Shown: positions 1-64,000 of the stretch, piece after piece
Position numbering within the stretch: position 1 is the first letter of the stretch
Layout: every line of letters starts with the position of its first letter
From: Mobula hypostoma
Lineage: Eukaryota
DNA: 64,000 nt
Assembly: GCF_963921235.1 (NCBI RefSeq)
Contig: NC_086097.1
Coordinates: forward strand, 82,834,001 to 82,898,000
Direction of reading: 5' to 3'
The notes under the pieces: model-generated
What the model saw: the letters and a program-made list of their open reading frames with translations, nothing else
Databases searched by the model: none
What the model was told of the DNA's origin: nothing
Program-made: the position numbers and the translations under genes

Positions 1-1584
1 CAGGAATTCTGCAGATGCTGGAAATTCAAGCAACACACATCAAAGTTGCTGGTGAACGCAGCAGGCCAGGCAGCATCTATAGGAAGAGGCGCAGTCGACG
101 TTTCAGGCCGAGACCCTTCGTCAGGACTAACTGAAGGAAGAGTGAGTAAGGGATTTGAAAGCTGGAGGGGGAGGGGGAGATCCAAAATGATAGGAGAAGA
201 CAGGAGGGGGAGGGATGGAGCCGAGAGCTGGACAGGTGATAGGCAGAAGGGGATACGAGAGGATCATGGGACAGGAGGTCCGGGAAGAAAGACGGGGGGG
301 GGGGTGACCCAGAGGATGGGCAAGAGGTATATTCAGAGGGACAGAGGGAGAAAAAGGAGAGTGAGAGAAAGAATGTGTGCATAAAAAAGAGTAACAGATG
401 GGGTACGAGGGGGAGGTGGGGCCTAGCGGAAGTTAGAGAAGTCAATGTTCATGCCATCAGGTTGGAGGCTACCCATACGGAATATAAGGTGTTGTTCCTC
501 CAACCTGAGTGTGGCTTCATCTTTACAGTAGAGGAGGCCGTGGATAGACATGTCAGAATGGGAATGGGATGTGGAATTAAAATGTGTGGCCACTGGGAGA
601 TCCTGCTTTCTCTGGCGGACAGAGCGTAGATGTTCAGCGAAGCGGTCTCCCAGTCTGCGTCGGGTCTCACCAATATATAAAAGGCCACATCGGGAGCACC
701 GGACGCAGTATATCACCCCAGTCGACTCACAGGTGAAGTGATGCCTCACCTGGAAGGTCTGTTTGGGGCCCTGAATGGTGGTAAGGGTGGAAGTGTAAGG
801 GCATGTGTAGCACTTGTTCCGCTTACACGGATAAGTGCCAGGAGGGAGATCAGTGGGGAGGGATGGGGGGGACGAATGGACAAGGGAGTTGTGCAGGGAG
901 CGATCCCTGCGGAATGCAGAGAGAGGGGGGGAGGGAAAGATATGCTTAGTGGTGGGATCCCGTTGGAGGTGGCGGAAGTTACGGAGAATAATATGTTGGA
1001 CCCGGAGGCTGGTGGGGTGGTAGGTGAGGACCAGGGGAACCCTATTCCTAGTGGGGTGGTGGGAGGATGGAGTGAGAGCAGATGTACGTGAAATGGGGGA
1101 GATGCGTTTAAGAGCAGAGTTGATAGTGGAGGAAGGGAAGCCCCTTTCTTTAAAAAATGAAGACATCTCCCTCGTCCTAGAATGAAAAGCCTCATCCTGA
1201 GAGCAGATGCGGCGGAGACGGAGGAATTGCGAGAAGGGGATGGCGTTTTTGCAAGAGACAGGGTGAGAAGAGGAATAGTCCAGATAGCTGTGAGAGTCAG
1301 TAGGCTTATAGTAGACATCAGTGGATAAGCTGTCTCCAGAGACAGAGACAGAAAGATCTAGAAAGGGGAGGGAGGTGTCAGAAATGGACCAGGTAAACTT
1401 GAGGGCAGGGTGAAAGTTGGAGGCAAAGTTAATAAAGTCAACGAGTTCTGCATGCGTGCAGGAAGCAGCACCAATGCAGTCGTCGATGTAGCGAAGGAAA
1501 AGTGGGGGACAGAGACCAGAATAGGCACGGAACATAGATTGTTCCACAAACCCAACAAAAAGGCAGGCATAGCTAGGACCCATA
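1..1584 (-). mobile_element. Penelope-like retroelement (Neptune-type), 5'-truncated, young; RT C-terminal half + GIY-YIG endonuclease + 3' pLTR
   Basis: Open ORF 423..1583: MGPSYA..RYIDD..FLD (PLE RT), CKRNKCYTC Cys linker, VIYCVRC..LYIGET..R..EH GIY-YIG. The 3' end runs off the window start. Confidence 0.92.
92..129 (-). ncRNA. Minimal type-I hammerhead ribozyme motif in PLE pLTR
   Basis: Reverse complement: TAGTC-CTGACGA-AGG(GTCTCGG)CCT-GAAA-C-GTC^GACTG. Confidence 0.8.
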
Positions 1585-2988
1585 TTATAGGCCGGTTAGC
1601 CTAACGTCGGTGGTGGGGAAACTGCTGGAGTCAGTTATCAAGGATGTGATAACAGCACATTTGGAAAGCGGTGAAATGATCGGACAAAGTCAGCATGGAT
1701 TTGTGAAAGGAAAATCATGTCTGACGAATCTCATAGAATTTTTTGAGGATGTAACTAGTAGAGTGGATAGGGGAGAACCAGTGGATGTGGTATATTTGGA
1801 TTTTCAAAAGGCTTTTGACAAGGTCCCACACAGGAGATTAGTGTGCAAACTTAAAGCACACGGTATTGGGGGTAAGGTATTGGTGTGGGTGGAGAATTGG
1901 TTAGCAGACAGGAAGCAAAGAGTGGGAATAAACGGGACCTTTTCAGAATGGCAGGCGGTGACTAGTGGGGTACCGCAAGGCTCAGTGCTGGGACCCCAGT
2001 TGTTTACAATATATATTAATGACTTGGATGAGGGAATTAAATGCAGCATCTCCAAGTTTGCAGATGACACGAAGCTGGGTGGCAGTGTTAGCAGTGAGGA
2101 GGATGCTAAGAGGGATGCAGGGTGACTTGGATAGGTTGGGTGAGTGGGCAAACTCATGGCAGATGCAATTTAATGTGGATAAATGTGAAGTTATCCACTT
2201 TGGTGGCAAAAATAGGAAAACAGATTATTATCTGAATGGTGGCCGATTAGGAAAAGGGGAGGTGCAACGAGACCTGGGTGTCATTATACACCAGTCATTG
2301 AAAGTGGGCATGCAGGTACAGCAGGCGGTGAAAAAGGCGAACGGTATGCTGGCATTTATAGCGAGAGGATTCGAGTACAGGAGCAGGGAGGTACTACTGC
2401 AGTTGTACAAGGCCTTGGTGAGACCACACCTGGAGTATTGTGTGCAGTTTTGGTCCCCTAATCTGAGGAAAGACATCTTTGCCATAGAGGGAGTACAAAG
2501 AAGGTTCACCAGATTGATTCCTGGGATGGCAGGTCTTTCATATGAAGAAAGATTGGATGAACTGGGCTTGTACTCGTTGGAATTTAGAAGATTGAGGGGG
2601 GATCTGATTGAAACGTATAAGATCCTAAAGGGATTGGACAGGCTAGATGCGGGAAGATTGTTCCCGATGTTGGGAAGGTCCAGAACGAGGGGTCACAGTT
2701 TGAGGATAGAGGGGAAGCCTTTTAGGACCGAGATTAGGAAAAACTTCTTCACACAGAGAGTGGTGAATCTGTGGAATTCTCTGCCACAGCAAACTGTTGA
2801 AGCCAGTTCATTGGCTATGTTTAAGAGGGAGTTAGATATGGCCCTTGTGGCTACAGGGGTCAGGGGGTATGGAGGGAAGGCTGGGTTCTGAGTTGGATGA
2901 TCAGCCATGATCATAATAAATGGTGGTGCAGGCTCGAAGGGCCGAATGGCCTACTCCTGCACCTATTTTCTATGTTTCTATGTTTCTA
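1585..2988 (+). mobile_element. CR1 LINE, 3' part (RT + 3' UTR + (TTTCTATG)n tail), young
   Basis: [33 protein letters not shown] motifs; 1-nt frameshift near 2110; octamer tail at 2967-2988. Confidence 0.93.
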
Positions 2989-3099
2989 TATTATCAAAGG
3001 AGGATATTACAGCTTTATGGCACTCAGTCACTTTTACAGGTTGACCAATTACGAAGAGTAGTTTGCTACTGATGGATGACATACTAAGCTGCTTTCACA

Positions 3100-3269
3100 A
3101 CACACTTAAAATGATGGAGGAACTCAGCAAGTCAGAAAGCATCTGTGGAGCGGAATATACAATTTATTCCCCTCCATAGATGCTGCCTGACTTGCTGAAT
3201 TCCTCCAGTATTTTGTCTGTGTTGTTCAAGATTTCTAGCATCTGCAGAATCCCTTTTGTTTATGATGAA
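3100..3269. mobile_element. Miniature PLE-derived hairpin insertion (two inverted pLTR 3' ends)
   Basis: Left arm is the reverse complement of the right arm; flanked by direct repeat CTGCTTTCACA (3089-3099 and 3270-3280). Confidence 0.75.
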
Positions 3270-3440
3270 CTGCTTTCACAGCAAGTTAATGCGGTGTTAT
3301 TCGACATCTCTGTGGCATAACATAATTGATAAAACTCTAATGGTGTTGTATTATGCATTACCAGGAAAGTGCACTTTTGTTTTTTGTGATTTTAAAAGGA
3401 TGCTGTAATCTATATTAATGCTGTTTCATACTGCTTTTAG

Positions 3441-3578
3441 ATTTGAAACCTTGGGACAAGAAATGAACAATCTGGAGTCTCGGATCAATGAAGTAAATAA
3501 AGCAGCAAACCACCTGATAGAGAGTGGCCACCCCAGCACTCGGGAAGTTAAAACATGTCAGGATCATGTGAACCAAAG
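3441..3578 (+). CDS. sptb: sptb exon (138 nt, phase 2-2): [10 protein letters not shown]...QDHVNQR
   Basis: cttttag|A TTT GAA ... CAA AG|gtacg. Confidence 0.92.
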
Positions 3579-6500
3579 GTACGCCTTCAATTTCTTTTCA
3601 GTTGCAGAAGATGGGATTTGAAGTAGCTTTTTTTTTGACTTGAGAAAGAGTGTTCCAAGCCTCAGAAAATAAGTGGAAAGATTATTTATCCTATTTAACT
3701 CTTCTTGAAAGATGCACACAGGTTATTTGTCCTTCCGCATTTGGTGCCTAACTTCTTCCTTTCAATGGATCTTTCCCTTTTTCTTTTGTATTCTTCAGTA
3801 TGCATTAATTCATCACACTTATTGAATAGCAGTACGTTTTTGTCACAGGATATTTACTTTGTCACAGCAGGCAGGCGGTTATCCAAGTATATAAGCAAAA
3901 TCCTGTGGTTGCTGGAAATTTGAGATAAAACAGAAAATTCTACAAGTACTCAGCAGGATAGGTAGCATTTATGGAAAGACCATTAGACAGTGATTGGGAA
4001 GGATAGAGGCACCAGGACTTAGAACAAAGAAACATAGAAACATAGAAACATAGAAAATAGGTGCAGGAGTAGGCCATTCGGCCCTTCGAGCCTGCACCGC
4101 CATTTATTATGATCATGGCTGATCATCCAACTCAGAACCCTGCCCCAGCCTTCCCTCCATACCCCCTGACCCCTGTAGCCACAAGGGCCATATCTAACTC
4201 CCTCTTAAATATAACCAATGAACTGGCCTCAACTGTTTCCTGTGGCAGAGAATTCCACAGATTCACCACTCTCTGTGTGAAGAAGTTTTTCCTAATCTCG
4301 GTCCTAAAAGGCTTCCCCTCTATCCTCAAATTGTGGCCCCTCGTTCTGGACTTCCCCAACATTGGGAACAATCTTCCTGCATCTAGCCTGTCCAATCCCT
4401 TTAGGATCTTATACGTTTCAATCAGATCCCCCCTCAATCTTCTAAATTCCAACGAGTACAAGCCCAGTTCATCCAGTCTTTCTTCATATGAAAGTCCAGC
4501 CATCCCAGGAATCAATCTGGTGAACCTTCTTTGTACTCCCTCTATGGCAAAGATGTCTTTCCTCAGATTAGGGGACCAAAACTGCACACAATACTCCAGG
4601 TGTGGTCTCACCAAGGCCTTGTACAACTGCAGTAGTACCTCCCTGCTCCTGTACTCGAATCCTCTCGCTATAAATGCCAGCATACCATTTGCCTTTTTCA
4701 CCGCCTGCTGTACCTGCATGCCCACTTTCAATGACTGGTGTATAATGACATCCAGGTCTCGTTGCACCTCCCCTTTTCCTAATCGGCCACCATTCAGATA
4801 ATAAAGCAACACACATCAAAGTTGCTGGTGAACGCAGCAGGCCAAGCAGCATCTATAGGAAGAGGCGCAGTCGACGTTTCAGGCCGAGACCCTTCGTCAG
4901 GACTAACTGAAGGAAGAGTGAGTAAGGGATTTGAAAGCTGGAGGGGGAGGGGGAGATGCAAAATGATAGGAGAAGACAGGAGGGGGAGGGATAGAGCCGA
5001 GAGCTGGACAGGTGATAGGCAAAAGGGGATACGAGAGGATCATGGGACAGGAGGTCCGGGAAGAAAGACGGGGGGGGGGGGTTGACCCAGAGGATGGGCA
5101 AGAGGTATATTCAGAGGGACAGAGGGAGAAAAAGGAGAGTGAGAGAAAGAATGTGTGCATAAAAATGAGTAACAGATGGGGTACGAGGGGGAGGTGGGGC
5201 CTAGCGGAAGTTAGAGAAGTCAATGTTCATGCCATCAGGTTGGAGGCTACCCAGACGGAATATAAGGTGTTGTTCCTCCAACCTGAGTGTGGCTTCATCT
5301 TTACAGTAGAGGAGGCCGTGGATAGACATGTCAGAATGGGAATGGGATGTGGAATTAAAATGTGTGGCCACTGGGAGATCCTGCTTTCTCTGGCGGACAG
5401 AGCGTAGATGTTCAGCAAAGCGGTCTCCCAGTCTGCGTCGGGTCTCACCAATATATAAAAGGCCACATCGGGAGCACCGGACGCAGTATATCACCCCAGT
5501 CGACTCACAGGTGAAGTGATGCCTCACCTGGAAGGACTGTTTGGGGCCCTGAATGGTGGTAAGGGAGGAAGTGTAAGGGCATGTGTAGCACTTGTTCCGC
5601 TTACACGATAAGTGCCAGGAGGGAGATCAGTGGGGAGGGATGGGGGGGACGAATGGACAAGGGAGTTGTGTAGGGAGCGATCCCTGCGGAATGCAGAGAG
5701 AGGGGGGGAGGGAAAGATGTGCTTAGTGGTGGGATCCTGTTGGAGGTGGCGGAAGTTACGGAGAATAATATGTTGGACCCGGAGGCTGGTGGGGTGGTAG
5801 GTGAGGACCAGGGGAACCCTATTCCTAGTGGGGTGGTGGGAGGATGGAGTGAGAGCAGATGTACGTGAAATGGGGGAGATGCGTTTAAGAGCAGAGTTGA
5901 TAGTGGAGGAAGGGAAGCCCCTTTCTTTAAAAAATGAAGACATCTCCCTCGTCCTAGAATGAAAAGCCTCATCCTGAGAGCAGATGCGGCGGAGACAGAG
6001 GAATTGCGAGAAGGGGATGGCGTTTTTGCAAGAGACAGGGTGAGAAGAGGAATAGTCCAGATAGCTGTGAGAGTCAGTAGGCTTATAGTAGACATCAGTG
6101 GATAAGCTGTCTCCAGAGACAGAGACAGAAAGATCTAGAAAGGGGAGGGAGGTGTCGGAAATGGACCAGGTAAACTTGAGGGCAGGGTGAAAGTTGGAGG
6201 CAAAGTTAATAAAGTCAACGAGTTCTGCATGCGTGCAGGAAGCAGCGCCAATGCAGTCGTCGATGTAGCGAAGGAAAAGTGGGGGACAGATACCAGAATA
6301 GGCACGGAACATAGATTGTTCCACAAACCCAACAAAAAGGCAGGCATAGCTAGGACCCATACGGGTGCCCATAGCTACACCTTTAGTTTGGAGGAAATGG
6401 GAGGAGCAAAAGGAGAAATTATTAAGAGTAAGGACTAATTCCGCTAGACGGAGCAGAGTGGTGGTAGAGGGGAACTGATTAGGTCTGACCACACTTTGCT

Positions 6501-9500
6501 CTCGGCTCTATCCCTCCCCCTCCTGTCTTCTCCTATCATTTTGCATCTCCCCCTCCCCCTCCAGCTTTCAAATCCCTTACTCACTCTTCCTTCAGTTAGT
6601 CCTGACGAAGGGTCTCGGCCTGAAACGTCGACTGCGCCTCTTCCTATAGATGCTGCTTGGCCTGTTGCGTTCACCAGCAACTTTGATGTGTGTTGCTTGA
6701 ATTTCCAGCATCTGCAGAATTCCTGTTGTTTGCGTTTAAATTCAGATAATAATCTGTTTTCCTATTTTTGCCACCAAAGTGGATAACTTTACATTTATCC
6801 ACATTAAATTGCATCTGCCATGAATTTGCCCACTCACCCAACCTATCCAAGTCACCCTGCATCCTCTTAGCATCCTCCTCACAGCTAACACTGCCGCCCA
6901 GCTTCGTGTCATCCGCAAACTTGGAGATGCTGCATTTAATTCCCTCATCCAAGTCATTAATATATATTGTAAACAACTGGGGTCCCAGCACTGAGCCTTG
7001 CGGTACCCCACTAGTCACCACCTGCCATTCTGAAAAGGTCCCGTTTATTCCCACTCTTTGCTTCCTGTCTGCTAACCAATTCTCCACCCACACCAATACC
7101 TTACCCCCAATACCGTGTGCTTTAAGTTTGCACACTAATCTCCTGTGTGGGACCTTGTCAAAAGCCTTTTGAAAATCCAAATATACCACATCCACTGGTT
7201 CTCCCCTATCCACTCTACTAGTTACATCCTCAAAAAATTCTATGAGATTCGTCAGACATGATTTTCCTTTCACAAATCCATGCTGACTTTGTCCAATCAT
7301 TTCACCGCTTTCCAAATGTGCTGTTATCCCATCCTTGATAACTGACTCCAGCAGTTTCCCCACCACCGACGTTAGGCTAACCGGTCTATAATTCCCCAGT
7401 TTCTCTCTCCCTCCTTTTTTAAAAAGTGGGGTTACATTAGCCACCCTCCAATCCTCAGGAACTAGTCCAGAATCTAACGAGTTTTGAAAAATTATCACTA
7501 ATGCATCCACTATTTCTTGGGCTACTTCCTTAAGCACTCTAGGATGCAGACCATCTGGCCCTGGGGATGTAACAGTGTAACCCAGTCCAGGTCCTTCAGC
7601 TCATGATGTTGTGCCGAATTTTTAACCTACTCCAAAATCAATCTTGCCCTTCCCTCCTTCATAAACCTTTATTTTCTATCATCCACGTGCCTGTCTAAAA
7701 TTCTCTTAAATATCTCTTATATATCTGGCCTCTACCACCTCCCCAGCAGTGTTTTCCAGGCACCTACCAGTCTCTGTCTGAAATAAAACTCCCTTTGACA
7801 TCCAATCATACTTTCCTCCAATCACCTTAAAATTATACTCTCTCACATTAGCCAGTCCCACCAGAGGGAAAAGAAATCATTGGCTCTCCATCCTATCTAG
7901 ACTTCTTGTCAAGTCACCTCTCATCCCCCTTTCCAAAGAGAAAGCCCTAGCTCACTGAACCTATCTTCAGAAGGCATGCCCACTATCCTAGGCAGCATTC
8001 TGGTCAGACTCTATACCTTTTCTGGAGATTCAAATCCTTCCCATAATGAGGTGACCAAACGGAACACAATGCTCCAAATGTGGTCGAACCAGAGTCTGAT
8101 ACGGCTGCAACATTACCTCACAGCTCTTGAACTCAAATTCCTGACCAACAAAGAACAACATACCATATGTCGCCTTAACGACCCGATCAGCTTCCACGGC
8201 AACACTGAGGGATCCATGGATGTAAACCATAAGAGCTTTCTGATCCTCCACCCTGTTAAGAATCCTGTCATTAATCCTGTATTCTGCCTTCAAGTTTTAC
8301 CTCCCAAAGTGAAATACTCCACACATTTTCAGATTGAATTCCATCTGCCACTTCTCAGCCCAGCTCTGCATCCTATCCATGTCCCTTTATAGCCTACAAC
8401 AAACTTCTGCACTATCCACAACACCACTAAATCAGATATTGTATGATTTGATTTGTGGAGGGAAGAGGCAGAGGAAGGACAGGTATTCAGGGAGTGGATA
8501 CAGCTGGTAGGAGATGGAAGGCCAGTCCTTGAGATTGGATGGAGGTGAATATTTTCTTTGCCCTGTAGGCTTCTCATAATAGTACCCATGGTGGGAAGAC
8601 CTTGTGCTCTGGGAACTGGCCAAAGTTAGGTACTTCCTGGGCAACATGATCCAAGTTTTCCCTCCAGTGCTCCATAAAGAGAGTCAATGGGAAAACTACC
8701 TCATTTCAGAAATGACATCAGTGGCACGAGGTGATTAAAACCAGTAAAAGCTGTTTGAATTTTCAGAGTAACTATCAGAAATGGTCATTAGCAAGTACCA
8801 GTATGACACTGCTGAAAAAGGTGGCATTATGTAGTGGAACTCGAAGGCAAATTTGACTTAGCAAACCTGTGACACATAACTTTGGAATAACCATTCTATC
8901 TTGGATCTTCTTGTAAGGAAAGAAGTGCCTAGAGTCCATTATTGACAGGATTGGTTGTACTGGCAATGGAGAGAGTTCTGCATGGGAAACTCAGTAGAGA
9001 CACTGTTGCTGGAAATGCTGTGGTAGCCTAGTCTTGAGCAATGAGATGGTCAGTGGAGATGGCTGATTCACAACTGATGCTTGATGCTTGACCTCAGGGG
9101 TCTCTGCATAGTTGCTGTTTCTGTCCCATGAACTATTTGAGAAACACACTTATCTTCACCCTGATCCAGATGAAGGTTCCCAACCCAAAATATTGAATGT
9201 ACATTAAACTCCACAAATTTTGCCTGAACTACTGAGTTCCTCCATAATATGTCTTAGTCGATAAGATCATAAGATATACGAGCAGAATTAGGCCACCAGG
9301 CCATTGAAACTGCTCCACCATTTCATCATGGCCATTCCATTTTCCCCCTCAGCTCCAATCTCCTCTCTTCTCCCCATATCCTTTCATACTCTGACAAATC
9401 AAGAAACTATCAATCCCTGCCTTAAATTTACCCAATGACTTGACCTCCACAGCTGCCTGTGGCAATGAATTCCACAGATTCACCCTTCTCTGGCAGAAGA

Positions 9501-12500
9501 ATTTCCTTCTCATCTCCATTCTAAAAGGACTGAGGGTGTGTCCTCTGGTCTTAGACTCCCTACCATCGGAAACATCCTCTTCACATCCACTCTATCAAGG
9601 TCTTTCAACATTCGATAGTTTTCAATGAGGCCACTCTTCTTAGGTCCTTATTTTCATCATGTAGCTTTCTTATAACTCTCTATTTGGGGAGCTTGGTGAA
9701 CCCACATGCCCAAGGTTGTACAAGTAAAGGAATTTAATTTGGTGATTGTCAGCATCACTACAATGCTCAGCTGTATCCTGGAAGCAGTTGACCTAAGTAT
9801 GGAGGTGTGAGTTGGCACTAATTTGGGCCAAGAATAAGGCTTTTATTTAGATTTTATAAACTATATAGATTTCCAACAAGAAACAATCTGCAAATGCTGG
9901 AAATCAAGGTAACACACACAAAATGCTGGAGGAACTCAGTAGACCAGGCAGCATCTGCGGAAAAGAGTAAATAGTCAATGTTTCAGGCCGACACCTTTCT
10001 TCAGGACTGGTAAAAAGAGATGAGAAGTCAGGGTAAGAAGGTGAGGAGAGGGATGGGAGAAGTACAAGGTGGTAGGTGACAGGTGAAACTAGGAGAAGGG
10101 AAGTGGTGAAGTAAAGAGCTGAGAAGTCGATTAGTGAAAGAGATACAGAGCTGGAGAAGGGGGAATCTGACCGGAGAGGACAGAAGTCCATGGGAAAAGG
10201 GGAAAGTTTTCAACATTTTTAATAACTTGATTCTTCTGAAGTTGCAACTCATCCACAACTTCTTTTCTAACTTATGGTATTCTTATGGATATAAATCAAA
10301 TGAGACCTCGAAGTCTGTCTAAATTCAAAACCTTTCTCAATACTGTATATATTATAGCAGCTTCCTGTTAAGATATTGGTTGATCTGATGCAAATTTGTT
10401 TTTGTTTTGAGCTCAGTTTTAAAAACGATGCAAGGAAGAGTGAGAGATTAATATGCGCACAGTAAATATCATCCAGAAGAACTTGATGTAGGCAGAGCAT
10501 AATGTCAATTGCACAAAGCTGACTGGGCCATATGAAGTTGGTGTGCTGCCTGCAACAAAATAATTGTTGCACATTAACTTTGCTTCATTTTTCTTGCTAG
10601 CATTTAGAGCTTTGAATAATGTAAACACTTATTCGCTGACTGATAATGGTTGATCCCAATATGTTTAAGCATTGAGGCTTCATACTGCAACCATGTGCAA
10701 AAAAAAAAGCATTTAATTGTAGGGCTAGAGATTTTCCAGTTTACTGCCTGACTGGAGATATTCTGATTTCAATATCAAAACAACTGAGATGAATGTAGTA
10801 CAGTGCAGGCCATTTGGCCCAAGATGTTGTGCTGGCCCTTTAACCTATCCAAGATCAATTTAACTCCTCCCTCCCTTGTAGCCCTCCATTTCTCTTTGAG
10901 TTTCTTAAGCGCCCCTAATGTGTCTCCCTCTACCACCCACCCCCCTCAATACTTACCACTCTCTGTATGTTAAAAAAAAATCTACTTCTGACTCCCCCTA
11001 TATTTTCCTGCAATCACCTTAAAATTATCCCCTCTCACACTACCTATTGCTGCCCTGGCTAAAAGGTGTTGGCTGTCCACTCTGTTGATGACTCTTATCA
11101 TCTACAATCCTCTATCAAGTCCCCTCTTATCCTCCTTCACTCAAAAGGGAAAAGCCCAGTTTACTCATCCTAAGCTCATAAGACATGCTGACTAATCCAG
11201 GCATCATCCTGGGTAAATCTCCTCTGCACCCTCTCTACAGCTTCCATATTCTTCCTGTAATGAGAACAGAACACAATATACCAAGTGTGGTCAAGCTTTA
11301 TAGTGGTGCATCTCAACCCCGTCCAAATGAAGGCCAACAAACCATACACCTTCTTAACCGCTCTAACAACATATGGAATAGTAGTGGTTACTGTTGGCAT
11401 AACGCTTTACAGCACTGCCTGTAAAAGCAGGGTTCAATTCTCACTACAGTCTGTAAGGAATTTATAATTTCCCCCTGTGACTGCGTGGGTTTCCTCTGTG
11501 TGCTCTGGTTCCCTCCAGCATTTTAAAGATAGACAGCATGAGTTAGGGTTAGTATGTTGCAGGAATGCTGTGTTGGCACTGGAACCATGGTGACACTTTG
11601 GGACTGCCTCAGTACATCCCTATCTGTGTTGGTCACTGACGTAAACATTGCACTTCACTGTATGTCTTGATGTACATGTGACAAATAAAGTTACTCTTTA
11701 TCTTTAACTTTGAAGGATCCATGGATATGCACCCAACAATCCCTCTGTTTCTCCACACTGCCAAGTATCCTGCAATTAATCATGTAATCTGGCTTCACGT
11801 TTGACCTTCCAAAGAGTATCACCTCTCTCTTTTTCAGGTTGAACTCCATCTGCCACTTTTCTGCCCAGCTCGGCATCATTTCAGTGTCCCGTTGTAACCT
11901 ACAACACTATCTGCAACACCACCCATCTTCCACTACCAAGGGGATAGGAAAATTAGTGAGAAAACCAACAGTGTGTGTGGAGCATTGTGATCTTCAAAAC
12001 ATGTGAACAGAGGGGAGAACTATTAGCCAGGAGATGCATGATTTCTCAACTGAGGTATTCTTGCTCTGTGAAGGAGCCCATTTGGTGCATTGAATGTTTG
12101 CCACCCCCCAGAATATTCCCATATGACTCATTCACCCGTTTATTTCCCAGTGACCTCTATCCTATGTCCTGCTTGGTGGTGCAATAATATCAGCGCCGAA
12201 CTCCGGAGTGAAGGTTCCTGAGTTCGAATCCAAGTCGGGTTGAGCATCGAGCTAGCAACTCGGCCTCGTAAGAATAAGAATAGCTTTCTACGGAAACACC
12301 ATCAAAAGACGATGCCCCGATAACTCCACTGCCGAGTTAAGGGCTATTCTTCTTCTTCTTCTTCTTCCATTCTATGCTCGTCAATTCCTCCAACTTTCCT
12401 GCCACTGACCTACATTAAGGGGTACATTATAGTAGCCAATTAACCTAGCACCATGTGTTTGGGACGTGGGAGGAGAATGGAGCACGTAGGGCAACCCATG

Positions 12501-15500
12501 TTTCACAGGGAAAATTTGCAAACTCCATACAGTACCCAAAGAGAGAATTCAACCCAGCTCCCCAGAGCCCTGCTGCTGCAGCAGTAGTTTAACACTATGC
12601 CTTAAATTGCCCTGCTGCCATAGGTGAGATTTGAACTTATATCTACACATCAGAAAATGGTAAAATTCTGTGTAAATATACTATCTCTCGGTTGATATTC
12701 CAATTCAAAACTCAAATGTCTTTAAGCCTCTTGGACTGGAAATTCATATGCCCATAAAATATGCATTAAGTACCCTGCTCTGCAAAGTATGCCTGTTTGT
12801 CCAAATGTGGTTGGTTTGCAATCTTTGTGCGTGTACCTTGTGTGAATGAGTATGCATTTTTGAAATGCAAATCACATTCGTTATCATATTAGATCGTGTT
12901 AAGCACAATTGAGTTTCATGTGTTTAAATCGCAGTTGAAATCAACCAGTGTTATTGATGTAACTCACCACTGAATTCAACCACAAGTGAAAGTCATTGAG
13001 CCGCTTCTCAGGCATATATGGCACATAACCATGCACAAGTTCACAACGGAATCTCAGGATCTTTTTCAGATCTCACTAATGGAAACTATCTCAACATTTA
13101 CCATGTCGTGGGACCTTGTATGTTTCATAAACTCTGAATAATACAGGTCTAACATATTTGGCTATTTGTGATAGGGCACCCCTCTAATCACGGGGACCGA
13201 TCTGGTGAATCTCTTATGGTCTCCTTCAGTACTAACAGATTCCCTGACCTGTAGGAGCTGCATGCATCTTTTATAAGATTCTTGTTAATGTTCTTTACAG
13301 ATGGACGATATTCCAGAAGTTATTTGGAATGAAGAAGAACAATGTGAACTCTGCATTATGTCTTCAGAATTATTATCTTGAGTGTGATGAGACGAAAGTC
13401 TGGATCTGTGAGAAAAACAAGCTCATTGAATCAACTCTGGATCTGGGAAATGACTTGGCTAGTGTTATGACTATTCAAAGGAAATTGAGTGGGATTGAGA
13501 GGGATCTGGCTGCCATTGAATCCAGACTCCCCGAGTTGCAGAAAGTAGCTCATACATTGGCAGATGAATATCCTAATCATGCTCCTGAAATCCTGAAAAG
13601 GCTTAAGGAAATCAATGATGTTTGGGATGAGTTGAAACACACTGTTCAAGGTCATGAGGAATCACTTGGTGAGGCAAGCAAATTGCAGAAATTTCTGCAA
13701 GACTTAGATGACTTTCAGCTGTGGTTATCCAAAACACAAAAAGCTATTGCTTCTCAAGAAGAGCCGAACTCCTTACCTGAAGCAGAAATGCTCCTCAGGC
13801 AACACAATGCCATAAAAAATGAGGTCGAGCGCTATGAGGAAGATTACCAAAGGATCAGAGATAGCGGAAACATCATAACTCGGGAAGAAACAGACCCACA
13901 GTTTGAAATATTAGAACAGCGATTGAAGGGATTGGAGACTGGTTGGAAAGAGCTTCAACAGATGTGGGAAAACAGAAAAGATCTTCTCTCTCAGTCTCAT
14001 GGATTTCAGCAGTTCCTCAGGGACAGCAAACAAGCAGACAGCATTCTCACCAATCAGGTACTTTATTATCATAATTTGTAATACCGCTATAGACTTATAT
14101 TCATGCAAATACTAAATACTACATGAAGCTAAACGTGTGGTGGAAATCACCTGTAAAGAACAAAAGTGGTTATGAAACAAAACAAAATTAGAAACTTTCA
14201 TTCTGCCTAGCTTTTGTCTCCAGCTGAGAATACTACCACATTTGTACAAATAGGGTATTTGTAAAGTGAACATCTCTGCTAAGGTTTTAGTGTTTATGTG
14301 CACAGTGGCTACTTTTTAGGTTAGAATGGAACACAGTCTGGTCCACTACTGCTGTAACCCATCCATTTCAAGGTTCAACGTGTTGTACATTCAGAGATAT
14401 TCTTCTGTACACTACTGTTGTAATGCATGGTCAATTGAGTCACTGTCACCTTTATGCCAGCTTGAACCAGTCTGGATCTGACCTCCCTGATTAACAAGAC
14501 ATTTTCATTCACAGAACTACCACTCACTGGATTTTTTTTTTTGTTTGTTTTTTGCACCATTCTCTGTAAACTCTAAAGAGTGTTGCGTGGAAAAATCCCA
14601 GGAGATCAGCAGTTTCTGAGATACTAAAACCATGCTGTCTGATGCCAACAATTGTTTCACAGTCAAAGTCACTTAGATCACATTCCTTCCCCATTCTGAT
14701 GTTTGGTCTGAACAACAACTAAACCTCTTGACCATGTCTGTACACTTTTATGCATTGAGGTGCTGTCACATGATTGGCTGATTAGATATTTGCATTAATG
14801 AGCAGGTATACCTAATAAAGTGACCACTGACTGTATCTTATTACTTTTTCTATCAGAGCAAACTTTGGGAATGCGTTGTTAATTTACTCTGCTTCTAACT
14901 GCAAAATATCCTTCCAGGATATTACATTCTATAACTTATTCCATGGTAAATTTAATTGAAGAAACACGAGAATCATACCTTTTTGGGCCTTAACCTGGGA
15001 ATCTATCTGAAATCCTTTATTCATTGATTTAGTTAGTTAAATATTTCAACCATTTTGATTTTATTCCATTCTGCAACATACGTTTTAGGCTCAGAACTAA
15101 AAGTGAATACAGTCCTAAGTAGCCGCAAATGAAAATAATTTTATGACATACATTACATAATCTGATAATGTTTTTGATAAAATACCAGTGACTAAACAGC
15201 AATTATTTTAAAGAGTCTGTTTTTACATATGAAATCTGAGAATGCTAATATTCAGAATAAACAATTGCATAACGTAGCAGTACACGATGCAAGTGGTGTA
15301 AGAGTGGTAAGCATTTAAGTGGAAAAAAATCACCACGATAATAATTAATATATATGTTCAGCCCCATGATCTGAGTTTTGAGGGATATCATTGATCAGTT
15401 TCCTGCAGCAGTTATGTGCTTCTTATCAGTTGGTTAGTGTGTGACAATGGCAAGACCTAAAGTTAGATAGCTTACTAGTTTCATAATTGTGCATAATACA

Positions 15501-18500
15501 CAGTGACTTAGGAGAAAAATTGAAACTGAAGGAAGGAGAAAGCTTATGAGTGTGAAACGATGTTAACTATTCATACAGGTTTCAAGAAGTATTTGTGGGT
15601 AAACTATGATATTTTCCAATAGGAGTACAACTTAATGCATGTTGAAATGCCAAAAACCTTGGAGGCAGCTGAAGATGCTATTAAGAAGCAAGAGGGTTTT
15701 ATGACAAGCATGGATGCCAATGAAGACAAAATCATTGGGACAATTGACGAAGGAGAAAAGCTCATTAAAGATGGAAATACTTTTAAAGACAAGGTGGTTG
15801 ACAAGGTCAAATCTATCAATGAAAGGTAAGTAAACTTTTAGAAATCAGGTGAGTTTGTTAAAGCAATAGCTGAGATTTAAAAACACTACGCATTTTCGTA
15901 TCCTGTTTCTAATATGACACCATCATTGCCCTAGGTACAAAAATAATAGGAAGCAAGCTGAAGAGGTGACTGCACATCTTAAAGATAACCGAGATCTTCA
16001 GCATTTCCTACAGAACTGCCAAGAGGTTTGTGATTAGATCAAATTATGCCTGTAACTTTTCATCACAATTTTTACAGTTCAATTCAAGCACTTCCTTAAG
16101 ATTTCAAAAGGACTGAGTGAGGACAGTCAGGAGATTCTGTGCATCACACATCACTAGAAGACATTGGAGTGTGTGTAGCTAGTGAGAAATTTCAAAAGGG
16201 AGCAATAGGGTCAACTAGGAGACATTGGGGGTGCGTAATTAGCCACTTGGCAAATTCCAATAAAAAGAAGTTAGGTTTATATGGAATGGCCATTGTGCGA
16301 GTGAGCCAGTGTTAGAGTGGAGAGTTCAGGCTGTGGCTCATAGAAGCTTCAGCAAAGAGAGGTGGAGACTGCAAGTAGATCGTTTCCATTGAATTTTTCG
16401 TTCTTTCTTTATTGCACAATTAGAGCAGTGGGGATGCCCAGCTGAAAGGTGGAATGCTCCTCTTGCAGAATATCGGATGGCAGGGAGGCCTTCGGTGTCC
16501 TTGATGACTTCGTCTGCGAGAAGTGCATCCAGCTGCAGCTTCTTACACACCGTGATAAAGAATTCGAGCTTGAGCTGGATGAACTATGGATCATTAGGGA
16601 GGCTGAGGGATTGATTGACAGGATATATAGAGAGGTAGTTACACTCAAGGTGCAGGACACAGGCCACAAGAAGGGGAAAAGGAGATTGGCAGCCAGTGCT
16701 GCGTACTCCTGTGTCTCATCCCCTCAATAACAGATGTACCGCTTTGGATACTGTTGGGGATGACCTAGCAGAGGAAAGTAACAGCGGTCAGGTCTCTGGC
16801 ACTGAGTTTGGCTCTATAGCTCAGAAATGAAGGGGGAAGAAGAGAAGAGCTGTAGTGATAGGTGATTCAATGGTTAGGGGAACAGACTGGGGGGTCTGTG
16901 GAAAAGAACAAGCTTCCCAGATGGTACGTTGTCTCCTGGTGCCAGAGTCAGAGACATCACAAATTAAGTCCACAGTGTTTTTTAGTATGCAGGTGAGCAT
17001 CCCGAGGTCATGGTCTACGTTGGTACCAATGACATGGGTGGGAGGATGACGAGGTCCTGCAAAGTGACTTCAGGGAGTTAGGTGCTAAGCTGCGGGACTG
17101 TGATCTCAGGATTTCTACCTGTGCCATGTGCTGGTGAGGCCAGAAGTAGGAAGATAACACATGGCTAAGCAGATGGTGCAGGAGGGAGGGCTTCAGATTT
17201 TTGGATTTTTGGGCTCTCTTCCAGGGAAGGTGCGACCTGGGCAAGCAGGATGGTTTGCACCTAAACTGGAGGGGGAGTAATATCCTTGTGGGAAGGTTTG
17301 CTGGCGCTGTACGGGGGTAGGCGGAGTTTGACTAGAGTTGCACAGGGATGGGAACCAGAGTCAGAGCAGACAGTAAAGTGGTTATAGGGAAAGGTGTTGT
17401 TAAGCCCACGTACAAAATCAGGAAGCGAAAGATTGAGCATGGTGAGACGAATGTTCTAAGTTGTGTATACTTCAATGCAAGGAGTATTGTAGGAAAGGCA
17501 AATGAGCTTAGGACATGGATCAGCGCATGAAATTATGACACTATATCCATTACTGAGATTTGGTTGCAGAAGGGTCAGGACTGGCAGCTCAGTGTTCTAG
17601 GGTTCCTTTGATTTAGCATGATATAGCAGGAGGGGTTAAAGGGGGAGGGGTAGCATTACTAGAGAAAGTGTTACAGCAATGCGCAGACAGGACAAACTTG
17701 AGATCTTGTCTAGTGAGGCTATATAGGTGGAATTGTAAATAAGAAAGGGTTGACCACGTTAGTAGGATTATGTTATAGACTATCCAATAGTCAGCAGATT
17801 TAGTGGAGGAAACTTATATAGAGATTCAGATTATGAGAACACTCGGTCCTCTTTTATTGTCATTTGGAAATGCATACATGCATTAAGAAATGATATGATG
17901 TTTCTCCAGAGTGATATCACAGAAAACAGGACAAACCAAAGACTAACACTGAAAGAACTATGTAATTATAACATATAGTTACAGCAGTGCAAAGCAATAC
18001 TATAATTTGATGAAGAACAGACCATGGGCACGGTTAAAAAAAAATCTCAAAGTCCCTGAGTCGATCGACTCCCGAGTCCCCGATAGCAGGCGGCAAAAGG
18101 GAGAAACTCCCTGCCATAAACCTCCAGGCACCGTCAACTGGCCGATGCCTTGGAAGCAGCCGACCCCAGCCGACACTGAATCCATCCGTCTGAAAACTTC
18201 GAGCCTCCGACCAGCCCCTCTGATACAGCCTCCCGAGCGCCATCCTCTGCCAAGCGCCTTCGACCTCGCCCCGGCCGCTGAAACAAGCAAAGCCGAGGAT
18301 TCAGGCCTTCTGCTCCGGAGATTCCGGTTACCACACAGTAGCAGCGGCAGTGAAGCGGGCATTTCAAAAGTTTCTCCAGATGTTCCTCCGCACTCTCACA
18401 TCTATCTCCATCAAATCAGAATTGTGCACGGTCCCCTACTTGACAGATTACAGACATCATTCAGTGGAGAGGTCGCGCGTGCTGCCGTCACGCCACCACC

Positions 18501-21500
18501 TTCTCCTCCTCAAGATTGTAGACTTCAGCAAAAAAAAATAATGTTGTGATAGTAGGTGATTTTAAACTTACCACATATTGATTGGGACTCCCATACCGTA
18601 AAATGGCTGGATGGGAGAGCTTGTCAAATGTGTTCAGGAAAGTTTCCTTAATCAATGCATAGAAGTCCCAGATGGAGAGAGTGTGATACTAGACCTCCTA
18701 TGGGAATGAGACAGGGCTGGTGGCAGAACTTTGTATAGAGAAACACTTACATCTAGTGATCATAATGCTGTTACTTTCAATATAATTATAGAGAAGGGTA
18801 GGTCTGATGTTCAGGATGAAATTCTAAATAGGAGAAAGGACAATTTTGATGCTATTGAAAAGATCTGGTGAGTATGGATTGGGGCAGGTTGTTTTCAGGC
18901 AACGGTGTACTTGGTAAGTGGGAGGCCTTCAGAAGTGAAATTTTGAGAGTACAAAATATGTATGTTCCTGTCAGAATAAAAGGCAAGGAAACTTCTTCAC
19001 TCAGAGGGTCCAGAGGGTCATGAGAATGTGGAATGAGCTGCCAGCACAAGTGTGCATGTGAGCTCAATATCAATGTTTAAGAGAAGTCTGGATGGGTACA
19101 TAGATGGTAGGGGTATGGAGGGCAATGCTCCCAGTGCAGGTTGATGGGAGTGGGCAGTTTAAATGGTTTCGACATGGACTAGATGGGCCGGGTTCTATGC
19201 TGAACTTCTCTGTGACTCTAACAAGCTTAGAAAACCTTGGTTTTAAAGAGATAGTGAGACCTTGGTTAAGAAGAAGAAGGAGACATAGCAGGTTTAGGCA
19301 GGAAGGAACAAATGAGGTACTTGAGGAGAATAAGAGTACTTAAGAAGGAAATCAGGAGGCTAAAAGAAGGCATGAGGCTGCTGTAGAAGACAAGGTGAAA
19401 GAGAATCCCAAGGCTTCTACAGATATACTAAGAACAAAAGGATCACAAGGAACAAAATTGGTCATCCTTGAACATCAGAGATGGGGATTTCTTAAATGGA
19501 TTTTTTGCATCTGTATTTACCAGGAGATGGACACAGAGTCTATAGAAGTGAGGCAAAATAGCAACAGTGAGGTCATGGAGTGTACTTTGGAATCAGTGAT
19601 TGCAATTCTATCAATTTCAAGATAGTCATAGAAAAAAGTTATGACTGGTCTTAAATTTAAAGTCCTAAATTGGCATCAGACAGGAGCTTTTGATAATTGA
19701 TTGTGAGAGGCTGTTTTGCACATAAGGGGGGCCTTTAAAAGTGAGATAAGAAGAGTTTAGAGGCGGCATTTTCCTGTGTTCTTGTAACTTCATTAGACAC
19801 AAGCAAGGTACTGGAAAGCTGGAGGATGGCTACTGTTGTAAATTTATTTAAGAAAGACAGCAGGGATAAAGCATGAAACTATAGGCCTCTGAACCTCATG
19901 TCACTGGTGGGGCAGTTATTGAAAGGGATTTGAAGTGACAGGATTTATTTGCATTTGGAAATACAAGCACTGATTATGGATAATCAACATGGCTTTGTGC
20001 ATGGGAAATAACATCTCACAAACTTGAATTTTTTGAAGAGGTGGCTAAGAGAATTAAGAAGGACAGACTAATTGCAAGGTTGCTAAGGTCCCATGTGATT
20101 GTCTGTTCCAGAAGATCATTAAGAGATTAGCTTTATTTGTCACGTGTTCATTTAAACATTGAAACACAGTGAAACACATCTTTTTTGCGTCAATGACCAA
20201 CACAGTCCAAGGATTTTGCTGGGGGCAGCCCACAACTGACACCATGCTTCTAGCACTGATATAGCATGGCGACAATTCACTGATCCTAATTATGTACATC
20301 TTTGGAATGTGGAAGGGAACCAAGCACCCATGGAAGGGAAGTATAAACTCCTTATGGACAGTGGTGGGAATTGATCGCTGGCGTTGTTAAGTGATATGCT
20401 AACTGCCATGATACCATGCAACCCTGAACAGATCAGAATCACAATCAGAATCAGGTTTATTATCACCGGCATGTGACATGAAATTTGTTAACTTAGCAGC
20501 AGCAGTTCAATGCAATACATAATCTAGTAGAGAGAGAGAAAAAATTAAATAAAACATAATAATAAATAAGTAAATCAATTACGTATATTGAATAGATTTT
20601 TTTAAAATATGCAAAAACAGAAATACTGTGTATTAAAAAAAAGTGAGGTAGTGTCCAAAGCTTCAATGTTCATTTAGGAATCGGATGACAGAGGGGAAGA
20701 AGCTGTTCCTGTATCACTGAGTGTGTGCCTTCAGACTTCTGTACCTCCTTCCTGATGGTAATAGTGAGAAAAAAGCATGCCCTGGGTGCTGGAGGTTCTT
20801 AATAATGGACACTGCCTTTCTGAGACGCCGCTCCCTAAAGATGTTCTCGGTACTTTGTAGGCTAATACCCAAGATGGAGCTGACTAGATTTACAACCTTC
20901 TGCAGCTTCTTTTGGTCCTGTGCAGTAGCCGCTCCATACCAGACAGTGATGCAGCCTGTCAGAATGCTCTCCACGGTACAACTATAGAATTTTTTGCGTG
21001 TATTTGTTGACATGTCAAATCTCTTCAAACTGCTAATAAAGCATAGCCACTGTCTTGCCTTCTTTATGACTACGTCAATATGTTGGGACCAGTTTAGATC
21101 CTCAGAAATCTTGACACCCAGGAATTTGAAGCTGCTCACTCTCTCCCAAAGTGAGCTTTTTGGTACAAAATTTGCTTGGTGGAAGAAAGTAGAACGTGAT
21201 GGAGGCGGGGAAGGGTTTGATTTTCATAGTAGAGGCCATTTGTATGCTCTAGGGATTGGTGCTGTGTTCTTGTTATATGTGTATACAGTGGATTCCAGTT
21301 AATTGGAATACTTTGGAACCAATACATTTTGACCCAATTAAGTGGCTGCCCTAATTAGACAAAGTTTCATGGACATTGTTAAAAAGGTATAAAAAAAGAT
21401 AAACTAGCATTTAATTGAGTAACAAATTACGTATTTAAATAAAATAAAGACAAATTAGAACACTACCAATCTACTACAGTAGTATAAATCTGTGTATCAG

Positions 21501-24500
21501 TTCCTATTCGTTATCGATAGAGGAATTCATCCTGTGTACGCTGCTGTGTTCTTTTGATTGACTATAACAAAATCAGCACAGTCCCCTAGTGCAAAGAATA
21601 GACCCTACTCATTGTCTTGCTGCATGAAGTAATGTCATAATCCAACAGTAAATTTCCTGACTTTGTGTTGTCAGGAGAACAAGTTTAGATGTGTCATCTT
21701 CATCTCTTTCTTCATCTTCATATTTCTTGCCTTGATGTTTTGATATAATAATGTCAATGGTTGTACCCTCCAAATCTTTATTTCTATTAAAATTCCACAA
21801 TTTCATTCAAGATGTAACATTCCGGAATTGTAACATTCAAGATGATTGTCAATACCTTCAAGTTCTTCACAGTGTCTAACTTGTTGAAGTAGTAAAATTG
21901 TTTCATTTTCATTACAGGCTGTTTCTGGCATCTCCAAGCCTGAATGCTTGAAACCACAGTGAGCAAAATAGTTCTGAGATGTCTTATGCTAGTTAGAAAC
22001 TGCTTGTCAACATTTTCCTGTCACAATTAAGTGGCATAGTGTCCCAAATATGCAAGGGGAATCCCAAATATTTTCTTGATTAGTTTTTGTTCTTAAAGAG
22101 TTGTCCCAAATCAATGCTGCTCCAATTAACCAAAGGCCCAATTAACTGGAATCAACTGTATAATAATGATTTGGATGAGAATGTAAGTAGCCTGATTAGT
22201 TAGTTTGCAGATGACACCAGAATTGTTGAGCAGTAAAGCAAGTTGTTTGAAGTTACAACTAGGTGTTAATCAACTAAGAAAGTGAACAAGGAATGGTGGA
22301 TGGAATTTAACTCAGACAAGGGTGAAATGATGCATTTTGAGATGTTAAATCAGGGCAGAACATATGCAGTAAATGTTGCATTCTCTGGAGAATGTTGGTG
22401 AACAGAGAAACCTTGGAGTACATGCATAGCTGCCTGAACATTGCAGTAGGATAGCGAAGAAAGCATATGGTATGCTTAGGAAGAGGTATAGTTGACTGTA
22501 CCTCTTCCTATAGATGCTGCCTGGCCTGCTGCATTCACCAGCATTTTTTGTGTGTGTTGCTTGAATTTCCAGCATCTGCAGATTTCCTCGTATATGGTAT
22601 GCTTGCCTTCATCAACTGAGGCACAGAGTATAAGAGTTGGGGTATTATTTTACAGTAGTACAAAATTTTTGATAGGCCATACTTGGAGCATTGTGTGCAG
22701 TTCTGGTTGCCGTACTACAGCAAGCATGTGATTACGGAAATGATTCATAATGATGGGGCCTTGGTTGGCAGGCTGGGTCCATTTTCCCAGGAGCAAGGAG
22801 GCTGGGCAGTGAAATAACAGAAGTATATAAGATTATGAGAGCCATAGAATGGGTAGATAACTAGGGTCTTTATTTCCCAAGCTAGTGATATCTAAACCAG
22901 GGGACTTGGCTGGAAGGTGGGAGGGAGAAGATTTAATAGAAATCTATGGAGTAAATTTTTTACACAGAGTCATCTACATCTGGAATGGAGGTGATGGAGG
23001 CTGCAACAATTACAATGTTTAAGAGGCATCTGGACAGGTATTGAAAGACAAAGGCATTAAGACATACCAAATTATTATAGGCTCGTGGAATTACTATAGA
23101 TAGACATGATGATCTGCATAGATTCAGTGGGTCAAAGGGCCTTGTTACTATGCCACACAGATTTACAGCCCTGTGAATCTAATGCCACTGAACCAAGAAT
23201 AAAGCTCTTTGAAATCAAAAATAAAATAGTCAGGAGAAGATGGTGGCGCGATGCAGCTCACAGTGGCCACTCCAGTGGTGACGTCTGTTATTTGTCAAGT
23301 AGGGTGCCATGCACAATCCTGATTTGATGGAGACGGACGTGAGAGCATGGAGGAACATCTGGTGAAACTTCTGAAATGCCTGCTTCGCTGCTGCTGCTAC
23401 TGTGTGGTCCAGAATCTCTGGAGGAGAAGGCCTCGAGTCCTCGGCTTTGCTTGTTGCTCGGCGGTCAGGTCGGGGTCGAAGCACTCGGCAGAGGATGTTG
23501 CTCGGAGAGGCTGTGTCAGAGGGGCTGGTCGGAGGCTCAAGGTTTTCAGACAGACTCAGAGTCTGCTGCGGTCGGGTGCTTCCAATGGTGCTGCATCGGC
23601 GAGTTGGCGGCACTTGGAGGTTCATGGCAGGGAGAGTTTCTCCTTTCTGCCGCCTGCATGGGATGATGAGTCTATCGGGTTTTTGAGACTTTTATTTACC
23701 GTGCCCATGGTCTGCTCTTTATCAAATTATGGTATTGCTTTGCACTGCTGTAACGATATGTTATAATTATGTGGTTTTGTCAGCTTTAGTCTTGGTTTGT
23801 GCTGTGTTTTCTTGTGATATCATTCTGGAGGAACGTTGTATCATTTTTTAATGCATGCATTTCTAAATGACAATAAATGAGGACTGAGTGTCCTCATGAT
23901 CTAGAAACAATTACTGGAAATATTTGGAAGGTCTGCCAACATTTGTGGAGTGAAATAGGTAATGTTTCATGTTCATACATGTTTGTCATCTCATCAAAGT
24001 TTTCTGGTTCTTCCTAAACCGTGTGTAAAATGCAACCCAGCTGATTAGAACATCATTCAGCAATGATCATTATATTTGTACTAATGTTGTCATAGACTGT
24101 TCAATCATCTCTATCTGCTTATCTTTCTGAAGCCATGTCATTTAGCAAACATGCATTCAACACCCTACTCCATTGATGGACATGAAACCATTCAATATTC
24201 TTGCCAATGGTTCATGCTGTGAGGTAGGAAGAAGAAAATCACAGTCCTTTTCGCCCTTGAATCCAATTAATACAGTTTAATTAAGCAATTAAATTAAATC
24301 TGATGTCTAGAGTAGGCAGTGTGATCATCTCTGCATGAGTCAAACTAGAATATATTCTTTGAAAAAAAGTTTAAGCAATTGACATACTAATTTGACAAAT
24401 TGGGTGGTAGGGTGGAGATGCATTTCTACTAAAGGAGGTGTAAGGTGTTCCTTCCCCCCAATAGCCTGCAGGTCATCCTTGGGCAAGGTGTGGTACCTGC

Positions 24501-27500
24501 TTATTCCCCCTGATCAGGGTCACACGAAGCCATGGGAGCAGGTGGTGGATGGTTGTATGAGCGGCTGGTGCTTATCACAAGTCCTGGTTATGTGACCACA
24601 GATGCCAGGCAATCTCTGAAGAGTATTGATAATGTCACTCGTCTTGTAAGGGCGCTGCCCAGAAGAAGGCAAACCACTTCTGTAGTGGTTGGAAAGACCA
24701 TGATCGCCCATGTCATACTGACACGACACATAACAAATGAACGAATGAGACAAAATTCAGCATCCAGCCTCTTATTGTGCTGTGATCTTTCAAGCTATAA
24801 TTAATATGGAAATTGTTTGTTACCTGTTTTTCCCTTCCAGCTTACTTTTTGGATCAATGAGAAGATGTTAACAGCCCAGGATACTACTTATGACGAAGCT
24901 CGCAATCTTCACACAAAATGGCAGAAACACCAAGCATTTATGGCTGAGCTGGCATCAAACAAGGAATGGCTGGACAAAATTGACAAGGTGAAGCAAGGCT
25001 GAGGGATGTAAAGACTAAAGACTTGTGACAATGTGCCTAATAGAGAAACTTTCCTGTTCTCCATTTCCTTCTTCTCATGTTGTTAATGAGTTACCATGTA
25101 CTTAAATGTCTTGTTTAAATATTGTCAATGTTGGTTCTTGTGTCATGTATTTTCCTGGGAATAAATCCCTACTTAGTAGGACCTAACAGAGGACATTTAA
25201 ACACCATTGTATTTAGACATAATAATATATGGACAAGATATTCTAGTTTGTTCATAAACAATAATCTAGGAAAAATGATACTGACAAATCAGATAAGGTT
25301 GTTAAATAACATTTTTTGCCTAGGTTTTGCTGAAACTCTTTCTATCTTGATGAGATGTTCTAGAAAATTTCTTTTCCTTGGTATATTGGTAGATAGATAG
25401 TCAAAATTAATTTTGTGTTAAATAACAGTTCAATTTTAAAACTTGCTCCAATGTTTCCCACCCCTCGTCTTTCTCATTGTTCTTCTAGTTCTATAACATT
25501 TTGAGATACCTGCGTTCCTCCAACTCTCATCTTTAGCCCATGTTTGCCCTTGGTAGATGTACTTTCAACACTTGTGGCCTTACTTTTTGGAGTTTCCTGC
25601 TGAACTGCCGTCTTTTGTCTCCACCTTTAAGGCATTTCTCAATATCTTTACCTTTTACAATAATATTTAGTCATTTACTCTTGTGTAGGTCACTACCAAA
25701 ATTACTTAATAAATGGCTTTTCAAGTGGCTATAAAGTTTATACTACATGAACAAAAGTACAACATAAAACAGAACTTATTTTTGCTGTAAATTGATTTTG
25801 AGAACCTGTGTTTTATAAATTTAATGGAATCTGTCAATAGTTTATTATCCATTATCCACAGAGTAAATATTTCCATAGTCAAAATAATAATGAAATTCTT
25901 TAAAATCATGTGGAAAACATTCTCCAGTGTGCTAATCCATTTGCATTTTAAATGGAATGTAAATTGTTTTTAGTGACTTACTGTACCTTACGTAATTTGG
26001 ATATAAAATATGTCAAGTAGCTGTAGTGACATTTCATCTTTCATTTCTGACATCATCCACAACTTAACATCAATTTTCATTTTAATTAATTATCTTATTG
26101 ATAATTGTAAGTAAAATCCCAGCAATTCTTATGATATATATATATTTACACATTTACTTAAATAAATTTGCCTTCTTTTGCTCATTTTTAGGGAAAAAAA
26201 GACAGCAATTTCAGTTGGAAATGAAGATGATCTAAACAAGTAATATATACTAAAGACAAATAGAGGATTTAATCCCCTTAATCCTATATTTACATGAAAA
26301 ACAATTTAAAAACTCTAATTAGTGCAGCATGTAAATATTTTACGATTAGTGTAGGATATTTAGGAATTGTTTTTATTTGGGTTTGGGATTGTTTTCACAG
26401 TCCCAAGTCAGCCTGATCAAATTAATAGAAGTTTATGTTGTTGGCTTTAATCACACCTGCATTCAACTTTTGCTATTATGAATTACACTTTCAGTAATTA
26501 TAAGTAATATTCTAGCAGTGCTAATAATGTACTTCTTTCCCCATTTAAAATAGAACATAGAACAGTACAGCACAGTACTGTCCTTTCAACCCACAAAGTT
26601 GTGCCAACATTTTAACCTACTCCAAGATCAAACAAACCTCTTCCCCTAACATAGGTTTTACACTATCCACAACACTGTCAACCTTTGTGTCACCTACAAA
26701 CATACTAACCCATCCCTCCTCTTCCTCATTCAAGTCATTTATGAATATCAAAAGAGCAGGGTCGCAGAACAGCTCACCACGGACCACCACTAGTCACTGA
26801 CCTCCAGCCAGAATACGCTCCGACTGTTACCACCCTCTGCCTTCTGTGGGCTTGCCAATTCTGAATCTATGCAGCCTAGTATCCCTGGATCCCATGCCCC
26901 CGTCTTTCTGAATGAGTCTACCATGGAGAACCTTGTAGAAAGCCTTACTAAAATCCATATACATCATATCCACCGCTCTTCCTTCTTCAATTTGTTTTTT
27001 CACTTCCTCAAGAAGGATCAATCAAGCTCATGAGGCATGAAACAGCCATGCTGAATCAGATTATGCTTCACCAAATACTTGTAAGTCTTGTCTCTGAGAA
27101 TCCTCTCCAATGGTTTGCCCATCATTGATGTAAGACTCACTGGTCTTTAATACCTAGGATTATCCAATTACCTTGAACAACAGAATAACAGTTGCCAACT
27201 TCCAATCTTCTGGTACTTCTCTTGCAGTCAGTGAAGATGCAAAGACCTTGCCAATGGGACAGCAATCTTTTCCCTTGCTTCTGTAGTAACCTGGGGTACA
27301 TCTCATCCATCTCTGGGGACTTACCTATTGTAATATTTTTCTAAATTTCCAACACATCCTCTTTCTTAACCTCAACATGTTTCAGTATATTAGCCTGTTC
27401 TACGCTGACTTCACATTCATCAACATCCCTCTCACTGCTGCAATGTATTCATTAGGGACCTCTCATAACTTGTCTGAGTCCAGGTATATTTCTTCTTTTA

Positions 27501-30500
27501 TATATTCTCCTGTCCCTTATAAATCTCCAACCTGGCTACCTTATAACTCTCAGGAGCCCTGAGAGCTCTTTGCTTCTTAAACCTTAAGTATACTTCCTTC
27601 TTCTGCTTGACTAGATGTTCCACATCTCTTGTCAACCATGATTCCTTCATCCTACCATCTTTTCCCTGTCATAATGGAACAAAAATATCCAGAACCCTAT
27701 ATTACCTATACTGTCAGCTCTTATCCCAGTCCAGGGCTATGTTGAATGTTAAGGAATTGCTTCTGAAATGCCCACACAACAAGGAAGAATTTGACTGCCC
27801 CTGAATTATATTTGACTATTAATCTAATAGGAGGCAGGTTGCCTTAGAAGTGAATTCAAAGCACTTTTCATTAGACATATAGAGTAACACACTCAAAATG
27901 CTGAAGGAACTCAGCAGGGGTCAGGCAGCGTCTGTGGAGTAGAATAAAGAGTCAACATTTCAGGCTGGGATCTGCTGAATTCCTCCAGAATTTTGTGTGT
28001 GATGCTCTGGATTTACAATATCTGCAGGATTGCTTGTATTTATCATAACACATTTTTTTTTGTGCTGTACCATTATCAGGAAGGAAAGCAGCTGATGGAT
28101 GAGAAGCCAGGTTTTAAACCAGTTGTCTCGGAGAAACTGAAGGAACTGCATGATCAGTGGGAAATCCTGGATTCCACCACTAAAGACAAGGCTGACCGGC
28201 TGTTCCAAGCAAACCGATCAGAGCTTTTCTCACAGGGCTGTGAAGACCTGAACAAGTGGATGGATGACCTGGAGTCACAGCTACATTCTGAAGACTTTGG
28301 AAAGGACTTGACCAGTGTCAATATCCTGCTGAAAAAGTTACAGGTTATGACTCTATTTACTATTTCTCTCTCTACACGGATGGCTCCTGACATGCATTTC
28401 TTGTTCGTATGTAAACTAGTTTAACTGGCTAGTTCAACTAGGTTCCACTGGATGTTTTGTAGAAACATTTGAAATTAATGACAATTCTGCAACTTATGAG
28501 TAACTACCTCCCTGTAGCTCCTATCAATCATCTCCTCATTCTCCCATATGAGCCAAAGGTCTCAGATTGCAGCTCCAGTTTCTTAATATGGTCTCTAAGA
28601 AGCTGTAGCTCGATGCATTTAGTGCAGATGTTGATATCAGGGAGATAGTCTTCCCATAACTCACACAATGAACATATCACTAACTCTGTACCCACTCTCT
28701 GCCCACTAGCTAAATACTGATAGACAAAGAAAGACAACTTATTAGAAACTAATATAGAACCTCCGACTGTTTTTACCGAAGCCTGTAGAGCCACACCACA
28801 TACACGTCCCCTCTTTTTATTGGTGCAAATAAAACTCACTCCTGACAAGACTTGTCTTTTCAAATGGGTGCTGCTTCACAATGATGACTCTCTCTCACTT
28901 GCTACTTCAAACAGCACCCACTAGTGGACAAATTGTGCACACAATCAAAAATACTGTGAAGATGATCGTAGTTACGCAATGGAGTTATACTTAAGTAGAA
29001 TAATTATTTTTCAAGCCCCTCTCAGGTGTTTATGTTTACTTAATATTATTTATAATTGAGATTCATTGGTACATAATCAGAGTCCTTATTTGCTATGGCA
29101 CTCATTATGGGAACTCCAGCAGTATGAATTTGCTGAGTGCATATTGAGTTGATGTATGTCTATGATCCGCTGCGTTGTTTCATAACACTTGGATATTAGA
29201 TAGTGTCTTACTCAAATAAGAACAATTTACTATAACATAAAAATATTCTCTCTTGATTTTGCTCACCTGTATTTAGAGAAGTATCTCAGGAATTGATAGT
29301 CATGAACTGCTGAATTAAACACTACTTCGCCTTTTGTTGGTGATCACGCTAATTTTTCAATTATGTAACATGTCTATTATTATATTTAAGAATGATTCAG
29401 AAACATTATTTTCAAAGTAATTTTGTGGCTCTCAAATCGTCTTCTCTGAAAGTCCTTCAGCTCTATCTGTTGCTCTTGTCTTTTTGCCAGTTTTTAAAAT
29501 TTCATATCAAATTATGGAACAGATGATGACTTTCACATAAAAACATCAGAATATGGGATGTGATAAAACCTGATTTGTCATCAAGCAGACATGTGAGATG
29601 ATATCTAACCATTGGCCAGCAGTCCTGGTCTTATTTCCCTTTTTGTCAGTTAAATGGATTGTTTTGGTTGTGAACAGATGACAGAAAATCAAGTGGAAGT
29701 GCGACAGAAAGAGGTGGAGGATCTTCTAAGTCAGGCCACAATTCTCTCTCAAGAAAGACAATTGGAGACTGATGGGAAGGAAAAGAAAATAGAGAAGAGA
29801 TTCTTACAGCTGATGAGCCCACTGCAGGAACGGCGTCAAAGTCTTCTCTCATCAAAGAAGAGCTTTCAGTTTTATCGGGATCTGGAAGATGAATCTGTAA
29901 GAAGTTACAGTAATTTTTTTCACAGATTAACTAAAGTCATGAATTGCACAGATATTAATTAAAGTAATTTTTGAATATTTATACCTTCACATGTTCTCTC
30001 TTAGCTTTGGGTGAAAGAACGGATGCCCTTAGCAACGAGCACAGACCATGGCCAGAATTTGCAGGCAGTGCAGCTCCTAATGAAAAAGAATAAGGTAGGT
30101 CATGTTAATTGAAAGCTTCCATCAAGCATTTCAATGAAGTTTTGTACATGGAATATTGAACTCAAAGAATAACCTTTATTTGTCTGTTGCTTTTAAAATG
30201 ATAATTTTGATTAACTTATGTTTGACTAGAAGTTTAGGCACTGGACTGGCTAGAGCTAAGGTCTACCCTGTTTTATTTCATCATTGTGTGTGAGTTGTTA
30301 CATATCACAAATTACCTCAATATAGAGTCTGATATCCCACTACTGCTGTTAAATCATCATGTAAAGGACTTTGAAACAGTATGGTTTTCATCATAATTCC
30401 TTGATAGTTATAATTGTTGTAGGGGAATTGAGGCAGAGAATTAAGTGATAGAAAGTCTTTTCCTTTATGATCATACCATAACACTCATTCCTGTTGATTA

Positions 30501-33500
30501 ATTCCACTGAAATTTTCACAAAACATCTCACAATCTTCAGGTAAGCCAGATCCGAGGTGGTTGGCAACGCCCAGCACACCACCCACAGGATTCTTGCAGT
30601 TGTACATGGCACACCCCCACATTTGTGGGCTTTGAAGAAGTTGGATATTTTTGATTACCAATGACATTAAAAAAATATTGAAAAACCTGATAATTTAAAA
30701 AGTTAAAAATAATCAAAACACCGGCTTGAATTACTCTGTGAGGTAAGATCAAATGTTGACAAGGCTAACACAGATGAATACATAGATTTTAAGAAGGAAT
30801 ACAAAAATGAAACGGTCAACAGCAACGTGGATAAGCTTAAAGGCAGAAAGTGGAGGGTCAGGGTAATATTATATTACCAGACCAGAAGATGTAGACAGTA
30901 GTGTTTCCAAGGACCAGTGTTGGTGCAGCTACTTTATTTTTTATAAATAATTTAGAGAGGGAACGGCAGGTCAGAATTTCCAAACTTGAGAATGACGCAT
31001 GGCTTGTCAGCTGAGCATACTGTGTTGAGGAAAATAATAGACTGCCGTATCCTGGCAGAATGGGGAGATGAGATTCAGAAGAAATTGTCAGAGAAGGATG
31101 AAGGAGTTCACTTTGGCAAAAAGAATAAGGGACACATACTGTATCTAGAGGTTGTTTGGGATTGGAGGGAGCTGGGTGACTATATGTATATAAATCCTAG
31201 AAAGAGACACATGTTAAAAAGCTGGTTGGTAAAATATATGAACCACTAGATTATTAAACAGATGCTCAAAATTTAAGAGCAGGAATGATATATTGAACCA
31301 ATATAGACCAGGGAAAGGTGGGGAAATGACACAAAGTGGTTTGCTCAACTGTGGGCTTGGTGGGTACAAGGACAATCAAAATCTTTGCAATTAACTCATT
31401 TAAGTCAAAGATATTTAAATCATCTTATACATCGCACACTGTCACAGTTGTTGCTCCCCATTCAAGTGAATGAACCAACTACTAGATGGCATGGTGGTGG
31501 AGTTCAGAAGTCTGCACTTCATCACCATCTTCCATGAGGAGTGCAGCACTGGAAGGCAATGATAACACTGGACAACAAATTTCTTCAAAAGTGTTGCTTA
31601 CTCAGAATTTTTTGTTGATTATAGACCACATGAAGCTAACACAAGTATAATTTCAGACTACTTGTATCACATTGGAATTTGGAGAAACAAGAAATTAACT
31701 TTTATTGAATATAATGAGTTTAATTGCATAATGGTGCTGATGCTTTGCCATACTTCAACTAAGCTAAAAATGTTTTTTCGGTATTTTTCATCTGTAGTCA
31801 GTGTCTGAGGCTTCTTGCTTAAGTGTCCCAACAATAATCAGCCAGCATTGATGGATTCCAGTTGCCCTGCATTTCTCCATGGCTACAATGTCCTGGTGAA
31901 GCCTTTCACCATGCTCGTCAAGATCTGCAGGGAAGAAGTCTAAATGGGAATGCAGAAAATGAATCTTTAGTGACATGTTGCACTTCATGGTTTTGTATGC
32001 TTGAAGCATGTTGTCAATCTACTGCACATAGTTTGGTGCTCTGTAGTTGCCAAGAAAATTTTTGACAACATTCTTGAATATCTTCTATATGATTTTGTTC
32101 GGACCCACTAAAAGTTCTTCATACCACATGTCAGTGATGACCTGTTTGATTTGTGGACCAGAAAATGCCTTCCTTAATCTTGACATCAGATATTCTGAAT
32201 TGAATTATGAATTGGAATTGGCTGGTCTGATCAGAGGGGATGATGAGACGGCCTACAGGGACGAGGTCCAGCACCTGGCTGCGTGGTGTGCCGACAACAA
32301 TCTGGCCCTTAACACCCAGAAGACCAAGGAGATTGTTGTGGAATTCAGGCATGCCAGGAGTCACACTCACGTCCCCATCTACATCAACGGAACTGTAGTG
32401 GAGCATGTATCAAGCTTCAGATTCCTTGGTGTCCACATTTCCGAGAATCTCACCTGGTCCCTGAACTCCTCCATTCTGATCAAAAAGGCGCATCAGCACC
32501 TTTATTTCCTGCAGAGCCTGAAGAAAGCTCACCTCTGTCCCAGGATACTGACGGACTTTTACCACTGTACCATTGAGAGCATACTCACCAACTGCATCTC
32601 AGTGTGGTATGGCAATTGTCCCGTATCGGACCGCAAAGCACTTCAGCATGTGGTGAAAACTGCCCAGCGGATTATCGGCACCCAATTGCCCACCATTGAG
32701 AACATCTACCATAAACGCTGCCTGGGCAGGGTGAAAAGCATTATCGGGAATGCATCTCACCCTAACCATGGACTTTTTACTCTCCTCCCATCCGGTAGGC
32801 GCTACAGGAGCCTCCACTCCCGCACCAGCAAGCACAGGAAGAGCTCCTTCCCTGAGGCTGTGACCCTGCTGAATCTCACATCACAGCGCTAAGCAGTATT
32901 GCACCCATATTGTACTGTCTCAGTACTTTTATATTTGTGTGCTGTAGCACTTTTTTATTCGCAGTTATTTTGTAAATAACACTATTCTTTGCATTTCTGG
33001 TCAGATGCTAAATGCATTTCATTGGCTTTGTATCTGAACTCGGCACAATGACAATAAAGTTGAATCTAATCTAATCTAACCTAAAATATAGGCAATTTCA
33101 AAAAATGGTGTGTGATTGGGAAATTTTATGTTCATTTTCATGGTCAGCAGCCCAAAGTCTATAAATTACACCCAAAAGTATTCAGGAAGCAAAATTTTGT
33201 TGTCCAGTGTAATCAGCTGTGAGGGAGTGTGGGAGGTCTACAGAAAATTTTGAGTCTGCACTTGAAGACAATTTGCATTGCGAACAATTAACATTACTGT
33301 TTCACTTCAGCAAATTCTTCAAAACACAATCCATCTGATTTTGTTTGTCTTTTCTTCTTCTGGGAGAATAATTAATAGCAAATTAAAGTTTATAATTATT
33401 TGGACTTCGGAAGTCCACTTGGTTACCTCCACTATGTTGCAACTATGACTTCTCTTTTGTTTCCACAGACTTTGCAGAAGGAAATTCAAGGGCATCAGCC

Positions 33501-36500
33501 ACGTATAGATGATGTGTTAGAAAGGGGAGAAAAGATGATTGCAGATCAAAGACCTGATGCAGGTACTATTGAAGAGCAATTGGAAGAGTTAAAAGGATTG
33601 TGGGATAAGCTACAGGAAGAAGCAGAGAAAAGGCAAAAGCGACTGGAAGGTACAAATGAAGCCCAGCAATATTATCTTGATGCTACAGAAGCTGAAGTTT
33701 GGATGAGTGAGCAGGAACTCTACATGATCTCTGATGATAAACCAAAGGTACTCATTTAACTATTGGCCTGTTGTCTCACTGTTGCATGCTGGGTACCCAA
33801 GGGGAGTTGGTTGTTAAAGTGTTAATAATCAGATTTCAATGGTTTCGCTAAAACATGCATCCAGCATAAGTTGGAGGACTTGGAAATGTCCTGAAAAGAA
33901 AACAAAACCTGTCTTATGTAAAGGAACGTTTATGAAAGGAAACAAATGAAAGTAATGATATCAAGCATGGCTGATCCTCAGTCCTGGGATCAAACAAAGT
34001 AGGGATCTTTTAAATATGGGAGTTAAATATTAAATTTAGAATGATTATTAATCAAATAATTTGTTAAAACAATTCAGACTTATTATTCCCCCAATGGGCA
34101 GGGTGGCATTGAGGAACAGATATGCAGGCAAATTAAGGAAAGATGTAAAAACAATAGGGTTGGTGTCATGTGGGACTTCAACTTCCATAATACTTTATAC
34201 TTTATTGTCGCCAAACAATTGGTACTACAACAAACAATCATCACAGCGATATTTGATTCTGCACTTCACACTCCCTGGATTACAAATATTAAATATTAAA
34301 GATATTAAAAATAGTTAAAATTAATAAATACTAAAAATTTAAATTATAAATCATAAATAGAAAATAGAAAAATGGGAAGTAAGGTAGTGCAACAAAACTG
34401 AGAGGCAGGTCTGGATATTTGGAGGCTACGGCCCAGATCCGGGTCAGGATCCATTCAGCAGTCTTATCACAGTTGGAAAGAAGCTGTTCCCAAATCTGGC
34501 CGTACAAGCCTTCAAGCTCCTGAACCTTCTCTCGGAGGGAAGAGGGATGAAAAGTGTGTTGACTGGGTGGGTCGTGTCCTTGATTATCCTGGCAGCACTG
34601 CTCCGACAGCATGCAGTGTAAAGTGAGTCCAAGGACTGAAGATTGATTTGTGTGATGTGTTGCGCCATGTTCACGAACTTCTGTAGCTTCTTTCAGTCTT
34701 GGACAGGACAACTTCCATACCAGGCTGTGATGCACCCTACAAGAATGCTTTCTACGGTGCATCTATAAAAATTAGTGAGGGCATAGGATCAATGATGAAT
34801 TGGCTGTTTGGATTCTGAACTGGCTTGCCCAGAGAAGACAGGGGGTGGTAGTTGAAGGAACTTATTCTAGTTGGAGGTCTGTGGTTAGTGGTGTTTTGAA
34901 GGGATCTGTACTGGGACCTCTGCTGTTTGTGTTGTATATAAGTGGCCTGGATGAAAATGTAGATGGAACGGTTAGTAAGTTTGCAGATGATACGAAGGTT
35001 GGCAGTGTTACGGAAAGAGTAGAAGACTTGCAAAGAAGACAGCACAATCTAGATCATTTGAAGATATGAGCTGAGAAATGGTAGATGGAGTTTAACCAGG
35101 CTAAAGGTGAAGTGTTGCACTTTGGTAGGTCAAATGCAAAGAGACAGTGCACTGTTAAGGGCAAGATTCTTCACAAAATTGATGACCCTTGGAGGGTCAG
35201 ACACCCTGAGCCAATAGGCTGGTCCTGGACTTATTTCCTGGCATAATTTACATATTATTATTTAATTATTTATGGTTTTGTATTGCTATATTTATACTCT
35301 ATTCTTGGCTGGTGCAACTGTAACGAAACCCAATTTCCCTCGGGATCAATAAAGTATAACTATGACTATGACTATGAGCAGAGGTCTCTGAAAGTGGTGA
35401 TACAGGTTGATAGGGTGGTTAAGAAAGCATTTGGCATGTTTGCCTTTATTAGTCTAGGCACTGATTGCAAAAGTCAGAAAGTTATGTTGCAACTTTATAA
35501 CACTCGAATTAGTCCGCCTCTGGAGAACTGCATGCAGTTCTGGTCGCTCCATTATAGGAAGGATGTTGAGACTTTGGAGAGGGTGCAGAGGAGGTTTAGC
35601 AGGATGTTGCCTGGATTAGAGGGCATGTGCTATAACAAGAGGATGGACAAACTTGGTGTGTGTTTTCTAGAGCAGAGAGAGAGGGGAGAACTGATAGAGA
35701 TCTATAACATTACGAGAGGCCTAGACAGAGTACACAAGCAGTGTCTTTGTCCCGAGGGCATGCATTTAAGGTGAGGGAGGGTAATTCCACTGGAGATATG
35801 AGGGGCAATTTTTTTTTACACAGAGAATGGTGGGTTCCTGGAAAGTGCTGCCTGGGGTGGTGGTAGAGGCAGAAACATTAGAGACTTTTAAGAGATATTG
35901 TGAGGAAAATGGAAGGATATGGACATTGTGTAGGCAGAAGAGATTAGTTTAGTTATCCTTTAGATTATTAATTACTAATATAATTGGTTTGGCACAACGT
36001 TATGGGCTAAAGGCTCTGTTCCTGTGCTCTACTGTTTTACGTTCTCTATATTCAAAATAATGCAAAGATGGTCAGAATACATCAAAGACCTATACAACGA
36101 CAAAGACCGAGAGGACAACTCTGATATTGGCAACACAACAAGGGCCTGGCAATACTGAAAGAAGAAGTGAAACATGCTATGAAGAAAATGCATTCCAGTT
36201 GAACCGTATGAAGCGCTAGAAGATTTTGGTGTAGAGAAATTAACAATCTTATTGAATAGAATATACAACAGTGGCAAAGTACCAGAAGATTTTTTAAAGA
36301 CAGTATTCATTGCACTGTCAAAGAAACCAGGTGCAACAGAGTGTGGACAACACAGAACAATTAGTTCAATGAGCCACCTCACAAAAATTCTACTTAGAAT
36401 CATCATGCTCAGAATAAGAAACAAAATTAAACTAGAGATCAGTGAAGAACAGTGCAGCTTTGTGGAAGGCAAGGGAACATCAAACGCCACTTATATTCTC

Positions 36501-39500
36501 AGGAATATTATCGAGAGGTCAATAGAAGTACAACAAGACCTATACTTCTGTTTCATTGACTACACAAAAGCCTTTGACACAGTGAAACAACAAGTCATCG
36601 TGAAAATGCTTAAAGATATTAATATCGACGGAAAAGATCTAAGAATAATCAGGAATCTCCACTGGCAACAAAGTGCAGCCATACGGATAGACAACGAGAT
36701 TGGTGAATATCAGCCAATAAAGCGAGGAGTCAGACAGGGTTGTGTTCTATCACCAGACCTGTTCTCCCTGTACAGTGAAAACATCATGAGAACCATACAA
36801 GACCTACCTGGAAAAATTATAGGAGGATACAATATCAACAACCTCCGCTATGCGGATGATACAGTACTGAGTGCAAACAGTGAAGTAAGTTTACAGAAAC
36901 TAGTATCCACCATCAACACAGAGAGTGAAAGACTTGGCCTAACCTTAAACAAAAAGAAAACTGAAGTAATGATAATAACAAAGAAACCTGATATCCCAAT
37001 CTGTAGGATTGTATTGGGAAATGAAATCCTGAAACAAGTTCGCAACTTCAAGTACCTTAGATCATGGGTAACATCTGATGGCAAATGCAAAACAGACATA
37101 AAAGCAAGAATAGCAATGGCAAGAGCAGCATATACAGAAATGAGAAACATCCCAACAAACAAGAAAATAGCAATCGACATCCCCTTAGAACTCTCAGCGG
37201 CTACGTTTTTCCTATGTTGATGTATGGCTGCGAGTCATGGGCCATCACAAATGCAATGGAAAAAAGAATCAATGCAGCAGAGATGTGGTTCCTCAGAAGA
37301 ATGCCATGCGTATCATACACGGACAGGATAACCAATGAAGAAGTTCTACAGAGAACAAAAACAAAACGTACATTACTTTAAAAAAAATCAGAAAACAGCA
37401 ATCAAAATTCTGTGGGCACATCAAACAAAGAGAGACATTAGAACATTTAGTTACAACTGGAAAGCTGGAAGGAAAAAGAAGCAGAGGAATGAAAATGATA
37501 GACGGAATAACATCATGGTTAGAAACAGGGGAGGCAACAACTACAATTCGGAGGGTCAGGGACCGTGATGGATGGAGAGACATGATCGCCTACACTGAAC
37601 AGCAAGGCACCTGAATGAATGAATATTCAAGCCAGGAAACTTATGAGTAAAGTAATTGAAATCATTTATAATTCTTTTCATGAATAAACTACTTTCAAAG
37701 GTTCCAAGGCACAATTATCTCACGCGTCTTATCTGTGTTATGCATCTTTGATATTAGCACAAAGGGCTTTATCAGCCTAGACTTCATCTGCCTCCTGGAC
37801 TCACCACTTTACTGCTCAGAATCTCTCTTCATGTAAGGATCTGAACAGGCTGAGACTCTACACCAAGAGGCATCAAGTGGGGCAGAGTAGAGAGAGCAAT
37901 ATGTGGACCTCAGTGCAGCAGTTACTGATGCTGCTTCATAGTTCCAGTGACCAAGTGTTATCCTGATAGCTGGAGAAGCCTATGCAGATTTTATTTATTC
38001 TCCTGTGATTGTGGGTGCCTCAGGTTCCTCCTACACTCCAAAGACGTGCTGATTGGTGGGTTAATTGGCTATTGTAAGTAACAACCCATCGACTGGGTGA
38101 GTAGCAGGAGAATCAGATCGGAGTTCATGAACATATGAGAGATAATAGAAGGCAGCACATCAAGGGGGAATGGGACTGATGGGAGTGCTCTGAGAGCCAG
38201 CACAGACCTGAGGGGATGAACAGCCTCTTCCTATACCATGAAAAAAATAATATCAAAAGTAAGGTTTCGTATTTCTGAGGCCCATCATCAGGACACTCTG
38301 ATGGATTTGGGTGGCTCATCAATATCAAAGGATTTCAAAGTGTTTTAAAACGTTTCTGGTGGACAAAGTTATTGGAAAATGGCTACCATAGGGGGCATAG
38401 TTTGAAGATGCTTGGAAGTCAGTACATGGGGGGATGTTGGAGGTAAGTTTTTCACATGGACAGTGGTGGGGTGCGGAATGCACTGCCAGCAACAGTGGTA
38501 GAGGCGGATACAATAGGGTCCTTTAAGAGACTCTTAGATAGGTACATTGAGCTTAGAAAAATAGAGGGCAATGCAGTAGGGAAATTCTAGGCAATTTCTA
38601 GAGTAGGTTACACAGTCAGCACAACATTGTGGACCAAAGGGCCTGTAATGTGCTGTAGATTTCTATGTTCTATGAAAAGTGCAAATAGATATAGCTGATC
38701 TCTAAATGATTAGTACGTTTAGAAAAATAAAAAGGATTAGGTATATATAATCAGAACAGATGCCGAAAATAATTGAAAACTTTGAGTTAAGTAAATGCAA
38801 CCACCTACCTAGACTTTTCCACAGTGCTGGCCACTCCATTCGAATGAGTCAGCTTGGCATAGATATGCATATCCATATCCATATCCAGAAACGAGGAATC
38901 TGATGTGAAGTGAAGCTTGCCCCTATCATCACATTAGTGCTCTGCTACTCGACCCAACAGTGAGCTCAATGGTGGAGTGGGAGGTCAAATACCTTAGCTC
39001 CTGTTGTTGAAACCTATTTTACTAATTCTTTTCCCAAGTGTTGGCCCAACAATACACAAAGACAAGCTTCTGGTTTATCTTCAGAAATGTTGAAAACTAT
39101 GGTTCTTAGAATATTTTTGTCTGAATCGTGTTTTCTTGAATTGGTCTCATGCAACCCTCTCCTCAGGATCTCAGGAGGGATGACTTAACTTCCACTGGTC
39201 ATAAAGTGGTGTAAATCACCACAAGGAGACCACCCCTTTTGTTTGCTGACCACACTACTACCGTTGACTGAATCAAAGGTGACGACAAATCAGCATATAG
39301 GAGAGAGACTGAAAATCTGGTAGCACAACAAAAACCTCTTACTCAATATCAGCAAGAATAAGGAGCTGCTTATTGACTTCAGGAGGAGGAAAGTGGAGGT
39401 CCATGAGTCCTCATTGGGAGATTAGAGGTGGAGAGAGTCAGCAACTTTAAATTCCTTGGTGTTATCATTTCAACACGTAAGTGCAATAATGAAGAATGCA

Positions 39501-42500
39501 TAGCAACACCTCTACTTCCTCAGAAGCTTATGAAGATTCGGCATGCCATCTAAACCTTGGACAAACTTCTACAGATGTGTAGTGGAGAGTATATTGATTG
39601 GTTGCATCACAGCCTGGAATGGAAACACTAATACCCTTGAATGGAAAACCCTACAAAAAGTAGTGGTTATGGCCCTGTCTGTCACGGGTAAAACCCTCCC
39701 CACCATTGAGCACATCTACACTGAGTTCTGTCACAGGAAAGCAGCATCCATCATCTACGACCCCCACCATCCAGGTCATGCTCTCTCCTCACTGCTGTGT
39801 GTTTACTGTGTATGCCTGCAAGAAAAAGAATTTTTGGGGTTGTATATATGTACTTTGATACGAAATCTACTATGAACTTTTATCCCTGGTCCCTCAGGTT
39901 AGTTTTATATTATATATGCACTGGCGTTACAGAGATAGATTGGAAAGATGTTTTTAGGACACACTTTCGGGTCTCCCATTAGTACATAGATTTGTTTTAC
40001 TAAAGAAAGTAGGCAAGTAATTTACTCATCAGTTCCTTATCATCATTTCATCCAAATATCTCAATTGGTTGACAGTCACCAACAAATAAAACACTGTGAA
40101 TATCTGAGTAAAATTCATAAAGATTACTGAGAAAGTTGCAAATAGATCTAATAACCCTCACAGGTAAGAGTGGCCATAAGACTCGGATTTGATTGATCTT
40201 TCTTACAGGGTTTCCAACCTGATCTTTAAAAATGGGCATTACATCCAGCATCTCGTATAAATTATGTCATTTAAGATTTAACTAGCTATAATTATATTTA
40301 AACCATAAATTATATTATTTTTGGAAAGTCACTAAATCTAAATATAGTTATATATTTAAAAGTAATGTTACACTTGCTGAAGTTATAACGTGGAGGAATG
40401 GATGATTAGATTTAGATAACATAGTGTAGTGTAAAAAGATCTTTCCAGCAAAAACCCTGTTTTATGCCCTGGCTGTTTACTTGAACCAGCTGGGATGTAA
40501 CTTGTTGCTTACAGACTCCTCATAAGTATTGCTGTTGAATGCTGGGTGAATGAATAACCTGACTTTGCATTTCCATGAACTACTCCATCTAACAGGCCAG
40601 TCTGGAACCATGTGGTTTTCATACCCATATGGTGTTGTAGTATCAACTTGCATTCTTCAGCTATTTCTGTGTCCATATTTGATGTGCTCGTTAAACCTCA
40701 CTTAGCTCAACTAAACTCGTCTTTTGGATAGGGTAGCTTGTAGTAATCACCAGTCAGAGAAGCTTGAAAAATCTTCTACTGACATGTAACATTTTGAACA
40801 TGCTCATCCAAGATAGAAATGTCTAAGGCATGTCCACTATTTATCTTTTCTCCAGGATGAAGCCAGTGCAACTTCAATGTTGAAGAAACACATGACTGTG
40901 CAACAGGCTGTATTGGATTATGGAAAGACTATTCAAGAGCTTGCTGACAGGGCCCAGAAGCTTCTTGCTGAAGACCACCCAGAGGGGTAAGTAGCAATGC
41001 TGTAACGGTCTTAAATCTTAAAAAGTCTACCACATCTTCAAAGATCTACCAAAATATTTGATTATTAATGCCAAAATTGTGCAAGTGATTTAGATGTTTT
41101 ACTGTTGATGTTTGTAGACTAGAAATGCTCAGAAGGGAGTAAAGTAATTGTCTGGTGGACATTAGTGTAACTTTCCTTGGATCCAGCACAAAGAATCACA
41201 TTTTCCAACATGTAGTTGGTGTAGAATGAAAACTGGGTTTCATGAGGAAATATGGGGGGGGGGGCAGGGAGAAAAGTAATTATACTTTTAAAAGGAACTC
41301 CTTTCTGCATGTTTCAGTTTGAATGGTTATCATCCATCAGCAGTCCACATGTAAATTAAAGACCCTGGTTAACCACTGTCTTGTTTTTGGAAAATGTGAG
41401 ACCTGTGTTGTGACAGGGTTACACTTTTTTTGATGCATACCTTTGCAGTTCCACCCTAGAAACTTGGCAGTGAGCTTGAGGCTCAAGGTATCAGCTTTAT
41501 GACAGGGAAGTTGTTATCTTTAGTTTTACAGTGAACGGTGCATGAAGGTAAATGGGACACTCCTCCAAGACTAGGGCCAGGCTTGTTAGCCACTGGAGTG
41601 AGTGTGAAGGTTGAGTTTCGAATGCTGGAAATCGCTGGTTGGAAGAGTGGGTAGTTGAGATAGGATCTGCGATTGGAGTCTGTGCAGTGATGGGTGGATG
41701 ATGGGCAAAGAGCTATTATCAGGTGACAGGCTATGCGAGGATAGGATTAGGTGTTTGATCCCCAGGCAGGAACACATTGCAATGGGATGATAGACGCCTG
41801 TAAATTGAATCTGGGGAATCTGTGTGGGTGGGCTTCAGGTGAATGGGGGTGGGTGACACCAGCGAGTCAAGAGAAATAATAGGATCTGATTTTCATTGTT
41901 GAAGGACACTTAGCCAACCAATAGAAACATGAAGACCCATTATCTTCAATTTAACAAAATACATACAGTTAACATTTTGTACTCAAAAGTAATGTTACGA
42001 TATTCTGGTCAAACAGAGGGCTAATGACATCATTGACCTTGAGTTGGGAATGCAGTTGACTTGAGGGCATGTTTTATTTGTTTTTCCATCTACCCCACTG
42101 TGCCTGCCATTAACTGCATAGCGAAAATACCTGAACAAATCCTGTAGTGACCTGGTTATCAAAGTGTAAACAGAGGAATGAAAATATCCTGTTTTGTACA
42201 TTGAGCCAGCTGTATTATTTTTAGCAGTGATGAACTCCCATTTGTCTGCCCTTGCTTCCATTCTATATTTGCCGTGTTTGCTCAAGTTAAAGTAGAATCA
42301 GGTGCCGGAGATGCTCAGCAGTTCTGGCAGCATCTGTGGAAGGAGAAAGAGAGTGAACGTTTCAAATCAAGGACTCTTTGTAAGACGCTCCACCCCTGAG
42401 TAGTACCCAAGCACAGTGAGTCTGCATCTCAGCAACAGGTTATGTAGCCTAACAGCCCTACAATTGTTTTAATGGTCTACCTCAGTATTCTACAAATATC

Positions 42501-45500
42501 TTCATCAGGGGTTGTAGAAGAGGAGGATTTGGAGTGGCATGCAGCACAGCTCCCCACCAGAATCACTCCCCTTCTCCTATTGTTTCAGTTTGTCCTTGCC
42601 CCACCAAATTTATTTGTGCCTACATTGACTCAACGCTTTCCCCTCTGCTTCAGTCCCTTCCCACTTATATCTGTGATACCTTTGAATTCCAGCCCCATTT
42701 TGACTATTTCCAGTTGCCTGATTCCAACAGTGTCATCTTTACCAAATACAATTCCTTTACATCACCATTGCAGGAGGCCCTCCACTTCTTCCTGGAGCAG
42801 AATGCCAACCAATTCTACCAACGTGTTGATGTCTTCTCCATCAAGTGCTAAGTTGCCTACTGAACTTATTCGTACAACTTCTTCACCATTCACTTCTTCC
42901 TCATCAAAAGTATAGCTATAAACATTCTTACAGACTCAAGTTACACCTGCCTTTTTAAGGGATCTGGGGAACAGTTGACCCTCAGCACATTTTTCAGTAC
43001 ATTAATGTTTTTATTGGTGCTGCATCCTCTACTGATGCAGCACTTATCAATTTCATTACTTTTGAGGTCAATTTCCATCCAGCCCTCATCTTCACATAAT
43101 CAACCTGAACTTTTCTGGGTCTCTCACTCTCTGTCTCAGGAGATAGGCTATGTATTGTCATTTCTTACAAGCTGACTGATTCTCATGGCTACTTCAGCTA
43201 CTCTTCACCCAACCCTGCCTCCTGTAGGACTGTATTCCATTCTTCCAGTTCCATTGTCTTCATCACATTTGCTCCAACCATTCTGTAGCAGCGTCTGTTT
43301 TCTTATACACACCCTCTCAACCAGGACACATAAGGGTAGAGCTCCCTTGGTCCTCATCTTTCACTTCCCAGCCATCACATTCAACAGGTAATTCTGCATA
43401 ATTTTTCCCACTTTCAAAGAAATTCCACTACCAGACATATCTTCCTCTCCTTCCCTTTCAGCATTTCACATGGATTATCACTTGGTGACTCTGGTTAACT
43501 CTTATGTTCCCCACTCTGGTGAGATCTCTCTTGCAGCAGCAAGTGAAGCAACTCCTGTCCTTTCACCTCTTCCCTTTCCACCATCCCAGGATCCAAACAG
43601 ATTTTCCAGGTTGAAGCTGCCTTCTTCCAATGTAATGCACTGCATTCGATCTTCACAAAGCGGTCTCTTATACAATGGAGGAAAATTTGGTAAACTCTTT
43701 GTGGATCACTTACATTAAGTCTGCAGTGGTAGTGAGCTTCTTGTTGCCTGTTGTTGTCATTCTCCATCCCACTGCCACTCTGAACTACCAGTTTGTGGTC
43801 TTCTGCATTGTTACAATGAGGCCAAATGAGGATTGGAAAAATAACGCTTCATCTTCCATATGAACATGTTGCAGCCTTGATATTGAATTGTACAAATTCA
43901 GGTAACTTGATATCTGCCATCTGTTGTCCTTCCGAGATATTGGCTTAGCTTGTTTGTTGGATCAGCATGCTAACTGGTTGCATCACCAATCTGGTATGTA
44001 TAGGACTGGGAAAAACTGCAGAGGATTGTAAACTTAGCCATGGGAACAAGCCTCCCCACCATCGAGAACATTCCTCAAGAAGGTTGCATCCTTCATCAGG
44101 GACTCCCGCCATCCACGGCATGTCCTCTTCTCATTGCTGCCGGGAGGAGGTACAGGAGCCCGAAGACACGCATTCAATGTTTCAGGAACAGCTTCTTCCT
44201 CTCCACTATCAGATTTCTGAACAGATCACGAACCCATGAATATGACTTCACTTTTTTCTCTCTTTTTGCACTGCTTATTAATTATTTTTATATAGCTGGT
44301 TGTGTTAAAGTAATTTTTTAATGTATTGCACTGTATGCTGCCACTTAACAACAAATTTCATGACACACGTCAGAGAATTAACCTGATTCTGATTTGATGT
44401 TCTCACTCTCTTACTGCTCCCATTCATTCATTGACCAGTTAACTTTGTTTACTGCTTATCCCCATGGTCAACCCCTCTCTAGGCACCTCCCCCGCTCTCC
44501 TCCATACTTCCCAGAGCTTAAGAAGCTTATTTTCACATCTTCCCGGTTCTGATGAGGGGGCTTTGACCTGAAACATTAGTTGCTTCTCTTCCCACTAATG
44601 ATGCCTGACCTGCTGAGTATTTCCACCATTTTGGGTTTTTATTTCCAAGATGTGTTTTTGTGTGATATGGCTGAATTTTTAAGGATGTGGTCTTTCATTA
44701 GGTTGTCCTTTCCAGAGGGATGTACTGTTCTTTCGCATTTTTTCATTCCCTCTGCACATTTTTAAAATTTGTTTTCACTTGGAGATGCTTCTTGTGTTTC
44801 TAGATATCCTCACTTAGAGAAAGAATCACACCCCACAGGACTACTAGCTCTGTCATACCAATTGCTAAGGAGCCAATGATTAAAATTTATTGATCAAATT
44901 GATTGCTGCTATTCCAGTTTTAAAGTCCTTAGATTCAAACTATCTTCAAAGTTAATTGCACTCTGTTACTCAATACTCAGGAGTTTTTCTTCACCTGGAT
45001 TTTCCAGACGATAATCAGAATCAGAACCAGGTTTATGATCACCAGCATGTGTCATGAAATTTGTTAACTTAGCAGCAGCAGTTCAATGCAATACATAAGA
45101 TAGAAGAAAAATCAATCAATCAATTACAGTATATGTATATTGAACAGATTAAAAATTGTGCAAAAACAGAAATAATATATATTAAAAAGTGAGGCAGTGT
45201 TCACGGGTTCAATGTCCATTTAGGAATCGGATGGCAGAGGGGAATAAGCTATTCCTGAAACACTGAGTGTTTGCCTCAGGTTTCTGTACCTCCTACCTGA
45301 TGGTAACAGTGAGAAAAGGGCATGCCCTAAGTGCTGGAGGTCCTTAATAATGGATGTTGCCTTTCTGAGACACAGCTCCTTGAAGATGTCCTGGGTACTT
45401 TGTAGGCTAGTACCTAAGATGGAGCCGACTAAATTTACAACCCTCTGCAGCTTCTTTCGGTCCTGTGCAGTAGCCCCCACCCACCCCGCATAACAGACAG

Positions 45501-48500
45501 TGATGTCAGATTACTCTCCATGGTACATCTATAGAAGTTTTTGAATGTTCTTGTTGACATACCAAATGAAGCATCTTTATTTTATCAATATGAAATAAAC
45601 CACAAAATACTTTTGGAATCAATAATAATTGATAGTTTGATTCACTTACAGTGAACAGATCATTAGGCGTCAGGGGCAGGTGGACAAGCTGTATGCAGGA
45701 CTCAGAGATCTAGCAAGTGAGCGTAACAAAAAATTGGAGGATATGCACAATCTCTTCCAGTTGAACCGTGAGGTAACGGACCTGGAGCAATGGATTGCAG
45801 AAAGGGATCTAGCAGCATCTTCACAGGAACTAGGACAAGACTTTGATCAAGTTACGGTGAGTATTTCTTAATTCATTGACAGCATCAATAAAGACACCTT
45901 AATAAAGTATATCAAACTGTAACCTTTCAAGCTGTCTATAAGTTTTTTGAGCCTGCTGTCAATTTACTGAGAGAAGTTCTATTTTATTTTATTTCCTTTT
46001 ATGGATATCGGGTGCACCCAAGCTGATATCAGAACAAGCAATATATAAAACAAAAATTAAACATGTTAGTGAAGCAAGAGAAAAAGAAAAAGTTTTATAC
46101 TGAAATGGCACAACCTTTACTTCTAATAACGTTATCCCATAACAACATTTTAAAAAATCAGTCTCATAAATTTGTGATATAAACTCCAGTTGGTTAAAGA
46201 AAGTTAATGAAGTGATCAGTTAAAGTGATGACTGCTGATTCTGGTCATAAAACCACGGCAGTATTTTCAGAACCCGTGAAGAATCCAGGTCCGAGATGTT
46301 AAAGAGAACCAGGTTTTATTTAGTAATAAAACATCTGCTGGCTCACCTTGATCTACTTTTCACTTCCAGATGCTGAGGGAAAGGTTCCGCGAGTTTGCCC
46401 GGAAAACAGGGTCAATTGGTCAGGAGAGAGTGGACAGTGTGAATAATCTGATTGATGACCTTATTGATTCGGGTCATTCAGAGGCAGCTGACATTGCAGA
46501 ATGGAAGGACAACCTGAATGAAGCATGGGCTGATCTGCTGGAATTGATAGACACAAGGACACAGCTGCTGGCTGCCTCCTATGAACTCCACAAATATTTC
46601 TATGATGGTAAAGAGCTCCTGAGCCTGATCCAGGAAAAGCACAAGGAGTTGCCAGAGGAGCTTGGCCGTGATGCAAACACAGCAGAGTCTTTCCACAGGA
46701 TGCACAATGCATTTGAACGTGACATTCATTCCCTGGGAATACAGGTACTGCATATTGTTACTGTGATAGAAATTAACACATAAGTTCAGTTAAATGGGAA
46801 TAAAGTGACCTTGTGAAAATGATATTAGTTTCATTCATCTGATAAAACCATTCTGAAGTAATTTGTGATGTAACTCATGGTAAGTGTGACAGGCCTAGAC
46901 AGGCCCTGTTCCCCTAAGCTTGGTACCATAGTTGGGTCTGTTATAGCCTATTTGAGAATGGTTGATAGCTATAAGTCAACAACTCCGTTAGTCTAGTAGT
47001 CTGATTACAAACCAGGTTGAATTTGCTTTTTCTTTTGTTTACTCTTCCTTATTTTCCTGGACATCGTGATAAAATATAGCCTTGTACATCAGGTGGTAAT
47101 TTTTTTAGTGCATATTTATATTTTGAGTCATAAAGGACAACTTACACACACTTTTATTAGGGTTTATTTTGTGTTCTGTTGTGATGACTCTGCGCGAATC
47201 AAAAACCCAGCAGAATACTATTCTTTAATGAAAACATCCTGGAATTTTAGCTCTGAGTTGGCTTCATTGCTAACCCCATTAACTTACAATTTGGAAATTG
47301 ATTGATGCCTTACAGAGTGAGCAATAGGCTCTCACTTAAGTCTCCCTCTGGTGTAATTTTGTTGTCATTAGTATAGATTTCATTTAATGAAAAGTTATTA
47401 TATACCTTAAGGACAGGAGGAAGATCATAAACAACATCTCTTTAGAACATATGTGATTAAACTTGGGTGTCCAGTTACAGTTAGGAAAAAAAGCAGGGTA
47501 GGCAAAACATCATGTCTTAACATTATCTTGGCTTGAATATAAAATGGGCCTTTGTTTTAATAGGTTCAGCAGTTCCAAGATGATGCAGGACGTTTGCAAG
47601 CAGCTTATGCAGGGGACAAAGCTGCAGCAATCCAGAAACAAGAGCAAGAGGTGGTTGAGGCCTGGAAGGCACTTTTGGATGCTTGCGATGGTCGGCGCAC
47701 CCAATTAATTGATACCGCTGATAAGTTCCGCTTTTTCAGTATGGTCCGGGATTTGATGTCGTGGATGGAAAGTATTGTAAGGCAGATCGAAACGGAAGAA
47801 AAACCACGGTACTTTGAAATTTCTTTCTCACCGATGCCGAGGCTGTCACTTGCATGGATGGTAGAAAAATAGAGGTCTGTGTAGGGACAAAGAGTTGGAT
47901 TGACCTTAGAATAGGTTAAAAGATTGGCACAACATCAAGGGCAGAAGAGCTTGTGCTGTGCGGTACTGTTCGATGTCTAAGTGAGATCTTTACTGTCATT
48001 TAAGCATACCATGAAGCTGTAATTTGCCTTCTGTAAATATCAGTGTTGCATGTCTTCAACTGAAGATCTGCACTAGTCCCAAGCAACACCACCATCTTCT
48101 TAACGGCACATAGGGATGAGAAATTAATCCAGGGCTGAGGACCGGAGTCAGATCCCACACATGATTAAGTAGGCCTGAAATACAGTCTGAAGCTATTCAA
48201 TGATTAAAATGATATTATCTGATTTGGTTATACTGCAGCAAGCAGCCTTCTGAGGTAGGAAATTGATTTATATGCAAAGAATTGAGTAGATTAGATAAAT
48301 CTATTGTTAAAATCAAAGTCCAACTGACACACCCTGCTTTGGATCATAAAATTAATTTACTAGACTGAGGAAAAATGTGTATTCCGCGCCAACAGACATT
48401 TAGCCCGGAGATTAAACGTGCACGTGAAGAGATATTCATGGAGATTTCGAGGGCAAAAAGTGAGAACAAAGTTGTTGATATTTTTATCTATATTTGCTTT

Positions 48501-51500
48501 GAAAATATTTGTTGTTAGCTTCAAATAATTTATACCCTAGTGTTGTTTGTTTCTGTTTTCTGGCATGTTGTATTACAGTCCAGTGCATACGTGACTAAAA
48601 TGAAAAACTGCATTTCTTGTGGAAACAGGGCAGACAGTTTTAAATGGAACCAGTTCTCTAAGCGTTTCTTAAATGCTCATAATGTATCTCTCTACCACCA
48701 CTCCTGGCAGTACTTTCCGTGAACTCTGCTTTTAAAAAAAAATTACCTCTGGCATCCCCCCTAAACTTTCCTCCTATCACCCTTAAAATTATACTCCCTT
48801 GTATTTTCTATTTCCACCCTGGGGAAAAGGTCTCTGGCTATTTACTTGATCTATGCCTCTAATCTTCTTGCACACCTCTATCAAGTTTCCTCTCATTCTC
48901 CCTCGTCCTGAAGAGAAAATCCTCAGCTCTTTCAACCTATCTATGCAAGAAATGTTTACTAATCCAGGCAGCATTCTGGTAAATCTCCTCTGCACTCTTT
49001 CTAAAGCTTCCACGTCCTTCCTATATTGAGGTGACCAGAACTATATTCCAAGTATAGAGCTGCAGCATCTCTTGAGGTCAGTCCCCTAACGAATGAAGGC
49101 CAACACACCAAGATCCCTCTGTCATTCCAAACTGCCAAGGATCATTTTATTAACCTGGTATTCGGCCTTCAAATTCGACCTTCCAAAGAGAACCGATTCA
49201 CACTTCTCCGGGTTGAACTGCAATAGCCAATTCTCAGCCCAGCTCTGCATCCTGTCAATCTTCCATTGTAGCCTACGACAAACTTCTACATTATCCACAT
49301 ATCCACTAACCCTGGTGTCATTAGTAAACCTACTAACCCACCCTAACCCTTCCTCATCCAAGTTAAATCGCAAGGAGCAGGGGTCCAAGAATAGTTCCCT
49401 GCAGACCACTTCAGAACCACCCCCCACCCCGGCAGAACATGCTCCATCTCCAGCCACACTCTGCCTTCTATTCTGCCTCTGTGCAGCCACATTTCCCTGG
49501 ATCCCATGCCTCTTGACCTTCTGAATGAGCCTACCCTGGGAACCTTAACAGACCCCTCCTAAAATCCAAATACATTACATTCACTGCTCTACCTTAATCC
49601 ATATGCTTTGTCGCATCTTCAAAGTATTCAATCAGGCTCGGGAGGCATGACTTGCCCCTCAGAAAACCATACTGCTTATCCCTAATCTGACTATGCTTCA
49701 CCAAACGCTCATAAATCCTGTCTCTAAGAATCTGCTTCAATAATTTGTCCACCAGCTGAAGTGAGACTCACTAGTTTGTAATTCCCAGGGTTATCCTTAC
49801 TCCCGCTCTTAAACAAAGGAATAACATTTGCCACCCTCCAATTATTGGGTCCTACTGCTTTGGCCAATGAGGACACAGAGATCATCACCAAAGCGTCAGC
49901 AATCTCTTCCCTCACTTCCCGTAGTAACCTGGTGTACTTCCTGTCTGACCCTGGGGATTTATCTATCCTAATGTTTTATAAAAGATCCAGCACTTCCTCT
50001 TTATGAATAGCAACATGTTTTAGCATATCAACCGGTTTTGCAGTAGTATTCATAAAGTATTCATTAAGGACCTCCCCTACTTCCTCTGACTCCAAGCACA
50101 TGTTTCCTCTTTTATCTCTGATTGATCCTACCCTCTCTCTAGCCATCTTCCTGTTCTTTGATCCTACTCACCAAGGCCTTCTCATGCCCCTTTCTAGCTC
50201 TCCTAAGTCCATTCTTCAGCTTCTTCCGAGCTACATTGTAACTTTCACGAGCCCTGTCCGATTCTTGCTTCCTAAACCTTATGTAAACTTAATTCTTCAT
50301 CTTGGCAAGCTATTCCACATCTCTTGTCAGTGAATCAGGATTTATTTATTTATTTATTATTATTTTTCTTTCTTCTATATTATGTATTGCATTGAACTGC
50401 TGCTGCTAAGTGAACAAATTTCATGACACATCCCGGTGATAATAAACCTGAATCTGATTCTGAGATCCAGTATGTCCTCTCTATTCAGCATGTCTGCAAA
50501 TTGTGTCAGGAGTCCTTCTTGGACACAGCTAACAAATTCCGCCCCATCTAATCCTTTAGCACCAAGGAGGTGCCAATCAATATTAGGGAAGTTGAAGTCA
50601 TCCACGACAACAACAGTGTTATATTTGCATTTTTCCAGAATCTGCCTCCCAATCTGTTCTTCAGTGTCTCTGTTGCTACTGGGAGGTCTACCGAATACCC
50701 TCAATAGAATGATTGCTCCCTTCCTGTTTCTGACATCCACCCACACCGACTCAGTAGACAATCCCTCCACCGCATCCTCCCTTTCTGCAGCTGTGATACC
50801 ATCCCTGATTAGCAATGCCACTCTCCGCCACTCCCCCACCCTCACTTCAGCTCAACTGTTCGTGCTTGGGATACATGTATTATACAGACACTTAGCTATG
50901 TAATCTCACACCTCAAAATGGCCATTACTGTATGTCTTGACTATTCAGAAATATTATTTTCAGAAGATTGCAATTGATTTAACAGATCACTCTTGCTTCA
51001 TCAGTCCCAAAAGCATTGATGAGAGATGTTTAGCAACAGAACAATGTGAACAAGTTGTTCATTTCTCCTCTCAGGCTGGGTAAAAGGAATCAGAACCAGT
51101 TTTAATATCACCAGCATATGTTGTGAAATTTGTTGTTTTTGTGGCAGCAGAACAATGCAATACAAAATAATAGAAAAAGTCAAGAAAACAACCTCTCCCT
51201 CAATGTCGCAAAAACAAAGGAGCTGGTTGTGGATTACAGGAGGAATGAAGATGGGCTAACCACTATTGACATCAATGGATCTGGGGTTGAGAGGGTAAAC
51301 AGCTTCAAGTTTCTCGGCATCCACAACACCGAGGACCTCGTGGTCTGTACACACCAGCTGTGTGGTGAAAAAGGCACAACGCCTCTTTCACCTCAGACAA
51401 TTGAGGAAGTTCGGTATGGGCCCCTAAATCCTAAGAACTTTCTACAGGGGCACAATTGAGAGCATCCTGACTGGCTGCATCACTGCCTGGTATGGGAACT

Positions 51501-54500
51501 GTACCTCCCTTAATCGCAGGACTCTGCAGAGAGTGGTGCGGACAGCCCAGCGCATCTGTAGATGTGAACTACCCATGGTTCAGGACATTTACAAGGACAG
51601 GTGTGTAAAAAGGACCCGTAGGATCACTGGGGACCCAAGCCATCCCAACCAGAATCTATTCCAGTTGCTCCCATCCAGGAAATGGTACTGCAGCATAAAA
51701 GCCAGGACTAACAGGCTCCAGGACAGCTTCTTCCACCAGGCCATCAGACTGATGAATTCACGTTGATATGAGTGTACTCTAAATTGCATTGACTGTTCTA
51801 CTTATCATAAGTTATTATAAATTACTATGATTGCACATTGCACGTTTAGATGGAGAGTTAACATAAATATTTTTACTCCTCATGTATGTGAAGGATGTAA
51901 GAAATAAAGTCAATTCAATTCAGTAAGTATGGAATTGGAATAGTGTGAATGTAAGGACTCAGAGTTACAAAAATAATACTCAAAATTCAAAACAAATCTG
52001 ATGTGGTAATACATTAGTTGGAGTTGCCATCAGCATCTGTATTTATTTATTTTATTTATTTATTTATTTAGAAATGAAGCAGGGAATAGGCCCTTCCAGC
52101 CCAATGAGCTGTGCAGCCCAGCAAACCCCCTATTTAACCATAGCCTAATCACAGGACACTATACAAGGACGAATTAACCTACTAACTTGTATGTCTTTGG
52201 ACTGAGGGAGGAAACCGGTTTCCTGTGGGTGCCCTGCTTTTCTCCCACAGTTCAAGGACATAGCAGTTAATAGGCTAATTGCTCATTGTTGAAAGTGGCA
52301 TTGAGGACAGTTGTTGACAGCAAAACAACAGATGCCTACCACACCACATACGAGTAAGTTGAGACCTCTTAAATCAATGCAAAAGCAGGCCTCAGCACTC
52401 GTTGTTTGGATTTGAATGGCTTATGTTTTTGTGAGCCTCGTATGCACGCAAAAATACGGTGCAGTTGACATTAGCATCATGTACAGCCAAGACTTGCATG
52501 TTTATGGATATACTTCACCCAGAAAATCTGTCATTTAAAATCACTGAATACATGAAAACTTTTCTGGCCCAATATATTTCTGGTCTTTTTGTTAAAAGAT
52601 AATTTCCCAATCTTCATTTCACAGTTAACCTTGGGATATACACCATTAGTCAATTATCTATCACTTTGGCAATACTTCTAGCTAAATTAAATGTTATGTT
52701 TAATGACAGTGATGTCTGTTCTGTGGAGCTACTGATGAAGTACCATCAAGGAATCAGAGCAGAAATTGATGCCAGAAACAGAAATTTTGTGTCCTGTATT
52801 GACTTGGGCAAGATGATGTTGGCCCGCAAACATCATGCTTCTGAAGAGGTGAGGATGAGGAGGACATTATCATGGCTTTTAAGCTTGCTTTCCTTTTTTT
52901 GATGCACAGTGGGTCGGCTTCCAAGATTAGATCTTTTAAAGCTGAATGAAATAAAGTGATGTTTGTTTATTGCTGAATGGAAATAAAATCTGCATGCAGA
53001 AGGCTTATATGTTTGGTAGTCATAAGCTAACACATTAGAGTAGACTTTTGTATTCTGTACTTATGGTGAATTCATCATCCACTTTTGACGCATTAGAAAA
53101 TAATTTGTTGATATGCATTGATGGTTATCATGGTAGCAAACACATTTAACTGAGAGACTGCTGTCTGCAGTAAAATATACAGTGAGCACGTGGATTACAG
53201 AATGGCATTTTTTTTAAAACGCAGGCTGATTTGTGCTCTAGATTATATTTACATGTTGCCCTGATCCAAGTGCATTGTAGGTGCCCTCAAATTCTTGTTT
53301 CTAACCCTTTACCTGTCAGATTATTATGCTTATCACCCACTTTGAAATAAGTATTTCAATAGGTATTAAAACAATTCTAAAATAGAAGCAAAACAAAAAT
53401 CCGGCATCCAAAAAAAATTAGTGACTTTTTTGTTTGCTGCCATGCAGGGTATCTGAGAATTTATAAAGCACTGGTGAGGCCTCACTCAGAGTACTATGAG
53501 CAGTTTGCGGCCCCTTATCTTAGAAAGGATGTGATGAAACTGGAGAGGGTTCAAAGGAGGTTCACAAAAATAATTCCGGGGTTGAATAGCTTGTCACAAG
53601 AAGAACATTGGATGACTCTGGGACTGTACTCACTAGAATTCAGAAGAATGATGGGTGACCTAAAACCTATCGAATGGTGAAAGGTCTTGATAGAGTGGAT
53701 ATGGAGAGGAGGCTTCCTGTGGTGGGAGAGTAAGACCAGATGACACAGCCTCAGAATACAGGGGCGTCCTTTTAGAATGGAGATGAGGAAGAATTTCTTT
53801 AGCTAGAGAGTGGTGAATCTATGGAATTCTTTGCCACAGGCAGCTGTGGAGGCTAAGTCTTCATGTATATTTAAAGCTGAAGCTGATAGATTCTTGATTG
53901 GTCAGGGCACGAAGGGAAATAGGGAGAAGGCAGGAGACTGGAGCTGAGAGGAAAATTGGATGACCCAATTTCCTGCTCCTATATCCTATGCTCTTAATCT
54001 GCTATGAGGGTATGTGCTGTATTCAATTCATAAGAGTGCAATGCTGAGAATGCAGGGAATGTACCTGAATTGAAAGTGTGTCTGCAAAGCTGCTAGATGG
54101 ATAATGCAGCAGGAACTATTCATTTTTTGAACATGCCTATTACATTTCACTGACTTTTTGCACCATCCTCACCATCCTGCAAATTAAGCTTTATTCAAGC
54201 TTGATTCTGTGGTGAGGTTCAAGAACCAAACATCAACTGCTTGTTCATTTCCATCGATGGTACCTGACCTGCTGAATTCCTCCAGTATTTTGTGTGTGTT
54301 ATTTAAAGCACACTAGTTCTGTGCCTAGACTTTACTGTTCTGTATATAATTTATAAAATGTAATTAGTGGCTGATTCTTCTTCTTCTGGAACATACCTGA
54401 CTGTTCAACTCGATGTCTTATCCTCTTTTGTCTCATAATATATCAGCTTCAAAACTCTTTCCGTAAAAATTCAACATGTCAAACATGTGCACTGATGTAG

Positions 54501-57500
54501 ACAAATGTTCATCATTTTAGATTAAAGAGAAGTTGGTACAACTCACAGAGAACAGAAAATTGATGATGGATAAGTGGGATGAACGCTGGGACTGGTTACG
54601 CCTTTGTAAGTGAAAGACTCTCCTCAGATTTATGTTTTTTTGCCATATTAATGCAATGCTGAGGGATTGCTTCATTGTTGAGTGTGCTGTCTTTTGGATG
54701 AGATGTTAAACTAGGGTTTGTGTATGTTCTCAGGTGGATGGAATAGTTTTCAGGGCACTATAATAAAGAACAGCAAAGGAGTCCTCCCTGAGTTCCAGTC
54801 AGTACTAATCCTTCAGTTATCACTAAAGCTGAATATCAGGAAATCAGATCATCGAAGCTTGAGCTCAGTGCCTGTCTGCCATATTTCCCAACATGGCAGC
54901 TGAGTTTGCACCACAAAAGTGCCCGATTCTGTTTGAACTGAAGGAACTGGATTACTTGAATTTCATAATCATCCCAATAGCAGTGTGCATGACTTTTTTG
55001 AGTGTTAAATTGTTTCCGGTCTTGGGGAGGAGGGAAGGAGAAAGATTATCACTTACTCACAAATCGACATTACTTCAACTGATCCAGAATTTAAATAAAT
55101 TTCAAAGTCCTCCTTTGGAGGGAGTATTTCCTAGGAAAGGATATCCCCCATTACAATTAACCATTTTTGCACAGCTCTGTGGAAAGAGTTGTAAACCAAT
55201 GGCATGTTTTGCCATGCAAACTGCCTGGGTCCTCTGTCACTCTGGCAGAAATGATAAATTCATTAATAAATCTACTGTTGAATCTAATACAGGGTAGAGG
55301 GGGAGGTGAGTTCAATTAGATTTGTGAATAACTTCAGAGAACCTTATAAATGATTGAAGCAGATTTTCCAAAATGCTTTCAATTTCAATCTGTTCAGATA
55401 TTTAGTTCGCTCAAACTGGTTTTGCATCACAAGCAGCCACCAACCCTAAAACTATAATTCAGGTGTAAATACAGGCTCCAGAGATTAGGACAACTAAGAG
55501 GTGGTCGCAGGAGGCAGAGGAACGAAGATAGGATTTCTTTGAGTCAGTGGGCTGGGCTGTGTTTAAGCACTCAGCTGGAGTTCCGAATGAATACACCAGA
55601 GCTGTAATGAACTTAATACAGCAGTAGATGAGTGTGCCCCACTAATCATCCAGACTCTTCCCCAATCAGAAGCCCTGGATGAACCATGAGATCTGAAATT
55701 TGCTGAGGGCCAGACCAGCATTCAAGTCTGAAGACCGAGAATGCTACAAAAGGCGCAGTTATGATCTCTGGAAAGCTATTTCACAGGCGAGGTGGAGATT
55801 CCAGACTAGACCGCAATCAACGAGAGTTGCTCGACAACTGTGGCAGGGTTTGAATGCTATAACCTCCTACAAAGTTAAATCAAGTGACATAGAGGACAGA
55901 AGAGCTTTGCTTCCAGTTGAGCTCAATGCCTTTCTGCTTTGACCGGCAGAACATGAAGGAACCATTGTGAACCTCCACATCTCCTGATGATCCCTTAATC
56001 TCAGTATCTGAAGCTGACGTACTGACATGAAGCCTTCTCAGAGGGTGAATCCAAGGAAAGAATCTCTACCGGATGAGGAACCCGGCCATGCACTATAAAC
56101 CTGTGCTGACCAACTGGCTGGTGTGTTCACTGCTATCTTTAACCTCTTGCCTTAGCAGTGAGTGGTACCCAACTGGTTCAAGCAGGCTTCAATTATAACG
56201 GTGCCCGAGAAGAGCGTGATGACCTGCCTCAGTGTGTATCATCGGGTTGCACTTGCATCCACAGTGTTGAAGTGTTTTGAGAGGTTGGTGATGAAACATA
56301 TAAGCTCCTGCCTGAGAGGTGACTTGGATCCACTCCAATTTGCCAACTAGAGCAACAGGTCCACAGCAGATGCCATCTCAATGGCTCTTTACTCAATCCT
56401 GAAACATCTAGACTCTTTATTGACTATAGTTCAGCATTCAATACTCAATCCCCTCAAAACTAGTCAATAAGCTCCAAGTCCTTTGCTTCAGTACCTCCTT
56501 ATGTAACTGGATTCTGGATTTCCTCACCTGCAGACCCCAGTCAATTCAGATTGGCAAAAACATCTCCTCCACAATCTCTATCAGCACAGATGCACCATAG
56601 GGCTACGGACTTAGCCCCCTGCTCTACTCGCTTTACACCCATGACTTTGTGGCTAAGTACAGCTCCAACACCATACATAAGTTTGTTGGTAACACCACTG
56701 TTGTGAACCATGTCAGAAGTGGTGATGAATAGCATGCAGGAGGGAGATTGAAAATTCGACTGGGTTGTGGCATAACAACAACCTCTCACTCAACGTCAGC
56801 AAGACCAAGGAACTGATTGTGGACTTCAGGAGAGGGAAACCAAAGGTCCATGAGTAATCCTCATTGAAGGATCAGAGGTGTAGAATGTTAGCAACTTTAA
56901 ATTCCTGGATGTTACCATTTCAGAGGACATAAGTGTAATTGTTAAGAAAACATGGCACTACTTCTACTTACTTAGGAATCTGTGGAGGTTCGGCATGGCA
57001 TCTAAAACTTTGACAAACTTCTATAGATGTGTAGTGGAGAGTGTATTTATTTGGCTGCATCAAGGCCTGGTATGGAAATACCAATGCCCTTGAACGGAAA
57101 ATCCTACAAAAGGTAGTGGATTCAGCCCAGTACATCATGGGCAAGGCCGTTCCAACCATAGGGCATATCCACATAAAACACTGTCATAAGAAAGCAATGA
57201 TCAGCATCCATAATCAGAGATCCTCACCACCCAAGCCATGCTCTTTTCTTGCTGCTGCCATCAGGTAGAAGCTACAAGAGCCCGAGGACTCACATCACCA
57301 GGTTCAAGGACAGGTACTGCCCCTCAACCATCAGGCTCTTGAACAAAAGGGGATAACTACATTCACTTGCCCATCCATTGAGATGTTCCCACAACCAATG
57401 AACTCACTTTAAGGACTCTTTGTCTTGTTATTTCATGTTCTCATTATTTATTGCTATTTATTTGTATTTCCATTTGCACGGTTTGTTTTCTTCTGCACTT

Positions 57501-60500
57501 AGGTTGATCTTTCTTTGATCCTGTTACCATTCTATAGTTTTTCTGAGTATCATCATCATCATCAGGTGCCATGCCCAGTTTGAGCTTTGACGGCCATGGC
57601 CCACACACTCCTGTTTCGGGTCAAGTGGATCAACTCATTGGTATTCATTTCCAGTTCTCTGGCTGCTGTCTCCATCATCATTTGCCTTTGTCTTCCTCTT
57701 GCTTTCTTCCCTTCAATCTTTCCCATAATTACCATGCATTCTAACACCTCTTTCCTAATCACATGTCCAATGAAGTTATGTTGCCTTTTCATGATCTCAT
57801 ACATTATTTATCTTTTTGTGTTTGCTCTGTTCATGACATCCTCGTTAGATATTCGTTTCGTCCATGATATTCTTTGCATCCTCCTCAAAAACCACATCTC
57901 TGCTGCTTCAATTCGTTTCCTCATGTCACTAGATTTTGTCCAACATTCTGAGCCATATAACATAACTGGATAAACGTAACATTTCAGTACTCCGAGGCAG
58001 GTTGTCATGCCTGGTTTAGTATTGGTCAGTATACTCTTCATTCTCGTAAAGGTGTCTTTTGCCATCCCTATTCTTCTTTTGATGTCCATGTTGCACCTGC
58101 CATCTGATGTCACCCAGCTTCCTAAGTAACTAAAGTTCTGTACTTGTTTTATGTCTTCCCCATTTATTCGCAGCCTGCAGATAGGACTCTCCTTTCTGGA
58201 TATCACCATACATTCTGTCTTTTTGCTGAGTATACCTGCAGGAAAATGAATCTCAGGGTTATATGAGGTGGCATATCTGCACTTTGAAAATATAATTTAC
58301 TTTGACTTTACCAAGTGGTAACTAATGACCAATAAATTCATTTACACTTTGTCTGGCTTATGATTTACATATTTAACTGCCATGAGTATGGTTGTCAAGG
58401 CTGTATTTTTTCTCCATTTCTAATTAAACTTTGATCTCAGCGACACAACGATAATCACCCTCTACAAAAATAAAGGCTCAAGGACCGACTGTGGGAACTA
58501 CAGAGGCATCTCACTACTTTCCATTGCCGGAAAAATCCTCACCCGCATCATCCTCAACGGATTGATTCCAACAGTGTCAGAAGAGAACCTTCCCGAGTCG
58601 CAATGCGGCTTTCGTCCTGAACACAGCACTGTCGACATGATCTTCGCAGTGGGACAGATACAGGAGAAGTGCCTGGAACAGAACATGACATTATACTCTG
58701 TCTTCATTGATCTGATGAAGGCGTTTGACATGGTCAACAGAAACGTGCTGTGGATCATCCTTAGAAAGCTTGGCTGCCCACAGAAATTCACTACACTCAT
58801 CCGCCGCTTCACAATGGCATGACAGGAGAAGTGTTCTCAGATGGTTCCCCAGCTGAGACTTTCAACATCTCAAATGGCGTGAAGCAAGGGTGCATTCTAC
58901 CACCAGTGCTCTTCAACCTCTTCTTCACACAGATGCTGAAGCATGCTGTTAAGCACCTAGACCTGAGTACTTACATAAGAAATCCCCTAGACGGATTGAT
59001 GTTTGACCTGAGACGCCTTGCTGCAAAGACCAAAACGTTGAGGAGACTCATCACTGAAGCCCTGTTTGCTGATGACTGTGCCCTCATGGTCCACCAGGAG
59101 AACCACCTGTGAACGATTGTCGACAAGTTCTCTGCAGCCTCAAAGCTGTTCGGCCTGACAATCAGCCTCGGTTACACAGAAGTTCTCCTACAACCTGCAC
59201 CAAACAGTCACCCTCCTCAGCCATGCAACACGATCGACGGCACTGTCCTGAAGAATGTGGAGAGCTTCAAGTATCTAGGAAGCACCATCTCCAGTGATGG
59301 ATCCCTTGACAAAGAGATCATAGCAAGGAGCCAGGCACTCGGGAAACTCCGTGTCAAAGTTCTGGAGCACAAGGACATTCAGCTTTCAACCAAGCTCAGA
59401 GTGTACAAGGCTGTGGTCCTCACCTCTCTCCTGTATGGCTGCGAAACCTGGACCCTGTACTGCAGGCACATCAAATAGCTGGAGCAGGTTCACATGCGCT
59501 CTCTGCGGTCGATCATGAGAATTCGATGGCAGGACCAAATCACAAATCAGGAAGTCCTTGACAGAGTTAACAGCACAAGCATTGAGGCAAGGATTCTCCA
59601 GGCCCAGCTACGCTGGACTGGCCATGTAATCTGCATGGGTGAAACAAGAATCCCCAGGCAGCTGCTCTACGGTGAGCTTGGGCATGGCAGTTGCAATCAG
59701 GGCCACCCCAAAAAACGATTCAAAGACAATCTGAAATCGTACATCAAATGGGCAGACCTCCAGCCTCGACAGCTTGAGGACTCCTCAGCCAACAGGGCTG
59801 CGTGGCGCGCCCTGACCAGAAAAGCTGCATCTGACTTTGAGGATGACCGAAATCAGCGCCTTGCAGCAGCACGAGACCGACGCCACAAAGCTGTGTGTGC
59901 ACCTGTTCTAACAACCGCCATTCCATGTCCAACCTGCAACCGCACGTGTGCTTCGGCCTTCGGCCTCCAAAGCCACATGCGTATCCACAGATGACTGCAC
60001 AATGTTCAGTCTTCCTCAGACCCCGAGCGACAACCACCAATTAAACTTTGAACTGTGTGAATTGCTGGGCTATTGTTAAGGGTATTTAAGGAACCACTTC
60101 AGGGCTTTGGAGAAGGTGCAGAAGGTATTTATCAGGATGCTGCCTGCATTAGATGAATATACTATAAAGATGTTGAAATTAGAAGGATTAAGATTGTTAA
60201 ATGCATGTTCGAGTGTTTGAGCAAGATACTAAAGAATAACATAATTGCTATGGGTACAAAACTCAGAGTGTTGCAGAGCTATGTTCATTCCACACTAACG
60301 TATGGAAGTGAAAGTTGGACGATATCAAATCCAAATGAGGGAAGACTCAAAGCTGCAGACATGTGGTTTTTGAGAAGAATGATGAAAATATTATAGAAGG
60401 ACAGAGTAACAAATGAGGAAGTGTTGCGAAAAGTTGGAAAAAGAAGACAGCTGAAATCATTAATCAGGAAATAGCAGATGGAATTTCTGGGGCATATACT

Positions 60501-62958
60501 GAGGAAGGAGAAGCTCAAACATCTTGCAGTGATGGTAAAAATTGAAGGAAGAAATCATGGTTGACAGCATATGCCATTCATGAATTACATCAAGGGATGC
60601 ACAAGCAGAACAGGCTTGCCCACAGAAGGCAAAGAGTGGCTGTAGATGGGTCATATTCTGCATGGAGGTCGGTGACCAGTGGTGTGACTCAGGGATCTGT
60701 TCTGGGACCCCTACACTTCCTGATTTTAATAAATAAACTGGGTGAGGAAGTGCAGGGATGGGTTAGTAAGTTTGCTGATGATACAAAGGTTGGAGGTGTT
60801 GTGGATAGTGTGGAGGGTTATCAGAGGTTACAGTGGGACATTGATAGGATGCAAAACTGGGCTGAGAAGTGGCAGATGGAGTTCAACCCATATAAGTGCG
60901 AAGTGGTTCATTTTGGTAGGTCAAATATGATGGCAGAACACTGTATTAATGGTAAGACTCAAGGCAATGTGGAGGATCAGAGGGATCTTGGGGTCCAAGT
61001 CCATAGAACACTCAAAGCAGCTGTGCAAGTTGACTCTGTGGTTAAGAAGGCATATGGTGTATTAGCCTTTATTAATTGTGGAATTGAATTTAAGAACTGA
61101 GAGGTAATGTTGCAGCTATATTGGACCCTGGTCAGACCCCACTTGGAGTACTGTGCTCAGTTCTGGTCGTCTCACTACAGGAAGAGTGTGGAAACCATAG
61201 AAAGGGTGCAGAGGAGATTTACAAGGATGTTGCCTGGATTGGGGAGCATGCCTTATGAAAATAGGTTGAGTGAACTCGGCCTTTTCTCCTTGGAGCGACC
61301 GAGGATGAGAGGTGACCTGATAGAGGTGTATAAGATGATGATAGGCATTGGTCGTGTGGATAGTCAGAGGCTTTTTCCCAGGGCTGAAATGGCTGCCACA
61401 AGAGGACACAGATTTAAGGTGCTGGGGAGTAGGTACAGAGGAGATGTCAGGGGTAAGTTTTTACTCAGAGAGTGGTGAGTGCGTGGAATGGGCTGCCGGC
61501 AACGGTGGTGGAGGCAGATACAATAGGGTCTTTTAAGAGACTTTTGGATAGTCATAGTCATAGTCATAGTCATAGTCATACTTTATTGATCCCAGGGGGA
61601 AATTGGTTTTCGTTACAGTTGCACCATAAATAATATAGTAATAGAACCATAAATAGTTAAATAGTAATATGTAAATTATGCCAGTAAATTATGAAATAAG
61701 CCCAGGACCAGCCTATTGGCTCAGGGTGTCTGACCCTCCAAGGGAGGAGTTGTAAAGTTTGATGGCCACAGGCAGGAATGACTTCCTATGACGCTTTGTG
61801 CTGCATCTCGATGGAATGAGTCTCTGGCTGAATGTACTCCTGTGCCCACCCAGTACATTATGTAGTGGATGGGAGACATTGACCAAGATGGCATGCAACT
61901 TAGACAGCACCCTCTTTTCAGACACCACTGTGAGAGAGTCCAGTTCCATCCCCGCAACATCACCAGCCTTACGAACGGATCTTAGAAAAATAGAGGGCTA
62001 TGGGTACGCCTAGCAATTTCTAAGGTAGGGACATGTTCGGCACAACTTAGTCGGCTGAAGAGCCTGTATTGTGCTGTAGGTTTTCTATGTTACTATGCTT
62101 CAGAAGTTTTGAAGCGCTTATTAGAATTCTCAGATTAAAGTCAGATTGAAGATCATGGTCACCCAGATCATACAACGCAGCACATAATGATGATGATAAT
62201 GATTTTAAGAATAGGTTGGACAAACTTGGGTTGTTTTCTCTGGAGCAGCAGAGGCTGTGGGAAGATCTTCATAAGGTTGTGAGAGACAGAGTAGATATCT
62301 GTATCAAAGGGCTGAAACATCTAATATTGGAGGGCAAGCATTTAAGATGAGAGGAATAAGTTCAAAAGAAATGTGTGGGGCAAGATTTTTTTTAAACAGA
62401 GAGTTGGTAGTGGAGGCAGATGTGACAGAGATATTTTAAGAGGCTATTATATCAGCACATAAATGTGCTAAGAATGGAGGGATATGGAGCATGTGTAGAC
62501 AAAAGAAATTAGTTTCGTCAGCCATTTAATTACCAGTTTAATTAGTTTGGAACAACATAGTGGACAAACATTCTATTCCTGTTTTATGTTGCCCTGGGCC
62601 TGGGCTAGTATCAAATCCGTTGTAACCTGCTCCAGTGACGTACCTGCTATGCTCCTGAAACTCCGCGTTCATGAACAAATAAATTTTTCGAAAATTATCA
62701 TGCATGCTTCTATCCATATGTTAACTGATGATAAACCTTCGTTTTTTTTTTCCCTTTTTAGTACTAGAAGTATGTCAGTTTGCAAGGGATGCTTCAGTTG
62801 CTGAAGCATGGCTGATTTCTCAGGAGTCCTATCTCAGCAGCCGTGATATTGGCAACAGTGTGGATGCAGTTGAAAAGCTGATCAAGAGACATGAGGCATT
62901 TGAAAAATCAACAGCTACATGGGATGAGAGGTTTGGTGCACTGGAAAGACTCACCACT
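3441..62958 (+). CDS. sptb: Beta-spectrin, erythrocytic type (partial gene: 16 internal exons, 3565 nt spliced)
   Basis: Exons splice in phase with no stops and encode tandem spectrin repeats. Motifs such as [28 protein letters not shown] and [26 protein letters not shown] match my recollection of SPTB better than SPTBN1. Confidence 0.88.
4868..4905 (-). ncRNA. Minimal hammerhead ribozyme motif (copy 2)
   Basis: Identical to 92-129. Confidence 0.8.
6597..6634 (+). ncRNA. Minimal hammerhead ribozyme motif (copy 3, sense to the sptb pre-mRNA)
   Basis: Stem I TAGTC/GACTG, core CTGACGA 6602-6608, stem II AGG/CCT, GAAA 6622-6625, GTC with predicted cut after 6629. Confidence 0.8.
7570..8430 (-). 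mobile_element. Older CR1 3' fragment
   Basis: Degenerate LVRPHLEHC and KWQMEFN motifs; CR1 3' UTR. Confidence 0.8.
9155..9255 (+). mobile_element. Decayed PLE pLTR 3' fragment
   Basis: ccagatgaaggttcccaacccaaaatattgaatg...ctgagttcctcca resembles the hammerhead + 3' stem of the young PLE. Confidence 0.55.
9262..9640 (-). mobile_element. CR1 3' end fragment
   Basis: ataagatcataagata tail; reverse complement of the FFxQRVVNSWN coding region. Confidence 0.8.
9878..10205 (-). mobile_element. PLE pLTR (older subfamily) with decayed hammerhead at 9972-10009
   Basis: Reverse complement CAGTC-CTGAAGA-AAGGTGTCGGCCT-GAAA-CATT-GACTA followed by GATGCTGCCTG..CTGAGTTCCTCCAGCA..CCAGCATTTGCAG. Confidence 0.75.
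10790..11930 (-). mobile_element. Old CR1 3' fragment interrupted by a SINE
   Basis: ERVQRRFT and [10 protein letters not shown] remnants. Confidence 0.8.
11375..11705 (+). mobile_element. tRNA-derived SINE with V-domain-like core
   Basis: B-box-like GGTTCAATTC; core GCGTGGGTTTCCTC..TGCTCTGGTTCCCTCC; AATAAA..TCTTT tail. Confidence 0.7.
12170..12367 (+). mobile_element. Short tRNA-head SINE with (TTC)n tail, nested in an older minus-strand V-type SINE (~12060-12600)
   Basis: B box GTTCGAATCC 12222-12231; 3' hairpin GCCC..TAACTC/GAGTTA..GGGC; (TTC)n at 12348-12367. Confidence 0.7.
13301..14057 (+). CDS. sptb: sptb exon (757 nt): [31 protein letters not shown]...SILTNQ
   Basis: ctttacag|A TGG ... 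AAT CAG|gtact; open spectrin repeats. Confidence 0.94.
14298..14835 (-). mobile_element. Non-autonomous Tc1/mariner element
   Basis: TIRs CAGTGGCTACTTTTTAGGT / ACCTAATAAAGTGACCACTG; remnant transposase [31 protein letters not shown]. Confidence 0.82.
15623..15825 (+). CDS. sptb: sptb exon (203 nt): [10 protein letters not shown]...KSINER
   Basis: ccaatag|GAG ... GAA AG|gtaag. Confidence 0.93.
15935..16025 (+). CDS. sptb: sptb exon (91 nt): [10 protein letters not shown]...HFLQNCQE
   Basis: ccctag|G TAC ... CAA GAG|gtttg; not in the ORF track; follows a 109-nt intron. Confidence 0.92.
17828..18508 (-). mobile_element. GC-rich non-autonomous retroelement with a LINE-like 3' tail
   Basis: Inverted homolog of 23232-23902; interrupts the CR1 EN region at gagatt|gtagac. 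Confidence 0.7.
20120..20420 (-). mobile_element. SINE of the same family as 11375-11705
   Basis: Reverse complement matches the V-type core and the gtgacaaataaagcta tail. Confidence 0.65.
20430..21140 (-). mobile_element. Rex/Babar-type LINE 3' fragment
   Basis: [46 protein letters not shown]; (AATCAG)n tail. Confidence 0.8.
21286..22158. mobile_element. pogo/Tigger-like non-autonomous DNA transposon
   Basis: TIRs CAGTGGATTCCAGTTAATTGG / CCAATTAACTGGAATCAACTG with TA on both sides; splits the CR1 RT at ..Y|INDLDE. Confidence 0.82.
22478..22591 (+). mobile_element. 114-bp PLE 3'-end insertion with a 16-bp fold-back and 13-bp TSD
   Basis: TSD ATATGGTATGCTT at 22465-22477 and 22592-22604; body matches the PLE sequence downstream of the hammerhead. 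Confidence 0.85.
23232..23902 (+). mobile_element. GC-rich non-autonomous retroelement (second copy)
   Basis: Homologous end-to-end with 17828-18508; begins AGGAGAAGATGGTGGCGCG and ends AATGACAATAAA..CTCATGATCT. Confidence 0.7.
24400..24749 (+). mobile_element. Non-autonomous RTE-related element
   Basis: 3' part GAAGAAGGCAAACCACTTC..CATGATCGCC..(GAAT/GAAC) tail resembles the RTE 3' end at 37580-37625. Confidence 0.6.
24841..24987 (+). CDS. sptb: sptb exon (147 nt): [14 protein letters not shown]...WLDKIDK
   Basis: cccttccag|CTT ... AAG|gtgaag. Confidence 0.94.
26550..27720 (-). mobile_element. Internally deleted CR1
   Basis: TAGAACATAGAACAG tail joined directly to RT remnants (YMDFSKAF). 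Confidence 0.8.
27883..28045. mobile_element. Miniature PLE-derived inverted pLTR pair
   Basis: Minus arm (to tcaacatttcaggctggga, the 3' half of the hammerhead) followed by a plus arm with the terminal tail. Confidence 0.7.
28080..28343 (+). CDS. sptb: sptb exon (264 nt): [10 protein letters not shown]...VNILLKKLQ
   Basis: ttatcag|GAA ... CAG|gttat. Confidence 0.93.
28500..28870 (-). mobile_element. CR1 ORF1 5' fragment
   Basis: [26 protein letters not shown]. Confidence 0.65.
29678..29896 (+). CDS. sptb: sptb exon (219 nt): [10 protein letters not shown]...FYRDLEDES
   Basis: tgaacag|ATG ... TCT|gtaag. Confidence 0.9.
30005..30094 (+). CDS. sptb: sptb exon (90 nt): [30 protein letters not shown]
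   Basis: ctcttag|CTT ... AAG|gtagg; follows a 108-nt intron. Confidence 0.93.
30770..31320 (+). mobile_element. Highly decayed CR1 RT fragment
   Basis: atacatagattttaagaagg, gtgtttccaaggaccagtgttgg and gttcactttggc remnants. Confidence 0.55.
31566..33209 (-). mobile_element. Chapaev3-type (CMC) DNA transposon, internally deleted, containing a nested LINE
   Basis: 14-bp TIR CACTGGACAACAAA / TTTGTTGTCCAGTG; TAA TSD (31563-65, 33210-12); remnant [29 protein letters not shown]. Confidence 0.85.
32220..33082 (+). mobile_element. Rex/Babar-type LINE 3' part, young (open frame to 32892)
   Basis: [40 protein letters not shown]; (AATCT)n tail. Confidence 0.85.
33469..33747 (+). CDS. sptb: sptb exon (279 nt): [12 protein letters not shown]...MISDDKPK
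   Basis: ttccacag|ACT ... AAG|gtact. Confidence 0.94.
33930..36050 (+). mobile_element. Degenerate CR1 (EN fragment + RT-3' end) with nested insertions at 34190-34780 and ~35185-35376
   Basis: [25 protein letters not shown]; nested piece ends in (TATGAC)n. Confidence 0.75.
34190..34780 (-). mobile_element. Rex/Babar-type LINE 3' fragment
   Basis: [35 protein letters not shown]. Confidence 0.78.
36052..37625 (+). mobile_element. RTE-clade LINE, 5'-truncated
   Basis: [31 protein letters not shown]; (GAAT)n tail. Confidence 0.9.
37905..38245 (+). mobile_element. Decayed V-type SINE
   Basis: gtgggtgcctcaggttcctcctacactccaaagacgtg..ggttaattgg core. Confidence 0.55.
38370..38673 (+). mobile_element. 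CR1 3' end
   Basis: Ends gggcctgtaatgtgctgtagatttctatgttctatg. Confidence 0.75.
39240..39880 (+). mobile_element. Degenerate Rex/Babar-type LINE fragment
   Basis: [28 protein letters not shown]. Confidence 0.75.
40856..40986 (+). CDS. sptb: sptb exon (131 nt): [12 protein letters not shown]...AEDHPEG
   Basis: ttctccag|GAT ... GAG GG|gtaag; not in the ORF track. Confidence 0.93.
42290..44655 (+). mobile_element. Old degenerate PLE with inverted 5' pLTR (42290-42385), RT/GIY-YIG remnants, nested Rex/Babar fragment (~43965-44395) and 3' pLTR with decayed hammerhead (44544-44582)
   Basis: [49 protein letters not shown] remnants; CTGATGA..CCTGAAACATT. Confidence 0.7.
45012..45570 (-). mobile_element. 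Rex/Babar-type LINE 3' fragment (same family as 20430-21140)
   Basis: [20 protein letters not shown]; (AATCAG)n tail. Confidence 0.8.
45652..45856 (+). CDS. sptb: sptb exon (205 nt): [17 protein letters not shown]...GQDFDQVT
   Basis: cttacag|T GAA ... ACG|gtgag. Confidence 0.94.
46370..46744 (+). CDS. sptb: sptb exon (375 nt), ankyrin-binding repeats 14/15: [11 protein letters not shown]...HSLGIQ
   Basis: cttccag|ATG ... CAG|gtact; contains [21 protein letters not shown]. Confidence 0.94.
47564..47808 (+). CDS. sptb: sptb exon (245 nt): [20 protein letters not shown]...ETEEKPR
   Basis: ttaatag|GTT ... CCA CG|gtact. Confidence 0.94.
47850..47980 (+). mobile_element. CR1 3' UTR fragment
   Basis: ttggcacaacatc..ggcagaagagcttgtgctgtgc..gttcgatgtcta. 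Confidence 0.6.
48650..50850 (-). mobile_element. Degenerate CR1 ORF2 (EN to 3' end) with a short nested LINE tail at ~50335-50462
   Basis: [18 protein letters not shown] (EN), [28 protein letters not shown]. Confidence 0.85.
51180..51923 (+). mobile_element. Rex/Babar-type LINE 3' fragment
   Basis: [35 protein letters not shown]; (CAATT)n tail. Confidence 0.8.
52040..52290. mobile_element. V-type SINE fragments in fold-back arrangement with a (TTTA)n tail
   Basis: Minus-strand part up to GGAGGAAACCGG, then plus-strand GGTTTCCTGTGGGTGCCC. Confidence 0.55.
52710..52848 (+). CDS. sptb: sptb exon (139 nt): [15 protein letters not shown]...KHHASEE
   Basis: atgacag|T GAT ... GAG|gtgag. Confidence 0.92.
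53460..53998 (+). mobile_element. CR1 3' fragment
   Basis: [27 protein letters not shown]. Confidence 0.8.
54222..54302 (+). mobile_element. Short PLE pLTR 3' fragment
   Basis: aaacatcaactg..cctgacctgctgaattcctccagtattttgtgtgtgtt. Confidence 0.6.
54521..54605 (+). CDS. sptb: sptb exon (85 nt): [28 protein letters not shown]
   Basis: cattttag|ATT ... CTT T|gtaag; not in the ORF track. Confidence 0.93.
55480..58310 (+). mobile_element. Degenerate Rex/Babar-type LINE (~2 kb RT region + tail) interrupted by an RTE
   Basis: [38 protein letters not shown]. Confidence 0.8.
57551..58225 (-). mobile_element. RTE-clade LINE 3' fragment with (GAT)n tail and TSD
   Basis: [37 protein letters not shown] at 57543-57550 and 58226-58233. 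Confidence 0.88.
58435..60038 (+). mobile_element. RTE-clade LINE (distinct GC-rich family with C-terminal C2H2 finger), 5'-truncated, 13-bp TSD
   Basis: [58 protein letters not shown] at 58422-58434 and 60039-60051. Confidence 0.9.
60175..62205 (+). mobile_element. Old RTE fragment split by a CR1 (60610-62095) that itself holds a Rex/Babar-type piece (61549-61975, minus strand)
   Basis: [16 protein letters not shown] at 60205-60396; RTE-type tail ataatgatgatgataatga at ~62185-62205; (GTCATA)n tail at 61549-61580. Confidence 0.7.
60610..62095 (+). mobile_element. CR1 RT-3' end
   Basis: [26 protein letters not shown]; tail tttctatgttactatg. Confidence 0.88.
62762..62958 (+). CDS. sptb: sptb exon (197 nt), repeat 17 / tetramerisation region: [17 protein letters not shown]...LERLTT
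   Basis: cctttttag|TA CTA ... ACT|gtaag. Confidence 0.94.
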
Positions 62959-63359
62959 GTAAGTAAAAACTAGGAGGTGCATTCAGCTTCACCCAAATGC
63001 TTTTATCTACCTTGGACAGTCTAGTAATAGTTCCCTGACAGTTCATTTTGATGCATGAGTAGTGCTTATGAAAGTGGCATCTTTCAGTGATGAAAGCATT
63101 GCTGTCTTTTGTTTAGACTAAAGTGCTGCAATCTACCTTTTTTAAATATCTGATTCCATCCATGTTTGGGCTTTAAACAGCAGACACAAATAATTTCATT
63201 TTGCCCCTTTAGAACACTTGCTGACTTTGATTAATCACTTCATACAAAATACTCGGAGCTGTTCAGAAGTGCACTTAAAAAAACAACATGCACTTCTGGA
63301 CTGCATTTAGATTTTGGAGTTTGAAGAAGGAATATACTAACTTTGTCATTTATTGACTG

Positions 63360-64000
63360 TAAAACCATAAGGTATAGGAGCAGAATTAGGTCTTTTGGCC
63401 CATCGAGTCTGCTCTTCCGTTTCATCATGGCTGAACCGATTTTCCTCTCAGCCCCAATCTCCTGCCTTCTCCATGTATCCCTTCATGCCCTGACCAATCA
63501 AGAATCTATCAACCTCTGCCTTAAATATAGATAAAGACTTGGCCTCCACAGCTGCCTGTGGCAAAGTATTTCACAGATTCACCACTCTCTGGCTAAAGAA
63601 ATTTCTCCCATCTGTGTTTCAAAAAGGATGCCCCTCTATTCTAGGGCTGTGTCTTCTGTTCTGAGACTGTCCCATCATAGGAAACATCCTCTCCACATCC
63701 ACTAGACACTAGACTCTAGAATACTACAGCACAGTACAGGCCCTTCGGCCCTCGATGTTGTGCCAACCCATATATTCCTTAAAAACTACGTACTAAACCC
63801 ACACTACCCCGTAACCCTCTATTTTTCTTTCATCCACGTGCCTGTCCAAGGGCTGTTAAATACCCCTAATGTTTTAGCCTCCACTCTATCAGGACCTTTC
63901 ACCATTCAACAGGTTTCTATGAGGTCACCCCTCATTCTTCTGAATTCATGAATACAGGCCCTAAGCCATCAAATGCTCTTCACATGACAAGCCATTCAAT
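63360..64000 (-). mobile_element. CR1 3' end with a second CR1-type 3' fragment nested at ~63704-63880
   Basis: accataaggtataggagcagaattagg tail; nested piece with a ctagacac-type tail, bounded by tccact on both sides. Confidence 0.75.

What the first reader, a model, noticed from the sequence alone, without database searches (positions are those of the whole stretch)
92..6634. Three intact minimal hammerhead ribozymes inside Penelope-like element terminal repeats
Seen: the identical 38-nt motif TAGTC CTGACGA AGG-GTCTCGG-CCT GAAA C GTC GACTG occurs at 92-129 (-), 4868-4905 (-) and 6597-6634 (+). It has the full catalytic core (CUGAnGA, GAAA, GUC), a 5-bp stem I and a 3-bp stem II. Stem III is reduced to the self-complementary ACGU. 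Known: PLE pLTRs carry such minimal type-I hammerheads, thought to cleave as dimers through the palindromic stem III. Inference: this young Neptune-type family has an active ribozyme that processes its RNA.
Basis: partly seen in the sequence, partly recalled or inferred. Interest (0 to 1): 0.7.

Follow-up and report, generated by a model that had tools for sequence, protein, structure and literature searches.

The report
Penelope retrotransposon ends carrying minimal hammerheads
These three identical motifs are copies of the small "hammerhead" RNA motif that Penelope-type jumping genes are already known to carry in their end repeats; the family clearly preserves the motif, but these copies sit in two truncated insertions in introns of a spectrin gene, were likely copied from uncut RNA, and are predicted not to cut where they now lie.

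Summary
Observation confirmed: the 38-nt motif is exact at 92-129(-), 4868-4905(-) and 6597-6634(+); C17 is 6629. The three copies belong to only two 5'-truncated insertions, 1.2% apart, of a Penelope-like element (RT, Cys-linker, GIY-YIG; probably Neptune) in beta-spectrin introns. Two are the opposite-strand arms of one insertion with a 13-bp target duplication, so their identity says nothing about selection.

Selection shows elsewhere. Across four organisms' DNA runs, variation inside the motif is CpG decay plus two tolerated changes (N7; U6621C). 22 of 42 distant relatives carry the same fold on the sense strand, with covarying stems.

"Active" is not shown. The long copies run through the cut site. 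Listed contig ends pile up about 65-110 nt downstream, none at the site. In the two-armed insertion each hammerhead is predicted to be locked in a 201-bp duplex.

This is a known kind (Cervera and De la Peña 2014), with published activity low, dimer- or protein-dependent. This scan noted the same thing in at least 24 genomes. Ordinary; interest 0.17.

The parts
1..1584 (-). PLE copy A, 5'-truncated: C-terminal ORF part, 3' UTR/pLTR with hammerhead and tail; runs off the window at base 1
   Evidence: 98.8% direct match to 4804-6361 and 98.2% inverted match to 6498-6725; open frame 423-1595
423..1584 (-). Uninterrupted C-terminal ORF remnant of copy A: RT YIDD motif and thumb, C-x4-C-x2-C linker, GIY-YIG endonuclease with internal CxxC; lacks the N-terminal half
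   Evidence: matches residues 420-801 of an 803-aa homologue at 53%
92..129 (-). Minimal type-I hammerhead 1; predicted cut after 97
1584..2992 (+). 5'-truncated LINE (CR1-like; label recalled) joined head to head to copy A; holds the empty target site of copy B near 2225-2237
3442..3578 (+). Host beta-spectrin-like exon; further Spectrin-repeat frames on + from 13248 to 62970
4031..4804 (-). 3' part of a second LINE copy, interrupted by PLE copy B
4792..4804 (.). Left target-site duplication ATTCAGATAATAA (13 bp)
   Evidence: single copy in the empty site
4805..6497 (-). PLE copy B main body, 5'-truncated, one-base frameshift near 5606; 3' end lacks the tail (ends at the 6697 equivalent)
4868..4905 (-). 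Minimal type-I hammerhead 2; predicted cut after 4873
6498..6739 (+). Inverted pLTR arm of copy B, including a 42-nt tail (6698-6739)
   Evidence: 99.5% inverted match to 4804-5004; family 3' ends at 6695-6699 and 6731-6737
6597..6634 (+). Minimal type-I hammerhead 3 (stem I 6597-6601/6630-6634; extra A6609; stem II 6610-6613/6618-6621; ACGU 6625-6628; cut after C6629); the only one of the three in the sense of the host pre-mRNA
6583..6613 (+). Predicted competing hairpin that hides CUGA and the 5' side of stems I and II; present in all three copies, not seen as a trend in relatives
6740..6752 (.). Right target-site duplication ATTCAGATAATAA
6740..7600 (-). 5' part of the interrupted LINE (RVT_1 domain)

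Best explanation
The motif is the minimal type-I hammerhead that this Penelope-like retrotransposon family keeps in its terminal repeat, and it likely cuts only slowly and conditionally (as a dimer or with the element's protein) in transcripts of intact tandem parent elements, while the three copies here are passengers of two truncated insertions that are predicted not to cut in place. Shown: the motif, its place in the pLTR about 300 nt past the ORF stop, its conservation and covariation, the two-insertion anatomy with a target duplication and one-sided tail, and family 3' ends at two sites about 65-70 and 100-110 nt past the cut site. Inferred: reverse transcription starts at those two sites and copies through the hammerhead into the ORF, so the template was uncut (or re-ligated) at its 3' hammerhead. 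Inferred: the job of cutting is occasional release of unit-length RNA from tandem or read-through transcripts, not a step in every insertion. Predicted: in copy B either strand's hammerhead pairs with the 201-nt opposite arm. Both copies also lack the upstream pLTR that would hold the promoter (known PLE layout).
For: Within-family variation of 3% or more inside 6597-6634 is CpG transitions plus N7 C>U and U6621C. N7 C>U reaches 17, 16, 7 and 8%, against 8, 7, 1 and 3% for its CpG partner, catalytic G8. Flanks carry 14 lineage-level variants over about 105 nt (5 rows not shown). Top loose ends lie at 6598 (612, 446, 28, 25 contigs) and 6634 (550, 452, 41, 29), the edges of the motif. The 6634 ends rejoin element sequence like the older copy at 9887-10008. 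22 of 42 related PLE loci hold the motif on the sense strand, 0 antisense, 0 of 420 shuffles. A search with no pairing rule gives 20 sense hits, 19 with stem I of 3 bp or more. 9 of 9 pairs show two-sided changes, covariation 0.77 against 0.28 shuffled and 0.07-0.14 slid. 3' ends number 73-130 contigs at each listed position of 6695-6699, against listed 5' ends of 6-19, none at 6630. Both hammerheads of copy B fold into the inverted duplex. Literature: no monomer activity and low dimer activity (PMC4209133); protein-assisted and not needed for insertion (PMC11167929).
Against: No cleavage data exist for this sequence, and all runs were contigs, which cannot show RNA ends. Only 24 of 282 loose-end rows were shown and the rule for choosing them is unclear (6696 is missing for X1), so a small pile at 6630 is not excluded. 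One 114-bp insertion in the window (22478-22591) folds back exactly at the cut site. The active dimer scores -9.4 against -28.2 kcal/mol for the best competing fold, which could mean no cutting at all. The 6598 pile may partly be stubs that start there rather than a family boundary. Depth-weighted contig counts are only a proxy for copy frequency, and X1 may be the source of the window. The alignment for one search was picked with a pairing descriptor and includes related rows.
Confidence: 0.75

Rival explanations
1. One reading: the hammerhead is an efficient ribozyme that routinely processes the element's RNA, giving unit-length (perhaps circular) RNAs that are the templates for insertion.
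For: Intact core under selection. One fold-back insertion centred on the cut site. Re-ligated circles would also give copies that run through the site, as proposed in PMC4209133. A few low-depth contigs show short tandem repeats of the hammerhead region, for example 6632 back to 6598.
Against: No listed pile of ends at 6630. The fold-back centre is also the centre of the natural palindrome GTCGAC, so it needs no cut. Stem II closes with G·U where 20 of 20 core-only hits in relatives end in C. Homologues are slow and not needed for insertion in vitro. 8 of 9 Xenopus dimer elements tested gave no cleavage (bioRxiv 10.64898/2026.07.22.740005).
Confidence: 0.12
2. The fold is kept as a binding or folding signal for the element's protein, or as part of the promoter or 5' leader, and cutting is negligible in this lineage.
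For: Unfavourable active-dimer energy, a competing hairpin, a G·U closing pair in most of the family's depth. PMC4209133 states that functions other than cleavage cannot be ruled out.
Against: Conservation follows catalytic rules: N7 and H17 vary while the CUGA, GA, GAAA and U16.1 columns are invariant or nearly so. The Anolis homologue cuts, and shows loss and partial rescue by C3/G8 changes.
Confidence: 0.1
3. The intronic copies were recruited by the host: hammerhead 3, which is sense to the spectrin pre-mRNA, cuts or tunes that transcript.
For: 6597-6634 is intact and lies on the host's strand.
Against: The copy is about 1% from its siblings, so intactness is expected. Its antisense arm is transcribed 1.5 kb earlier in the same intron and is predicted to pair with it fully.
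Confidence: 0.03

Closest known systems
Minimal hammerheads (min-HHR) of metazoan PLE pLTRs, Cervera and De la Peña 2014 (PMC4209133); nearest printed example Acropora digitifera Neptune (Table S1, Fig. S3)
   Same: CUGAnGA, an extra base, G-opened stem II, GAAA, palindromic CG, UH. Short stem I, no loop 3, place in the pLTR, solo and opposite-strand pairs. The A. digitifera motif (4-bp stem II, 4-nt loop, CGUC) has the same layout, and is the motif seen in loci L016, L036 and L066, which I reached through this ORF.
   Different: Different stem I and stem II sequence. 10.1-11.1 is G·U here rather than the usual G-C (G·U also occurs in several rows of Fig. S3). No cartilaginous fish is among the rows of Fig. 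S3 that I read.
PAc (Poseidon of Anolis carolinensis), Frangieh et al. 2024 (PMC11167929)
   Same: pLTR hammerhead upstream of two end sites separated by an optional tail; AT-rich targets. The duplication of copy B starts with ATT, the motif PAc nicks most (one case only).
   Different: PAc is Poseidon clade. This element has the extra Cys linker. PAc's start codon lies at stem II; the start of this ORF is not in the window.
Neptune-clade EN+ PLEs (Craig et al. 2021, PMC8557442)
   Same: RT, CX2-5CxxC linker, C-terminal GIY-YIG, 5' truncation, inverted 5' copy, tail at one end only.
   Different: Nothing found. The tail is 42 nt here against the stated 30-40. Clade placement was not confirmed by a tree with labelled references.
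Non-LTR retrozymes of animals (PMC7229834; bioRxiv 10.64898/2026.07.22.740005)
   Same: Type-I hammerheads, related to PLE pLTRs.
   Different: Retrozymes are non-coding head-to-tail repeats. These copies are attached to a PLE ORF and are not in direct tandem.

Membership tests
PLE minimal type-I hammerhead | Core CUGAnGA ... GAAA ... NUH | tested here: met
PLE minimal type-I hammerhead | Unpaired base between 9 and 10.1 | tested here: met
   A6609; versus 53, 57
PLE minimal type-I hammerhead | G10.1 paired with 11.1 (G-C in the >80% consensus, G·U in several published members) | tested here: met
   G6610·U6621 in these copies; C in 17-31% of family depth; G·U rows in Fig. S3
PLE minimal type-I hammerhead | Palindromic 15.2-16.2 with no real stem III | tested here: met
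   ACGU 6625-6628
PLE minimal type-I hammerhead | Sense orientation inside the pLTR; covarying stems I and II | tested here: met
PLE minimal type-I hammerhead | Core-dependent self-cleavage as a dimer or with protein | not testable with these tools
   only contigs were on offer; needs a bench assay
EN+ PLE, Neptune clade | One ORF with RT then C-terminal GIY-YIG | tested here: met
   C-terminal half only: YIDD and GIY-YIG (E 2.6e-4 and 3.3e-5); homologues at 42-53% with RVT_1
EN+ PLE, Neptune clade | CX2-5CxxC linker between RT and EN (shared with Nematis) | tested here: met
   [10 protein letters not shown]257, C262 and C265 invariant in 12 of 12
EN+ PLE, Neptune clade | pLTR, inverted 5'-truncated copy, one-sided tail | tested here: met
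EN+ PLE, Neptune clade | RT phylogeny groups it with named Neptune rather than Nematis | not tested
   no labelled references were in hand; indirect support from the A. digitifera Neptune motif in related loci and from only Neptune and Poseidon being found in the vertebrates sampled
Non-LTR retrozyme | Non-coding head-to-tail repeats with a hammerhead in each unit | tested here: not met
   copies are ORF-linked and not in direct tandem
Rfam hammerhead families | Score at the gathering threshold | tested here: not met
   0 hits in the window; no hammerhead family up to E 10 in 6400-6800

The most novel reading that the evidence does not exclude
The dominant lineage has tuned its hammerhead into a position-dependent switch. 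At the 3' pLTR, the upstream hairpin (6583-6613) and the G·U closing pair keep it off so that reverse transcription can read through. At the 5' pLTR, where the transcript would start just before the motif, it is free and cuts once the element's protein binds, removing the leader. Rare insertions that fold back exactly at the cut site, such as 22478-22591, would be genomic footprints of cleavage in vivo, which has not been shown for a PLE in the papers I read.
Probability: 0.1. Interest if true: 0.6.

Novelty: new member of a known kind. Interest (0 to 1): 0.17.

Why it matters
What PLE hammerheads do in vivo is still open: the papers read report low activity, protein dependence and no RNA ends at the site. 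This family is young and very abundant (102,259 and 75,154 contigs laid on 243 bp in two runs), and it carries a natural G·U/G-C pair of variants at the base of stem II. That makes it good material for counting insertion ends and for a cleavage assay. The three motifs themselves add a member to a described class and change nothing.

Tried and rejected
Own genome: none is held, so there is no genome-wide count. Exact-pattern scans of viral and metagenome contigs found 0. Rfam found no hammerhead; I read this as the models not covering minimal variants. Fold z-scores of the motif were not significant (-1.24 alone, about 0 in context), so thermodynamic stability is no evidence here.

Identity of the three copies as evidence of selection: rejected.

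Upstream hairpin as a conserved lock: not supported. Native stem probability is 0.002 or less, against 0.14 or 0.56-0.58 without the upstream 50 nt. But 33.5% of 200 upstream shuffles also fall under 0.01, 2 of 40 fall as low as native, and the mean rank over 17 motifs is 0.54.

Enrichment of 5' ends at the cut site: not seen among 24 of 282 listed rows. I chose that stretch to avoid the 6598 and 6634 piles.

RNA evidence: runs X9 and X17 are only guessed to be RNA and are contigs. They span the cut site with no dip in depth, which shows neither strand nor ends, so I draw nothing from it.

Core-only matches at 38264-38291 and 58712-58744 fail the stem test. Haemagglutinin rows (E 0.4-1) are chance. 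Lünse et al. (PMC5785218) is not held; I saw only its title and a review's passage on it.
Full report
Observation. The 38-nt string occurs exactly three times, at the stated coordinates and strands. There is no other match within 3 mismatches and none in 100 shuffles. Numbered on the + copy: stem I is 6597-6601 with 6630-6634, the core is CUGAcGA 6602-6608, GAAA 6622-6625 and CGUC 6626-6629, and the cut falls after C6629. Rfam gives nothing at gathering score and no hammerhead family up to E 10. A descriptor scan of the window finds the three copies, two older perfect-core copies (9973-10004, 44549-44582) and one hit with a core mismatch, against 0 in 10 shuffles.

Stem II. The 4-bp GGGU/GCCU stem after an unpaired A6609 has 0.87-0.97. 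In DNA contigs of four coded organisms, 17-31% of depth reads C at 6621, which makes G-C in the second register and A·C in the first. In related elements a search with no pairing rule gave 20 sense hits in 42 loci: 19 form stem II in the second register, 0 in the first, and all 20 end in C. This matches the extra base and G10.1 of the published consensus (PMC4209133: main text parts 1-2 and supplement parts 1-2 of 3 read).

Anatomy. Self-comparison gives two insertions. Copy A (1-1584, minus) is 5'-truncated, has an open C-terminal frame and abuts a LINE head to head. Copy B is a minus-strand body (4805-6497, frameshifted near 5606) plus an inverted arm (6498-6739). It sits inside a second LINE between 13-bp duplications ATTCAGATAATAA, and the empty site is visible in the first LINE. 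The body ends at the 6697 equivalent, while the inverted arm carries 42 more bases. This is the inverted 5' copy and one-sided tail described for PLEs (PMC8557442, passages). A and B differ at 19 of 1559 columns and the arms of B at 1 of 201, so three identical 38-mers are expected (about 0.68 for A against B). The host gene is a beta-spectrin on the + strand: the exon at 3442-3578 matches a spectrin beta chain at E 8e-11, and 11 of 80 further frames tested hit Spectrin. A cartilaginous-fish host is my inference from recall and from earlier notes; no call tested it. The label CR1 for the LINEs is also recalled.

The element. The ORF remnant holds YIDD, a C-x4-C-x2-C linker and a GIY-YIG domain. 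106 longer homologues were found at E 1e-20 or better, the best 53% identical. The three linker cysteines are invariant in 12 of 12 aligned. That linker marks Neptune and Nematis. The preprint 10.64898/2026.07.22.740005 (parts 1-3 of 5 read; its supplements are closed and may bear on the shark family it sampled) found only Neptune and Poseidon in its vertebrates. Neptune is therefore likely, but no tree was built.

Selection on the motif. No genome is held, so I laid public contigs on the pLTR: 102,259, 75,154, 3,885 and 4,115 contigs from four runs, one of which may be the source. Inside the motif, variants of 3% or more are CpG transitions, plus 6621 and an excess at N7 (17, 16, 7, 8% against 8, 7, 1, 3% at G8). 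The flanks 6560-6596 and 6635-6702 carry 14 lineage-level variants (5 rows not shown). The largest listed loose-end piles sit at the motif's edges, 6598 and 6634. The 6634 ends rejoin element sequence and match the older family. The 6598 pile (agreement 0.4-0.47) may mix that family with stubs that start there, as earlier notes on other genomes suggest. Further out, 80 metagenome loci were fetched. 50 reached the end of the ORF and 42 of those had 250 nt or more downstream. 22 of the 42 carry the motif 70-152 nt past the ORF match on the sense strand, 0 antisense, 0 of 420 shuffles; several are duplicates. In 18 distinct motifs (15 from those loci, 3 from the window), 9 of 9 pairs show two-sided changes, covariation 0.77 against 0.28 shuffled. 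These rows were chosen with a pairing rule and are related, so the core-only test (19 of 20 with stem I of 3 bp or more) is the fairer one.

Is it active? Not shown. Family 3' ends cluster at 6695-6699 (73-130 contigs per listed position in X1) and 6731-6737 (245-359). These fit the two reverse-transcription starts that make the tail in Anolis (PMC11167929, parts 1-2 of 4 read). Copying from there through 6629 into the ORF needs a template that is continuous at the cut site (inference from target-primed copying). Listed 5' ends in 6608-6700 are small (6-19 contigs) and none is at 6630, but only 24 of 282 rows were shown. One insertion, 22478-22591 with a 13-bp duplication, folds back exactly at the site. 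The natural palindrome GTCGAC has the same centre, so this does not decide the matter. No two hammerheads here are in direct tandem. Folding 4804-6740 on either strand puts the whole motif into the inverted duplex. In local context a hairpin at 6583-6613 hides the core, but it is not a trend among relatives. The active dimer is about 19 kcal/mol above the best competing fold in a model that ignores the core's tertiary contacts. Published homologues gave no monomer activity and low dimer activity. The Anolis one cuts only with protein, is dispensable for insertion in vitro and showed no RNA-seq ends. A review states that they likely cut as dimers at very low rates (PMC6765202, passages).

Verdict. 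This is a genuine PLE minimal hammerhead under selection, likely a slow conditional cutter in parent tandem elements and likely silent in these three copies. It is a new member of a known kind. Searches for a paper on this motif in sharks found none (0 papers with Penelope, Neptune, shark and hammerhead; 4 listed, not read). The library lacks most subscription journals, and the 2026 preprint did sample one cartilaginous fish. This scan has 100 earlier findings with the same words in at least 24 genomes; they are unchecked notes and are not counted as support.

Noticed in passing
window 22465-22604: 114-bp pLTR stub with a 13-bp duplication (ATATGGTATGCTT), folded back exactly at the predicted cut site, which is also the centre of the palindrome GTCGAC.
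   Followed up: partly
window 1577-1595: PLE copy A and a LINE are joined 5' end to 5' end with about 1 base of overlap, both truncated. It could be a chimeric insertion or a later deletion.
   Followed up: no
window 3097-3257, 3899-3981, 9165-9248, 9879-10009, 27875-28035, 42302-42377, 44545-44647, 54228-54307: Older, decayed pLTR fragments of related families, several as inverted pairs. 9973-10004 has A-U at 10.1-11.1; 44549-44582 has a different stem I.
   Followed up: partly
window 42471-43877 (+): An old, fragmented second PLE ORF, about 28-47% identical to the homologues.
   Followed up: no
window 3442-62970 (+): Beta-spectrin-like host gene with at least 12 Spectrin-repeat frames across the window.
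   Followed up: partly
contigs laid on window 6498-6740: Low-depth joints that go back to about 6598-6602 (from 6632, 6634, 6688, 6708), that is short tandem units containing the hammerhead. They may be retrozyme-like derivatives elsewhere in these genomes.
   Followed up: no
window 6487-6497: About 10 bases at the inversion junction of copy B may belong to neither arm; this cannot be judged without a full-length copy.
   Followed up: no
L063:1154-1190 (+): A distant PLE whose stem II (GGGTCTCTGACCC) closely resembles this family's, but with no stem I pairing.
   Followed up: no
window 32047-32889, 36183-37217, 58765-59991, 60546-61097: Further retroelement-like frames (RVT_1, ALKBH8_N-like, C2H2) in the introns.
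   Followed up: no

Follow-up and report, generated by a model that had tools for sequence, protein, structure and literature searches.

The insertion and its parent family

The window, that is, the whole 64,000-nt stretch of Mobula hypostoma DNA analysed here (contig NC_086097.1, positions 82,834,001 to 82,898,000), contains a 114-bp insertion at 22478-22591 flanked by 13-bp TSDs. The two TSD copies, ATATGGTATGCTT at 22465-22477 and 22592-22604, are identical. Positions in the pLTR are numbered from the predicted GUC cut, with +1 for the first base 3' of it (the initial G of GACTG) and 0, -1 and -2 for the bases upstream. The following features were identified.

22465..22477, no strand: left TSD, 13 bp, identical to the right copy; single copy in the empty-site paralogues
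22478..22493, minus strand: short inverted arm, pLTR +1..+16 after the predicted cut, with two C>T changes
22491..22496, no strand: junction hexamer, GTCGAC in intact copies, with a CpG transition here; 6-nt sense/antisense microhomology spanning the predicted cut
22494..22591, plus strand: long arm, pLTR 3' end from +1 (predicted cut) to about +98
22560..22591, plus strand: one-sided tail, about +67..+98, on the long arm only
22592..22604, no strand: right TSD, 13 bp, identical to the left copy; single copy in the empty-site paralogues
6598..6633, plus strand: intact minimal hammerhead motif of the insertion's family (helix I 5' strand AGTC, CTGACGA, helix II, GAAAC, GTC, predicted cut, GACT)
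4793..6752, no strand: 1.9-kb two-armed insertion of the same family, flanked by repeated TTCAGATAATAA

The insert starts with a 16+16 palindrome, in which the first 16 nt repeat the following 16 in reverse complement except for two transitions. Both mismatches are C>T on the plus strand, and one of them falls in the CpG of GTCGAC. Fourteen matches of 16 at one given place have a chance probability of 2.6e-7, and the hairpin fold of the insert (z = -6.2) was equalled by none of 200 shuffles. The right arm begins with GACTG, whose first base follows GTC in three intact motifs of the window, and the final T of the left TSD could also be pLTR +17 of the short arm. The long arm is 89-92% identical to the intact window copies; the insertion is thus moderately old, at about 10% divergence. 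Since the centre is itself the palindrome GTCGAC, the breakpoint can be placed only within -2..+3 around the cut. An earlier note had described the insert, its TSDs and the imperfect palindrome, and both coordinates and sequence were verified; the course of the right arm given there, from GACTG after GUC to the 3' tail of a Penelope-like element (PLE), agrees with the intact motifs. The TSD is genuine: three paralogues of the host repeat (presumably an old CR1-type LINE) among 388 loci align across the modelled empty site, and each has one copy of the 13-mer.

The intact CTGACGA...GAAACGTC motifs are found at 124 (minus strand), 4900 (minus) and 6602 (plus). The sequence of the intact pLTRs contains the core boxes, the GUC triplet, the ACGT palindrome and the helix I complement, a layout that on sequence grounds fits the minimal hammerhead as described in the available part of PMC4209133. 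An Rfam scan of the window gave no matches at E up to 1, and the candidate hammerhead is a motif match only. Its minimum free energy fold is unremarkable (z = 0.6) and does not form the hammerhead shape. The 114-bp insert holds the last four bases of the motif, the helix I 3' strand; the rest of the hammerhead is absent from it.

A GIY-YIG domain (PF01541, E = 3.3e-5, 24.5 bits against a cut-off of 22.6) lies just upstream of the pLTR. A YIDD motif was spotted by eye in the reverse transcriptase (RT) piece, which had no matches in Pfam or PDB. The minus strand of the insertion at 4793..6752 has remnants of RT and GIY-YIG coding sequence, both broken.

In this 1.9-kb insertion the arm without the tail is the longer one; it measures about 1.56 kb and reaches into the coding sequence, against about 240 bp for the tailed arm. 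Comparison of 1-2992 with 4031-7392 showed a further copy where the window begins, 97-99% identical to 4804-6361. Its host flanks are repeated in inverted order (1584-2237 against 6740-7392, and 2225-2992 against 4031-4804), so that the element lies in a locally rearranged or duplicated region. At about 3100-3260 and 27887-28027 there are older fold-backs with eroded centres, which belong to a related pLTR subfamily (about 77-80% identity).

Genomic recurrence and 5' ends of the arms

Exact GTCGAC fold-backs were found in 94 genomic copies (14+14 pattern), with none for the control. In all 15 fold-back loci inspected the arms are unequal, one long and the other short, and the TSD is 11-17 bp; the copy at 22478..22591 has the shortest short arm among them (17 nt against 25-77). 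The TSD mode of the family is 13-14 bp, and 99 of 105 sister loci have TSDs of 11-19 bp. The PLE origin and the position of the fold-back axis at the predicted cut, both proposed earlier, were correct, and the same junction is present in the 94 copies. A chance palindrome or an assembly artefact is ruled out by these recurrences, the chance figure of 2.6e-7 and the empty-site paralogues.

Inverted arm pairs with a gap of at most 180 gave 14,017 matches genome-wide (matches, not deduplicated loci). Breakpoints were parsed in the first 90 of 100 matches listed, all within the first 19 Mb of one contig (C1). The short arms of these insertions end at +50..+74, and the long arms reach the reference end at about +95/+96 or beyond, two features that the search pattern itself demanded. 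Only one of the 90 is an exact GTCGAC fold-back, so that this class makes up about 1% of short inverted insertions.

The 5' ends of the parsed arms lie mainly upstream of the predicted cut. Of 180 ends, 105 are at -39..-16, with the peak at -35..-26; 24 are at -15..-3, 14 at -2..+1 and 11 at +2..+20. In total, 132 ends are at or 5' of -3, and bases at or upstream of -3 are kept on at least one arm by 82 of the 90 insertions and on both arms by 50. The dominant peak at the cut that is expected for retrocopies of a cleavage product was not observed. Because the ends pile up 5' of the cut and 82/90 insertions retain bases from that side, most templates were uncleaved.

The upstream edge of the pile does not come from the gap limit: 61 ends were free to reach -58, and only 2 of them lie beyond -40. 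Bystander arms, unselected by any search (n = 52), have 18 ends at -39..-16, none at -59..-40 and 19 upstream of -59; of the rest, 2 are at -15..-3, 3 at -2..+3 and 8 at +4..+20. Since both the parsed and the bystander ends cluster at -39..-16 with a sharp upstream edge, the main stop is placed directly 5' of the ribozyme. The pile is likely to mark the front end of the RNA. At -37..-32 the pLTR contains TCAGTT, which we take to be initiator-like. As for the extra G that copying opposite a cap would leave, a G precedes the end in 24 of 79 cases at -38..-29 and in 22 of 44 at -28..-24, counts in which many of the bases belong to the partner arm and which include selected loci. Splicing of a short exon to an acceptor at -34/-30 was weighed as an explanation and rejected, as the bases inserted at these junctions have no common sequence.

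Ends between -16 and +13 gave 2,619 matches, with no dominant position seen by eye among the 100 listed. The breakpoint histogram suggested in the earlier note, run in part, thus told two ways: the peak lies at -35..-26 and not at the cut, and a smaller spike, 2.4-2.7-fold over neighbouring positions, occurs at +1.

Palindromes and microhomology at the junctions

Among the 90 parsed junctions, 40 have a microhomology of 1-6 nt, four have longer overlaps, 44 contain inserted bases and two are blunt. All sense/antisense microhomologies of at least 4 nt were enumerated. GTCGAC is the longest one in -60..+60, tied in one subfamily with CTATAG. The helix I pairing brings together -31..-28 and +1..+4, and the GTC triplet is identical to the helix I 5' strand. 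The hammerhead region is thus rich in microhomology, and junctions are expected to gather at the cut even without cleavage.

Symmetric fold-backs were also found at the 4-bp palindromes GGCC at -12 (55 loci; 94 rows, that is 39 pairs and 16 singles) and ACGT at -4 (28 loci). These require an uncleaved template on both arms. The 6-bp palindrome CTATAG at +15, 17 nt downstream, gave only seven fold-backs, or about 17 when scaled for the 41% of arms with the variant. This low count fits the downstream fall in end density, and it is also the best point for cleavage. The comparison of palindromes is rough because the patterns differ slightly in length and degeneracy. The earlier note would have taken equal peaks at unrelated 6-bp palindromes as evidence against cleavage. 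Here the answer is divided: the 4-bp sites 5' of the cut reach 55 and 28 fold-backs, compared with 94 at GTCGAC, and CTATAG has 7.

An asymmetric junction at the 4-nt CGTC (-25 with -3, the arm starting at -3) is present in 110 copies, which may alternatively be taken for blunt joins at +1. The largest class of ends at +1 (GACT, about 100 copies) equals this CGTC class in size. A product model puts the end density at +1 at 3.5-5.0, compared with 5.3 at -4; for the 6-nt GTCGAC a weight just 3.4-fold that of 4 nt suffices, a weight that was fitted and not independently measured.

Ends at the predicted cleavage site

Arms following five non-consensus bases were counted base by base in the whole genome: 131 at -2, 345 at +1, 142 at +2 and 130 at +3. 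The patterns leave out the symmetric GTCGAC fold-back. The counts at +2 and +3 include intact copies with small indels, and the true contrast at +1 is therefore somewhat larger.

Nearly half of the listed +1 ends fall into two classes formed by the ribozyme's own self-complementary motifs. In the first, the antisense arm extends to -31 and is joined through the 4-nt microhomology GACT, which represents the two strands of helix I (28-30 of 100 listed, tallied by eye; about 100 copies). In the second, two-step class, the antisense arm extends to -25 and is followed by CT and GACTG (15-18 of 100 listed; seven of eight fetched loci confirmed). The latter is about twice as frequent as its analogue at +3, with the lists read by eye, and this excess is only partly explained.

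In the two-step junctions (L084, L102, L351-L358) the imperfect palindrome -30..-23 has its two middle bases inverted, and the ribozyme core is left out. By scaling, this class numbers about 55 copies, and like skips occur at +3 and -2. Three independent-looking copies (L080-L082) have the same junction with an extra A between the arm end at -30 and the start at +1. In another locus (L008) a GTCGAC fold-back is followed by two short tandem restarts of -7..+25 and then by the full tail; the restarts suggest repeated template jumps.

Ends joined directly to host DNA were tallied by reading the top 30 loci per list and by fetching those matches in rows 31-100 that five bases did not suffice to assign (37 for +1, 30 for +3 and 45 for -2); at +2 the tally covers the first 30 loci only. 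Among the matches listed there were 13/100 such ends at +1, 13/100 at +3, 23/100 at -2 and 9/30 at +2. Scaled, this gives 45 at +1, 17 at +3, 30 at -2 and 43 at +2, few of them with a confirmed TSD. The excess at +1 over the mean of the others is 1.5-fold (interval 0.8-2.6).

Origin of the two arms

The 114-bp insertion is a minimal two-armed insertion of an endonuclease-bearing (EN+) Penelope-like element, and its arms, cDNA made from uncleaved RNA, were probably joined by annealing at the self-complementary GTCGAC. The TSD, the head-to-head pLTR ends, the one-sided tail and the thousands of sister copies with scattered, microhomology-rich junctions are all observed. The features of EN+ PLE insertions are present: the family encodes an RT followed by a C-terminal GIY-YIG domain, and the insertion has an inverted 5'-truncated pLTR beside a direct pLTR end, a one-sided tail and a TSD. 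The earlier note had itself named the GTCGAC palindrome, acting without cleavage, as the alternative to its main claim, and this alternative fits the data better.

The candidate scheme is as follows. The endonuclease would cut both strands about 13-14 nt apart, and each 3' end would prime one cDNA, one from about +100 and the other from an inner site. The cDNAs would mostly extend to the front end of the RNA, 25-38 nt upstream of the cut, and their 3' ends would be joined at any short complementarity. In the copy at 22478..22591, a single cDNA might equally well have snapped back on GTCGAC and copied 16 nt of itself, with the same product.

The two arms agree at the variable site +18 in 71 of 81 insertions, against an expected fraction of 0.42 if they were independent. 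As subfamily variants are mostly shared, both arms usually come from one source element. On the other hand, the arms differ at +18 in 10 of 81 insertions, compared with 234 of 6,071 (3.9%) elsewhere (p = 0.001), and in 47 of 90 the short arm outreaches the long arm on the upstream side by more than 6 nt. Both observations indicate that two separately primed cDNAs are common. Pure snap-back as the general route is excluded for at least those 47 of 90, where the short arm reaches further upstream. The two-cDNA route matches the Anolis element, for which the available part of PMC11167929 describes cutting and extension of both strands and two inner start sites.

Several observations do not sit easily with joining by microhomology. 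The ends at +1 are too numerous (345 against 130-142 nearby), the two-step class is about twice its +3 analogue, and the 6-nt CTATAG gives only 7 loci. In addition, 14 of 180 parsed ends fall at -2..+1, compared with 24 over the 13 nt upstream and 11 over the 19 nt downstream, and 8 of 52 bystander ends are at +4..+20.

One possibility is that hammerhead self-cleavage supplied the template in the form of its 3' product. The RT would have run off at +1, and the end would have been joined head to head, either directly or following a short jump to the 5' fragment while this was still paired. This was the main inference of the earlier note, which saw in the insertion a fossil of cleavage in vivo; the data do not demonstrate it, and we consider such an origin unlikely. 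The Anolis PLE ribozyme cuts in vitro with the help of the protein (PMC11167929, available part), but metazoan minimal hammerheads cut poorly in vitro, as stated in the accessible text of PMC4209133. The position of the fold-back axis exactly on the predicted cut speaks for cleavage, as do the 94 GTCGAC copies, more than for each of the three other palindromes tested, and the fact that three of the commonest counted classes (94, about 100 and 110) have GACTG directly after the joint. However, run-off at +1 on both sides would give ends without common microhomology, and blunt joining was seen in only 2 of 90 junctions; moreover, most insertions retain the ribozyme core. The spike at +1 (345 against 130-142) also points to cleavage, but the end density has no step up 3' of the cut (131 at -2, 142 at +2, 130 at +3). 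The host-joined ends, too, are most numerous at +1 (45 against 30, 43 and 17), a 1.5-fold excess with an interval of 0.8-2.6. It is conceivable, if doubtful, that a minority of the RNAs was cut by the hammerhead in the germ line and is recorded as the single-base spike at +1, including jumps onto the 5' fragment.

A later collapse, in which slippage or cruciform resolution at the GTCGAC of both arms removed the centre of an inverted insertion that had integrated at greater length, is improbable. Since every longer two-armed copy has GTCGAC on both arms, a deletion between them would yield exactly the observed product; long palindromes are unstable, and the moderate age of the copy (about 10% from the intact window copies) would allow it. 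On the other side, thousands of longer near-perfect palindromic copies keep their centres, many of the 94 GTCGAC centres are unmutated, and the unusually short 16-nt arm is left unexplained.

Implications

Cleavage in vivo by the minimal hammerheads of animal PLEs is a question raised in PMC4209133, PMC11167929 and PMC8557442, as far as their available parts go. More than ten thousand short two-armed copies in one genome make a census of breakpoints possible. According to this census, most templates were uncleaved and started just upstream of the ribozyme, and any cleavage signal is limited to a few percent of short insertions. Since the ribozyme's own pairing places microhomologies at the cut, a fold-back centred on it is weak evidence of cleavage. 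The insertion is real, recurrent and ordinary, with the known inverted-pLTR layout of PLEs and, probably, joining by microhomology. The spike at +1 and the two-step class are the part most worthy of a census. If a minority of RNAs was indeed cut in the germ line, they would be genomic evidence for the action of animal PLE hammerheads in vivo; if the excess at +1 survives a full model, it would be the first genomic trace of cleavage known to us.

Comparison with known systems

In twin priming of L1, as here, two cDNAs primed on the target strands are joined by a short microhomology and flanked by a TSD. Unlike here, the arms of L1 are adjacent parts of one RNA. The palindrome is present here, and not in L1, because both arms repeat the same pLTR end.

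The candidate hammerhead resembles the minimal type I hammerheads of metazoan PLEs in having the CUGANGA and GAAA boxes and no real helix III, as well as dimer-compatible palindromic bases after GAAA and a short helix I (PMC4209133, available part). Unlike the hammerheads in that part of the text, the 114-bp insert retains nothing but the helix I 3' strand, four bases long. A search of the titles and the openings of abstracts in the literature, supplements aside, gave no report that places PLE breakpoints at the hammerhead cut; Fig. S2 of PMC11167929 may be relevant here. A 2026 retrozyme preprint, in its available part, has no bearing on breakpoints.

The family is similar to the Poseidon element of Anolis carolinensis (PAc) in the order of RT and GIY-YIG and in the minimal hammerhead within the pLTR, and also in the two 3' end points that define the tail and in that both target strands are cut and extended (PMC11167929, available part). 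According to the same text, the PAc protein cuts and extends both strands and starts at two inner sites. Ribozyme mutants of PAc insert normally, cleavage being dispensable in vitro, and RNA-seq gave no reads ending at the ribozyme site. Unlike the present analysis, the available part of that paper contains no tally of genomic 5' breakpoints relative to the cut.

The general layout of EN+ PLEs, including the tail, is summarized in the available part of PMC8557442. The closest parallels are Pen2, Pen2a and Pen3a of Adineta vaga, described in the accessible text of PMC3846280 as having an inverted 5'-truncated pLTR, a palindromic junction, a one-sided tail of 30-40 bp and a TSD. The insertion shares with them the head-to-head pLTR ends, the palindrome at the junction, the tail on one arm, the TSD and the microhomology at the 5' junction. 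In that text the palindromes are ascribed to self-priming on an antisense template, whereas here the differences between the arms suggest that in many copies two cDNAs were primed separately. Compared with the Adineta elements as described there, the entire insertion is only 114 bp, without coding sequence and with a short arm of 16 nt, and the axis of its palindrome lies on the predicted ribozyme cut.
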